Below the pieces are notes generated by a model that worked only from the letters and a program-made list of their open reading frames with translations, was not told the origin of the DNA and did no database searches. A program made the position numbers and the translations under genes. This document shows positions 1 to 64,000 of a stretch of DNA of 64,000 nt, in pieces; within the stretch, counting starts at the first letter, position 1; every line of letters begins with the position of its first letter. This DNA comes from Ancylonema sp. (lineage: Eukaryota), in assembly GCA_050230475.1 (NCBI GenBank), contig JBFLGF010000012.1, positions 62,001-126,000 of the forward strand, written 5' to 3'.

Positions 1-646
1 CATGGCGACAGCGAGGATCAGGCACACGTTGACGGGACATACAGACAAAGTGGTGGCCACAGATGTGAGCAAGACTTCTGCGAACCGAGCTGTGAGCGCA
101 GCGCACGACCGCACGATCAAAGTGTGGGATCTGGAACGCGGGTATGGCATCAGTACTCTGGTTTGTCATAGCAACTCAAACGATGTCTGCTGGGACCCGG
201 AGTCAGTCGCCATCTGCTCTGCACACGTGGACGGCAACATCAGAGTGTGGGACGCTCGGACCGGGCGGCTGGCGAATGAGGTCGCAGCACATTCCCAAGG
301 GATCACGTCATTGGTCCTCTCCCGCTCAGGCCACACGATGCTGACATGTGGCAGAGACAATGTGGTGCACCTCTTCGATTTCCGGACAATGGAGAGGAGG
401 ACCTCGTTGCGGGCGAGGGAGTTGAAGGTTGCCACGAATTGGAGTCGCGTGTGCATGAGTCCCGATGAGAAGTACATCGCAGCCGGGTCAGCTGATGGGT
501 CGGTGGTGGTTTGGGATCAGGCGACACCGGAGTCGGAAAAATTGTTGAGGGGTCACAACCACCCTGTGCTGACTTGCTGCTGGAGTGTGATTGGGCAGCC
601 GCTAGCAACCGCAGACAAGGCGGGGAACGTGATCCTGTGGGGGTAG
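1..646 (+). CDS. ATG16: Autophagy-related protein 16, C-terminal WD40 domain (last exon; gene starts upstream of window)
   Basis: Serial WD40 repeats (TLTGHTDKV, SAAHDRTIKVWD, HVDGNIRVWD, AAGSADGSVVVW) plus NWSRVCMSPD and CCWSVIGQPLATADK, matching the plant ATG16 C-terminus as recalled; stop at 646. Confidence 0.88.
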   Translation, partial: MATARIRHTLTGHTDKVVATDVSKTSANRAVSAAHDRTIKVWDLERGYGISTLVCHSNSNDVCWDPESVAICSAHVDGNIRVWDARTGRLANEVAAHSQGITSLVLSRSGHTMLTCGRDNVVHLFDFRTMERRTSLRARELKVATNWSRVCMSPDEKYIAAGSADGSVVVWDQATPESEKLLRGHNHPVLTCCWSVIGQPLATADKAGNVILWG

Positions 647-1809
647 AACGCTGGCCACCAAGACTCTCTGCTCCTCGTGGGTGACCAACAATCACATGGC
701 ATTCGGACGCTTTAAAGCATCACCTTTTTGTACAGAACGTGCAGGTGTCGTTGCTTGTTATAAAGTATATGTATCGAGACATAAGAAGGAGCAACCCAGG
801 GTGGATAGAGCCACGCAGCTTAGGAGGTGAGATACTATGTGTGTCATCGCTGTATATATGAGAATTTTGCTGCCAGGCGAGGCAGAGGGTGGTCGAGTTA
901 CGAATGTACACTTGTAGAAATTGAGGAGGCAGCATGAATGAATGTGGTATCAATAAGCACGAAAGTATGTGAAAATTCACGAGTAAATACAGCTAAGAGA
1001 TGTACGCCCCGCCAGCCACTAACAAGAATGAGGCCAAATGTAGGGAGTGAATCATTGCTACAGGTAGCACTATCATTTGGTGCACAATACGAACACACAA
1101 TCGATACTCTAATATCGAGCCATGCCTCGAGGTTGTACCAGATTGGGCGGAGCATCCAATTGAATGTGTGATATAATCCCTTTGCAATACATGGGCGTTT
1201 GATAGATATACATCCTACGGAGGCAGGAGGGCTGACTACCGTTCGTGGATACGTTTGCAATTCATATGAGATCGATACAAATAAGGTGAACGGGCTCTAC
1301 TCGTATGCTTCATTCCTTGAGCCAATCTGCTGAACTCCATGGGTACTCGCACATATTTTGGCGCTGCCCGTCATGTGAATGTGCTTTTGCATGCCAAGTG
1401 GTAGTTGATATTACTAAATACAAATGGACACCCATAATGAATGTTTATTAATGCTACGGTGGCCATGCTAGCGGCTGAGCCCGGGCACCATGTATCCAAT
1501 GGTGCTTAGTGACACATTTTCCTTTTTTAAGGGTATGCTGCAAGATAATAGCAGTCGTCCCATCTAGGCATGCATTATATCATGCACATGACATATGATG
1601 TCACATCGGGGATCATGGATATTTACTTACATGATCTAGAAGACGCTTGTGGAAGGTTTTCTGGTTGCAACCACTTGTTGGCCCACTACACTACATTGAT
1701 CAGACAGAGACGGCATATTGCCCTCATTTATGTGGAGTATCTCCTACCTTCGAACGCCTCCATATTCAGAGTGACATGTCATTCAAAACCCTTATGTATC
1801 CATCTATAG

Positions 1810-1868
1810 CCAAAGCTACCAAAGCTACCAAAGCTACCAAAGCTACCAAAGCTACCAAAGCTACCAAA
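1810..1868. repeat. 9-bp tandem repeat (CCAAAGCTA) about x6
   Basis: Directly visible; explains KATKATKAT in ORF 1647..1943. Confidence 0.95.
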
Positions 1869-1959
1869 CCACTTGTCCGCATATGCTACACACCACACGT
1901 CACATGGTTGTTTACAACATGTATATTGTACACAAAGGTATAAAACCTAAAGTTATGGC

Positions 1960-3100
1960 GGAGGACCGTAGGCTATGAGTTGCAAGCATTGCCATGCTGC
2001 CTCCCTTTAAACCTTCGAGGGATCTACGGAAAAATGACGTAGATACCTCGAAGTTGCAAGAGGCGGAAGACAGCCTCACCGCCTTGCCAGATTGCCGACT
2101 ACCCAAGAAAATCTTGAACGCAATGAACATTTTTAGCACAACCCGGGCTGCAATAGTTTCTTTTCTTCTAGGGTGTCACACAGGTACTAATATGATTTTC
2201 CTCTGTCCCCTTCATGCCCTAACGCCCCTGCTTCTGCGCCGTGTCACCACAGTGATGTGCGGCAACATCCTGGCCTCATCCTCCCCGATGAGTCTTGACT
2301 TAATGTTATTATACGTCTTTTTCTGTCTCTTTTCACTTCCACCCCCAGGATGTGGGTTAGGGGTCCCAGGTCCTTCATCTTAAAATTCTGGCCCATTTCT
2401 TGCTTAAATCGTGCAATAACCGGCTATTGCCTGGTTGTCCACATGTATGCCCAGTATAATTCGGTTGGAACCAGATCCCCGAGTATAGATACATGTGTCC
2501 ATTTTTAATTGGTTAAATCCAGCACCTATCATGAAGGAGTGAAACATATTATTCCATATATTACTAGACTGATTTAATCCGTATAGTGCACCCAACATTT
2601 TTAATACCTTACCCTCAGTATTACCTTTAATATTCATATAAGGTGGTGTTTTCATATTTACTTCTTCCTCGAGCCTACCATGCACGAAGGCCATTACCAC
2701 ATCCATTTGTTCTAATTCACAGTCCTCTTGGTTGCTTATGGCCAGCAATAGGCTGATGTATGTACTATCTAATACAGGTGCGAATACTTCATTATAATCA
2801 ATACCTTCTTGTTGTAGAAATCCCTGAGCTACTAGCCTCACCTTATATTTTTCCATATCTCCATTTGGTTTATATTTGGTTTTAAATACGTATTTACACC
2901 CAACTGGCTTCTTACCTGGGGTTTGATCTACCACCTCGAAGGTGTTGAAAGCTTCCAGAGATTTAAGCTCGTCTTGGATTGCTGCCTCCCATTTAGGCCA
3001 GTCAGGCCTTTTGGAGGCCTGTGACACAGACAATGGATCGGAGGATTTAGTGGACTGAGCTGCGTTACAATACCCCGGATCCAAAGGGCCATTGAAACCA
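1960..3100 (-). mobile_element. Degenerate Ty1/copia reverse transcriptase fragment
   Basis: WEAAIQDELKSL, GCKYVFKTK, YKVRLVAQGFLQQEGIDYNEVFAPV, QMDVVMAFVHG, LYGLNQS; YVDD degraded to HVDN. Continues after a frameshift near 2404 as FKQEMGQNFKMKDLGPLTHILGVEV. Left boundary approximate. Confidence 0.92.
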
Positions 3101-4198
3101 GTTAAGTCTTCGAGGGAAGGTTTCCATTTTGTAGAGCTCTTCACATTTCCATCTTGCACTAACTGCGTTTGCTTCACAAACAATTGAAACACCTCATTGC
3201 ATTTCTCGTCTGCCTCCACAATTGAGGACCTCCTCATACTGAGAGCTTTCTTTCCCTTCCCATGTCCAGCACCTCCCTTCCACCCCCTCCTATGTTTTCT
3301 CTCCCTATCATTCACGTCTGACTTTACGGGTTCCTCTGCATCAGCTCTGCGGTCATGCGGTGTGTTGCAGTGCTTCCACGGGTTCCCCTTCGAGGCTGAT
3401 GGGGGGTCGGGTGCAGTGTGGGGGGGCATGCCAGAAGCCACTGCTGCTTCCCAGCTGTTGATGCTGGAGGTGAGAACTTTGGTGGCGCCGGCTCCCCGGG
3501 AAGCCGAGCGGCGGTGTTTGGCAGGATGGTCGCCGGGGCGGGCGGTGGCGGTTGTTAAGCCGTCGGGTCTGCTTAAACGCTGGTGCCTTCGCCTTCTATC
3601 AGCCTGATGGTCCTATAACCCCAAAAATTCTTCCTAGGAGATGAAAAAAGAAAGGTAGAAGCTCAGGTATTCTGCAGGAAATACAGCTATAGAGTATGTT
3701 CTGGCTATGAGTGAACAACTGGCTATCGACCCAGCAGATGAGAGCCAATTTCAGTTTTTTTATGCGCGAATAAGCGTATTTTTATTATTTTTATGGAAAC
3801 GCGTTGCAATTGAGGGGACTGTGGCTTTCAGTCTCAAGCTAGCCTGGATATTTTGGTGTACTTGCGCCAATTACCGATAAATTGGCGCAAGTACCACCTC
3901 TGCCGAGAGCGCAGAGTGCAGAACTCACCAGCACTGCTGCAACCTCAGCATCCTTGGCCCACTCCGTTCGTGACTTGTGTCGATCCATTTTCGGGCGAAC
4001 ATAGTAAGTCCTCCCGTAACTGAGAATGGTATCTGCAGGAAGCTTGAGGCGCTTACCAGTAGCTCCTTTCAAAATTTGTTCGGCAGAGGTTACAAAACAA
4101 TGCGGGAAACTGAGTATGACCTCTCCAACGGTTATCTCTTTTTGAACGTCCAGGATGCCACCGTCGGGCAGGATGATATGAAAAACGTGTTTTGACTC
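3100..4198 (-). CDS. DUF4228/PADRE-like protein (exons about 4198-3929 and 3612-3100; first exon unresolved; 3' end runs into copia sequence; possibly pseudogene)
   Basis: Minus frame reads HVFHIILPDGGILDVQKEITVGEVILSFPHCFV...LPADTILSYGRTYYVRP, the DUF4228 pattern. GTGAGT donor at 3928; phase-0 AG at 3614-3613; next exon ends in KWKPSLEDL, resembling the PADRE WxPxLxxIxE tail. Confidence 0.7.
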
Positions 4199-6134
4199 TG
4201 CGGCGCCCGATGTTGAGAAGAAGGAGCGGACCGTACGAAATGGACCAGAACTCGTCGTGGCTCACTCGATGTTGTAGGTGGTCCATTTCATATCCATGCC
4301 TGATGCCATGTGCAGAATATTCACAGGAGGTGCGATTGGGTATCCTGCCTCTTGGCGGGTGGCTCGCGTATACATACCATATCATTTGGAAAATCTATCG
4401 TTTAATATCAGTCGCGGTGATTTGCGGGCAATTCTCCGTGACCCCGAGCTCACTTTTGACGAATTGAGCCCTCGAGCTCAGGTTCTTCGTTCAAGTATTC
4501 GTGAACTTCGTGCCGGGCGCATCTCTTAAGGCTTACTTTATGGTCACTCCCATGTATCGCCCCCTGGACTCATGACGGTTGAACGCAGAATTGAGGGCAA
4601 TTCTGGGTGCCCGAGTGCCTGGTGCTCGTGCTGACGTGGTCCACAGTTCACAAAGGTCTATCGATATTTGCATGCGTCAAATTCCAAAGTGCCTCCGTGA
4701 ACAACACTAGCGCCACTGTACGGCACTGCACTGCGGGAGCTGCATTGCTCTTCGGACCAGACCAGCTCCTGCGGCTCCCGTCGATGGTAAGAGACCGTAT
4801 TGTCGCAGGTGAGGCGGGAGCAGCTGAAAGTGTCAACGCACTGGGATTCCTGTAGACAAATCTCACGCACCGTTCCGCATTTAGTAGTGGCTGTTACGCA
4901 CAGATTTGTCGTGGCTCTCTCCTCGGAGTTGCGAAATTTGTTTGCCTGCAGGCGTGATGATTGTTGGTCGGCCTTTGTCGAGGAGCAAAGAAAACTCAAA
5001 AATTCATGTGCGTCTATCAGTGAAGGTAAGTCATCAACTTGTGGGAAATTTATGACGAATCAAATCCCCACTGGTGTGGTTGTGCTTGAAGCACCTACCG
5101 CGAGGTTCGAATCCTCCATGGGCTAAAGAATTATGGAATGACGTATTGCCGAGACGTTAGCTGTTTTAAAATATGAAATTCTGATCGCTTTAATGATCGT
5201 GTCTATTCTACTGTTCACTTCAAATCAAATCTCTGTGCATGTCCCCGGTATGACCCAGTACTTCTCTACAACAACGTTTCTACATCAATTACTGGATTTT
5301 AAGATTGACACCAACTATAATTATATTGCGAGTACGGACCGGTCACTCTATGTGTGTTAGATTTCAGCTCGTGCACGATCGCTTCAATCTAAAGTTTTTA
5401 AATCTTTCTACTCGATCTCGGATCACATGCGCTTATGATACCAGGCACTTCTACCTGAATTTCTCTAGCAAGTCTGAATCACGTTTGTGTCAGCAACTTC
5501 GTATTCCCTGCGACATCGCATCTGGAATTCTGTAGGTAACTAGATATAGCTCATGATATACCACTGCAATTTGAAGTTCCTAAAAACTCAAAACTCAAAT
5601 TATGTGCGTTAGTGTATCCATGTAGCCGCAATTTTCAATTTCTCAACTTGCTAAATGAAACTCAAGTCGTGTGATTCTCTTTTGCTCCAATTCCGGGGTT
5701 TTGTTCCTTCATATGCACATGTTCAGAAAATACAATTCATTGTTTCAGTCTTACTAGTTTCAAATCCAGAGTACATGCGTTTATATGATCAGATATTTTA
5801 TATATACACACTGACGATTGCGTAAGAGCGCAAGCTGAATATGCCCGTCTATACCTCATTGAACCACTGTAAAACTCACGCTATAAACCTGAACCTCACC
5901 ACATATTAATCAAAGGATGCAAAGCAAGAAGCCGATGGTCATTCGCATACATGCGTCACATGCGTAAATTGTTTCTCCGTATCAAAACTGAAGTACGAAT
6001 TACATTCGAAAGTTGCAAGGATAACGTATTTTAGTGGAAGCATGGGCCAACCTCACTGATGAGATGTTGCGTTCTAGGGGGGGGGGGGGGGGGACACGTT
6101 GAAGCAGCGAGATGCATGCACTTATTTAGTACCG

Positions 6135-7338
6135 TGTCGGACAATAAACACTCGTGTGCTTATATGGTGAGAGTCGTGGCTTATACAAGAGAATATGCCT
6201 AATTAAGTTAAATGCGCTTAATTCGGTTTATTATGCTTATATAGTGAAAGGTGCTTATACGGTGAAATGCGCCCATAACATCGAAATGTTCGTATACGGT
6301 AGAATTAAAGCGTTACGGCATTTGCGGTCATTTATCCATGTTTGGCACATGAGTGGGTAGTGAACGAAGTTATTCCATTAGACACGTGTCTTGTCAGAAC
6401 GTATCACTAGTCCTTAAGTTTCGATTGACGACCGAAGGCCTTAGTTAGCTAAACATTGTTATTTCGCCGCCATTTACGGCACCATATTCGCTAGACTCTG
6501 ACACCAGGCGTACATGCAACACGTGACTGAGCAGACGGAGGAACACATCACTTGTTGCACCCACTACACTATGACATAGACACATAGGAAGATGCGGTGT
6601 CTTGAGAATATATTCCGATAGAGACAAATATGTGATAGATACCTCCTGTCCTTTATGTATCATGGGCGATCAATGGCGGAAGCCAGCAATGCTGCTGTGT
6701 GTTAGAATATGCTCTACTCCAGATATGCATTGCATCTAGCTCTCCTAGTAACATGCATGACGTAGCCATAGGTAATACTTGGCTATTAATGCATTAGAGG
6801 TAATGTCGGTGTGGCTGGTAGCCATTAGCGGTGCCGTAAGAAGATGTCGATCTGATAGGAACTGATTAGTATAAAAGATTGTAACAATTGTACTCAGAGC
6901 TAATTTGGTCTCAGTACGCCTCGGGAACCGCTGCTAAAACAACTTACCAAAATATCGTGTTTTGTGCGTTCGGCTGGGAATTAACCTTTTTGTCAAATCT
7001 CTGCAATCGAGTATTATCTTTTCACCCATTGAGTTCAATTCATACGCTCAGCATTATTCAGAATCGCATACTTTACATACAGTCCAAGGGCATCCCTTGC
7101 CTTAGGAAGACTAGAAAATGCATTTTGCCATTAAGTCGACACTTGTGATGGATAACAATGGCTTATGAGAATCGAATGTGAATGTGTATCCGACCTCGAC
7201 TTGGTCATGCTTCATAAGGATACATTCATGTGTAATAAAACGTCGCAATTCGCACGTGTGAAATGTATATATCGGCAAGATTCGTTATATGCAACCATTC
7301 GCACGTGAGACATGAGCACGACGCCATATGGTACGACA
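6135..7338 (+). mobile_element. Solo-LTR-like unit (1.2 kb) with 4-bp TSD ACCG
   Basis: Starts TGTCGG, ends ACGACA, ACCG on both sides (6131-6134, 7339-7342); shares GGGAACCGCTG, TTCGGCTG, CCTTGCC..AGG and TCGTTATA blocks with the ends of element 10896-17416. Confidence 0.85.
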
Positions 7339-8020
7339 ACCGTGAACAATAGCATGTAGGAAATAAACCGACCGACGTACTAGCGAATTTCGCATTTCTA
7401 AAGCACCACCGTGCCACGGCCACCTCAATGATATCCGTCAATGCATCTTAGCAGCAGCGATGCTGCTTCTCGTGCAAGACGTTACCAAAATTACCGGCCC
7501 TCAGCCGCCTGCTCTCAGCTGCGAGGCAAGGTTTTCTGCATACGTCCTGTACATCGTTTCCTGAAGGATACGACTGAGTCCCCTCCGAATCGTACAGTCT
7601 CGTATCGTACGGGATGGACGAACACATTGTTGACGTGGCATCGAGCTCAGCAGCACGAAGTTTGCACAAGCAAATGAAAAGGGAAGTTGTCGATCTTCAA
7701 CGGTGCAAGATTAGTCGAGGACTATGACAATATCCTGAAAGCTTGGATGGCACATTACCGAGCGACATACAAATAGGTTGCAATCAGCTATACACATAAT
7801 GTACATGTCAAGTATGTCGAAGGTTGCTCTCCCATTGGCAATTTAACACACCTCTTGGCACAAAAATCTGGTGCAAGATGAAAAAATATACATAAAATCA
7901 CCACCTACTTTAAATGGACCGCATATCTCCTCAAGAGAGAGACCATTATTGAGCAGATCGTCCCAAACGTCAAAGATCCTATTGGTAGCTATTGGGAGGT
8001 AGAACTGGTTGTGAGTGGCG

Positions 8021-9300
8021 CTAGAAGAGGGCAGCTGCCATCCTGAGAAGGTTACCCCCTTCCATAGAAGCTATTTTGGGCATGTAATCAACCTCAAACT
8101 CGACTATGCTTTCTAAATTCGGTTGCCACTTAGAATCTAAGGAATGGTCCAGTCCTGCAGGCTGATTGATTCGATAGAGTTGTAGTTGACGATGATAGAA
8201 ATCCATTTTTTTTTCTTCTTCCTCTGTCTCTTCCTCGAAAATGTGTGTTTTGGAGAGCAGCCTCCACCGCTCCGAAGTCTTTAATTCCGATTCCGCCAAT
8301 TCCTCTTCTTCCAGACCCTCTCCCCCCGTGCCTTCCTCTCTGAGAGTATAGAAAGGCTGGCGGTAGATGGGGGATTTGGGAATGGAGGTGAAGGTGTTGC
8401 ATCGGGCGCTCAACTGTCGGTGAATAGGGGGCAGAGGTGTGGGAGGGGTCCTTTCAGCTATGATCAAACTGGCTTGGGCACTCGATAGGCGGAGAAGCGA
8501 GGGAGGGACATTAGGACTCTGGTCCTGGGGGGGTGAAGCAGCAGGAGTCGTGTCGCTTTTGCAACAGTCGTCACCATAAGGTATTGAAATGGGCCACAAG
8601 ATGTGGGTGGTATCTGCGTCGAAGCTAGGAGATCCGCAGGTAGAGGATTGGTGGCTGCTGGTTGGAGAGCTTTCAGTAGAGGAGTGGCCTCGGGCGACAA
8701 AAGATGGCACAAGGGCGTCTGACCACTTCTGGAAAGGGAGGATAGACTCCACCTTCCTCTTCTCCTCTACAGAGTGTGGGGAGTCTTGTATAGACTGCTT
8801 CGGGGATTTCTGCAAAATGAATGTGCAGGCCACGAAAATCACTGAGACTAGCCAACTTGTCAATCGCCCAAGAGAAGGGGCCACAACACAGGCAGTGCAA
8901 AATAATTGCTACACAGGTGAAATCCACTCGCGAAACCACCATGCAGCCACCAGTGCAAAAAAAAAATTGGTCCGGTTTCAAAGCCGCGGGACCTGTGTGT
9001 ACATACAGGCTTCTAAAATCCAGGTTCACTGATTAAAAAGTATGGATAATGGTCTGGGTCTTTGTCTCAGCATAGGAGCAGATGCAGGACCTTGTGATCA
9101 TCAGAGCCCTTGCCTAGCCATCGTGAGAAAGCCAGAACTCGGCGATGCTCTCATTCAGAAATAGGCGACGTTGAAATTTGGATGGCCCCATCTAGCCATA
9201 GTTGAGTGCTGTGAGCGCTTAACCATAACGTTCACGAGAAGATACAGGATAGAAAAAATACCTTTCCTCTGAACAAGAATTTCCGCGGAAGCACTGCCAT
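8021..9300 (-). CDS. Hypothetical Ser/Pro/Glu-rich protein with KWQPNLESIVE motif (predicted exons 9300-9262, 8809-8021)
   Basis: ATG at 9300 gives MAVLPRKFLFRGK then a GT donor; TTTTGCAG acceptor at 8810 joins in phase 0 to the long ORF ending at 8021. No recognisable folded domain. Confidence 0.55.
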
Positions 9301-10607
9301 TTACGTCGCTGATTACGGCGCCGTCAAGTTAGCCCTATTCAGTGATTGCTGGCTGATCGTGCGAATTCACTTCCGAATCAATCCCACCCCACCGAGTATG
9401 ACTACCGCTTCACGAGATCACGGTCCGCTCCAACCTAGCGCACGACTCCCACGTTCAATGTCGACATCTTCATGAATCGTACGATCCTTGGGCGTAGAAA
9501 CTGCCGTCAATGCTACAATGAAGTCGCAGCTGATTGAGATGTAAGTGGTATCATTGCAGTCATTTTCAGCTCGTTCCAGACAGAAAGATCCCTCAGTCGA
9601 TCAATACCATCTTCCAAAGATTCTCAGTAAGTCGCCAAGAAGATGCATTATGACATCGGGACCGCAAGGATGAGGCTGAGACAATTAGGGCGCGTGTGAT
9701 TGCTCGGGCTGAGACCGTGATCTCATGTTCTAAGTTTCCTTGTGCACTGAGCACGACACAAGGAAAATCTTGATGTTGAGCACTGAGCACGACAGTGCAT
9801 GCGCTGCAGCTCATTTACTAAAAGCGAGTGGATGTGACGAGTGGCTTGCCGACCTCCTGTTTTATCTGCACGTTTCTGGACTGTCTGACCGCCATACGCG
9901 TTGACTGCGGATCTCGTTTGCCACGGAGCGACAATCTCGTATGCGCGGCCAGCAAAACTGAAATTATTTGATAACAGAGAAAGAACTGTGTACAGTAAAT
10001 ACTCGTTATGGGCATAGCTTTGAAACATGGGAAATGTGTGCCTATAACAGGGTTTTTCTGTAACGTGTACATGTGTTATAGGCGCATTTGCAAGGGGCCT
10101 CAAGTCAGATGGGGAATCCAAAGTTTTGCTCCCAGATCACGGGAACGTCGTCCGTCATGTCGGTGTTCTTTTTTTGACATGCAATTTTGACTTATCGGCC
10201 GACTGGCGCGTGAGTTCATAGTTAACGACCACTCTGTTTAGCCACTCACTTTGAAAAGATTCCATTTTTCGCGAAAATAGTGATTTTTCCTTGGTTTATG
10301 ACCACTCTCTTTTTCATACATAACGAAAACATGAAACGATTCACTCACTTTGAGGCCTCGAAGGGAGTGGCACTGACTTTGATCGTGAGTGCTCGAGACA
10401 TACGTGGTACCCTCGCGGTGAGTTGCTCTCACGTGGGAAATGAATACATTTCGCCCGTGCTTTCGCGAAATATTACGCGCCATACCGAAAACGATCACTA
10501 GTGTGAGTCTCCGGGTAGCCTGCGTCTCTAGCTAATGTCGCTACTACAACACACTGTTCCCGCGACAAGGTGCGATCCAGCCACCCGCGTACTGCAAATA
10601 AATGGGG

Positions 10608-10895
10608 TCACCGCCGAGTCCGTGTGCTGCGGCAGTGCTATTGCAATGCGAGTAACTTGGAGGGTGCGCTTGGCACTAACCAAAATCTTCCCTTCCCATG
10701 GGAAAAAAATCATGGGCGATATCAGAGCCTAAACCCACCCCCCGTTGCCAATAAGTCAGGTCGTATAGGACCGCCTAGGGATGAAGGGTCTATAATCAAT
10801 AAATGGGAGCGGATGGGTGGGTTTTCATCGCACTTCTTAAAGTGCATGGCGTTCCCTCTAGCAAACCACAAGTCGGGGGAATCGGCACAGCAGGA
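10608..10895. repeat. Dispersed repeat interrupted by the gypsy element (resumes 17417-17510; uninterrupted relative at 21962-22325)
   Basis: TCACCGCCGAGTCC...AACCACAAGT aligns by eye to 21962-22234; GGAGCGTGCCTTA...TCAACCATA at 17421-17510 aligns to 22235-22325. Confidence 0.85.
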
Positions 10896-11846
10896 TGTCG
10901 TACTTAAAACGATCGTATGCCTAGACAATGATATATAGAGGAAAACAAGCGATAGTGCTTAAACAATGTATGTGCCTATACAACGATAGCTCTCGTTCGA
11001 ACGAATGTACGCGAGTTAATTAAGGTTACAGTATGCACCCGCGGGGGTACCTAACTTTACGTCTCTATTTGGAACGTGAACCAACCAATATTGGGGAATT
11101 TTAAGTTAGTTTCGGTGTTCTAACTAAGGTCTTAGTTAGAAATCGATCGCAAGACGCGCTCCGCCATTTACGGCGCCTGACAAGCTGACATTGTGTCGGC
11201 GGACTCTTGACAGACGGCACGTAGCTACAGTCCAGGAGTTACACCCGTGCTTGAACTACGCTTTGTAAAATAGACGTCCACGTGAATGGACAGAGTACTT
11301 CAAATATATGCACTTACGACAGTGCCAAAGTATTTGTAGTTTGATATCGATATATGCACTCGCTGCGATCATTTACAGACGCCAGCAATGCATTAGTATG
11401 AATCAGCTCATTCTTGCGGTAGCCATGCATTTTACCTAGTTGCAATATTGATGTATACGACGAGTACATTGTAATACTTGGCTAGGAATGCATTAGCCTA
11501 GATGGGTGCAGCCGCCTAGCGGTGCTGCGAAGAAGATATGCTGGCCAGGCGCAGGCCCAGGGTAGAGGCAGAGACTATATATCTTAGAAAGGTGCTTCTC
11601 AGACCTTAACAGGTCTTTGTAGACCTCGGGAACCGCTGAACAAATCTTGACTCGAACCATCGTGTATTAAGTATTTGTGAAGTGAATTCGGCTGGTGAGA
11701 TCATTGCAATTGAGTTCCTTGAATTTGGGAATTCTTAGAGATTTAATCATTATTGTTTCGAACACATTACGTTCAGTCCGAACGGCATTGCCTTGCCACA
11801 GGAAACTTACAAAGACCTGTTATTACGCTTTCGTTATAAAAAAAAA

Positions 11847-14000
11847 ATGACAACGATTGTAGTTGAGTTATACACAGGAGATGGAGGTAATGCGCAGCGC
11901 ATTTTCATGAAGGATGCACAGGTTGGCTGGAGAGCAATCCTGAATGATCCGCAACATCACCTTGGAGGGGAAGTAGCCCAATATGATTACATGGATACCC
12001 TCTACCATTTACTTGGGGGACAGGCACGTCGCCTATTGGACCTCTTCACGGACAAGTGGAGTTGGACTAAAGACGACAACCCCTAAATTCTGGAAGCCAT
12101 AGCCAGAGAGGAGGACCGAGCGGTTTGGAGAACGTACTACATGGAGAAAGCAGTCTTCAATCTGAACAGGGTGTACATGGTAAATAAGTCGGGTATGCCT
12201 ACTCGACCAGATTTGCTGCCCGATTCTATCCAGGAGGCAGCTGATTTGGAGGAATTCCTGGCCATCATCAGAGCTGCGTTCTAGATGACCTCGGCCGCTT
12301 TCTTTGAGGACTTGCACGCTTTTCGGGCGCAGCCGAGGGAGTCGTTGGTCAAGCTGGCCGACCGATTCGATGAGGTGGCGGAGCCACTCCTTACCGCTGG
12401 TCTGATGACGACACGTGGGCTGGCGCTTAACCTGCGAGAACACATCCCCCCTCTCACATCAAAAAGGCAACAAGAGGAGCCATGATGAGGGAGGACATGC
12501 GCCGCTTCAAGAAGGGAGATCCCCGGTGGACAAAGACGAGTTGCTAAAGATGGGCTCAAGATAGGCCTTCTTGCTGGGAGTTCGAGACGGAGCTACGAGC
12601 TGCAGGGCCTGACTCCCGACCCTCGTGACACTGAGATTGGGCAGCCAACGACGATTCCTCCCAAAGCTCCACCTCGTCCGATGGAGGACAGATTGGGCGG
12701 AAGGAACATCAAAGATCGTCTGGGCAGCAGACCGGATCATACCCCTGACATGAGGGAGTGCAACCAGTGCAAGAAGGCGGGGCACATTGCCAGGAACTGC
12801 CCTGAGCCACCTCGTGGTGGGCTCCCAGGCCCACCACCAGCTCGCACTTCTACGATTCCGCTTAGACAGTCTGGCCGGCACATAAGACAAATGGTGCGGT
12901 CTGTTGTGCGTGCAAGAAGCCAGGACATGTAGTGGCACAATGCTGGGCTACACACCCAGAACTCCTTCCCACCGATTTGCTGAAGCGGAGGCAAGCAACG
13001 ATGAACGTCAACAATCGGAAGCGAATCAAGGCATCTGAGTACACCAGTCCGAACTACCAATTCCAGGGCATGGCATTGACATACAATCGTGCGGCCACAG
13101 CAATGATGCAGCGGAGATCCACGCGACCCTCTGTGCCTACGCAACAAGCAAGGGAGTCTGTAGAGCAGAAAACCGCACGACGAGTGCATTTCTCCCCATC
13201 TGCAGCATCAGAAGTGCCAACAGTGGTCAACGTTACCGATCGGCGACAAGCTGACCCGCTAACCACCCCTCCTGAACCAGTAGTTTCATCTGAGGCGCCT
13301 AGAGTGCCGGACCAATACGCATATAAAGAAAGGTTACCTCAGTCTTTCCCCCCCCATGGCCTTCCGCTGTCCAGCTTGGAACCAGGCACTACGGATAGAC
13401 AATACCCTCCAACGCCGCTGTTTCCGGAACCACCAATGGGAGACCAAGAGGAGCTGCTGATGGAGACGCCGTTGCAGACGATGGCGCATCTGCGCGATGC
13501 AACACGGAACTTGCAACATCTGGTAGGGGACCTTGCTGCCAGCCTGTGGAGGAAAGCCACAGACCAAGAACGACATTTCCCTCAACAACACTTCCCCGTG
13601 GAGCGCGAGATTCTAGTACCCGCTGTAGCAGAAGCAGATCGACCTCGAGCGCACTCTACTCCCGTCTACATCTCCAACCAGGACGGCATCCTAGACGTGG
13701 AGGGCTATGTGCCGAAGGAGAGTATCCTGGACACGGGCGCCTCGAAGGTGATGCTTAGTAAGAAATTCGCTGCTGCGATGCAGATCCACTCTCAGGCACT
13801 CAAGAGGGGGGTGGAGTTCGTTACCGCCGCGGAGCAATCGAGATGCCGCTGGGCGTCACCAAAAATAAGTTGAAGTTCACGCTGGGACGAGGAACAGACA
13901 AGTTGTGCGTGGTGGAACTCCATGCCACTGCGATACTACCGCCTACGACGTGATTCTCGGGATGGAGTTCGTCACAGCAGTAAGGGGGGCGTACGACGCG
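11847..14000 (+). pseudogene. gag (two CCHC zinc knuckles) and aspartic protease of the gypsy element, frameshifted
   Basis: CNQCKKAGHIARNC (12759-12800) and CCACKKPGHVVAQCWATHPE (from 12902); ILDTGAS with DTG at 13730-13738; DVILGMEF near 13950. Confidence 0.88.
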
Positions 14001-14478
14001 CCTACACCGAGACGTTCACCTACCGCTGGAGTGATGGTGAGAGCGGACTTCAGCCTCATGCCATCTCGGCGCCCTGTCATACATCAACGCCGCCAGTAGT
14101 GGCCTACGCCTGCTTCGAGGGTCTTCTCAGCAGCGCAGCGGATCTGCAAGACGTGGTAGGAGAGGGAGACAACACCATCCCGGAGGACGACTCCTGGGGA
14201 TTTCACTCCTCTCCAACACAGCTGGCAGCGCAGCACAACTCAGTTTGCTGTCTCAGGCATGTGAGGCAGCGGATGCGGTAAGGGTGACTAAGGAGGTGAG
14301 GGGACTGGACCTGACACGAAGGGAAAATGCCGTGGTTAGGTTAGCAGCTGTCACCCCTCTTTCCCTTTCACCTTTGCTACCCACTTCCAAATGGTTAGGA
14401 GCAGAAGTAGAAGGAGCGTTCCCCATCAACACCGCGACCTGAAAATTTAGCGAACAGTCTAAGCGAGATGGCTTACAC

Positions 14479-15465
14479 GTGTTGGAACTGTTTGGTGGTG
14501 TCGGTCTTGGAGTACTAAGAAGCGCGCTGGCAGCAGGGTATACCATACGCTGTTACACATATGTGGATCGGGACGCTATCAGCCGCCGCATCGCTACTTC
14601 TGTTCTACGCGCCCTACAACAACAATACCCGACGCAGCTGAGAGACTCAACAATTGCATCGTTCGACAAGAGGCTGCCACAAAACATCAGCCAATGTTCC
14701 GCGACGTTTCTGACGCAGCTGATAACGCCCAACGGTCCAGTGGACCTTCTGGGGGGGAGCTGGGAGTGCCAAAGTGTGAGCCGCGCTGGACGACAGCGTG
14801 GTGCCATGGATGTACTTCTACGATCTGGTGCGCATCATCAATTTCTTCAAGAGATCAGAAATGGCTCAGGCTACGCCACTGGTCTACGTCCTGGAGAACA
14901 CCTACCCAGGGGAGAAACTCACCGCAGCTCTCAAGAAAGCTGGCGAGTTGGTCCAAGCATTCGTTGGTGCACCGGTGGTGGTGGATGCAGCAGATCTGGG
15001 CGCGGCCGCACATCGTGTCAGACTCTTCTGGTCCAACATACTGCAGCCTGCAATTTTACAAGCCACGGTGCCTACACTCATCTCCCCTTCCCCGCCCTTG
15101 AACACAATTCTAAAGGGGTACCACATTCCTACCATGCCAGGACACTCAGACCATTACCCTTTGCTTCACACAATATTGAGGGGGGTGTCAGGTTATGCAT
15201 GCCAACGGTGGTGTCATACCTTCGCTCCAGCGCCTACAGGCCAAAGGACAACGGCACACCTGGCGAGGGTGAGGTGTTCAACACGCATACAAACGTGTGG
15301 GAGGAACCGGATGCAGATGAGAAGGAGCTGCTCCTAGGCTACACGCTGGGAGACACAGCGGCTGCAAGGGTGTCCGACGAGGACCGCGCAGTGCGCTTGG
15401 GACGAGCCTTGGATGGCACTACTATGCGCTGGCTGGGGGCAATACTACATGCCAGTCAGGCATAG
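14479..15465 (+). pseudogene. DNMT3-like C5 cytosine methyltransferase domain inside the retrotransposon (two frameshifts)
   Basis: Motif I VLELFGGVG; motif IV VDLLGGSWECQ; motif VI YVLENT; motif VIII AAAHRVRLFWSN; motifs IX-X EKELLLGY..GDT...DRAVRLGRAL. Split over ORFs 14479..15465 and 14798..15337. Confidence 0.87.
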
Positions 15466-15811
15466 GAATCTCACCCCACCCAGCATTTGCCTACTCAGCC
15501 ATCTGGGGGGGGGGGGATGCATCCAGCGTACGCAGCCATAAACTACGTGGCAGAGCTTAGGGAAATGGTTGCTGCGGAGCCGTCCATGTTCCAAACTCCA
15601 GGAGGACTTTAGCGCAAGGCTGCCCAAGTGGTGGTAGCCGCACTACTGGCTTCAGAAGAGAGAAAGTTGGGTCTCTCCTCAAAACCCTCTAGGGTTTTGG
15701 AGAGCCTGAGGCGGAGGGGGGGAGAGTACGAGGTCCCCCCCTCAGAGAGACAAGCAGCCGACGAGGTTCAACATCGGTAGCAGCCTGCAGGAGAGAGACC
15801 AGGCACGGGTC

Positions 15812-16610
15812 TTGGCCATGTTGGACGACAACGTGGACAGATTTGCGTTCTCCCTTGAAGACATCAAGCCTGATGACTTCAAGGGGGAGCCAATGCAGAT
15901 CAATCTGAACTCCGATCAAGCAATTTTCAGGCCCCCGCACAAATTGGGGCAGGTGGAGTGGGATTTTGTGGAGGCGCAGTGTCGCAAACACGCTGGGCTT
16001 CATACAGCGGTCAAACCAATCGGCGTACGCGTCAGCCATGGTGGTGGTGCGTAAAAAGGACGCAGAGGGAAACTACACCGATTTCCGGCAATGCGGGGAC
16101 TACCGCCCGCTCAACATAGAGACAACATTGGATCGCTACCCCCTGCCGGGGATCGAGGACATCTTTAACCAGATGGGGGGGGCTGCAATTTTCTCCAAGC
16201 TGGATGTGCGCAACCGGGTAGAGGATCGGGGCAAGACGGCATTCTGGGGAGCCAATCGCATTCTATGGGAGTGGTTGGTGGTCCCCTTCGGACTTAAGAA
16301 TGCCCCTCCCTACATCCAGAGGCGCATGGACCAGGTGCTCAGGGACCTCCCCTTCTGCCGTTGCTACATAGACGACATCGTCATTGTGAAGTATTCAGCA
16401 ACATCTGGTCGCGCAACGTGGCGGAGCATGTCCAACATCTGGGCATGGTGTTCCAGCGGCTGCGGGAGGCGGGGCTAAAGGTTCATCCGGGGAAATGTGT
16501 CTTCGGAGCAGAAAACATCGACTTCCTGGGGCATCGCATCTCAGCCAACAAGCTGGAGCCCCAGCAAGACAAGATAGCAGCGGTGCGAGACCTTCCAGCG
16601 CCAACAAATC
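15812..16610 (+). pseudogene. Ty3/gypsy reverse transcriptase, frameshifted
   Basis: VVVRKKD, RQCGDYRPLN, YPLPGIEDIF, FSKLD, KTAF, PFGLKNAP, YIDD (16365-16376), LKVHPGKC, FLGHRI. Confidence 0.95.
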
Positions 16611-17651
16611 TAGATCGTGGACATGCCACAAACACTAAGGTACAACTTTCCCATTTTGTTACTGTGATTCGGGATATTCTCAATCATGAGTCCGATGAAC
16701 ATGATAAACTTGGAGAAATCCTTCTCGGGTCGGCCACTTTGTGGTGAGAGTCATAACGGCTGTGTTGGTGTCATGAGTCTATATCGTAACTCATTGCCAA
16801 AGGAGCTCCTGACAAGGGAATGGATCCACATACGTAAAACATGATTATAAGGTGTTTTAACTTTTCGGATCACCAAAAGTTCAACACGGGAAAGGCAACT
16901 CCAAGATGGATTGCATGGCCCACAACATCACTCCTAGTTGGATGATGCAATAGTTAATTCACACCAAAGTGCACATTTGGTTTGGGATTAATTGATTGGC
17001 CAAATTTGTCAAGAGAAGCTACAACTTAATTTACCAATTTGAGGTGCAATATTGATGATTTGACACATGTGGTTACAGGCCCATCATCAAGGATTGTAGG
17101 AGCCCTTTCCGAAGATGGTTCCAACCATCACTATGCACAGTGTGCAAAGCTGAGTGGCGCAGGAGCTTGACTCATCTGTGGGGGGAGAGAAAATAATGGT
17201 TGTCATGTTGTCGATGCATACGAGATGCTTGCAAGTGATGTATATTATTGCGCACGTGTGCTGCCGCATATATGCCACGACGCGTCTTGATGTGATTACA
17301 TTCTTGACAAGGGATTCACATGGAATTCGCACGTGTGGACACATACAACAACACTTGTGCTCGTTATAATCTTTAATCGCACGTGTGAACATGGCACGAT
17401 GGAATATAACACGACAAGGACACGGAGCGTGCCTTAGATATGTACTTGACACATAATGGTCACAAGTTCGCGTTCCTAGAGGTGCACAAGGTGCTTCGCA
17501 TCAACCATATATCAATTAAGTCAAAAAGTCTAAGAGATCAGAATTTGATACACTGTGGCCTGTATACTTTTCTCCATATAAAATTTATTGTGGTCCTGCC
17601 CATTTGCTCCGCTAGATGCATCAAATATTTAATCTACACCAGCCATACATG

Positions 17652-18416
17652 TGTCGGTCCGTGTATGATCGTGCCTATATGGCAATTGTGCCGCCGGTTG
17701 CAACCAAGAACTAGTGCACGCGGTAGTGGTGCTAGGAGTTTTGCGATATAGTTGTTTGCTATTATTGTAGACGATGACATGCTAGTAAGGTACACTTGAT
17801 GTACAGTACGTAGCATAGTCATGTTGGCGGGAAGTGTCACACGTAGTTGCAATCATCATGCGTGCGTGAATGGTAGTTTTAGCACCAGACAACAAGCTAG
17901 TGTGACGTTCGGTCCCTGCAACGGCTCAAGACCTTACATCACACGTTGTTACTCTATAGCCCTTATCGTGTTAGAGTGTGCCCCATTGGTGTATAACATT
18001 ATCCTCGCATAAAGTGTGCATTTTTATCGCGTTATGTGCATCTTGGTTGGTATTTGCTTAGATCTCTAATTACGCGTCGTTTGAATTAATGATCGTGCAA
18101 TTCGGCGATAGATCGAGCTTACGATAAAACTTAGAGTATTCACATCATCATAGTTTCGTACACTTAAGTACAGTAACCCAAGCAAACACCTTGCCTTGGA
18201 TAAATCTTAAGTTATACTCATTTTGCTCATGGCAGAGTACATATGTATGAGTTGTGCCTGTGCACTCGATGGTGTATGGTGTAGATGAGTGAGAGAGATG
18301 CATTCTGATTGCACACATGGCATGGATATGCATGGTAGTGCGGTGGTACGAGTGAATATGTCGTTGGTGGGATAGCATTACACGTGTGTGAGTAGACGAT
18401 GCTAGATAGCACGACA
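17652..18416 (+). mobile_element. Shorter, diverged solo-LTR-like unit with 4-bp TSD CATG
   Basis: TGTCGG start, GCACGACA end, CATG at 17648-17651 and 18417-18420; contains CCTTGCC and a CACGTGTG..CGATG.TAGAT end block like the other copies. Confidence 0.75.
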
Positions 18417-19940
18417 CATGCCATGTGTCACTTGTGTCAGACATCGATGCTCTGACACACAGTGTCGTGCGCCCAACGCAACCTGCCACACATCTAAAGT
18501 CAAATATTCACGGACATTACCATACGTTGAGTTTCCCCTTTAAATACATATCTTAAAAGTACTCCCGCTAAATCAATGAAGCGAAACGAAACTCCCGTAT
18601 AACGAAACCCACTAATTGCTAAGACGAAAAACTTCCTTTATTAAAGTAAGTATGGTATTGTTCCATCATGGCCCCTCTAAAATTGGCTGAGCTATCTAAG
18701 GTATTCCCCTTTCGCGAAATCTATCCAAGCCATAAATAAAACGATCTCCATCAAACATTTCTTCCGAAGAGTGTGCTTGAACGTAGTTCCTTTTCAAATT
18801 TGATGTAGCAAGAGTAATCGGCCACGTGCATGATAGCATGTCTGAGCCGTGAAGTGTGAAGTGATTGCAATGAAATATGGAGCAACACGCTTGCATGCAC
18901 AAGATCTTCCAATATAAAATGACACTTGACAACATAGAGAATCGAAGCATCAATGAGGAGCTAAGGGTTTTGGTGTCGAACTCAACGATACACCTATTTG
19001 AAGGATCTGCGAATTGGCGACGGGAACATGAAAATATGCTTAGTGTTTGCAAAATATGTGAATTTGGGTTTGCTCTTACACAATAGATCAAACCAAGATA
19101 ATGTTTACAACGACTTATATCCAAGAAGGTTTGAGTGTCCCTTGCCAACTCTTGCCTCCTCTCGCCATAACAAGAAGAGCTCCAATGTTGAGAAATACTC
19201 CAAATGCTTGTATCTTGTAGATGGGATTTGAGTACATGCATCGAATGTGAGGCGTACCTACCTCACCTAGTTAAAAGTACATGAGTGGATACACATACGG
19301 ATGCTTGCTCATGACACACACTTGCTCATGACAGACAACAGTGGCTCAATGTAGCTTTTTGTTAGGGCCAATCTTTTTTCAATGCCGAGTCTCTTTCCAA
19401 GCGACGAATTTATATTTCATCCGGCCCACACCAATTCATCGCACTTGGAGTGCACTCGAACTCCACTACGTTTATTTGTATAACACGTGTCTAATCTCAC
19501 CCGAAGTTCCCATGAAATGTGAGGATTTATTTTTTTTCCCAGTGGAAGGTCCGGTTTTTTTTGTTTTGTTTTAATCACGAGTACAGTTTGGTATTTTTAA
19601 ATCTCTTCATCTATCTTCACGTCTGACCCTACGAAACTCAATCCGAATTACGTCTGGACCAGTCTATCTTTACACGTGTGTAGTCCAACGGGTTGAACAA
19701 AATTCACCAAGTGCAAGGCAAGAGGTCCGTCCACCCATCCCTAGAGACTAGTCGCCTAGTCGACTGGTGACATGCAATATGTATGAGTAGCTAAAACTTC
19801 TCCTAACATCCTTCCACACTTACTTGTGCACCATTCACTAAAGATTGTTATCCCGCCTCATGCAAGCCACACATCATCCGACACAATATTGCAAGTACTC
19901 TGATGCCCCACTACCACACACTCTGTGTACTCATTCTCAG

Positions 19941-20651
19941 CTACGTGCGCTGCTCTTCTATAGTTGGAAGACGAGGCTGCCGTTTGTCACCTTCCTCGAA
20001 ATCATCTAAGCCTGCTTGGAGAGTTGGAACCGAGGTGTAGACAGATGTCTGATCGCCCCAGGAGGACCCCCTTTCCCTTATGGTGTGCTCTAAGACACAC
20101 TGAGGGACACACTTGTGGAACATGCTTCCAGACAAGCAGTCTGGCTGAGGAGGGGAGGGTGGGCACACTAGAGGTAGAGAGGACCCGGGCACAGGCCTCT
20201 GAACAGGTATAAAAACTGGTGTTGGCGCAGGGAGAACTCGAGAAGAGTTTCTGTCTAAAGATGTGGCTCGGGACAAGGTTGGGGGTTCTACAAAACAAAC
20301 AGGACGAGAGCGGAAGAGATCGCCTGTACAGGAAATAGGATGTCGTGGACTCCAGTCACTATCCACGTCGCTCTCCCGTTGGTAGGTGGTTGAGGCAGAT
20401 GGATGAGGCCATGAGAAAGGGGTTGCTTTGGGAGTTTGGTCCGGGTCCTGTCCTGGTGCAATGCAATCTGCATCTTCTGGCGGGTTCGAACTGCGAAATC
20501 GGGAGCTGGAGATGCAGGTAAGTCGAGAAGTCGAGAAACTGCCCGATATCCTTCCGCAGGACGCAGCAGTTTCTGACGAGTCAGGACGGACCGTAGAGCG
20601 CACCTGCAGGTCCTCCACCGCAGAATGGCACTGGAAATCGAGGACGCCCAT
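19941..20651 (-). CDS. Hypothetical Ser/Pro-rich protein ending RQPRLPTIEE (possibly the last exon of a longer gene)
   Basis: 236-codon ORF, low complexity, no recognisable domain. Confidence 0.45.
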   Translation of the reverse strand: MGVLDFQCHSAVEDLQVRSTVRPDSSETAASCGRISGSFSTSRLTCISSSRFRSSNPPEDADCIAPGQDPDQTPKATPFSWPHPSASTTYQRESDVDSDWSPRHPISCTGDLFRSRPVCFVEPPTLSRATSLDRNSSRVLPAPTPVFIPVQRPVPGSSLPLVCPPSPPQPDCLSGSMFHKCVPQCVLEHTIRERGSSWGDQTSVYTSVPTLQAGLDDFEEGDKRQPRLPTIEEQRT

Positions 20652-21757
20652 CGGTAATGTTAAGGCAGCGCCCGGTCAATCATAGAGCGCGGTCTCGCAT
20701 ATTGACCCTGTAGCCAACAAAACGAAGTAAGTGTGGAGTCCGACCGTGCCAAACTAATGTGAGGTGTATGATGGGAATTTCAATGCCTCGCAGTGCAGAT
20801 CGTTACCGTCAAGCCAAGGTTTTCCTGCTCCAGTAAAGTTTTCTTTTTCCCAGTGCAAGCCCGTTTCTATGCAATCTTTCTTCGCCGTGTTCGGAACCGT
20901 GACGACATTACACCTGGTCAGTATTCGACCGAATTGTCCGTTACCATTTTAGGCGTGGCAATGCTTTCCCAACTCCCTTTTTAAACCCGGAATACCGTCT
21001 TTCTGCGTACCCTGCTTCGAAGCTAAAATTTACTCGTCATGCCCAGTCTATGTGCCAGTCTATGTGCCATCTCCTGTCCTCGGCTGGGGATGGACCATTG
21101 GCACGGAAGACGACCAACATGAAGGAGGGATGAGCTGGAAAACGAATAAAGACACGTATCCGAGTGGCAAACGACGAAATGACGGTCGGGAGTATTTTGT
21201 TGGAGATGGACACACACAAAAGCGGGGGATGGGCGACGATGGACGAGCCTATCCATCCCAACTTTGGACATCCCAACTCGCAACCTGAACTCAATTGTGC
21301 CACCTTGCAGACCAGTTCAGGAAAGTCCGTAAGATGCCGCTTGCTAACGGAATACACTGGTTGCCAGTTTGGGGAATATTTTCTTACCGGAAGAATCGGG
21401 CTGGGAAGGATGGCTGGTCGCCCGCACGGTAGGCGATTAGGCTGTGTCGGACCGATTTCCACCTTCACCTCATCCCGTATGCACGGTTCTGAGCGAAGTT
21501 TTACTGGCAACTGCCATGCCCTCCCTTCAGGACGTCAATCCATACCTTTTTCAAAAAGATGAGAATGATGACGAGCCTATGGTGACGTAAAACCGACAAG
21601 TTGGCGCTCGGTGCGAAAATGTCCGTAATCACCTTGAAAACGACTTGACATGGAACATTCCATAACTTGCCTCCACCTAGTTTCTTAAATCTGGAGGCCA
21701 TTTTCGTTTTCTGGTCGTTCCGCTGCATCCGCGTTGTGAGACCTTTTCGAAAGTATN

Positions 21758-21947
21758 ATGATTGAATCATTCATGTCGGCCATGGCGTGTTATTAAATAC
21801 GCATGCGCAAAGCACAGTTTCCAGTTTATCGACATTACAGAATGTCGATCTTACAGCAATTCGCACGTGTGTAATCAATATACCGGTGATGTTCGTTATA
21901 TTTGATCATTCACACGAGATTCTAACATTATGTTATTTGGTACGACA
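21758..21947 (+). mobile_element. 3' end fragment of the same LTR-like family
   Basis: AATTCGCACGTG...TTCGTTATA...TGGTACGACA block right after the N gap. Confidence 0.75.
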
Positions 21948-22776
21948 CATCTTTCATTGGTTCACCGCCGAGTCCGTGTTGCTGTGCCGATGTTATTGCA
22001 ATGTGAGTAACGAGGAGGGTGGGCGTGGCATTAACCAAAATCTTCCCTTCCTAAGGGAAAAAGTTAATGGGCGATATGAGAGCCTAAATCCACCCCCCGT
22101 TACCGATAAGTCACGTCGTATAGGACCGCTCATGGATAAAGGGTCTATGATCAATAAATGGGGGCGGATGGGTGGGTTTTTATCGCGCTTTTTAAAGTGC
22201 ATGGCGTTCGCTCTAGCTAACCACAAGTAGGGGGACGTGGAGCGTGCCTTACATATGTACTTGACTCTAAAAGGTCGCAAATTCGCGTTCCTAGAGGAGT
22301 ACAACGTGCTTTGCGTCAACCATAAGTGGATGTTAGACACTGCTGCCAATGAGGAGCAGGCTTCTCGACGGGCTGGAATTTCCTAATAGACTCCTGTTTG
22401 GGCCACAGTAGAGAGGGTCGCTGAGGCGTCACCTTTGCGTGCACTTGTCCGCACAACCTAAAAGACATAACATTTATGGCTGCACCCGAGACTGGATACT
22501 CCAATGCCAAAAACGGACTCGCCACCCAAGACTAGACTCTACACCGCAAACCATTGCACATTGCATAAGGCATCTCTAGGGATGGGTCGATGGAGACCAG
22601 TCGGCACTAGGCCTGTGGTAAGCATGAGTCCAAGGCAAGAGGTTGAATGTCAAGGACAAGGGTATGTCATCGGATTATTTCCTACATGATAAATGGCTGG
22701 TATCCATATTTTGTTCTAGTTATGTAGAGTTTGCCATGAGATGCATCAAATATTTAATCTACACCAGCCATACATG

Positions 22777-23541
22777 TGTCGGTCCGTGTATGATCGTGCC
22801 TATATGGCAATTGTGCCGCCGGTTGCAACCAAGAACTAGTGCACGCGGTAGTGGTGCTAGGAGTTTTGCGATATAGTTGTTTGCTATTATTGTAGACGAT
22901 GACATGCTAGTAAGGTACACTTGATGTACAGTACGTAGCATAGTCATGTTGGCGGGAAGTGTCACACGTAGTTGCAATCATCATGCGTGCGTGAATGGTA
23001 GTTTTAGCACCAGACAACAAGCTAGTGTGACGTTCGGTCCCTGCAACGGCTCAAGACCTTACATCACACGTTGTTACTCTATAGCCCTTATCGTGTTAGA
23101 GTGTGCCCCATTGGTGTATAACATTATCCTCGCATAAAGTGTGCATTTTTATCGCGTTATGTGCATCTTGGTTGGTATTTGCTTAGATCTCTAATTACGC
23201 GTCGTTTGAATTAATGATCGTGCAATTCGGCGATAGATCGAGCTTACGATAAAACTTAGAGTATTCACATCATCATAGTTTCGTACACTTAAGTACAGTA
23301 ACCCAAGCAAACACCTTGCCTTGGATAAATCTTAAGTTATACTCATTTTGCTCATGGCAGAGTACATATGTATGAGTTGTGCCTGTGCACTCGATGGTGT
23401 ATGGTGTAGATGAGTGAGAGAGATGCATTCTGATTGCACACATGGCATGGATATGCATGGTAGTGCGGTGGTACGAGTGAATATGTCGTTGGTGGGATAG
23501 CATTACACGTGTGTGAGTAGACGATGCTAGATAGCACGACA
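22777..23541 (+). mobile_element. Duplicate of solo-LTR-like unit 17652-18416
   Basis: Inside the 5125-bp-offset duplication. Confidence 0.75.
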
Positions 23542-25065
23542 CATGCCATGTGTCACTTGTGTCAGACATCGATGCTCTGACACACAGTGTCGTGCGCCCA
23601 ACGCAACCTGCCACACATCTAAAGTCAAATATTCACGGACATTACCATACGTTGAGTTTCCCCTTTAAATACATATCTTAAAAGTACTCCCGCTAAATCA
23701 ATGAAGCGAAACGAAACTCCCGTATAACGAAACCCACTAATTGCTAAGACGAAAAACTTCCTTTATTAAAGTAAGTATGGTATTGTTCCATCATGGCCCC
23801 TCTAAAATTGGCTGAGCTATCTAAGGTATTCCCCTTTCGCGAAATCTATCCAAGCCATAAATAAAACGATCTCCATCAAACATTTCTTCCGAAGAGTGTG
23901 CTTGAACGTAGTTCCTTTTCAAATTTGATGTAGCAAGAGTAATCGGCCACGTGCATGATAGCATGTCTGAGCCGTGAAGTGTGAAGTGATTGCAATGAAA
24001 TATGGAGCAACACGCTTGCATGCACAAGATCTTCCAATATAAAATGACACTTGACAACATAGAGAATCGAAGCATCAATGAGGAGCTAAGGGTTTTGGTG
24101 TCGAACTCAACGATACACCTATTTGAAGGATCTGCGAATTGGCGACGGGAACATGAAAATATGCTTAGTGTTTGCAAAATATGTGAATTTGGGTTTGCTC
24201 TTACACAATAGATCAAACCAAGATAATGTTTACAACGACTTATATCCAAGAAGGTTTGAGTGTCCCTTGCCAACTCTTGCCTCCTCTCGCCATAACAAGA
24301 AGAGCTCCAATGTTGAGAAATACTCCAAATGCTTGTATCTTGTAGATGGGATTTGAGTACATGCATCGAATGTGAGGCGTACCTACCTCACCTAGTTAAA
24401 AGTACATGAGTGGATACACATACGGATGCTTGCTCATGACACACACTTGCTCATGACAGACAACAGTGGCTCAATGTAGCTTTTTGTTAGGGCCAATCTT
24501 TTTTCAATGCCGAGTCTCTTTCCAAGCGACGAATTTATATTTCATCCGGCCCACACCAATTCATCGCACTTGGAGTGCACTCGAACTCCACTACGTTTAT
24601 TTGTATAACACGTGTCTAATCTCACCCGAAGTTCCCATGAAATGTGAGGATTTATTTTTTTTCCCAGTGGAAGGTCCGGTTTTTTTTGTTTTGTTTTAAT
24701 CACGAGTACAGTTTGGTATTTTTAAATCTCTTCATCTATCTTCACGTCTGACCCTACGAAACTCAATCCGAATTACGTCTGGACCAGTCTATCTTTACAC
24801 GTGTGTAGTCCAACGGGTTGAACAAAATTCACCAAGTGCAAGGCAAGAGGTCCGTCCACCCATCCCTAGAGACTAGTCGCCTAGTCGACTGGTGACATGC
24901 AATATGTATGAGTAGCTAAAACTTCTCCTAACATCCTTCCACACTTACTTGTGCACCATTCACTAAAGATTGTTATCCCGCCTCATGCAAGCCACACATC
25001 ATCCGACACAATATTGCAAGTACTCTGATGCCCCACTACCACACACTCTGTGTACTCATTCTCAG

Positions 25066-25776
25066 CTACGTGCGCTGCTCTTCTATAGTTGGAAGACGAG
25101 GCTGCCGTTTGTCACCTTCCTCGAAATCATCTAAGCCTGCTTGGAGAGTTGGAACCGAGGTGTAGACAGATGTCTGATCGCCCCAGGAGGACCCCCTTTC
25201 CCTTATGGTGTGCTCTAAGACACACTGAGGGACACACTTGTGGAACATGCTTCCAGACAAGCAGTCTGGCTGAGGAGGGGAGGGTGGGCACACTAGAGGT
25301 AGAGAGGACCCGGGCACAGGCCTCTGAACAGGTATAAAAACTGGTGTTGGCGCAGGGAGAACTCGAGAAGAGTTTCTGTCTAAAGATGTGGCTCGGGACA
25401 AGGTTGGGGGTTCTACAAAACAAACAGGACGAGAGCGGAAGAGATCGCCTGTACAGGAAATAGGATGTCGTGGACTCCAGTCACTATCCACGTCGCTCTC
25501 CCGTTGGTAGGTGGTTGAGGCAGATGGATGAGGCCATGAGAAAGGGGTTGCTTTGGGAGTTTGGTCCGGGTCCTGTCCTGGTGCAATGCAATCTGCATCT
25601 TCTGGCGGGTTCGAACTGCGAAATCGGGAGCTGGAGATGCAGGTAAGTCGAGAAGTCGAGAAACTGCCCGATATCCTTCCGCAGGACGCAGCAGTTTCTG
25701 ACGAGTCAGGACGGACCGTAGAGCGCACCTGCAGGTCCTCCACCGCAGAATGGCACTGGAAATCGAGGACGCCCAT
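25066..25776 (-). CDS. Duplicate of hypothetical ORF 19941-20651
   Basis: Identical translation. Confidence 0.45.
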   Translation of the reverse strand: MGVLDFQCHSAVEDLQVRSTVRPDSSETAASCGRISGSFSTSRLTCISSSRFRSSNPPEDADCIAPGQDPDQTPKATPFSWPHPSASTTYQRESDVDSDWSPRHPISCTGDLFRSRPVCFVEPPTLSRATSLDRNSSRVLPAPTPVFIPVQRPVPGSSLPLVCPPSPPQPDCLSGSMFHKCVPQCVLEHTIRERGSSWGDQTSVYTSVPTLQAGLDDFEEGDKRQPRLPTIEEQRT

Positions 25777-27057
25777 CGGTAATGTTAAGGCAGCGCCCGG
25801 TCAATCATAGAGCGCGGTCTCGCATATTGACCCTGTAGCCAACAAAACGAAGTAAGTGTGGAGTCCGACCGTGCCAAACTAATGTGAGGTGTATGATGGG
25901 AATTTCAATGCCTCGCAGTGCAGATCGTTACCGTCAAGCCAAGGTTTTCCTGCTCCAGTAAAGTTTTCTTTTTCCCAGTGCAAGCCCGTTTCTATGCAAT
26001 CTTTCTTCGCCGTGTTCGGAACCGTGACGACATTACACCTGGTCAGTATTCGACCGAATTGTCCGTTACCATTTTAGGCGTGGCAATGCTTTCCCAACTC
26101 CCTTTTTAAACCCGGAATACCGTCTTTCTGCGTACCCTGCTTCGAAGCTAAAATTTACTCGTCATGCCCAGTCTATGTGCCAGTCTATGTGCCATCTCCT
26201 GTCCTCGGCTGGGGATGGACCATTGGCACGGAAGACGACCAACATGAAGGAGGGATGAGCTGGAAAACGAATAAAGACACGTATCCGAGTGGCAAACGAC
26301 GAAATGACGGTCGGGAGTATTTTGTTGGAGATGGACACACACAAAAGCGGGGGATGGGCGACGATGGACGAGCCTATCCATCCCAACTTTGGACATCCCA
26401 ACTCGCAACCTGAACTCAATTGTGCCACCTTGCAGACCAGTTCAGGAAAGTCCGTAAGATGCCGCTTGCTAACGGAATACACTGGTTGCCAGTTTGGGGA
26501 ATATTTTCTTACCGGAAGAATCGGGCTGGGAAGGATGGCTGGTCGCCCGCACGGTAGGCGATTAGGCTGTGTCGGACCGATTTCCACCTTCACCTCATCC
26601 CGTATGCACGGTTCTGAGCGAAGTTTTACTGGCAACTGCCATGCCCTCCCTTCAGGACGTCAATCCATACCTTTTTCAAAAAGATGAGAATGATGACGAG
26701 CCTATGGTGACGTAAAACCGACAAGTTGGCGCTCGGTGCGAAAATGTCCGTAATCACCTTGAAAACGACTTGACATGGAACATTCCATAACTTGCCTCCA
26801 CCTAGTTTCTTAAATCTGGAGGCCATTTTCGTTTTCTGGTCGTTCCGCTGCATCCGCGTTGTGAGACCTTTTCGAAAGTATTAACCCGGCGCTATAGCGA
26901 AATCGGAGAAATCGTGGATCAACCGGTCCATAGTACCTCAGGGCGACTGACATCTCGCAGCGAACCTTCACGATCGCGCTATACCGCAACAAATTAGACC
27001 CTTGAGCCAACACATCTGTTTTCTAATGCAGCGATTTTGTGTCCATTCGATCCGGTA

Positions 27058-30000
27058 ATGAAGGTCATGGGTTGCAGCTTATTATTTTGCTGCTCCCGTA
27101 GATGTAAGCGTGGGAACCGTTTGAGAGTCACGTCATGCACGGCACGGATCCGGACACATTATGGGCTCTGCCGCCCTATGCTGTCCCTCCTCATTCCCCT
27201 CATAGCAGGGTGTGCTGTGTCAGCTCAGTCCCTTTTCGGAGGAACCTTCGAGAACGACAGCGGCTGTTCGAGAGAGAGTGCCCTTGTGGGCTTCGTAGCC
27301 GACTTGGGCATGCTGCAGCATCAGCTGAGGGGCCGAGTAGAGATCACAAACGATTGCGCATTCAAGGTGAGCATCTGCAAGTAGGCAGCCCTGAGGATCC
27401 AACTGCAGCAGGCACAAGAAATGCGGGAAAGTGGGCATCGGGTGCAGGTATCGGGGTTCGATATGCTTCCAGGAGAGCAGGTCTTCTGGTGGGGGGCTAA
27501 GTCTGCTGCGCTTTCGGATATGCTGACTGGGTTCCCCGTGAATAAGGAGCCTTTGGTCGGGACCTACAACGGCCAGAGCCTCGAAGTCCAGCTGGACAAT
27601 GTGACATGGGATGACATGGGCATCCTGGCTGTTTGGTCCACCGAGATGGCATCTGACTATGGGCACATTGTACTTTCGACCAACTTCACTGAAACCGAAG
27701 AACCAGGGCTCCCCCCCCCACCCCCGTTTCCACCTCCTGTACCCCACCCACCTCCCCACCCCCTTGCCCTCAGCCCAGCAGATGTGGGGGTATTTCCAGA
27801 AGAGGAAGGCCCGACCTCTGCCCCAATCCCAGATTCAGAAGCTGGTCCCTATCTGCCACCGGCTCCTAGGCCAGATGCTGCACTCCTATTGGCTCCCCCC
27901 CCTCCCGAAAAACTCGGTCCAGCGCGCCCCACTATGTTCGACAACTGTCTGCAGCTCAGCCACCGCTTCCGGGTCCGATGGACCGTGGCCCCCGACAAAG
28001 CAAGCGTGGACGTGGGGCTGGAGGCGGCCGTGGACCTCAACTCCTATCTCGCCTTCGGATGGGCCAATCCGGAAGCCCTGGATGACCTCATGCCATATGC
28101 TGACCTCATCATCGCAGGGTACAATGACATGGTGAGGTTGCAGCCAGGGATGGGAAGGAGGTGGGCCAGCCGGGGGATTGAGAGTCGTGTGGGTGGTGTT
28201 TTAGGGGGAGCCCTTTGCGGAGGACTACTTTGCGAGGGGGAAGGTGGAGTGCAATTGGAAGGTCAAGGCGCCCAAGGGGGTGTGCCCCGACTCCTTTCTG
28301 GGGGGGGACAACCCGGACCTCAACAATGTACAGCTGGTCTGGGGGCAACGCGTGGACGGTAAGGCGCACATTCTAGGGTTCAGGGGGTAGGGTTCAAGCC
28401 CAGTAGGGTGGTCCTCTGTGCAGGCATCACTCTCATCCGGGCGCACCGCCCTCTGGTCACTCTGGACAATGATTTCGACCACGTGTTGAACGCCTCGAAG
28501 CAGATGAGCGTGGTGTGGGCATTAGGGCCCCTACGCCCGGGAGACCTCACAAATCCCCATATGACGCCCACCAACCACGGGCTGCCACAGGGGGGGACCT
28601 TCGGGGTGGCAGTGCTGACCCTGGACAGGCAGATGGACGACTGCCAGAGCGTGTTGACCCCTCTAGTGGCTGACGTGGGACGCGTGGTGGTTGCGGATCG
28701 TGGGACAAGTCTGGCGGTGACGGCAGGCGAGGCCATGCACTACCCCAACCCACCCTCGTCAGGGAAGAGCTTCTTTGTGAACGGCTACGAGGCTCCGGTG
28801 CTTAAGGTGGGGACAGGGCAGCCTGGGTGTGGTGGGGGGTAGCAGGAGCTGCTGTGGTTGGCAGGTTGGAATGGGAGGGTCGTAGGGTTCAAGGGTTGGG
28901 GGGGTTGGACCTGGATGCAGGTGGAGCGCGGGGTACCCGTGCAATTCTCAGTCCAGGCAGGGCACTCCACACCGCTGTACATCACCTCGGACCCCATTGG
29001 GGGGGGGCTGAACCCCAACCAGACCGTCTACGCTGGTGGTTTGGAGGCGCACGGGGTGCCAGCTGTGCCCTACCTGCTGTCGTGGACCCCCAACGGCACC
29101 ACGCCAGACTCTGTGTACTACCAGGTCCCTGTCCCCCCCCACACTCCCACCTCCAGCCCCCGTCAGTGCCTGCAGCTGACACTTTGGGTTTTGGGTGTGG
29201 GGCTCAGGCCTACAGCACTCCCACGATGGGGTGGCAGGTCCAGGTGGTGGACGGCGGCCTCTCGGACATGTACTCCAACAGCTCCCTGCTGGCAGTCGGG
29301 ATGGTGACGCTCTTCTGGACCCTCTCCTCCACCCACCTCAGCTTTGCAGCCAGGGCAGAGCAGCCCAGCGGCTACTTGGCAATCGCCTTTGGGAGGTACC
29401 ATCCCCTCTCATCTCATGCCACGCCCACACCTCACCCCCCCCTCCCCCCTCCCCCCTCTTTCCAGAGGCATGGTGAACTCGTATGCGTACGTGGGGTGGG
29501 GGGACGAGGAGGGCGTGGGGCAGGTGCACTCGTACTACATCGACGCCAAGGGGGCCGCAGGGGTGCACCCCTCTACAGAGGACCTCACTCTGGTGAAGAC
29601 GGCAGTGCAGGGCGGCCGCCTGACGTTCGAAGTCAGCCGCGTGCTGCGCCCCTCCAAGTGTGTGGCCCTGTGCAACGTGGTGGACCCGCTGGTGCCCCTC
29701 AAGGTGCTGTGGGCGATGGGGACCACGTGGACAGCTGGCAACCTGTCGCACCTCAACATGCACAACCTGATGAGTGAGAGCGCCACTGTGATCGACCTGG
29801 TGGCCGGCACGGCGGCAGTGGAGAAGCTGCAGCCTGTGTTTGCAGTGCACGGCTTCATCATGTTCATCGCGTGGGGCGTGCTCATCCCCTCCGGCCTGCT
29901 GGCCGCCCGCTACTTACGTCAGAGTCACGCAGACTGGCTGCAGTGAGACCGCTCACCTTCACCCGGCCTTGCAGAGGAGCAGAGGAGTGGGGGTGAGTCT

Positions 30001-30817
30001 GAGTGGGAGGGGGTGCAGAATCCACATGTACTCCCAGTGGTCAGGCGTGGCCTGCATGCTGCTGGGGCTGCTGTTTGCGGTAGGGGAGCTGCAGGGGCTG
30101 GACTTCTCCTCCTTCCACGCCAAGGTGGGCATCTGTGCCATTCTGTTGGCCCTAGGGCAGCCCCTCAATGCCTACTTCCGCCCACCCAAAGCGCCCACAG
30201 GAGAGAGGCCACGTCCGCAACGCCTGGCCTGGCAGTGGGCCCACCAGTAAGGAGGGGGTCGGGGTGGGGGTGGGGATGGGAAGGGGCAGGGTACACCACT
30301 TGACTGTGTCGGTCTGTTGCTTGCGCAGTCTATCGGGGCGGACGTGTGCGGGGCTCGCGTGTGTGGCGCTGATGAGTGGGGTGGTGACACTGGGGAGTAA
30401 GTATGGGGGGGACGACTACACGGTGGAGGGGGTGGTGTGGGCCATGGCAGCGTGGCTGGGGGGGATCACGTTGCTCACGCTCTACCTGGAGAACAGACGG
30501 AAAAGAAGGGAAAGGTGAGACGGCTCCGGGATGGAGAATGGTGCGGTGGGTTGGGAATGTTGGTGCTGAGTGGTTGGGGTGGGAAACCGCGGGTTTGCAG
30601 GTGGCGTGGTGACGATTCTTCGGGAGGGGCCAACGGAGGCACCATGAATGGCGCTGCAAGCGCAATTCTGGATGATGATGAAGATGACGATGAGGAAGCT
30701 TCTAGAGATCTTCTGCAATCGAGTAGAGAGGCTGTGGAACATGGAGGGGGGGGGGGGGGAGGGCGATCAAGTAGTAGACAAAAAGAAGTGGAGTTAGAGC
30801 CTTTGCAAACAAAATGA
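27058..30817 (+). CDS. DM13, DOMON and cytochrome b561 domain protein (At5g54830-like), multi-exon; start may be 27178
   Basis: HQLRGRVEITNDCAFK|VSGFDMLPG..WWGA (DM13); PTMFDNC..FRVRWT..YLAFGWA (DOMON); HYPNPP..VERGVPVQFSVQAGH; second DOMON; AVHGFIMFIAWG..AARY, IHMYSQ, FHAKVG (b561 histidines); GT-AG introns join the frames. Confidence 0.92.
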
Positions 30818-31391
30818 TCGGTCGAAGGCATCAATTGCAAGGCAAAATTGTGTAAATAAAGAGTGGGTGTGCATTCACTCTTTATAATATTTTATTCATT
30901 ATTTAGTTTGATGGCGCGCCGAATTGCAGCTCTTGCAAGATCGTTTTTTTTCTATAATGCGAGAAGAGGTTGTATTAGGCCAACGAGTTGTGGTACCACG
31001 AGGTTCCCTTTCCACCAATTTGCATCTCCTAGCAGCAATGATGACTTGGGTTCCATCCTAGCTTCAAATCGTCATCGCGTGTGCATGCATGTGCATGCAT
31101 CTGCATGCCACAACAATCCACACCGACCCCTAATTACCTACAATTGTAGGAAAGATCTAAGGGTTAAGACCTAGATGAGCTCATAGACGTGTATGACATA
31201 CATCATTGCGACTCTAGGAGAACATTCTTTGAAAAATTGTTGATAATGACCAAACAATTCATGGAGTGCTGAGTGTCTCACCATCGAATGAATCGGTTTG
31301 TCTTGTTAGTTGCAGCACAGAACGATGATGAAGAAGATTACAAGGTGGAGTTGATTCGTGAAACACGTTTGTGTGCACACATGCATAAGTT

Positions 31392-32209
31392 TATTAAAGA
31401 CACGGCTTTAATGTTCCCGGCCCTTGAGGATAGTCAGAAATGAAGATCGTGTCTGGTTTTGACTTGAAAATGAATCATGAAGACTTGATAGACTGAGCAC
31501 ATCATTCTTTAATTCGTTATGATGTGAGTTATATGCAAGGATCTAGTACAACAGCTGCGTAGTACGTCCCACGAATTACCGAGCCCAATGTAATGACATG
31601 TTTACCCATGACTGATACCCTGGATTTCATTTTTTAATGCTTGCATGTAAACTTGGGTCTCCATGATCATTTGAATCGGTGTCGAATTTCGATAACAACT
31701 ACATTGTTTGTACTCGAGTACACATTTATACAAAACTTTCCTACAAAAAAAACTCGAGTAATACACACGCATTACCCTCATTTCCCATAAACATTTCCTG
31801 GACAGATTATCAACGATGCCCTATTTTACGCCTCCTAGACAAGGAAGTCAAAGACATGCACTCCCGCATGATCTCTAACTACAAACCAACGCCAACTGCT
31901 CTCTCCCACCAGGTACCCATGCTCGCCCATGTTCATTCGAAAGGGCAACTCCACGGTGTCGCCTGAAGGCAGCGTCCACAACGTCACTTTCCCGTCCGCT
32001 CCCGCGGACACCACGGTGACGTTCCCCTTTCCCGGTTGCTGCGCGTCGAACTCTAAGGCGTCGCACGGGGTACCGCAAACTTCAAGCTCCAAGAGGGCTC
32101 CCATTCGCTCTCCTTTATATGCGTCCCAAACTCGAAAGTGGGCGGTGCGGACGGAGCTATTTGGGCTCTACACAATGAGACCAGGGGTGGGGGGGGGGGG
32201 GGATTTCAA
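31392..32209. repeat. 0.82-kb duplication (copy at 32212-33029) flanking the N at 32210
   Basis: Appears identical except poly-G length; offset 820. Confidence 0.95.
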
Positions 32210-32654
32210 NATATTAAAGACACGGCTTTAATGTTCCCGGCCCTTGAGGATAGTCAGAAATGAAGATCGTGTCTGGTTTTGACTTGAAAATGAATCATGA
32301 AGACTTGATAGACTGAGCACATCATTCTTTAATTCGTTATGATGTGAGTTATATGCAAGGATCTAGTACAACAGCTGCGTAGTACGTCCCACGAATTACC
32401 GAGCCCAATGTAATGACATGTTTACCCATGACTGATACCCTGGATTTCATTTTTTAATGCTTGCATGTAAACTTGGGTCTCCATGATCATTTGAATCGGT
32501 GTCGAATTTCGATAACAACTACATTGTTTGTACTCGAGTACACATTTATACAAAACTTTCCTACAAAAAAAACTCGAGTAATACACACGCATTACCCTCA
32601 TTTCCCATAAACATTTCCTGGACAGATTATCAACGATGCCCTATTTTACGCCTC

Positions 32655-33574
32655 CTAGACAAGGAAGTCAAAGACATGCACTCCCGCATGATCTCTAACT
32701 ACAAACCAACGCCAACTGCTCTCTCCCACCAGGTACCCATGCTCGCCCATGTTCATTCGAAAGGGCAACTCCACGGTGTCGCCTGAAGGCAGCGTCCACA
32801 ACGTCACTTTCCCGTCCGCTCCCGCGGACACCACGGTGACGTTCCCCTTTCCCGGTTGCTGCGCGTCGAACTCTAAGGCGTCGCACGGGGTACCGCAAAC
32901 TTCAAGCTCCAAGAGGGCTCCCATTCGCTCTCCTTTATATGCGTCCCAAACTCGAAAGTGGGCGGTGCGGACGGAGCTATTTGGGCTCTACACAATGAGA
33001 CCAGGGGTGGGGGGGGGGGGATTTCAATTCGAGTGAAGTGCACCTGTGGGCAGTCCTTCTGACCAAGGCAACCTAGGCATGTACTCTAAATTGACCATCG
33101 ACAGCATGCTGGATGGACAATGGACGTCGAGGGAGAGAGGACTCCCCAGATGTTCACAATCGGATTAAAAACATTGAAAACAAAGTCCCCATTCTGCCAT
33201 TCTGCCACCAAAGTTTCATGTGGAGGAGGCGGGGACTGACAGCAGGTCTCTGCACGGAGGCAGTGAGGCAGAAGAGGTGCTGGTTGAGGGAGAACATGGT
33301 CATCTCCTCCACGCTTGTGTACCGGAACAGGGAGGCGCGGGTCTGAGTGGCCAGGTCCCAAACCCCGACTTCGTGGCAGTCGGATCCAACGATGAGCTGC
33401 CACCCGTGAATGGAGGAGTGGCCGAAGAACACGTCCTTCACACCGCCCTCCAGGTCCAGCCGCACTTGGCACAAGTCGGTGTTGGATTTCACGTGGTGCA
33501 AAGTCAAGTGGTTCTCCGATCCCGGCATGGCTAGCACGCCTGTGCTCTGGTCAAACATGTACGCCTTGCTGTAC
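32655..33574 (-). pseudogene. Partial paralog of the F-box/WD40 gene (last two exons only)
   Basis: YSKAYMFDQSTG...QRPA and SPNSSVRTAHFRVWD...FDFLV with scattered substitutions relative to 34012-34941; exon 1 not seen before the N at 33790. Confidence 0.75.
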
Positions 33575-34011
33575 CTGGAACAGAGGGAGATGGAGAGGAA
33601 TCAGAGCGTGCCGTCAATAAGCGGCCAATGAGAAGCGGACTTGATAGAATTCTGCGCTCAGTCTGGCCCAATTCCACATCTGAGTTAGGTAGGGAGGCTG
33701 TACATCAATCGTGTTAAAGGGTGTGCACTAGTGGAGGGTCAGAGTGTTAATGGAAGACAAACCGGGTGTGTGAAGATGGATTTCTGACANAACCCTGGAT
33801 TTCATTTTTAAATGCTTGCATGTAACATTGGGTCTCCACGATCATTTGCGTCTGTGTCGAATTTCGATAACAATTGCGTGGATTGTACCCGAGTACACAT
33901 TTATACACAACTTTCCTACAAAAAAAATTCCATAGTAATACACATGCATTACCCTCATTTCCCATGAACATTTCCTGGATAGATTGTCAACGATGCCCTA
34001 TTTTACACCTC

Positions 34012-36078
34012 CTAGACGAGGAAGTCAAAGATATGCACTCCCGCATGATCTCTGACTACAATCCAACGCCAACTGCTCTCTCCCACCAGGTATCCATGCT
34101 CGCCCATGTTCATTCGAATCGGCAACTCCACGGTGTCTCCCGAAGGCAGCGTCCACAATGTCACTTTCCCGTCCGCTCCCGCGGACACCACGGTCACGTT
34201 CGCCTTTCCCGGCTGCTGCGCATCGAACTCCAAGGCGTCGCACGGGGTGCCGCAAACTTCGAGCTCCAAAAGGGCTCCCATTCGCTCTCCTTTATACGCG
34301 TCCCAAACTCGAAAGTGGGCGGTGCGGACGGAGCTGTTTGGGCTCTACACAATGAGACCAGGGGTGGGGGGGGGGGGTTTCAATTCGAGTAAAGTTCACC
34401 TGTGGGGAGTCCTTCTGACCAAGGCAGTCTAGGCATGCACTCTACATTGACCATTGACAGCATGCCGGATGGACAATGGACGTCGAGGGAGGGAGGACTC
34501 CCCAGATGTTCACAATCGGTTTGTATTTTTTTAAAAGCCCCCTTTCTGCCATTCTGCCATTCTGCCATTCTGCCATTCTGTTTCATGAGGAGGAGGCATA
34601 GACATACCGCAGGTCTCTGCACGGAGGCGGTGAGGCAGAAGAGGTGCTGGTTGAGGGAGAACATGGTCATCTCCTCCACGCTCGTGTACCGGACCAGGGA
34701 GGCGCGCGTCTGAGTGGCCAAGTCCCAAACCCCAACTTCGAGGCAGTCGGATCCCACGATCAGCTGCCACCCGTGAATGGAGGAATGGCCGAAGAACACG
34801 TCCTTCACACCGCCCTCCAGGTCCAGCCGCACTTGGCACAAGTCGGTGTTGGAGGCCACGTGGTGCAGCGTCAACTGGTTCTCCGATCCTGGCATGGCCA
34901 GCACGCCTGTGCTCTGGTCGAACATGTACGCCTTGCTGTACCTGAAACAGAGAGAGAAGGAGCGGATGAGAGGCTGACTTGATGAAACGTGCTGCGAAAG
35001 AAGAAAGACAGGGTGAAAGAAGACGGATTCATCCGAAATGCGGTTCCCTGCACAAGAGCACGGTGCGAAAGCCAGTCGGTTTAACTCACGTGCGAACCAA
35101 GGAGCCGTTGACTTGACCCGCACTGCCTGTCTCAGACGAAGGCAAGTTCCAAAGAAGAAATTCGGCATCTTCCTCCTCATCCAGCAGCCTCATTGCTGTC
35201 ATGACACATGGCAACCTCCCACTCGCCTTCCCAAGAGCGCCACCGAATTGAAGTTCCAACCGACCGTTTTGCCAAACAGGTTCCCGAATCAGCCCAGCAT
35301 CGGCCGAAGTGACCCACCACACCTCGGCCACCGGCTCACTGTGCCTCATGACAGCTGTGCATTCCCCTGTGCTCAAATTCCAAGCGCGGGCGGTTCTGTC
35401 CTCTGAAGCGGTTAGCACGAATTCCTGGTGCGGATCGACATCAATGGACTGGATGTACCCCGTGTGGCCCGTCATCACTGCGACCCGCCGCTGACTCGGG
35501 AGATCCCAAACCTCCACTCCTCCAGGAAACAGGCCCACTATGAGAAGACAGTGCTGTACGTTTACAGCGCAGACATTGGAACCGGCTGCTGCTGCGCCAT
35601 CTATGTCGTCTACGTCTGATGGCAGGTGCCACTGCTTACACTTTCCTTCTGCCCAGTTTTGTCCCGCGATGATGCGCTCCCGAAAGCGCCGTTGCCACAC
35701 GTGGCAGTGGGTGCCTTCTCCATCCACTGCGGGCTGTAGCTGCTGGTCGAAAAGACTCCACTGGGCAAGCGTAGGGCCAAATTGCCTCTTGAAAACGTGC
35801 TCCCACATGCCATCAGCGGCCTCATCAACTGCCGCTTTCCAGTCCCGGCAGACGCTCTTCACGGCGCATATTCCGCCTTCACCTTCGCCGGGACGGTAAC
35901 CGATAATCGTTTGCAGCACGACTAAGGGCAAATTCGAGATGTGCGTTTCCTGTCGGCTCGTCACGGTAACCTCGCACCCTTGCTCATCATCGACGCGTGC
36001 TACAGTGCTTCTCATCTTTCCTGCGAGAGCATCTGTCATGCGCAGCGTATTGCATTTGCGTTTTAGGGACGACGCCAT
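34012..36078 (-). CDS. F-box/WD40-repeat protein (exons 36078-35090, 34941-34608, 34344-34012)
   Basis: F-box-like ISNLPLVVLQTII...VCRDWK...MW; WD40 MTGHTGYIQSI..VLTASEDRTARAWN; GTGAGT and GTATGT donors with compatible phases. Confidence 0.82.
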
Positions 36079-36432
36079 CGCCGGGATCGCGGGGGCGGAT
36101 GAAGTCGGTGAGGTTACACTTCACCGCCAGGACGTCGTACCTGTCAGAGAGAAATTGATATTATACTAACATGAAGCATCTCCATTCCCGGCGATGGTGC
36201 TCGCAGATTGATAATGTAATCGACGTTGCGAATCGCTGAACGGCTCATGGCGGTTTCGCCAGATTTTAGTCGCACCATTGGACAATGTATGGCCCTGACT
36301 GCAGCACGCAGACAGGGCCAATCCGGGCTTGTCTTAGGGTTATTTTCTCGTACACAAGAGGGACCATTCGCCCTGACGTCTGGGGGTCTCCGCATGCTAT
36401 TGGCAACACATCCACACGGCAGAGAGAGAGTG

Positions 36433-36441
36433 GGCGGGAAA
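36433..36441 (-). promoter_or_regulatory. E2F consensus site (TTTCCCGCC)
   Basis: GGCGGGAAA on plus strand in the divergent F-box/ORC1 intergenic region. Confidence 0.55.
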
Positions 36442-36596
36442 GAAAGATATCGTCTTTGGTGGACGCATAATCAGGTGTCCAAACTGCCAGCTCGTCATAG
36501 CTTTTCAAGCGTGTCAGATGACGTCATGCTCCATAGGAGCGATGTGTCAATCTGATTCGACGGAAAATGAGCTTGCCACGTGGTACTTGCGCGTAG

Positions 36597-36608
36597 TTTT
36601 GGCGGGAA
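36597..36608. promoter_or_regulatory. Overlapping double E2F-like site TTTTGGCGGGAA upstream of ORC1
   Basis: TTTGGCGG on plus and TTCCCGCC on minus, about 150 bp before the ATG at 36755; ORC1 is an established E2F target. Confidence 0.65.
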
Positions 36609-36754
36609 CTGCCGACTTGGTTCCCCTCACAAACTGGAAATTCGAGCTGATCGCGCTCAACGAAAGTCTCCTCCGCCTTGGAAATCCATGTCACGGCGCT
36701 ACATTATTGTGTCAAAACGCACCGGTCCAAAGTAGTTGACCGATCTTTGGGCGG

Positions 36755-39700
36755 ATGGCATCTAGTCGTCAGAAGGTGACCGCGGAACAGACTACGAGAA
36801 AGAGTAAGAGAAAGCTATTCGACCCGAGTCGGCCGGGAGAGAACAACGCTGTACGTGGAAAGAGATACGAGGCAGGGGTCCCCGAGAAAACTACAGCGGG
36901 CAGAGGATCGAAGAGAGCAAAAAATGAGCCAGAAATAAGACGAGCAGACACAAGGAAAAAGGTTACTGCAATTGTCTCCTACCAAAAATCACGAAGCCGG
37001 GAAATGAAAGGAAAACGTGCCGAGCAGAAAGGTGGTGTGGAAAATCATGCGAAAAGGACGAAGATGCCGCGGCACACGGCTGCAAACAACCGTCTTGGTA
37101 CTGGCAGAAAAACTGTCCATTCTGGACATTCGGGAACGACCAAGCGGCCTGTCGGACAGAACAAGCGAGCGAGAGCAGGTGGTCATTTAGCGGGCGAACA
37201 GTTGCGAGCACGCATTCCCAAGAAGGCAAAGCGTCGTGCAAAAGAAACCAATGACATAAAGTCGCCTGAATACATCACCAGATGCGATGAGAAATTCAGC
37301 GTGGGCGAATTTGTGTACATTCTGTGTGAGACGACGGAGCCTGCTGACGGTCAGAGGCATCAAGTAGGCGGAACAGACTTCGAGAAAGAGTAAGAGAAAG
37401 CTATTCGACAATAATGGCGACCCGAGTCGGCCGGGAGAGAACGACGCTGTGCGTGGAAAGAGATATGAGGCAGGGGTCCCCGAAAAAACTACGGCGGGCA
37501 GAGGATCGAAGAGAGCAAAAAATGAGCTAGAAATAATACGAGCAGACACAAGGAAAAAGGTCTCTGCAATTGTCTCCTGCCAAAAATCACGAAGCCAGGA
37601 AAAGAAAGGAAAACGTGCCGAGCAGAAAGACAGTGTGGAAAATCATGTGAAAAGGACGAAGATGCCACGGCACACGCCTGCAAACTACCGTCTTCATACT
37701 GGCAGAAAAACTGTCCATTCTGGACGTTCGGAAACGACCAAGCGGCCTGTCGGACAGGACAAGCAACCGAGAGCAGGTGGTCCTTCAGCGGGCCAACAGT
37801 TGCGAGCACGTATTCCCAAGTATGCAAAGTGTCGTGCAAAAAAAATCAGTGGCATAAAGTCGCCTCAATATGTCACCAGATGCGATGAGAAATTCAGCGT
37901 GGGCGAGTTTGTGTACATTCTGTGCGAGACGACGGAGCCTGCTGACGGTCAGAGGCATCAAGTAGGCGAGGAGTTGAAAGACGAGTGTGTCGTCTGCCTG
38001 GAGGAGGGTGAAGAAACCATGCTAGAATGCGACAGCTGTCTCGAAGGCTTCCATCTTACGTGTCTGAGTCCGCCTCTGGATGAGGTGCCCGAGGGGGACT
38101 GGGTTTGCGATTTGTGTCAGAAGGCAGGGGGGAGCAGACAACAGGAGCGACGGGAGGGAAGTCTGTCACTGCGCGCAAAATTGTTCCGAGGCGAGGTGGA
38201 AATCTGCAAGCTGCTGAGGTAAACCTCTTGTGCACGATCCATATTCCGTTCCCTTCCACGGGTCATGCTCAGATGGGAGAGAGTGAGCCCTCTCTTTGCA
38301 ACCATGAATGCGTTGTGGGCTGCCTGCAAACAATCTCAATTGCCTCCATTCAGGAGCACGATTACTTCACCAATAGACGCCCCCACCCTAGAGGCGATTC
38401 GCATGACAGCTTAGTGAAGCGGTGGGGTTTTCTGCAGAGTTTGGGAAGATGGTGGGTCCCAGAAGGCGTCAGTGGCGAGGTTTTGCACCCCAGAAGACCT
38501 CCCGGACGGGCGCGAGAAGGTCCATGGCAGGAGGGAACTCTTTGTCACACATTACAACGACATTGAGGTAAGAAAGGGAAGTGGAGATGTGCAACACTTG
38601 TACGCGAGATGCAGCAGCAAGCATTGCGGTGCTCGTAAGGGCTGTGGCCCGCAGACCAGGGCAGAGACAGAGAATGGTAGAATGGTAGAATGGTAGAATG
38701 GTAGAATGGTAGAATGGTAGAATGGTAGAATGGTAGAATGGTAGAATGGTAGAATGGTAGAATGGTAGAATGGTAGAATGGTAGAATGGTAGAATGGTAG
38801 AATGGTAGAATGGTAGAATGGTAGAATGGTAGAATGGTAGAATGGTGGGGGCACATGAATTTGCTTCAACTTAGGTGCCAATTCTGAATGAAGGACCTCT
38901 GGCCGGTCAAAGGACAAGAGCGCTCATGAGTGATCCCTGGGCTGACGTGAGCCGAGTGCCGAGTGGCAGGTGGATGCCATCGAGTGGAGGTGCTCAGTGC
39001 TGTGCAAGAAAGACTTCGAGCGCACGACCGACGGTGATGACGTCTTTTTCTGCGAATTGGAATATGCGTCAGATGAGAAGAAGTACCGGCTTGTCCGAGG
39101 CGGCCTGGTGGAGGGGGTGGGAGATGAGGGGGAGCTCAGTGCGGTAGGTGGATAGGTGGATGGGCATAATATCAGAATATGAGAATATGGGAAGGGGCAC
39201 TTAGCAGTATTACCATCTGCCAGGGCCTTGGGCTATGGGCAGGGCAAGGGGAGCTGCTTCCTAATGTTCTAATTGGATGTGTCTGCTCGGTGATCTGGCC
39301 TGCCTTGAGCTGCCAGGTGCATGCAGCTGCTTACTGCCAGGTGGCATGCTTTGACAGGGTGGCAGCAGCGGAGAGGACTCTGAAGCAGAGTTCCATCCAA
39401 CAAAGCGCGATTTGGAGGTGGAGGAGGAGGAGGAGGAGGAGGAGGAGGAGGAGGTGGAGGAGGAGGAGGTGGGAGAGGCGGGTGGGAGGAGTAGCAGGAG
39501 GCAGCGGAAAAGGGGAGTGACGGTGCCCAAAGCAGCGGTACGAAGTCACAGAAGGCGGTTTGGCAGAGCCCGGACTGAGAGGCGGGTCGAGTCGGGGGTG
39601 TGCAGAACCGACACGAGGGTCTGCCGCGCGGCCTGGGGGTGGGGCACGCCCCGGAGAAGCTGAAGAGGGTGCCACAGACCCCCTTGCAGAAGGCCCAGGC

Positions 39701-41760
39701 TGCCCTGCTGCTCTCTGCCGACCCTCACAGCATGCGGGAGCGAGAAAGGTGAGGAAGGGAGGAGGAAGGCACTTGAGGTGGTGACACTTACCAAAAACTC
39801 ACCTCTCACCTCTCACCTGGGGTTGCAGCGAGCGAGAGGAGATCGCGCGGTGCCTTGAGGATTTGTGCAGGGGGGGGAGCATGCTGTGGGGAAGTGCCTC
39901 TACATCAGTGGGGTGCCGGGAACAGGGAAGGTCAGCTCCCTTGGACCCCACCCTGTTCGCTCAACAGCAAGGATGAGATTGTGTTACACCGAATATGAGG
40001 TGCCAGGTGGCATTCCTGACATGTGGCGCTGGTGGGTGTCCCATGTGGTGCTGGTGGGTGTTTCCAGACGGCCACTGTGAGGGAAGTGGTGCGCAGTCTG
40101 CAGGCGCGAGCGAAGGCTGGACAAGTGCCAGAGTGGCAACTCATCTTCATCAACGCTCTCTCTCTCCCATCCCCAAACCACACCTACTCTGTCAGGACTC
40201 GATCCCCCCCCCCTCTGCCCCCCACACGCAAGGCAGGGTGTGTGGCCGCTCACGATGCCCCAACCCCCCCGCATTGCAGGCTCTGTATGCGCAGCTCACA
40301 GGGCGGCGGGCGAGCTGGAGGGTGGCGCTGGATCGACTGGAGAAGCGATTTTCGGGGGGGGGGAGGGGGAGGCTGGGGGAAAGGCGGTGGTGGTGGTGGT
40401 GGACGAGCTGGACAGGCTGGCGACGAAAACACAAACTGTACGACCGCCACCCTGGCCCTCTACACCAAAGTACCGATTCTTGACCAAAAGAACCTTAAGC
40501 CCCTCCCTCCCCCCCGCGCCCCTCAGGTCCTCTACAACCTCTTTGATTGGCCGACTCGCCCTAACGCACGGATCACGGTGGTGGGCATCGCGAACACGAT
40601 GGACCTCCCTGAGCGCCTGCTCCCGCGCATTGTGAGCCGCATGGGGCTGAAGCGCTGCACCTTCCGCCCATACACCCGCCCCCAGATCGTGGCCATCCTG
40701 GAGCACAGGCTGGAGGGGGTGGCGGCCGTGGATGCCAACGCCATCAAGAAAGTGGCCATGAAGGTGGCGTCTGTGTCTGGGGATGTCCGGCGGGCGCTTG
40801 AACTGTGCAGAAGAGCTGCTGAGCTGGCAGAGGCCAGACTGGCTGCAGCAGCATGCCAGAGTGGGGCGCCAGGTGGCAGTGAGGGAGAGGAGGCAGCCAT
40901 GATCCAGATGGGTGACGTGGATGGCGCCATCAAAGAAATGTTTGACTCTGTCCACTTCAAGGTGACAGGTGGCCGACAGTGATTGGGTGGTGGGGTGATG
41001 GTTGACCTAGTCTGAATGCTGCTTGCTGACGTGGCTGCAGATGATTGAGCGTTGCGCGCTGCACGAGAAGCTCTTTCTAGCGGCGGTGCTCGTGGATCTG
41101 ACGCGCACGGGGCTCACGGAGACGCACATGGACAGGGTGGGTACATGGGAGTTGAAAAGGGGGGGGGTCGATGAGCCTCCTCCCATCCTCACGCTGTCTG
41201 TGTGCTTGCCAGGTGTCGCAATTCTACTGGCGCTTGTGTGCAGAGCACTCAGTGCCCAAGCTCTCTCTCGACAGCTTGATGATTCTGAGGTACTGTCTCC
41301 CCTGCCGCCTCTTGTGGCACTTCTTACTGATCGCACGTCAATCGCATATTATGGCGGGAGTCCCTTAAATCGGTGGAGTCCAATACTGTTGTGCCTGCAG
41401 CTGCCGCTTGGGCACTTCGCGTCTACTCATAGTGGAGTGCGGCGCACGACACTCTCTGCAGAAGATTCAGCTACATGTGCCAAGGTGGGGGGGGACCTTT
41501 GTGTGGGGATTTGCTAAGTAGTGAGAATTTGTGTATTGGAGGCCACAAACGACAACCGACTTTCCTAACAATATGTTTTTATCATTCCTGATCTTTCCTT
41601 TCAATTTAGGGGCTGGGGGCATAGAAACGAGTCGCCTATAGTCTGACACTTGTGGGGGATAGGATGACGGAGTGGTTGGGAGGGTGTGGCGTGCAGTGAG
41701 GACGTGCGGTACGTGCTGAAGAATGACTCCGAGTTGACCTGGTTAGACAAATGCTTATGA
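36755..41760 (+). CDS. ORC1: Origin recognition complex subunit 1 (PHD + BAH + AAA+), multi-exon; 5' structure uncertain
   Basis: PHD CVVC..CDSC..FHLTCL..WVCDLC; BAH PEDLPDGR..HGRRELF; Walker A LYISGVPGTGK|T; Walker B VVDELD; VLYNLFDWP, GIANTMDLPERL, SGDVRRAL; ends EDVRYVLK..WLDKCL-stop at 41760. Confidence 0.95.
36782..37968 (+). repeat. Diverged tandem duplication (about 590 bp x2) at the ORC1 5' end
   Basis: GCGGAACAGACT starts at 36782 and 37368; near-identical peptides in ORFs 36755..37393 and 37449..38222. Confidence 0.95.
38671..38846. repeat. (AGAATGGT)x22 satellite in an ORC1 intron
   Basis: Perfect 8-mer array, 176 bp. Confidence 0.97.
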
Positions 41761-42586
41761 AAAAATGTCAGTTCCCCTCACCCTAGTTCAACCGCCTGAT
41801 TGAGCTTGCAAAAAGTCGAGAAGGAGAGTAGGTGTGAACACCATTTGTGGTTTTTATGCAAAGGAGTCGAGAGAAAGTGGCACAAAGGTTGGCCATTCAA
41901 ACGATGGCCATCAGATCTAGTACGTGGCAAGGCAAGGAACAAGCTCCCACATTGAACTGCGTCACTTCTAGCTTGAGTAGGCCGTGTTGCCTTTATTGTT
42001 GTCGATGACCTGTTGTCACAGGGTCCTCCCAAGAAGTGGCAATAGTCCCTGGAGAACCTTGACCTTTAAAAAAAATCAATCATTGAGGGAGTCATTTTTT
42101 GTACTATCCCTACCCATGCTCGCCACACGAAAATGTGATTTGAGTGCATTAAATTGTTGTCTTAAAAAAAACAAGATTGATATCAAAATCGAAATCAGAA
42201 TCAAAGTACAGCTAGCCTAGTCAAAAGTTTCAAAAACCTAGAAGCATTTCGAACACGCCAAACATGTGCAATTATAGGGTTATTGATGAAAATGTATTCA
42301 TGTATTGCAAGGGCCGCTATGTTCCACCTTACTCATATGCAACTTCATGTCTTGACGTTGACAAAAAAAAAATGGAAATCCTTTTAGAATCCAATCATTC
42401 CTAGGTCCAAGACCGTTCCCTCCCGTGATGCGACTTTGGAGATCATCCTAGAAACACTGAAAGTTCAAAGAATTGTATAACCTAGGCATGTAGACTCATG
42501 AGAAAGTAAGGGAATGGTCAGGTGTGTCTCATAAGATCACAGAATGGACACTAGGATTACAACATGGGAACCACGTTTTACACAAG

Positions 42587-42652
42587 TGTCGTACCATTTA
42601 ACATCGTGTTAGAATGTCACGTGTGAAAGATCAAATATAACAACTATCACCC
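42587..42652 (-). mobile_element. Inverted 66-bp 3' terminus of the LTR-like family
   Basis: Reverse complement GGTGATAGTTGTTATATTTGATC...ATGGTACGACA matches 21885-21947. Confidence 0.82.
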
Positions 42653-44871
42653 GGAGGCTGGGGGAAAGGCGGTGGTGGTGGTGGTGGACGAGCTGGACAG
42701 GCTGGCGACGAAAACACAAACTGTACGACCGCCACCCTGGCCCTCTACACCAAAGTACCGATTCTTGACCAAAAGAACCTTAAGCCCCTCCCTCCCCCCC
42801 GCGCCCCTCAGGTCCTCTACAACCTCTTTGATTGGCCGACTCGCCCTAACGCACGGATCACGGTGGTGGGCATCGCGAACACGATGGACCTCCCTGAGCG
42901 CCTGCTCCCGCGCATTGTGAGCCGCATGGGGCTGAAGCGCTGCACCTTCCGCCCATACACCCGCCCCCAGATCGTGGCCATCCTGGAGCACAGGCTGGAG
43001 GGGGTGGCGGCCGTGGATGCCAACGCCATCAAGAAAGTGGCCATGAAGGTGGCGTCTGTGTCTGGGGATGTCCGGCGGGCGCTTGAACTGTGCAGAAGAG
43101 CTGCTGAGCTGGCAGAGGCCAGACTGGCTGCAGCAGCATGCCAGAGTGGGGCGCCAGGTGGCAGTGAGGGAGAGGAGGCAGCCATGATCCAGATGGGTGA
43201 CGTGGATGGCGCCATCAAAGAAATGTTTGACTCTGTCCACTTCAAGGTGACAGGTGGCCGACAGTGATTGGGTGGTGGGGTGATGGTTGACCTAGTCTGA
43301 ATGCTGCTTGCTGACGTGGCTGCAGATGATTGAGCGTTGCGCGCTGCACGAGAAGCTCTTTCTAGCGGCGGTGCTCGTGGATCTGACGCGCACGGGGCTC
43401 ACGGAGACGCACATGGACAGGGTGGGTACATGGGAGTTGAAAAGGGGGGGGGTCGATGAGCCTCCTCCCATCCTCACGCTGTCTGTGTGCTTGCCAGGTG
43501 TCGCAATTCTACTGGCGCTTGTGTGCAGAGCACTCAGTGCCCAAGCTCTCTCTCGACAGCTTGATGATTCTGAGGTACTGTCTCCCCTGCCGCCTCTTGT
43601 GGCACTTCTTACTGATCGCACGTCAATCGCATATTATGGCGGGAGTCCCTTAAATCGGTGGAGTCCAATACTGTTGTGCCTGCAGCTGCCGCTTGGGCAC
43701 TTCGCGTCTACTCATAGTGGAGTGCGGCGCACGACACTCTCTGCAGAAGATTCAGCTACATGTGCCAAGGTGGGGGGGGACCTTTGTGTGGGGATTTGCT
43801 AAGTAGTGAGAATTTGTGTATTGGAGGCCACAAACGACAACCGACTTTCCTAACAATATGTTTTTATCATTCCTGATCTTTCCTTTCAATTTAGGGGCTG
43901 GGGGCATAGAAACGAGTCGCCTATAGTCTGACACTTGTGGGGGATAGGATGACGGAGTGGTTGGGAGGGTGTGGCGTGCAGTGAGGACGTGCGGTACGTG
44001 CTGAAGAATGACTCCGAGTTGACCTGGTTAGACAAATGCTTATGAAAAAATGTCAGTTCCCCTCACCCTAGTTCAACCGCCTGATTGAGCTTGCAAAAAG
44101 TCGAGAAGGAGAGTAGGTGTGAACACCATTTGTGGTTTTTATGCAAAGGAGTCGAGAGAAAGTGGCACAAAGGTTGGCCATTCAAACGATGGCCATCAGA
44201 TCTAGTACGTGGCAAGGCAAGGAACAAGCTCCCACATTGAACTGCGTCACTTCTAGCTTGAGTAGGCCGTGTTGCCTTTATTGTTGTCGATGACCTGTTG
44301 TCACAGGGTCCTCCCAAGAAGTGGCAATAGTCCCTGGAGAACCTTGACCTTTAAAAAAAATCAATCATTGAGGGAGTCATTTTTTGTACTATCCCTACCC
44401 ATGCTCGCCACACGAAAATGTGATTTGAGTGCATTAAATTGTTGTCTTAAAAAAAACAAGATTGATATCAAAATCGAAATCAGAATCAAAGTACAGCTAG
44501 CCTAGTCAAAAGTTTCAAAAACCTAGAAGCATTTCGAACACGCCAAACATGTGCAATTATAGGGTTATTGATGAAAATGTATTCATGTATTGCAAGGGCC
44601 GCTATGTTCCACCTTACTCATATGCAACTTCATGTCTTGACGTTGACAAAAAAAAAATGGAAATCCTTTTAGAATCCAATCATTCCTAGGTCCAAGACCG
44701 TTCCCTCCCGTGATGCGACTTTGGAGATCATCCTAGAAACACTGAAAGTTCAAAGAATTGTATAACCTAGGCATGTAGACTCATGAGAAAGTAAGGGAAT
44801 GGTCAGGTGTGTCTCATAAGATCACAGAATGGACACTAGGATTACAACATGGGAACCACGTTTTACACAAG
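42653..44871 (+). repeat. 2.2-kb duplicate of the ORC1 3' half and downstream DNA (original 40368-42586)
   Basis: Identical ORF track at offset 2285; begins just before Walker B, lacks Walker A, PHD and BAH. Confidence 0.95.
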
Positions 44872-45560
44872 CAATCAGCATTGTGCTGAATGCCCCAGTC
44901 ACAAATTTACAAATTCTCTACCACGCGTTACTCAAATCTTCTCATGCCGCGTAATTCGCCATGATTATCAACATCTCTTACCTTGACGTTCGCGTCAACT
45001 GCAAATTTTCACTACGATTGGCATTCAGCGCAACATGAAGCGCAATATAATTGTGACATGTCGTATACTAGAGAGTCGTGTATGACAAAGTACTCGAATG
45101 AAAATTAAGGCATATCTCCCACTCCATCACAATGTATATATGTATATGTGTGTGCCTATCGATGCCTAGAAGCAATGCAATGCTCTCCATCACACTGCAA
45201 ATCACCCTATCAGTCCTAAAGAAATCTGAGTCACAAATGATTATGGGGTCGGAAGCTTCGCCCAAGTCCGCTTTCGTCGTAAACCTGATAGTTTGAGGTG
45301 TTCAATGTTTGCGTGTGAAATAGATGACAACCCGAGCCCGATCACTTGCAGACATTCACATCCAAACTTTATAATGCTCTAGTCAATGCTTGCGGAGCTC
45401 ACGAGATGTAGTGCGTCACTGTGGGTGATGAGCGAGTGCTTTTTGCAAGGACCCCGCACCCTCCCAACTACCACAATTGGCCCTTACGGCGATCCTTGGA
45501 ACCCACTAGTGCTTTGCGGATTACCCCGACTTCGAGGCTAGAAACGACAACTGTGCGAAA

Positions 45561-46580
45561 GTGTTCATTGTTCTTTATGTGGATGACGTACTGATGGTGT
45601 GGAAGCAGAGGGAGATACTAGAGATGGTCAAGAGGCGTCTTCAGGAGATACTTGAGATGAAGGGTCTCGGCACATCAACTTTTCTCTTACGGATAGAGTT
45701 AATGAGACAAGGTGGTGGGGGTCTCTTTCTGGTGCAAACAAAAGTATGCTTTAGAGGTGCTGCAGAGGTATAGCATGAGGAAAGTAAGACAGTCTCCACA
45801 CCTTTCGATCTGGGAAGAGAGGGGTAGAGGGATGCCCACAAGCTAAAGGGGAGAGAGGTCCCATGGAAGTGATTCCGTTCAGGTCGCTGGTGGGGAGCTT
45901 GATGTACTCGGCAGTTTGCACTCGGCCTGATGAAGCCATGGGAGTATCTACACCTAGCCGTTTCTACCCGGATCCGGGGATTGTGCATTAGGAGGCAGCA
46001 AAGAGGATGCTTCGGTATGTCAAAGGTAGTGCTGGGGATGAGCTACTTTACAACAAGGGTGAGTCTGTGGAGCTAGGGGGGTACAGCGATGCCAGCTATG
46101 ACAGTGATCTAGAGACAAAGAGGAGGCGCTCGAGGTTTGTAATGATGAGTGAAGGAGCTGCAATCGGCTAGGGGAGCAAGCTTTAGGAGGTGGTGGCGCT
46201 TAGCAACACATAGGCCGAGTACATGCTCCTCGCACATGCAGCTCAAGAGGGGTTGTACTTGCAACAATTGCAAGTGGAACTGGGGATTAATCATGAGGGG
46301 TTAGGGGTGCTTATGTCGTGTGATAATCAAACATCTATGAATATTGCACAAAACCCTATATTCCATAAGCGAAGTAAGCACATTGCTATTCGGTATCACT
46401 TCTTCCGGGAGAAGGTGGAGAGTGGAGAGATGGAGCTTTAATTTGTGAGGACCAAGGCAATGGCGGCTAACCAACTTACCAAGAATGTCAGTTTGCAAGT
46501 TTTGGTGGTCGGAAAGGATTTGATGGGTATGCTTACTGGTTGAATGTTAAATAATGCCATTAGTGATTGCGAGGGGGATT
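45561..46580 (+). mobile_element. Degenerate Ty1/copia RT-RNase H fragment
   Basis: LYVDDVL, RSLVGSLMY..CTRPD, GYSDASY, AEYM, CDNQ, HKRSKHIAIRYHF; many stops; purine tract GAGGGGGA near 46571. Confidence 0.93.
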
Positions 46581-46599
46581 TTAGTACTAGGCAATCAAT

Positions 46600-46800
46600 A
46601 ATAGCCTTAGAACGAGGTTCGCACTAGTAAATAGGCTTTGTTATAAAGAGAATTTGAACTAGCTTGTTATAACGCGAACGAAAACCAAAGTGTCCATTAT
46701 ACACGAGGTCTTTCAGTTATTTGATCGTATGCATGCTAGGTTGACTGGTGGATTATGAAGCATCGTCAAAGTTACACAAACCACTAGAAGTTAAGAAGTT
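46600..46800. repeat. Dispersed repeat; inverted copy at about 53005-53200
   Basis: ATGCATGCTAGGTTGACTGGTGGATTATGAAGCATCGT matches the reverse complement of ACGATGCTTCATATTCCACTAGTCAACCTAACATGCAT. Confidence 0.75.
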
Positions 46801-46936
46801 GAGCAAACTTCTTATGCATAAAGTTGATGGTTTGGTGCAACACATCGCACATATGGTGCAAAATATAGTTAGGCATTACGTTTGTGAAACGGTCGTTGCA
46901 ACTTATTGTGAGTTAGGCATTGGACGTATATATTGC

Positions 46937-49215
46937 TGTCGGACAATAATCAATCGTGTGCCTGTATGAGGATATATTGTGCCTAAACGAGTGAATGTGC
47001 CTAAAACGGTAAATATGCCTATATGGTGAAATGTGCTTATACAGTGAAATGTGCATATACGGTAGAATGAGGCCGGAGCGGCATTTTCGTTCTTTAGCCA
47101 TTTTTAATACATATGTGGGTTTTTTGCAATGACGTTTCCATTGACACGTGTCCAGACAGACTCATTTCTCATTATTTGCGACTGAAGGCCTTAATTAGTA
47201 ATGAACGTTACAATTGTTCCGCCGTTCACGGCACCATACTCGCTAGGACCTGCCGCCAAGCTTGCGGACACTGCATTACTAAGCAGTTGTAGGAACACAT
47301 ACGTTTCCCATACAATGTGCCGTAAAGTAGACACTCACGTCTGAAGCTTGTGTGTCTAGGAGTAGTTGTTACGAGAGCGACAAAGTACTTGTAGATATAT
47401 TCTGACCTTTTATGGATCCTATGCGATCGGGTGCCTATATAACGAGGATTAGCGCGTATATGGTGAAAGAGCCTATAGAGTAAGAATGCCTATACTAAAT
47501 ATGGGCCTATACGGTGAAATGGCATATATGGTAAATACGCCTGCACGGGGAGATATGCTTATATGCTCAGATGTGCTTATACAATGACAACGCTTACACG
47601 GTAGAAGTGACTACATAGCGGATGTGCTTATTCGGTAACGTGATACGGGTACAGGTATCTACGGTTGTACTTCATATTTTGAATGCGCGTGGGTATTCCT
47701 CGATATGTTTCGAAGTAGCACGTGTCCATTGGACGTATTTGTCTTTTGTGGCGTAACTGGAATCTAAGGCCGTAGTTAGACCGAACGGTATGATTGTTCC
47801 GCCACCTACGGCACATTCGGCGGCACTGAAGACGGACTTTACTGATAGCTGCGTTACCAGGCCACTCGAGAATAAGCGTACAAGGTCCTTAGTTAGCGAT
47901 TAGCAATATTCACACCGCGTTAAAGGCGCTTTAAGTTAGCATCAACGTTGCGGGAAGGCGACAAGGCGGGAAAGGCCATTTTGCGACTTATGTGGATACT
48001 GGTCAGTAGCTGCGCGCGTACAGCACTACTACAACATCTTAGTTTGACGTCTTCTTTACTCGAGTTGAGCATGTTGTACCATCTGTCCTAGAGTGTTAGT
48101 TTATGATTGGATGAACTAGTAAGTCGGCTAGCTAAGGCGGCAGAGCCGGCGCCGTAAGTCGATACGGCAGGATTGGTAGCTACCTTGTAACTAGCATCGT
48201 TTGCTAGCTGAGTTCTATATAAAAAATAACCTAAGTGATCAGACCTCAATCGGTCTTATCACTCCTCGAGAACCGCTGAGCAATTAACTACCATTCTCTT
48301 ACCAATTCTCATTGTGTTCGGCTGACAATTTCCTTGTGTGTGAATTCATTCAGATCATGATTGATCGTGCATTGCAATCTCATATCATTCATAAGTTTCG
48401 AACACTCTACGTTCATACCAACGGCAACGCCTTGCCATAGGTAAACCAGAAAATAACATTTGACATGTGGTAGACTTGCGCCATGCTTGTACAATGTTCT
48501 TTATTTGCGCGCACGTGTGTGTAGCGGACCTCGACTAGGTCATGATTCCATATGTTGACATTCCATGTGATGAGACGACGCATTATTCGCACGTGTTTCA
48601 AACCCATTGTAACAACGGTCGTTATATCGAATGTGTTACACGTGTGAATGGGGCACGATGTTAGATGGCACAACATCGGTGTGGCGGCCAGCTTAGAGGC
48701 GCCGCAAAAAGATGCTGATCGGATAGGAGCTTTCTACTACATACTTGGTAACTTTTGTACTCATATCTTAATAGGTCTTTGTACTCCTTGGGAACCGCTG
48801 CTAAAATCACTACCCAAAACTATGTGTAATTTGTATGTGAGTTCGGCTGGCTTTCAGCTTGTGTCAATCCATAAGCATTTTGAGTTCGATTTCAACTTCA
48901 GTATCGATTGATTGGGTACTGCACTCTTAGACACCGGACAAACGTCGGGCACTTTACGTCCAGGCCTAAGGCAAAGCCTTGCCATAGGTAGACTAGAAAA
49001 AGAATTTTGCCATGTTGTATACACGTGTGATGTGATTGCAATGGTTTATGTTATCGCGTGCGCGTGTGTATGGACCTCGAATAGGTCATGACTCCATGTG
49101 TGTACATCCATGTTGAGAGAGAGATAACACACGTGTCAAAAGAATATTACGACAAATTTCGTTATAAATGATGAATCGTACGTGAGACTGTTGCACGATG
49201 CTAGATGGCACAACA
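46937..49215 (+). mobile_element. Nested or rearranged cluster of LTR-like units of the same family
   Basis: TGTCGGACAATA start at 46937; G(G/A)GAACCGCTG at 48268 and 48790; ATGGCACAACA ends at 48675 and 49215; outer flanks do not form a TSD. Confidence 0.8.
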
Positions 49216-51030
49216 ACAAGTATTTTCGATGAATAACTAATTCATTCATTGCACATGAATTTTCGTATTATGTATTACGAGTTTAATTCCATGCGTGAAG
49301 TCAATCAACACGAGCAAGTGAAAACGCAATCGGGATTGACTCGTTTAATATGAAGATTGATAGTGCCACAATCTAGCATGACTGATGGTACAACATTTAG
49401 TGCGTGCATTGCGAATAAAGGCCGCTTGAGTTGCACCATCGCCACGAGAATAACGTGTAATGTTTTCCGAGCATGCAACAACATTTGACTCTGGGCAAAT
49501 TAACAACATTCGATTGTTCCGTTCAGACCTTACTCGCGATGTCGATGTCGATGATTTCATTGTCGACAAATTGTCCATTCAAAATAATGCGGAAATCTCG
49601 ATAAGTAACTGAGTGAGATTCGTAAAATACCTCCGATTTGGGCACAAATTCACTCAATGATATGTCGTACATAGCAAATTTGGATAGTTTACAGCAAATT
49701 CTACAACCAACTCGACTTGTGACATGTCTCTTGCTAGAGCACCATATGTGTGAAATTCTACCACATACGCAAGTTAGAGATAATCATACAGAGCTCGGTA
49801 CAAATTATCAACGCACCATGAAACCCCCATCTCGCGACATACGCGTACAACGTCACGAATCAAATATGTAAAGTCGTTGAAGGTGCACTGTCAGCCTTAG
49901 CTCTAACACAACAAGGCCCGGCAAACACGAAAGGCGTAGTACAAATCCATGTTTTCACCACATCAGACTAAGGTGATGGCGATATTCTTCGATAATGTGA
50001 GTTTACATTTTAGCATTCGGCCAAACAACGTGTATCAATGGTTCGACGATGACCATATCCCCGCCAAATTTGACGAACCGAGACTGTGGTCAAAACAAGG
50101 CACAAATCGCGTTCATATCCATATTCTTAGCCACTAAGCTCTGCTCTTGGTGTACAATCGAATATGATGACGACAAACACACAATAAATACTCTAACAAA
50201 CACGTGTTATAGGAAACAAAAAACAAATTTCCGAAGGCGTGCATGTAACGAATATTTGAAAGACTTCCAATGCGAGACGACCATCTTTAGTACTTCATCC
50301 ACCCGACTCCCACCCGCCCATCCGCGGGTGGGCCCTCCCCCGGCCACCTTTGCCCCCCCTCGCCGGCGGTTCGACTCACCCCACCCGCGAGTGCTCCCCG
50401 CGGCTGGCCTCCCCATCCCGTTGGCCACCTGATTTTGATTTTTCACCGAAGTGCGTGTGGCCGCCCGTGGGTGGACGGGTGGGCGGATTGCACAACTCCA
50501 GGTTCACGCCATCCTGTTGCCTATAACGAGAATAAGCCTATGACAAGTATTTACTGTTCTGTTGTTAGAAAATCAGCACAGGATTTGATTGTCCCACGCA
50601 ATAACAGAGGTGGCGAAGTGTCGATCCAGTTCCGAAATTCTTCGATCATAAATTGAAGTTTAACATTAACCAATACAGACATCGCCTTTTGTCACGCCGT
50701 GTTGTGCACTCTGTAGCGCCACACGACGGCGTAATCGATTACCGCTGTCAACTTTCATTTATTTTCTTTCACGCTCAAACCTGGAGTGACCATTTTCTGT
50801 AATTCCTCAGCTATACTGCGCACGTGTGTTTTAAATGCACGTCACTGCAGTCGTTCTGCAGAGTCTCACACAACGTCCTCGATAGATATCCTATTCCACG
50901 ATAGGGTATTCGTGCCCATAGTAGTATGGGCAGTAAGGCAGATTTGTTAGCAGGTTGCCCACAGGCGATTTCAGTTTCTGCTCCACCCGCTACTGCAGCG
51001 TTTTGATCAAGGCGTTCAATTGAAACCGCC

Positions 51031-52877
51031 ATGTCACTCGCACGTGGCCCATTTCCGACTTCATTACATTTTGAAGCCCTCCAGAACCAGGATATTTGCC
51101 AGCACTTATCGTCCCCTCGACGCGGAAGTAGGTCCTGGAAGCCGGTCCCTCAATGCCGAGTCGCATACTCAGACACAAGAGACGTAGTAATTGAAAATCA
51201 TGAAACTTTAGTGAAGATTTGTGGAGTGACGAACCCGGAAGATGCCGCAATGGCTGCCTCTCTGGGAGCAGACTTCATCGGCATGATTCTCTGGCCCCGA
51301 GCCAAGCGTTCCGTGCCGTTCAGTCTAGGTGCTGAGATCGCCGCTGCTGCACGGGAGGGGGGGGCTCAGCCGGGAGGAGTTTTCGTGGACGAGGGTGGGG
51401 AGGATATTGCTCGCGCCTGCGAGGCTGTAGGGGTGTCGATCGCCCAGGTGAGGGGCATTTCTCAGAATATTTAAATAAGACTTGAGTTCTGAGTTTAGAG
51501 CTGCAATATCGGATCTTGCAACATCTTGCAAATGTTGAAGGACACATATTAGAAACGGAGGGTGTTGGAGTGATTGAAATAGCCAGAGGTACATGCATGA
51601 GGCTATCAGTCTCAGATACGCCCCTGGGGTAGAAATAGTGGCGAGACGGTTAACACAGAAGCATTCAATCATCAAACTTCATCATCTCTCGTCATGGCCC
51701 TGATAGCCAAAGATCTGTGAAATGCATGAATGAATTTCGAAGCTTGCCTGTCCGAAGCCTATGATTATACGAAGAAGCGGCATAGGTTACTCTGTATTTG
51801 TGTACATGAGGAAAGGGGGTGGATTTATTTCACGAAGTGAAACACCATACCTTGGAGCACGAAGTGAAGCACCATACCTTGGAGCCTATATTGGGAATCT
51901 TTTTAAAATCCAAGCATGTTATGAGGTAATTCCTCCTAATTCGGCTGCTGATATGACTCACTGGTTCAGTATGCACGCAATCGCTGCTTGTGGGAGTACT
52001 CCATTGCGCTGTGGGTTCGAATTCGTGATGGCTGCACTGCTGCCATTTGTATGCATGCAACTTATGGTCCTGGGGATCTAGAGCGCGTCATACTATGACT
52101 CGCCTTAGGCTTAGGGTCGTCTCCACAGCACATTGTATTGGGTGTGAAGGGTATGGGTCGTCTGGGAGCAGCTGCACGGTGATGGAGCGAGGTTAGGTCT
52201 GGGCCAGATTCCAGCCTCTCTGCACGTGACATGTGTCCTCCATGCAAACGAAGCCGGCGAAATCCAGACTCAGCTGCCACGGTCGCGAGGCGAAGGGTCA
52301 GAGGAATTGGTCGACTGGATCCTTATTGATGGGGTTCAGGGTGGAAGGTGAGGAGTACCAGAACCTCAGCTTCTGGATCATGGCTGACGCTCAATGTAAT
52401 AAAAAGAGTGGCCGCACGTCTCCCTTGTATACCTGAGAGCAACCAAGAATTTCAATATATAGGCTCTGTGCCTCCATCGGTGAATAGCATCCCGACTTTG
52501 TGTTCTGACCATGCATCTTCCGAGGATAGCCTTTGTATGTCGCGGACGACGCAATGATCGCCAGAACAGCCTCTGACCAAAGATGGAGAAATATGATATG
52601 CTAATGTCGATTGATTTTTAATAACAGAAAGAGTTTGTACTCTGGGTGCAGTGGTGAGGTCCTTGATTGGTCCAACCTGCAAGTGCCGCAAGGGATTAGC
52701 AAGAATGGGTGGATCTTGGCGGGAGGGCTGAACCCAAATAATGTTGCACATGCTGTGCGGCTCCTACAGCCAACCATGGTGGATGTGTCCAGTGGCGTCA
52801 CATTGCCGGACAAGTTGCGGAAGGACCGAGAGAAAGTGCGAGATTTTGTGCAAGCGGTTCGCGGTCGCACCACATGA
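51031..52877 (+). CDS. PAI: N-(5'-phosphoribosyl)anthranilate isomerase (TrpF) with probable transit peptide (exons 51031-51447, 52172-52347, 52652-52877)
   Basis: VKICGVT, GADFIGMI..AKRSV, GVFVDE, AQ|LHG, ILIDGVQGGS|GE, ILAGGLNPNNV, VDVSSGV; splice phases consistent. Confidence 0.95.
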
Positions 52878-54068
52878 CACCGGGGTTGAGATTGTTTGCA
52901 ATTAGGAGTGGGCAAACAATGTGCTTTCCTCACTAACCAATTCACATTTTTCAAGTCAAGGAGGGACGAAGGTGGGCAACTTGGTCGTCTTGTCCAACTT
53001 TCTGCATAAAAAGATTGTATAACTTCTAAACCTTTGTATAACTTTAACGATGCTTCATATTCCACTAGTCAACCTAACATGCATACAGTCAAATAAACTA
53101 GAGACTTCATCCATCACGAATACTTGAGTTTCGTTCGCTTTATAAGGAGCTAGTACAATTCTCTTTATAACCAATACTCTATTCACTTGTGCGAACCTCG
53201 TTTTAAGGCTATATTCGCTTGCCTTATACCATGAGATGCAAGGGGCTAGGATATTTAGCAAGCTAGATTTGAGATCGGGTTACCGGTGAATGAAAAAGTA
53301 CATCACACGATCGAATACTATGGCGCTGCGAATTGCCCTAATCGGCATGGAGTATATTCTGTCTCCTTTCTGCTCTCAATTTCAAATATTCATGTTTTAC
53401 GTAAGAAATTTGAAAGAATCAATGAACATTTGTATCACATTACAAAAGCTACACCAAAGCCTGGTTCTCAAACCGACATACATTTGATGAAACGGGTTTT
53501 TGTACGACACGGGACCCTGGACGACCTTGCATGTTGCATCATATTCATCTGAACATCTGAATTCACTAGTGACGATGCCTGGGATAAGCCGTGTAAGACA
53601 ACAGTTGGCGAATACTTTTGCACCACATGCGCCCCATGAATTTGAAGTGCTCTGCGCCCAACTCGGAGAAGTCGGGCGCCAATTTAGTCAACGACGATGA
53701 CTGTTCCGCAACAGTGGCCGCATGCATGCGCCCTTGAGCATGTGGCTGCCCCTACCACAGTGCAAACGTCGCCAGCTGACAGCCCTTCCTTATTGTTTTC
53801 GCAGGCAATTCTGCAAACATGCACACTCCGCCTCTAACCTTCACCCATCCAGAATGAGTATCGAAGTCCCCTTCCTCCATGGCTGCAATGCACGTGCTCT
53901 GTGGCCAGAAGCTCCCGAAGCCCACGATTTGTTACCCGATTACACGTCGACCAGGGGCTAGGTACATTTCCCCTGCGTGACCTTCGTGTACGACAGTATG
54001 CCGCTTCCTCACATTTATCCAGCCCATCCCTGGCCCTGCGACACCGTTGGCACCGACCAATAATCGGA

Positions 54069-55941
54069 ATGAAGAGGGCGAAGATCCCAACCTCCACGTT
54101 TCGCCTCGGAACTCCCACCTTCAAAGCCACACTGCCCCTCGTCCCGAATCTGTGGAATATCGCGATCGTCCTCATCCTCGTCCTGCACCTATTTGCGTGC
54201 TTCTACTTCGCGAGTGGCCGAACCAATGAGGTCGGCTGCCTGCCACCTCATGCCAACTCAGCACAGAAGGCGGGGTCGCAAAGGCCTCCTCCAAAATTCA
54301 TGGTTTACCGTCTGATAGGCAACAACATGCCGCCGCTTCAGTGCCCCAGTCAGCTCCTTTGGAACACTCAGGTAGGACAGCTGGCACTCGAAACACAGTC
54401 GATACATATAGAGATGAGCTTTCCTTCCATTCTAATGGCAATGCCAGATGCGAGATGCTGTCGATGCACAGAACGAGGATTAATAATCATAAGTTCCACT
54501 CCTCCTCAGCTAATTAGGTACACCTCTTATGGTCTGCCTGTCGCGATGCCATACACACCTCCACCTCACTGCCGTTGCCCTCTTAGTCACTCCCGATCGG
54601 CATGGATGCATCCCCCCCCCCCCCTTCTGCACCTGGCAGTATGCGTTGAAGCACGAAGGTCCTCTGGCAGAGTGCGGGCAGCGGTGGGTGCTAAATCAGA
54701 TCCTGAATGCCACAGAGAGGGCGCTATTGATCGACAGTCTGGTAGCAGCGGGATACGGTCTTGATGACATCATCATCCGACGTCTCAACATTACCCAAGT
54801 GAGCATGTCATTGGGCCCCCCCCCCCACCCCGGTTCACTGACACGCACCCCCTCTCTTACCCTTGCCAGGTGGCAGTCCTGCCTAAAGCCACGTGGGTGG
54901 ATGCTGTGACCGCGCAGAACGAGGGCAGGAATGCAGCCCTTGAGGATGGAATGCGATCCGGCGCCCGCTGGATTTTGCCGCTGGACGGGAATCACTTTCT
55001 GACGCAGGAGGCCTGGGAGGCCATACGGAAGTCGGCAGAGGCGGCGGACAGGAAGGGGTATGAGTACTTCAAGGTACAGGGGGGGGGAGCGAAGTGATTG
55101 TATAGATTTATATATACATACATACATGTTTTAAGATTCTTATGAGTATAATGTATATCATCAACATTATTATAACTTCTATTATTGTCATTATTCTCAT
55201 GCTTATGGATACGAAGTGAAATGAGGATTGGGTAATTGTGGGGCTCGATTTATATTCATTTCACCACCCACTGCCAGTGGACACACACTGACAGGTGTGC
55301 GTCAACGGCTGTCTGCCACTTGTCAGATCCCCACTCACCGCTTGCACAAACTGCACGACCCGTCTTGGGTAACCGCCTCCTCCCTCTTCAAGGACATCCA
55401 ACCGCACGCCCCCCTCCGAATCGAGAGCCAGCTGGCCTTCAGACACGATGCAGAGCTCCGCTTCAAGACAGGTGGGGGCCTGAAGGGAGAGAAGAAAAGA
55501 GAAGGCCTTCCCCTCCCCATCATGAGCTGACATCTTCACCCCTTGCCAGGCATGACATACGGGCGGCAGAACAAACTTGAGCTGCTGGCAAGGGCATGCG
55601 GGGCTCCCCCGGAGGAGCAGAGGTGTGGATGCAGCGATTTGGGGCAGGAGGGGCAGCCGCACCCAAGCACTCCGCAGATTGCTGCCCAGTGCGGATATTC
55701 TCTCAGGCTCTGGTTCTACCCATGTGAAGGCATCGATCCAGATAAGGTTGAAGGGTTCGCAGCGGGCGGGGGCGTGGGGATGTGGGGAGGGCTGGTTGTG
55801 AGCACCTGTTTTTTTTCTCCTTGTTTGGATTCGCAGGTTTTCAATAAGGGGATGTATCGTAAGCGGGCGCGCTCCAACTCGACTCGAGCCATGTATGAGA
55901 GAGTGAAAGTGGTGGTGAGGCACCCAGAGTTTCTGGAATGA
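54069..55941 (+). CDS. Uncharacterised membrane-anchored protein, possible glycosyltransferase-like domain (6 exons: 54069-54371, 54640-54798, 54870-55073, 55327-55471, 55550-55746, 55837-55941)
   Basis: Hydrophobic IAIVLILVLHLFACFYF, then YRLIGNNMPP..Q..N, RWVLNQI, QNEGRNAAL..G...ARWILPLDGNHF; all junctions GT-AG and in frame. Confidence 0.72.
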
Positions 55942-56715
55942 TAACCGTCCCTCTATGTCTCTGGCTACGACATGGTGTTGGGCAGACGCTGCTCTCTGTG
56001 TACATGGATGCCCATTCATTCATTTTTTCTGGTTTTATTGATTGATGTGCGGAGCCACTAGTGGCTTGCTTGCTCCGCAGGGTGTAGTACATGACTTCAC
56101 ACCTTAAATACGATTTCTAGCCATCTCAGCATATTCCCACTCCAGCAATGTGTTTGTAGACCACATTTCCTCTTCAGATTGGCCCTCTAGTGCAACCCAC
56201 AGGCAATATTTGGTGCGACCCACACACGGTTTGTACATGTGGGCAAGTGGGCAACCAGGAGGATATTTCCGAGGATGCTTAGGCATAAATTTCTTTGTGC
56301 AATAAATCATGAAGTGCACACGTGAGATTCACCTCTATGCCAATCCTGTGGCGGTATGCACAAAACACTGAATTGCGTTTCTGTTCGAAGCGCCCAGCCT
56401 AGACAGCCTGCAGTTGCGTACAGAACGTCGACCACGAGGACCAGGTGCACCATCCGTCACATAGCGTCATCGACACACATATCAGTCCAGTGCAACTGAG
56501 TGTGCCTATAAGGAGGGAAGTGTGTAGAGGGCTTCCAGAATGAATGAGATATGTACAAAAAATCGGCGCTTCACGAGATCCCCACTCCACACTCCACACT
56601 CTACACCCACACACCGACCGAATATCCCTTGTTGTGTCATCACCATATAGGCACACAATCGTATATTGTCCGGCAACCTCTTATTCACAAAACTTGGTGC
56701 CTGTTTTGTGAACAG

Positions 56716-57551
56716 TCAGTCTGTGGGGTGCTTGTCTGCTCTGATTGCCGTATGGTGCGCTGCCAGAAGCAGCAACGATAGAAGAGAGGAGGCAATGAAA
56801 ATGGCATCGAACCATCTGTGGTAGAAGTTGAACTGAATGTCTCCCCCCAACACATCTGTAATGATCAACCTGCAAACTCCAACACCGCGGGGGGCCCACA
56901 TTCCAAAAAGTTTGATAGTAAACGCATCACCCCTAAGCCGACAGAGGCAGAGCTTCGGAGCATCTTTCTACACTTCCTCCCTCCCCCTCCCTTGTCACCT
57001 GTACTCGAGCGCCAGGCTCTTGCGGATGAGCAGAATGGAGGAGACAAAGTACATACCCATCATCTCTGCCAGAAACAGAACCACGTTGCTGGACAGCGCC
57101 CCCCTGCCATTGGACACTGCAAATAAAAACTGGCCGGGCAAGAGGAGAAGAGAAGGAGGAGGAGGAGGAGGAGGAGGAGGAGGAGGAGGTGGCATGAGGA
57201 CTAGGAGGGGGTCGAGTGCCATGCTCGTTAATGGTGGCAGGGGGGGAGTACCTTCATGAGGTTGCTCAGGAATCCTCGGAGGGAGACGGTGATGAGCGCC
57301 CCCACAAAGATGAGGGAGGTGTACTGGGACCACAGCGGGACGTTGAGGGTGACGTGGAAGAGGCGGAACACAAACACGAGACCGTTTGTCACCGGGTCCC
57401 CGCTGCCAACCTCCTTCAGAACCACGCTCCGCAGGGACTGGCCCCTCCCCCCAACTCATCACTTCCCCATCCCTTCTCTTCCTCCCCCCCCCCCCCCCCA
57501 CCCACTCACACTGTACATTTTGGTGACGCAGTACACAGAGCAGGCGTAATT
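56716..57551 (-). pseudogene. GTG1: GPCR-type G protein GTG/GPR89, C-terminal part only (exons about 57551-57510, 57437-57252, 57129-56999, 56869-56716)
   Basis: [80 protein letters not shown]; similarity stops abruptly upstream of YACS. Confidence 0.85.
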
Positions 57552-58293
57552 GCAAGGGAGCCTCAGCGCCAAGCCGTTTGATGTACGGCAACTTGGTGAT
57601 GAGGGGCGCTTATTAGCGCCGAAATAACTGAGTAGCTGCATTTGGAAGCGCCGTTAAATGACAGGTGCTGTACAACCGAGTTGGTTGAACCAACAGCCCC
57701 GTATTTTCGATAACCGGTTGTCTCCTTCCTCCCCGTCTGTTGACGTCTCCGTCGGGGGCGGAGACATGTGTCCAAAAACCAATCACGAAGTCGTTCTGAT
57801 TCTCAGAAAGAGTTGACCAAAAGCTCATGTGATGACCACCAGGCAGGACCTGCAAAGAGGACTGCTGCCGGTCAATAGCCCAAGATCGCAACATGATGTC
57901 ACAGAGCAGATTATCAATGTCCCTTTCCCCTGCATCTGGCGTCTGTCAAAATTCTTAATGCAGATGCCACAATTATACATATATCCATCATATCCACCAT
58001 ATTTATCCATATATATCATTCGCAGATCATTCGCTGGTATGTCGCAGTAACAGGGTCATAATATGCAGTCGATTGGTTATACAGGGTTCCAGAAGGGGAT
58101 CCTTGTAGTTGAGGTATGAGCGGAAATGCATCGCTAACCGCGGACCGAAGTCCAGGTGTGCCTCCCATTCTGAGTTCCCTGTATAAATGGAGTCCACATG
58201 TTTGAAGATATATGAAAAACGTGTAGATACACACCAGTATCATCTGGTCTTGGTATCGAACATATGATTCAGGTATCGTGGCATCGATTTCAT

Positions 58294-59939
58294 ATGGCCT
58301 TGGCAGATACAGCAGATGGGCGCTCGGCAGCCTCCAATCCTGGCGCAATCTTTGCCCTCGCCGGAGCAAGCAATATGTTTGCGGCGGCCATCACCAATCC
58401 CGTGAATGTCGTTAAAGTTCGTATGCAGCTGGATGGCGCCCTCGGGACTCAGGTTAGCGCCTTTGTTGGCTACGTATCCGCAGCCTTTGAACTGCGTTTA
58501 GAAACGCGCCTGCAATGCTTGGATTCCCGTTTCTTATTTCGAGACCACGTGCATCACTCATTTCCTCCGTATTGCCCCACACAGCCACGAGCTTATTTGG
58601 GGCTCGGCCGCGGTCTGTCCAAAATCTGGACTGAAGAGGGGCTCAAGGGACTGTGGAGGGGCACAAATGCTGCGCTACTTCGGGAAGCTTCCTATTCCTC
58701 CATTCGCATGGGAGCCTATGAACCGTTCAAGCAGGTGACAGGCAATGACTGCATACCTCGTACCTGGGAAGGGTTGAGGCGGATTTGGTGCTCACCCCAG
58801 TCTGGCCACGCTGGGGCAGGTCTAACCGAGGGCCGCTAGCGATTGGCAGGCATTGGGCTCTAAAGACACCGCTCACACTCCGCTGTGGGTGAAAGTGACA
58901 GCTGGCACGTGCTCCGGGGTGATTGGAAGCACAGTGGCCAATCCAACGGACGTTGTCATCATCAGAATGCAGGCAGCCATCACAGTACCCTCACCTGCCC
59001 CAACTCCAGGTGGGGCTGCTTCAGAGATTCGTTGTATCCGGCAAGGAGGATCTGTGGGCCGCACGGATGAGTCACTCATGAGATGCGGAGGGGATTGCAC
59101 ATGACCCGCATCCGATTCGGAATTCATGGAGTCGGAGTGGGTAGTACAGGGTGTAGGTCTCAAAGGATTCCTCCCGTACACACGGGTTCGATGATAGTCT
59201 TTGAGGAGAGTGGGTCTGCCCCCATGGATGGCATCCCCATGGCCTGGCTTCCGATAACTCCACCCTGACCAACGCACTCAGACGGGACGAAGCGAGGGGA
59301 TTGTTATGTGAATCATGATGGGGCACTACACTTTGTCTCCAAGCTTCAGAGACCATGTCGACCTGAACCTGGACATGAAAGGTGACTCACATCACTGCCA
59401 GGTGTCGCCGCTGCAGGAGGCCCGCCAGTGCGTCATTACAGGAGCACCCTCCACGCGTTCCAGAGCATCTGGAGGCATGAGGGGGTGAGAGGATTTTACA
59501 GAGGGCTCGTCCCCAGTGTGCAACGAGCGGCTTTACTGAATGCCGCCCAGGTCCCGAGCTACGACCACACAAAGCATCTGCTCCTCAACTCAGGGGCACT
59601 TGGGGAAGGCGTCATCTGCCACTTAGTGGCCTCTATGACAGCTGGCCTGGTCACTGCAGTCGTAATTTCGCCCGTGGATTTAGTGAAAACGAGGTAAGTG
59701 CCGAGTGCCGTTTCTGAGGTGGTGAAGGATAGATGAAAAGTTGAGTGGGCAAGGAATGCGTGCAGCCAATCCGGAGTGTGCAGAGCGCCTCAAGTTGCAG
59801 TGGTCCCGTAGGGCAACCTGTGTGCTGATTGGAGGACGTACACAAAGATGGTGCCCATTCTCACTTGTCATGTGCTATTGGTTTGAAAGTAACCTCACCG
59901 AACCTCGATCTGTTGTTTTTGGTATGCGATGACAACGAC

Positions 59940-59970
<31 letters not shown>

Positions 59971-60360
59971 GTGATGGTGATGATGATGATGATGATGATG
60001 ACGATGGTGATGATGATGACGACGACAGTGATGATGATGATGATGACGATGATGATGATGATGAGGACGATGACGATGACGATGATGATGATGATGATGC
60101 TGATGATGCTGATGATGATGACAATGATGATGATGGTGATGTCATAATGCAGGATGATGCAGCAAGAAGTCCATGCATGTGGAAGAGGAGCCCTCTATTC
60201 GTCCTCGCTAGACTGTTTTGCACAGACTGCAAGGGCGGAGGGCTTGTCGGGGCTATATAAGGGGTTTATGCCCGTGTCGATGCGCATTGGCCCACATACA
60301 ATTATCACATTTTTTGTGTTCGAACAGATGAGGAAGATGCTCGGCATTAAGCCCATATAA
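58294..60360 (+). CDS. Mitochondrial carrier family protein, UCP/ucpB-like (exons 58294-58452, 58585-58734, 58850-59009, 59402-59693, 60153-60360)
   Basis: Three carrier signatures (PVNVVKVRMQ, PTDVVIIRMQ, PVDLVKTR) and three EG..G..[RK]G motifs; REASYSSIRMGAYEP, QRAALLNAAQVPSYD, RIGPHT. Confidence 0.93.
59928..60141. repeat. Imperfect (GAT)n microsatellite in the last carrier intron
   Basis: Lies between the GTAAGT donor (59694) and the AG acceptor (60151-60152). Confidence 0.95.
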
Positions 60361-62201
60361 AACGGGCATGTGAGACTCGTGCTGTCCTCAATAATCATCC
60401 AGTTTCAGAAGTGTTGAACTACAAATTGGGGGCATTGCATGAGGTCTCTAATGTTGCAAGACACAAAAAAAGTTCAGGTGTTTAATTAGTCTTGATGGTG
60501 TGATTTGATGCATGTGCATACCGTTTGTGCTTCATTTCAGGGCATACGTCTATATTTACGAAAGAATGGAGACATGGAAATCTCGAAGTAGGGATAACCG
60601 CTTCTGATCTTCTTGATTTTATATTTCTCATCTGAAACAAACAGCACATCGCAATACAATGTGCACAAGTTCACCATTAACATACCCGTGTAAGGCCAGA
60701 TTAGCTCACATGTGCGTGCACCATCATGCACGCATGGATGGTGCCATTCTGCGGGGAACTTATGCTGCTTTCCGGTGTGTTTGTTCGCTTGCTACGAGTT
60801 TAGGCACATAGAGCGGTAGTGCATGAGACACTAGTCGCCTGGTTATTTGACCAGCCGAAGTAGGGTATTTGATGCATCGATAGTCGGTGGTTTGGCCGAC
60901 TGTTGGACATCACCACGAATTTTCTTGTTGGGTAGTGAGCCAAAACGCCTAGTCATCGACACATTACTACTGCCGGACCAAGATTATTCTGGTTACATGT
61001 ATCATTTGTACCACATTCGGTCACTACTCACGACCATCCATACACCTATGCATCTTGCAGCATATCAGAAGTCTTGGTACCGATTCCGATCCTTGTTGTA
61101 ATCCATGGCGTATTTGTCGTGTATTTAGAAGGTGGTTTAGTGGCTCACGCAAACATCGCCTGGCACACAGGCGCACCTACGTATACCTATACATTTATGC
61201 TGAGCTCCAGCATACCTTGCTATGAGTATCATCACGTGAGTATCATTCGGCATTCTACATTGACACGCATCATCATAGACACAATCACATTCAGCCGCAC
61301 TTGACGAGTCGTAGTCATACTCGTGTGCATGTCCATCATGTTAATAGTCGGCACTCTCGTTATATGAGTGATACGCATGCTTGTTATACTGGTCGCTGAC
61401 ACGTGCCATGCCCACAACGTAGTCTAGCATGGCACTTGCATTCGATTCGTTATCTAGGTAAACTTCAAAAGGACTCCACTGCACCGGCTTTATGTTACAT
61501 GCACAGGCTCACATGTGCAAACGCTCTAATCATAGATAGAGAAGGTGATTGACGGCCCACTTTGTACGCAATCACTTTACCCCTCACTTTGTATAACTGT
61601 CTTCTATTTAGCGAGTATACCGTAACGGTCGGGTTCAACTAGCCAACTTTTTTTCCCGAATTATTTTTATGCATTTCGGAACCCCTTACCTTCACCCGTT
61701 TTTTATTCATTTCGATTCCCCCACCACCTCACCTCTACTTGTCTCTGTGAATTTCTGGATACCTCCAAAGCTTGGGTAAGAGAATCCCCCAAATTTTTCA
61801 ATTCTAACAGCCTTGTACACACTTGCTTCTCACACATACGGTATCAGAATCCGCATGTGTGAAGTCCAATTTGTGGTGTCCACATCTGTGTCTCGCATGT
61901 GTCTAGTCTTAATTCACACATAGTCAGCGCAATTGTACACATGCCCGGTCCGAGTAGTCTACTTCACGTGTGTCCACTCCAATCCGAGTCCAACCCACGT
62001 TCCTCGTTTACCCAGCTCGAAACCCCAATTTAAAATGACACCAGAATGGGCATAGAGTGGCCAATCTGCAGTCCGGACGAAGTTGAAGTTGTTTTGGATT
62101 CGGGGCCTAATGCTAGTCAATATGTTCATGACGACCTGAAAGCAGTGGCAACGCTAAACGAAGGGTTAGCTCCATAGTATAGGGACTAACCGTGTCATAT
62201 G

Positions 62202-62724
62202 TCGGGTTGTGAATATAACATAATTTCCGATCCGGGTGTAAGAATTATTGTAAATTTTACGCAATTCCTATAAAACGCATTAAACATAAAAATCGCAGAT
62301 CGAGCTCAAAATGAGGAAAAATTTAAATTTACGCAAGCGTGAGGCGTAATTACGTAACATTTACAAAGGCGCACACCACAAAAGATAGGCAAAATTTGTG
62401 GCGCCCGGCGGCAAAAATCGAACTTCACTATCAAAAGCGACATACATACGTAAATCTGCTACGCAATGTCCAAACTTACTCAACGTGCACGTACAAAACA
62501 ATATACAACATGATTGTGTGCATTTTTTTATTTTTTTTTCGATAGATGTACACAAATAGTTGATGAATCTTACTTAATTACTGAAATCAGCGATTTCGGC
62601 CACGGTAATACATAATAGAGGTTTTTGCGCAATTTGTAAAATTTTCGTACATTTTGCGTAATTATGGCGAAAATTGCGCTATTATAATATCAATCGTAAT
62701 GTAAATGTACCGTTCACAACCCTA
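62202..62724. mobile_element. hAT-like MITE (523 bp)
   Basis: 12-bp TIR T(C/A)GGGTTGTGAA with one mismatch; 8-bp flanks GTCATATG / GTCATATC; AT-rich interior with repeated TACGCAA. Confidence 0.8.
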
Positions 62725-63444
62725 GTCATATCCCCAAAAAGCTAAATTAATGATTACATGCGTACCAACAACCGTGCAGTAAATCTGTGGCAGCATGTAT
62801 CTGGCAGGAATGGTACACGAATATCACCAACCATAATGTGCGATCTGGCACCGAGTAAAATCCGGTCTGGGTCGGTCGTAGACCTAGAGTCGGGTTTTCA
62901 CTTCTTACCAGTTCGGGAGCTAGACATACTTCATAGAAAATGCAAACTAAAATTTTCAACTTGGACGCGCGGTGATATTTCGGGCTGTAAGTTTTCAATC
63001 CTGCTAGAAGCTATGAGTCATGATTTCATGAGGTCTACATCTGAATGGCATTGCAAGTCTCTGTGTGCGATAAACATCGCACAATCTCTATAATAAACTC
63101 GACCCCGATCAAGCACCTCTAGGTCCGGATCGATCCTAGGCCTGGATCCTCGTCCCAGCTTGCACCCCAGTCCCTGGTCCGTGCAATCATGTTACCAGCA
63201 ATCCCAAGCATTCTTATCATAGCAGTCACTCACTTCATGAGAGACACCATTTGTCACGATGCACACATGCCACCACACTCACCACAGTATTGGAAAAAGA
63301 AGAAGAATTTTCGAATAAAAAAGAAGCACTGCAGAGAGTCTTGCCCAAGAACCCTCGAAAATGCTTCCCCGCTTATCCTTTGTATGACCCCAATCCACTC
63401 ACCAATCACATATGTTACTTGTTTGCCCTGAAAAAATCAGCCAC

Positions 63445-64000
63445 CTATCGAAACCCTGACTGCAGAGAATTTGGAACCGGAAATAAATCCTTCCCAGCAA
63501 AGGGAGAGGTCCATTCTTGAGTTGCTGACTCCTGCTTCAGTACCTCCGACCCCGACCCGTACTGTGGCGTCGACTTCCAATCTACAGCAGCCCCTCCCTC
63601 CCCTCCTCCCCAAAGATTGTACTCCCGTTCAGAGCTACTTTCGGGAGCGGCCCCTGGGCCTGCCTCTCCGCCATGCCCTATGCCAAGACTCCCCATTGTC
63701 CTCCACAGACCCACTGGAGCTTCAGCTTTGGACACACTCCAATCCACAGACTGCAGGCTTGCACTGCCCGCTGGCCTCATACTCCAGTCCACCGAGGAGA
63801 TGGCCTTACTGGTGCTTGAGCTCCCCCCCCAACCTTCCAGCAGCCCGTCGGATGGTGTGAGCGTAGCTGGGAACCCATTCCTAGCCTGCACCTGCAATGC
63901 TGCGTCTGCCATCCCCAACTGCTCCCCCCCCCCTGACCCCACTGCTGGAGGCCACAATCTCCCAGACGCTGACCTCTGCTGCTCCTGCTGCAACAGGGGC
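63445..64000 (-). CDS. Last exon of a gene extending beyond the window; tail resembles plant UBA-domain proteins ending EWTSPFxGKDxF
   Basis: Open frame to the stop at 63445 with repeated VDW motifs and EWTSPFAGKDLF; family link is from memory only. Confidence 0.55.
   Translation of the reverse strand, partial: PLLQQEQQRSASGRLWPPAVGSGGGEQLGMADAALQVQARNGFPATLTPSDGLLEGWGGSSSTSKAISSVDWSMRPAGSASLQSVDWSVSKAEAPVGLWRTMGSLGIGHGGEAGPGAAPESSSEREYNLWGGGEGGAAVDWKSTPQYGSGSEVLKQESATQEWTSPFAGKDLFPVPNSLQSGFR

Follow-up and report, generated by a model that had tools for sequence, protein, structure and literature searches.

A 64,000-nucleotide stretch of DNA from Ancylonema sp. (GenBank assembly GCA_050230475.1, contig JBFLGF010000012.1, positions 62,001 to 126,000, forward strand; hereafter, the window) carries a retrotransposon copy with a cytosine methyltransferase domain. 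We consider it highly probable that the copy, decayed and with an internal deletion, is of Ty3/gypsy type, that its first frame fuses Gag, protease (PR), and a DNMT3-type domain, and that in intact relatives the enzyme, predicted to be made with Gag, would probably add methyl groups either to newly made DNA of the element or to the site where it inserts.

The insertion occupies positions 10896 to 17416 (Table 1) and is bounded, as had been proposed in a preliminary description of this DNA, by a target-site duplication, the 4-bp AGGA. An empty site is seen where the flanking repeat occurs again without the insertion, with 10602 to 10880 matching 21956 to 22235 at 87% and 17418 to 17509 matching 22233 to 22324 at 85%, contiguous with the match of the left flank. 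The insertion starts with TG (10896), ends with CA (17416), and has 6-bp inverted ends (TGTCGT/ACGACA); TG...CA termini with a short target-site duplication are as expected for Ty3/gypsy long terminal repeat (LTR) retrotransposons. No LTR-like pair was found when 10881 to 11870 was compared with 16600 to 17417 (blastn, short words included). Read-derived contigs broke at 10893 to 10896, and contig joints placed a repeat boundary at 10896 and the end of terminal region A at about 11807 to 11813. Contigs of runs X1 and X2 joined 11807/11813 to 17188/17203 (end of A to start of B, where a purine run, GGGGGGAGAGAAAA, lies at 17180 to 17193) and 17416 to 10896 with 2 letters between (end of B to start of A), which suggests split direct repeats at the ends of the element. 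An ordinary LTR model (LTR as B plus A) was rejected for the window copy because comparison with the empty site shows the insertion to begin with A and finish with B, carrying the inverted TGTCGT/ACGACA termini and the target duplication.

Table 1. Features of the insertion and its flanks (window coordinates)
Feature	Positions	Strand	Basis
Left target-site duplication, AGGA	10892..10895	+	Sequence read; same 4 bases at 17417-17420
5' terminal region A, TGTCGT start, non-coding	10896..11811	+	Contig joints; much repeated in reads
gag N-terminal part, ATG 11847, first CCHC zinc knuckle 12759-12800	11847..12800	+	tblastn, Pfam
gag remainder (second knuckle 12902-12943), aspartic protease, linker	12878..14254	+	tblastn, Pfam
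In-frame TGA, Arg in relatives	14440..14442	+	Window sequence; relatives' sequences
DNMT piece 1, frame 1, motifs I and IV, Glu-Cys-Gln	14458..14805	+	tblastn, motif reading
DNMT piece 2, frame 2, motif VI ENT and motif VIII AHRVRLFWSN	14822..15184	+	tblastn, motif reading
DNMT piece 3, frame 1, motifs IX and X, then TAG 15463-15465	15190..15465	+	tblastn, motif reading
Reverse transcriptase, three frame pieces (15752-15988, 15993-16385, 16403-16612)	15752..16612	+	Pfam, tblastn
3' non-coding stretch behind internal deletion	16613..17187	+	Other copies show loose ends before 16613
3' terminal region B, ACGACA end	17188..17416	+	Contig joints
Right target-site duplication, AGGA	17417..17420	+	Sequence read
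Flanking repeat, second copy without insertion (empty site)	21956..22324	+	Matches to both flanks

Ty3/gypsy identity, claimed earlier, was supported by Pfam matches in the window to a zinc knuckle (zf-CCHC, E 2.8e-4), an aspartic protease (gag-asp_proteas, E 2.3e-6; Asp_protease_2, E 3.5e-5; ILDTGAS at 13724 to 13744), and a reverse transcriptase (RVT_1, E 8.3e-10). The window itself holds the knuckle, PR, and RT; in relatives P0185 and P0189, RT, RNase H, and integrase (IN) follow in gypsy order. P0002 and P0001 match 11862 to 12800 (tblastn), and the entire window ORF1 can be aligned to both at 37 to 76% identity; the frame shifts several times between 13830 and 14250.

The C5-methyltransferase domain (14458 to 15462) is split over three frame pieces. 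Its six motifs lie between the protease and the YIDD of RT (16365 to 16376), each at the site named in the preliminary description: I (ELFGGVGLG, 14485 to 14511, frame 1), IV (GGSWECQSVSRAG, 14752 to 14790, frame 1), VI (VLENTYPG, 14888 to 14911, frame 2), VIII (AAAHRVRLFWSN, 15002 to 15037, frame 2), IX (EKELLLGYTLGDT, 15319 to 15357, frame 1), and X (RAVRLGRALDGTTMRW, 15385 to 15432, frame 1). They include the catalytic Cys, the ENV Glu, and RxR, and stand in canonical order; plant DRM enzymes have a rearranged motif order, unlike the window domain (I to X). Across the whole domain, the pieces are 66 to 76% identical to intact proteins (E 2e-45 to 3e-124), a match far above chance. Pro-Cys is near-universal in motif IV of C5 methyltransferases, but the window has Glu-Cys there, as does every one of the 11 class-A relatives in the alignment. 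The CpG observed/expected ratio is the same in the element (0.78) as in the remainder of the window (0.79), so composition does not point to a special methylation history.

An HMM search against PF00145, which the preliminary description had recommended as a check, returned no matches on the window's own DNMT pieces at E≤0.01 or at E≤10. It did recover the family, as five of the seven nearest Gag-PR-DNMT relatives scored above the gathering score of 22 bits, with one at 20.6 bits and one without a match. Further relatives also scored above it (P0185, 34.0 bits; P0180, 23.5; P0187, 44.8; P0188, 43.8; P0189, 24.8). The miss on the window reflects a domain cut into three pieces and not a failing of the family. 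For annotation, Pfam overlooks the DNMT in broken copies, and in intact copies, too, the score lies close to the cut-off. Direct phmmer matches of window pieces to DNMT3 and DRM structures were sub-threshold (E 0.065 and 0.37), with DNMT3A/B/C making up 27 of the 28 PDB matches of piece 2 (best E 0.065). When a 30-member family profile was run against PDB, 29 DNMT3A/B/C sequences came first (E 9.6e-25 to 4.7e-19), followed by six DRM-type chains (4e-14 to 7e-11), M.HhaI (4e-8), and DNMT2 (about 1e-5), with no DNMT1 at E≤0.01. An AlphaFold model (pLDDT, 85.5) gave only DNMT3A/B/C as its top Foldseek matches (E about 1e-14; TM 0.74 to 0.80, normalised to target). Profile and predicted fold therefore both rank DNMT3A/B/C first and support the DNMT3 type that had been read from the motifs. 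Profile searches for named host enzymes returned family members alone.

Relatives are numerous, with 552 cluster representatives matching at E≤1e-3 and intact ORFs of 1200 to 2400 residues in many of them; Streptophyta is the commonest taxon in the nearest cluster. The family is highly repeated in reads of one organism and of glacier or ice metagenomes, the summed contig depths supporting "highly repeated" and no copy number. A profile scan of metagenome contigs for full-length loci found no relatives of the window element. In an unrooted tree, the window DNMT is sister to P0001 (SH-aLRT, 98) within a Gag-PR-DNMT clade (99). A single branch separates the rows labelled class A from those labelled class B in the DNMT tree (SH-aLRT, 100) and the RT tree (99), both unrooted, with the RT-tree label "noDNMT" denoting rows not scanned for the domain.

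The domain appears to be under constraint. Among eight relatives, no other part of ORF1 is conserved as well (mean pairwise identity, 0.70, against 0.62 for the protease and 0.51 to 0.52 for gag and linkers), and the domain is probably still in use in intact relatives. The strongest rival reading, which we nonetheless regard as unlikely, is that of a pseudo-enzyme in which the fold and DNA or SAM binding are kept and methyl transfer is lost, leaving a structural, targeting, or regulatory module; DNMT3L, a regulatory module for DNMT3A, is the parallel. Motif IV speaks for it: next to the catalytic Cys, Glu takes the place of Pro in 42 of the 80 family domains (ECQ 42, PCQ 28, other 9, gap 1) and in 11/11 class-A rows. 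So do the low PF00145 scores (20 to 45 bits) and the lack of methylation by KnitGypsy-Dnmt3 in yeast, which its authors call inconclusive (PMC5890265). However, a pseudo-enzyme could lose its catalytic residues freely, so their retention counts against this reading, as does the conservation of the domain within ORF1: the catalytic Cys (79/80), the ENV Glu (79/80), both RxR arginines (79/80 and 77/80), and the FxGxG SAM motif have been retained across the family, in 77 to 79 of the 80 domains.

The window copy is, judged from its own letters, broken, in agreement with the inactivity first proposed for it. ORF1 has at least four frame changes and the TGA stop at 14440. The RT corresponds to residues 1437 to 1719 of the 2433 of P0189 (tblastn), lacks 7 residues at 16214 (a 21-base gap), and loses homology at 16612; RNase H and integrase are absent, about 714 codons of RT-RNaseH-IN-PHD having been lost. 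A copy that is alive, with ORF1 intact at the locus and the frameshifts and stop being assembly or polishing errors in a much-repeated family, is very improbable. The window assembly does have duplications of 100% identity adjoining single Ns, so some of the small frameshifts could be assembly errors; at some places all X1 contigs disagree with the window (e.g., a base omitted at 12576 in 5/5). Yet the lesions are many and varied (indels, a stop for Arg, the RT gap, and the lost codons), and exact X1 contigs reach 30/30 bins of 14380 to 15500, the stop and both frame-change bins included, although the listed exact X1 pieces (37 to 57 letters) are too short to prove each single lesion; uncovered bins in runs X5, X2, and X7 are uninformative in this exact-match comparison.

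The order of domains in the window (gag-PR-DNMT-stop-RT) recurs as PR-DNMT-RT in intact polyproteins. P0189 (2433 aa) has zf-CCHC at 292, PR at 767 to 864, DNMT at 1018 to 1347, and RT at 1533 to 1693, followed in its C-terminal half by RNase H (1758 to 1886), IN (2011 to 2175), and a PHD finger (2386 to 2429). The same order holds for P0185, with the PHD unmatched, and for the Closterium proteins P0180, P0028, and P0056. The arrangement gag-PR-DNMT(-RT) occurs in many separate intact ORFs, among them those of P0001 to P0007, P0185, P0187 to P0189, and Closterium proteins from four strains. The suggestion that the linker and methyltransferase frames derive from one ancestral polyprotein was supported, with a refinement. 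The intervening TGA is present and aligns with Arg in relatives; beyond the domain, the nearest clade does not continue into RT, as ORF1 stops directly after the DNMT in the window and in six relatives (P0001 to P0006), the window TAG falling at the residues where these also end, while the sister clade P0187/P0189 reads through from DNMT into RT. Linkers on both sides of the DNMT can be aligned with those of relatives, and separate DNMT boundaries are absent, which from these alignments supports the domain as an integral part of the element and a feature of the family, as first surmised. That a host DNMT3 gene or pseudogene came to lie in or beside a retrotransposon by accident, through nested insertion or mis-assembly, is scarcely credible and already contradicted by the evidence: the artefact-like duplications beside Ns and the frameshifts that fall exactly around the DNMT domain would suit it, but the recurrence of the order in many separate intact ORFs (Closterium included), the alignable linkers without boundaries of the domain's own, and the X1 contigs that bridge both insertion junctions do not.

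Under the preferred reading, a decayed copy of an element whose relatives make a DNMT3-type enzyme, the enzyme would be co-produced with Gag in intact relatives, released from the polyprotein by the protease, and carried by the particle or the pre-integration complex. The enzyme would be active even though Glu replaces Pro before the catalytic Cys, and its target may be the new DNA copy of the element or the landing site. Methylation may then benefit the element, e.g., by imitating the CG marks that the host sets in gene bodies or by lowering the element's own expression.

A literature search found only three retrotransposon families carrying their own cytosine methyltransferase. The precedents in charophyte algae and dinoflagellates to which the preliminary description alluded do exist, in Klebsormidium nitens and Symbiodinium (de Mendoza 2018, Nat Commun, PMC5890265). 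Gypsy-DNMT3 of K. nitens (KnitGypsy-Dnmt3) is likewise a Ty3/gypsy-type element of a streptophyte alga with an unrearranged DNMT3-type domain in its coding region, under constraint. Despite its gypsy domains, it has DIRS-like repeats (A-coding-B-A-B; PMC5890265), a layout with which the B end-A start and A end-B start joints found here are compatible. Its DNMT is described, in the authors' rebuttal, as lying in one ORF with RT and RNase H (PMC5890265); in the window clade, by contrast, and as far as that description allows comparison, the DNMT closes the Gag-PR ORF, with a stop before RT. The host also differs, our relatives being named from Closterium and the reads coming from glacier or ice samples. 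KnitGypsy-Dnmt3, the only gypsy-borne DNMT3 with a published test, gave no methylation in yeast, an outcome that its authors regard as inconclusive (PMC5890265). SymbioDIRS-Dnmt3 domains from Symbiodinium performed de novo CG methylation in yeast (PMC5890265). The latter element also has a DNMT3-type domain within a retrotransposon polyprotein but is a DIRS element with a tyrosine recombinase and a dinoflagellate host, and is treated by the authors as an independent capture (PMC5890265). The stop-terminated Gag-PR-DNMT ORF, the Glu-Cys motif, and the high repetition differ from or extend Klebsormidium Gypsy-DNMT3.

Class-B gypsy polyproteins, known from metagenomes and assemblies (e.g., P0047, P0075, P0102, and P0008), carry the same DNMT lineage (best E 1e-27 with the window ORF as query), with the same motifs, Pro/Glu alternation included, and complete members share the C-terminal PHD finger after integrase. 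They differ in order (RT-RNaseH-DNMT-IN-PHD), the DNMT lying between RNase H and integrase and not, as in the window class, between protease and RT. Animal DNMT3A/3B/3C (PDB 2qrv, 6w89, 8tci, and others), the top profile and fold matches, have motif VIII (AHRxRxFWxN) and the tail of motifs IX-X in common with the element. In contrast to them, the DNMT proteins of the element have no PWWP or ADD by Pfam, identity is about 17%, and motif IV reads Trp-Glu-Cys-Gln against Ser-Pro-Cys-Asn in DNMT3A.

Retrotransposons with their own cytosine methyltransferase reverse the usual view of methylation as a host weapon, and through the window a dead copy can be connected with a large family that looks alive and has named members in Closterium, an alga grown in laboratories. 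This makes three questions testable, namely, whether a Glu-Cys DNMT3 is active, whether placement in the Gag ORF has a dose effect, and whether elements mark their own new copies. A bolder version, offered tentatively and with doubt, is that of a hyper-abundant zygnematophyte Ty3/gypsy lineage whose active Glu-Cys DNMT3-type enzyme, forming the C-terminal domain of Gag-PR, would be made in the same dose as Gag, and which would integrate via the TG...CA ends of split direct repeats. If so, element-borne DNMTs would be a main source of de novo methylation in such genomes, and self-methylation of new cDNA could be tested in Closterium as a tractable model.

From stop-to-stop frames and Pfam, a retroelement was recognised on the + strand of the window, a decayed Ty3/gypsy-type insertion (10896-17416) in the order gag, protease (PR), DNMT, stop and reverse transcriptase (RT). 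All six C5 methyltransferase motifs named in the preliminary description, split over three frame pieces, lie in canonical order between protease and RT; its TGA was confirmed, and its main reading, a retrotransposon with a DNMT3-type domain in that place, was judged right as observation and interpretation.

Features of the window element (nucleotides) and of two complete relatives (residues)
Feature	Position	Strand	Evidence or remark
CCHC zinc knuckle		+	Pfam E 2.8e-4
Aspartic protease		+	Pfam gag-asp_proteas E 2.3e-6; Asp_protease_2 E 3.5e-5
RVT_1, two frames		+	Pfam E 8.3e-10; second 1.2e-6, slightly under cut-off
TGA	14440-14442	+	Arg at same place in relatives
Motifs I, IV	14485-14511, 14752-14790	+	frame 1
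Motifs VI, VIII	14888-14911, 15002-15037	+	frame 2
Motifs IX, X	15319-15357, 15385-15432	+	frame 1
TAG	15463-15465	+	stop right behind DNMT domain
P0185: knuckle, DNMT, RT, RNase H, integrase	DNMT 777-953, RT 1252-1411		Pfam
P0189: knuckle, PR, DNMT, RT	292, 767-864, from 1018, 1533-1693		Pfam
P0189 (continued): RNase H, integrase, PHD	1758-1886, 2011-2175, 2386-2429		Pfam

The window's own DNMT pieces gave no PF00145 match, even at E<=10. With phmmer against PDB, 27 of 28 matches of the middle piece were DNMT3A/B/C (best E 0.065), and both ends of the 340-residue frame matched 4onj/4onq (E 0.37; entries titled 'DNA methyltransferase', which we take to be plant DRM); these matches are sub-threshold yet coherent. 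Because the PF00145 check would fail on the window alone, relatives were examined. A word-indexed protein search with the 340-residue frame returned seven proteins (E 2e-101 to 2e-68) that measure 811-1204 residues and a further one with 1476. All seven run Gag, knuckle, protease, linker, DNMT, and six terminate a few residues past motif X, exactly at the position of the window TAG, while P0007 breaks off earlier. The HMM check proposed for the domain held for most of these nearest relatives and not for the window pieces: five of the seven exceed the 22-bit PF00145 cut-off, one lies just under it (20.6 bits) and one has no match. Two of the nearest proteins (P0002 and P0001) covered window 11862-15462 by tblastn in frames 3, 2, 1, 2, 1 (37-76% identity), so this copy has at least four frame changes. 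By exhaustive HMMER search, 552 cluster representatives matched at E<=1e-3 (224 at E<=1e-10).

A profile built from 30 short family members matched 57 PDB sequences at E<=0.01. Ranks 1-29 were DNMT3A, 3B or 3C (9.6e-25 to 4.7e-19), followed by six DRM-type chains (3.7e-14 to 6.7e-11) and then M.HhaI (3.9e-8), HaeIII and DNMT2; DNMT1 was absent among the 57. An AlphaFold model of P0167, from the 90%-identity cluster of P0002 (mean pLDDT 85.5, pTM 0.79), had only DNMT3A/B/C as top Foldseek matches (E about 1e-14, TM 0.74-0.80 on target). Profile and fold thus bear out the DNMT3 assignment.

Domain order was scanned with Pfam in 32 long representatives. The window's order (PR-DNMT or DNMT-RT) occurred in three (P0028, P0056, P0064); 25 had RT and/or RNase H upstream of DNMT and/or integrase downstream, often then a PHD finger, and four had no retroelement domain at E<=1e-5. 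As a complete single ORF, the window's order occurs in P0185 and P0189, and named members with it come from Closterium sp. NIES-65, NIES-53, NIES-68 and NIES-54. For 84 DNMT domains, the window's entered with an X at each break, a quick, unrooted maximum-likelihood tree made P0001 the window's sister (SH-aLRT 98) within a Gag-PR-DNMT clade (99) whose sister group was P0011/P0187-P0189 (100). Rows labelled by architecture, with DNMT between protease and RT (class A) or between RNase H and integrase (class B), divided across one branch (100); an unrooted RT tree of 38 rows gave the same split (99), though with just three class-A rows. A PHD finger behind the integrase ends complete relatives (P0047, P0075, P0096, P0189 and others), some additionally with a G-patch (P0075, P0094) or Tudor domain (P0096).

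Public-run contigs put the limits of the repeat at 10896 and 17416. The element ends TGTCGT...ACGACA with AGGA on either side, both junctions were bridged by contigs of one public run, X1 (1 and 0 differences), and the flanking repeat's second copy (21956-22324) is continuous across the insertion site. This 'empty site' copy sits within one of three direct duplication pairs of 100% (or 99.8%) identity: 17614-21756 and 22739-26881 are identical, as are 40368-42586 and 42653-44871, and 31392-32209 and 32212-33027 nearly so. Single Ns (21757, 32210) adjoin two of the three pairs, and the duplications look like assembly or haplotype-join artefacts.

No LTR pair was found for the window element, and its terminal regions A (10896-11811) and B (17188-17416) are unlike each other. 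Contigs from other copies join 17416 to 10896 (CA, two letters, TG) and the A end (~11807-11813) to the B start (17188-17203), fitting the A-coding-B-A-B layout of KnitGypsy-Dnmt3 in excerpts of de Mendoza et al.; we infer that the window copy is A-coding-B, reduced from that layout. The joints suggest split direct repeats; relatives of the element have a DDE integrase. RT homology stops at 16612, corresponding to P0189 residue 1719 (of 2433), a further seven RT residues are lacking and other copies diverge from the window ahead of 16613; the copy is therefore dead, as first proposed, unless some small lesions are assembly errors.

Elsewhere the window resembles eukaryotic nuclear DNA: it carries WD40 genes, a mitochondrial carrier and a copia RT, and in two adjoining long frames (37368-38222 and 40020-40982, +) lie a PHD finger and an ORC/Cdc6-type AAA lid, an ORC1-like host gene of a kind known from plants. 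The copia-type RT (RVT_2, E 2.2e-45; 2404-3612, -) marks another retroelement, and a gypsy RT relic (53221-53370, +; stop within LDLRSGY) touches an inverted repeat pair (46589-46826 versus 53224-52995, 77%). Short stretches 72-92% like region A (48239-48850, 6772-6933) are possibly relics of related elements.

The element's words were found in runs of one organism and, across several studies, in metagenomes of glaciers, ice and other sources; with the Closterium relatives, this suggests a zygnematophyte-like algal host. With 24,886 X1 contigs placed, summed contig depth over the interior exceeded that of single-copy flanks by a factor of hundreds to thousands, which shows a highly repeated family and gives no copy number.

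At the Pro-Cys position of C5 methyltransferases, the window reads Trp-Glu-Cys-Gln, and so does each of the 11 class-A rows. Across 80 family domains, motif IV read ECQ in 42, PCQ in 28 and otherwise in nine (one gap); 79 retain the Cys, 79 also have the ENV Glu, and the two RxR arginines are present in 79 and 77. Glu and Pro forms both occur inside class B. Among eight close relatives, conservation within ORF1, the gag-PR-DNMT frame, is highest in the DNMT (identity 0.70 versus 0.62 for protease and 0.51-0.52 elsewhere), which, with the kept residues, argues for a domain that may well be working. In excerpts of de Mendoza 2018 (PMC5890265), the sole test published for a gypsy-borne DNMT3 gave no methylation, an outcome termed inconclusive there.

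The same excerpts report Gypsy-DNMT3 in K. nitens and, for Symbiodinium, cases in DIRS and LINE elements, in line with the precedent first cited; excerpts of PMC12344493 and bioRxiv 10.64898/2026.05.21.726589 merely repeat them, and literature on retrotransposon DNMT3 in Closterium, or names for such elements, yielded nothing beyond these cases. Retrotransposon-borne DNMT3 is thus a kind already known; new here are a DNMT placed last in the Gag-PR frame, its Glu-Cys motif, the range of hosts and the family's abundance.
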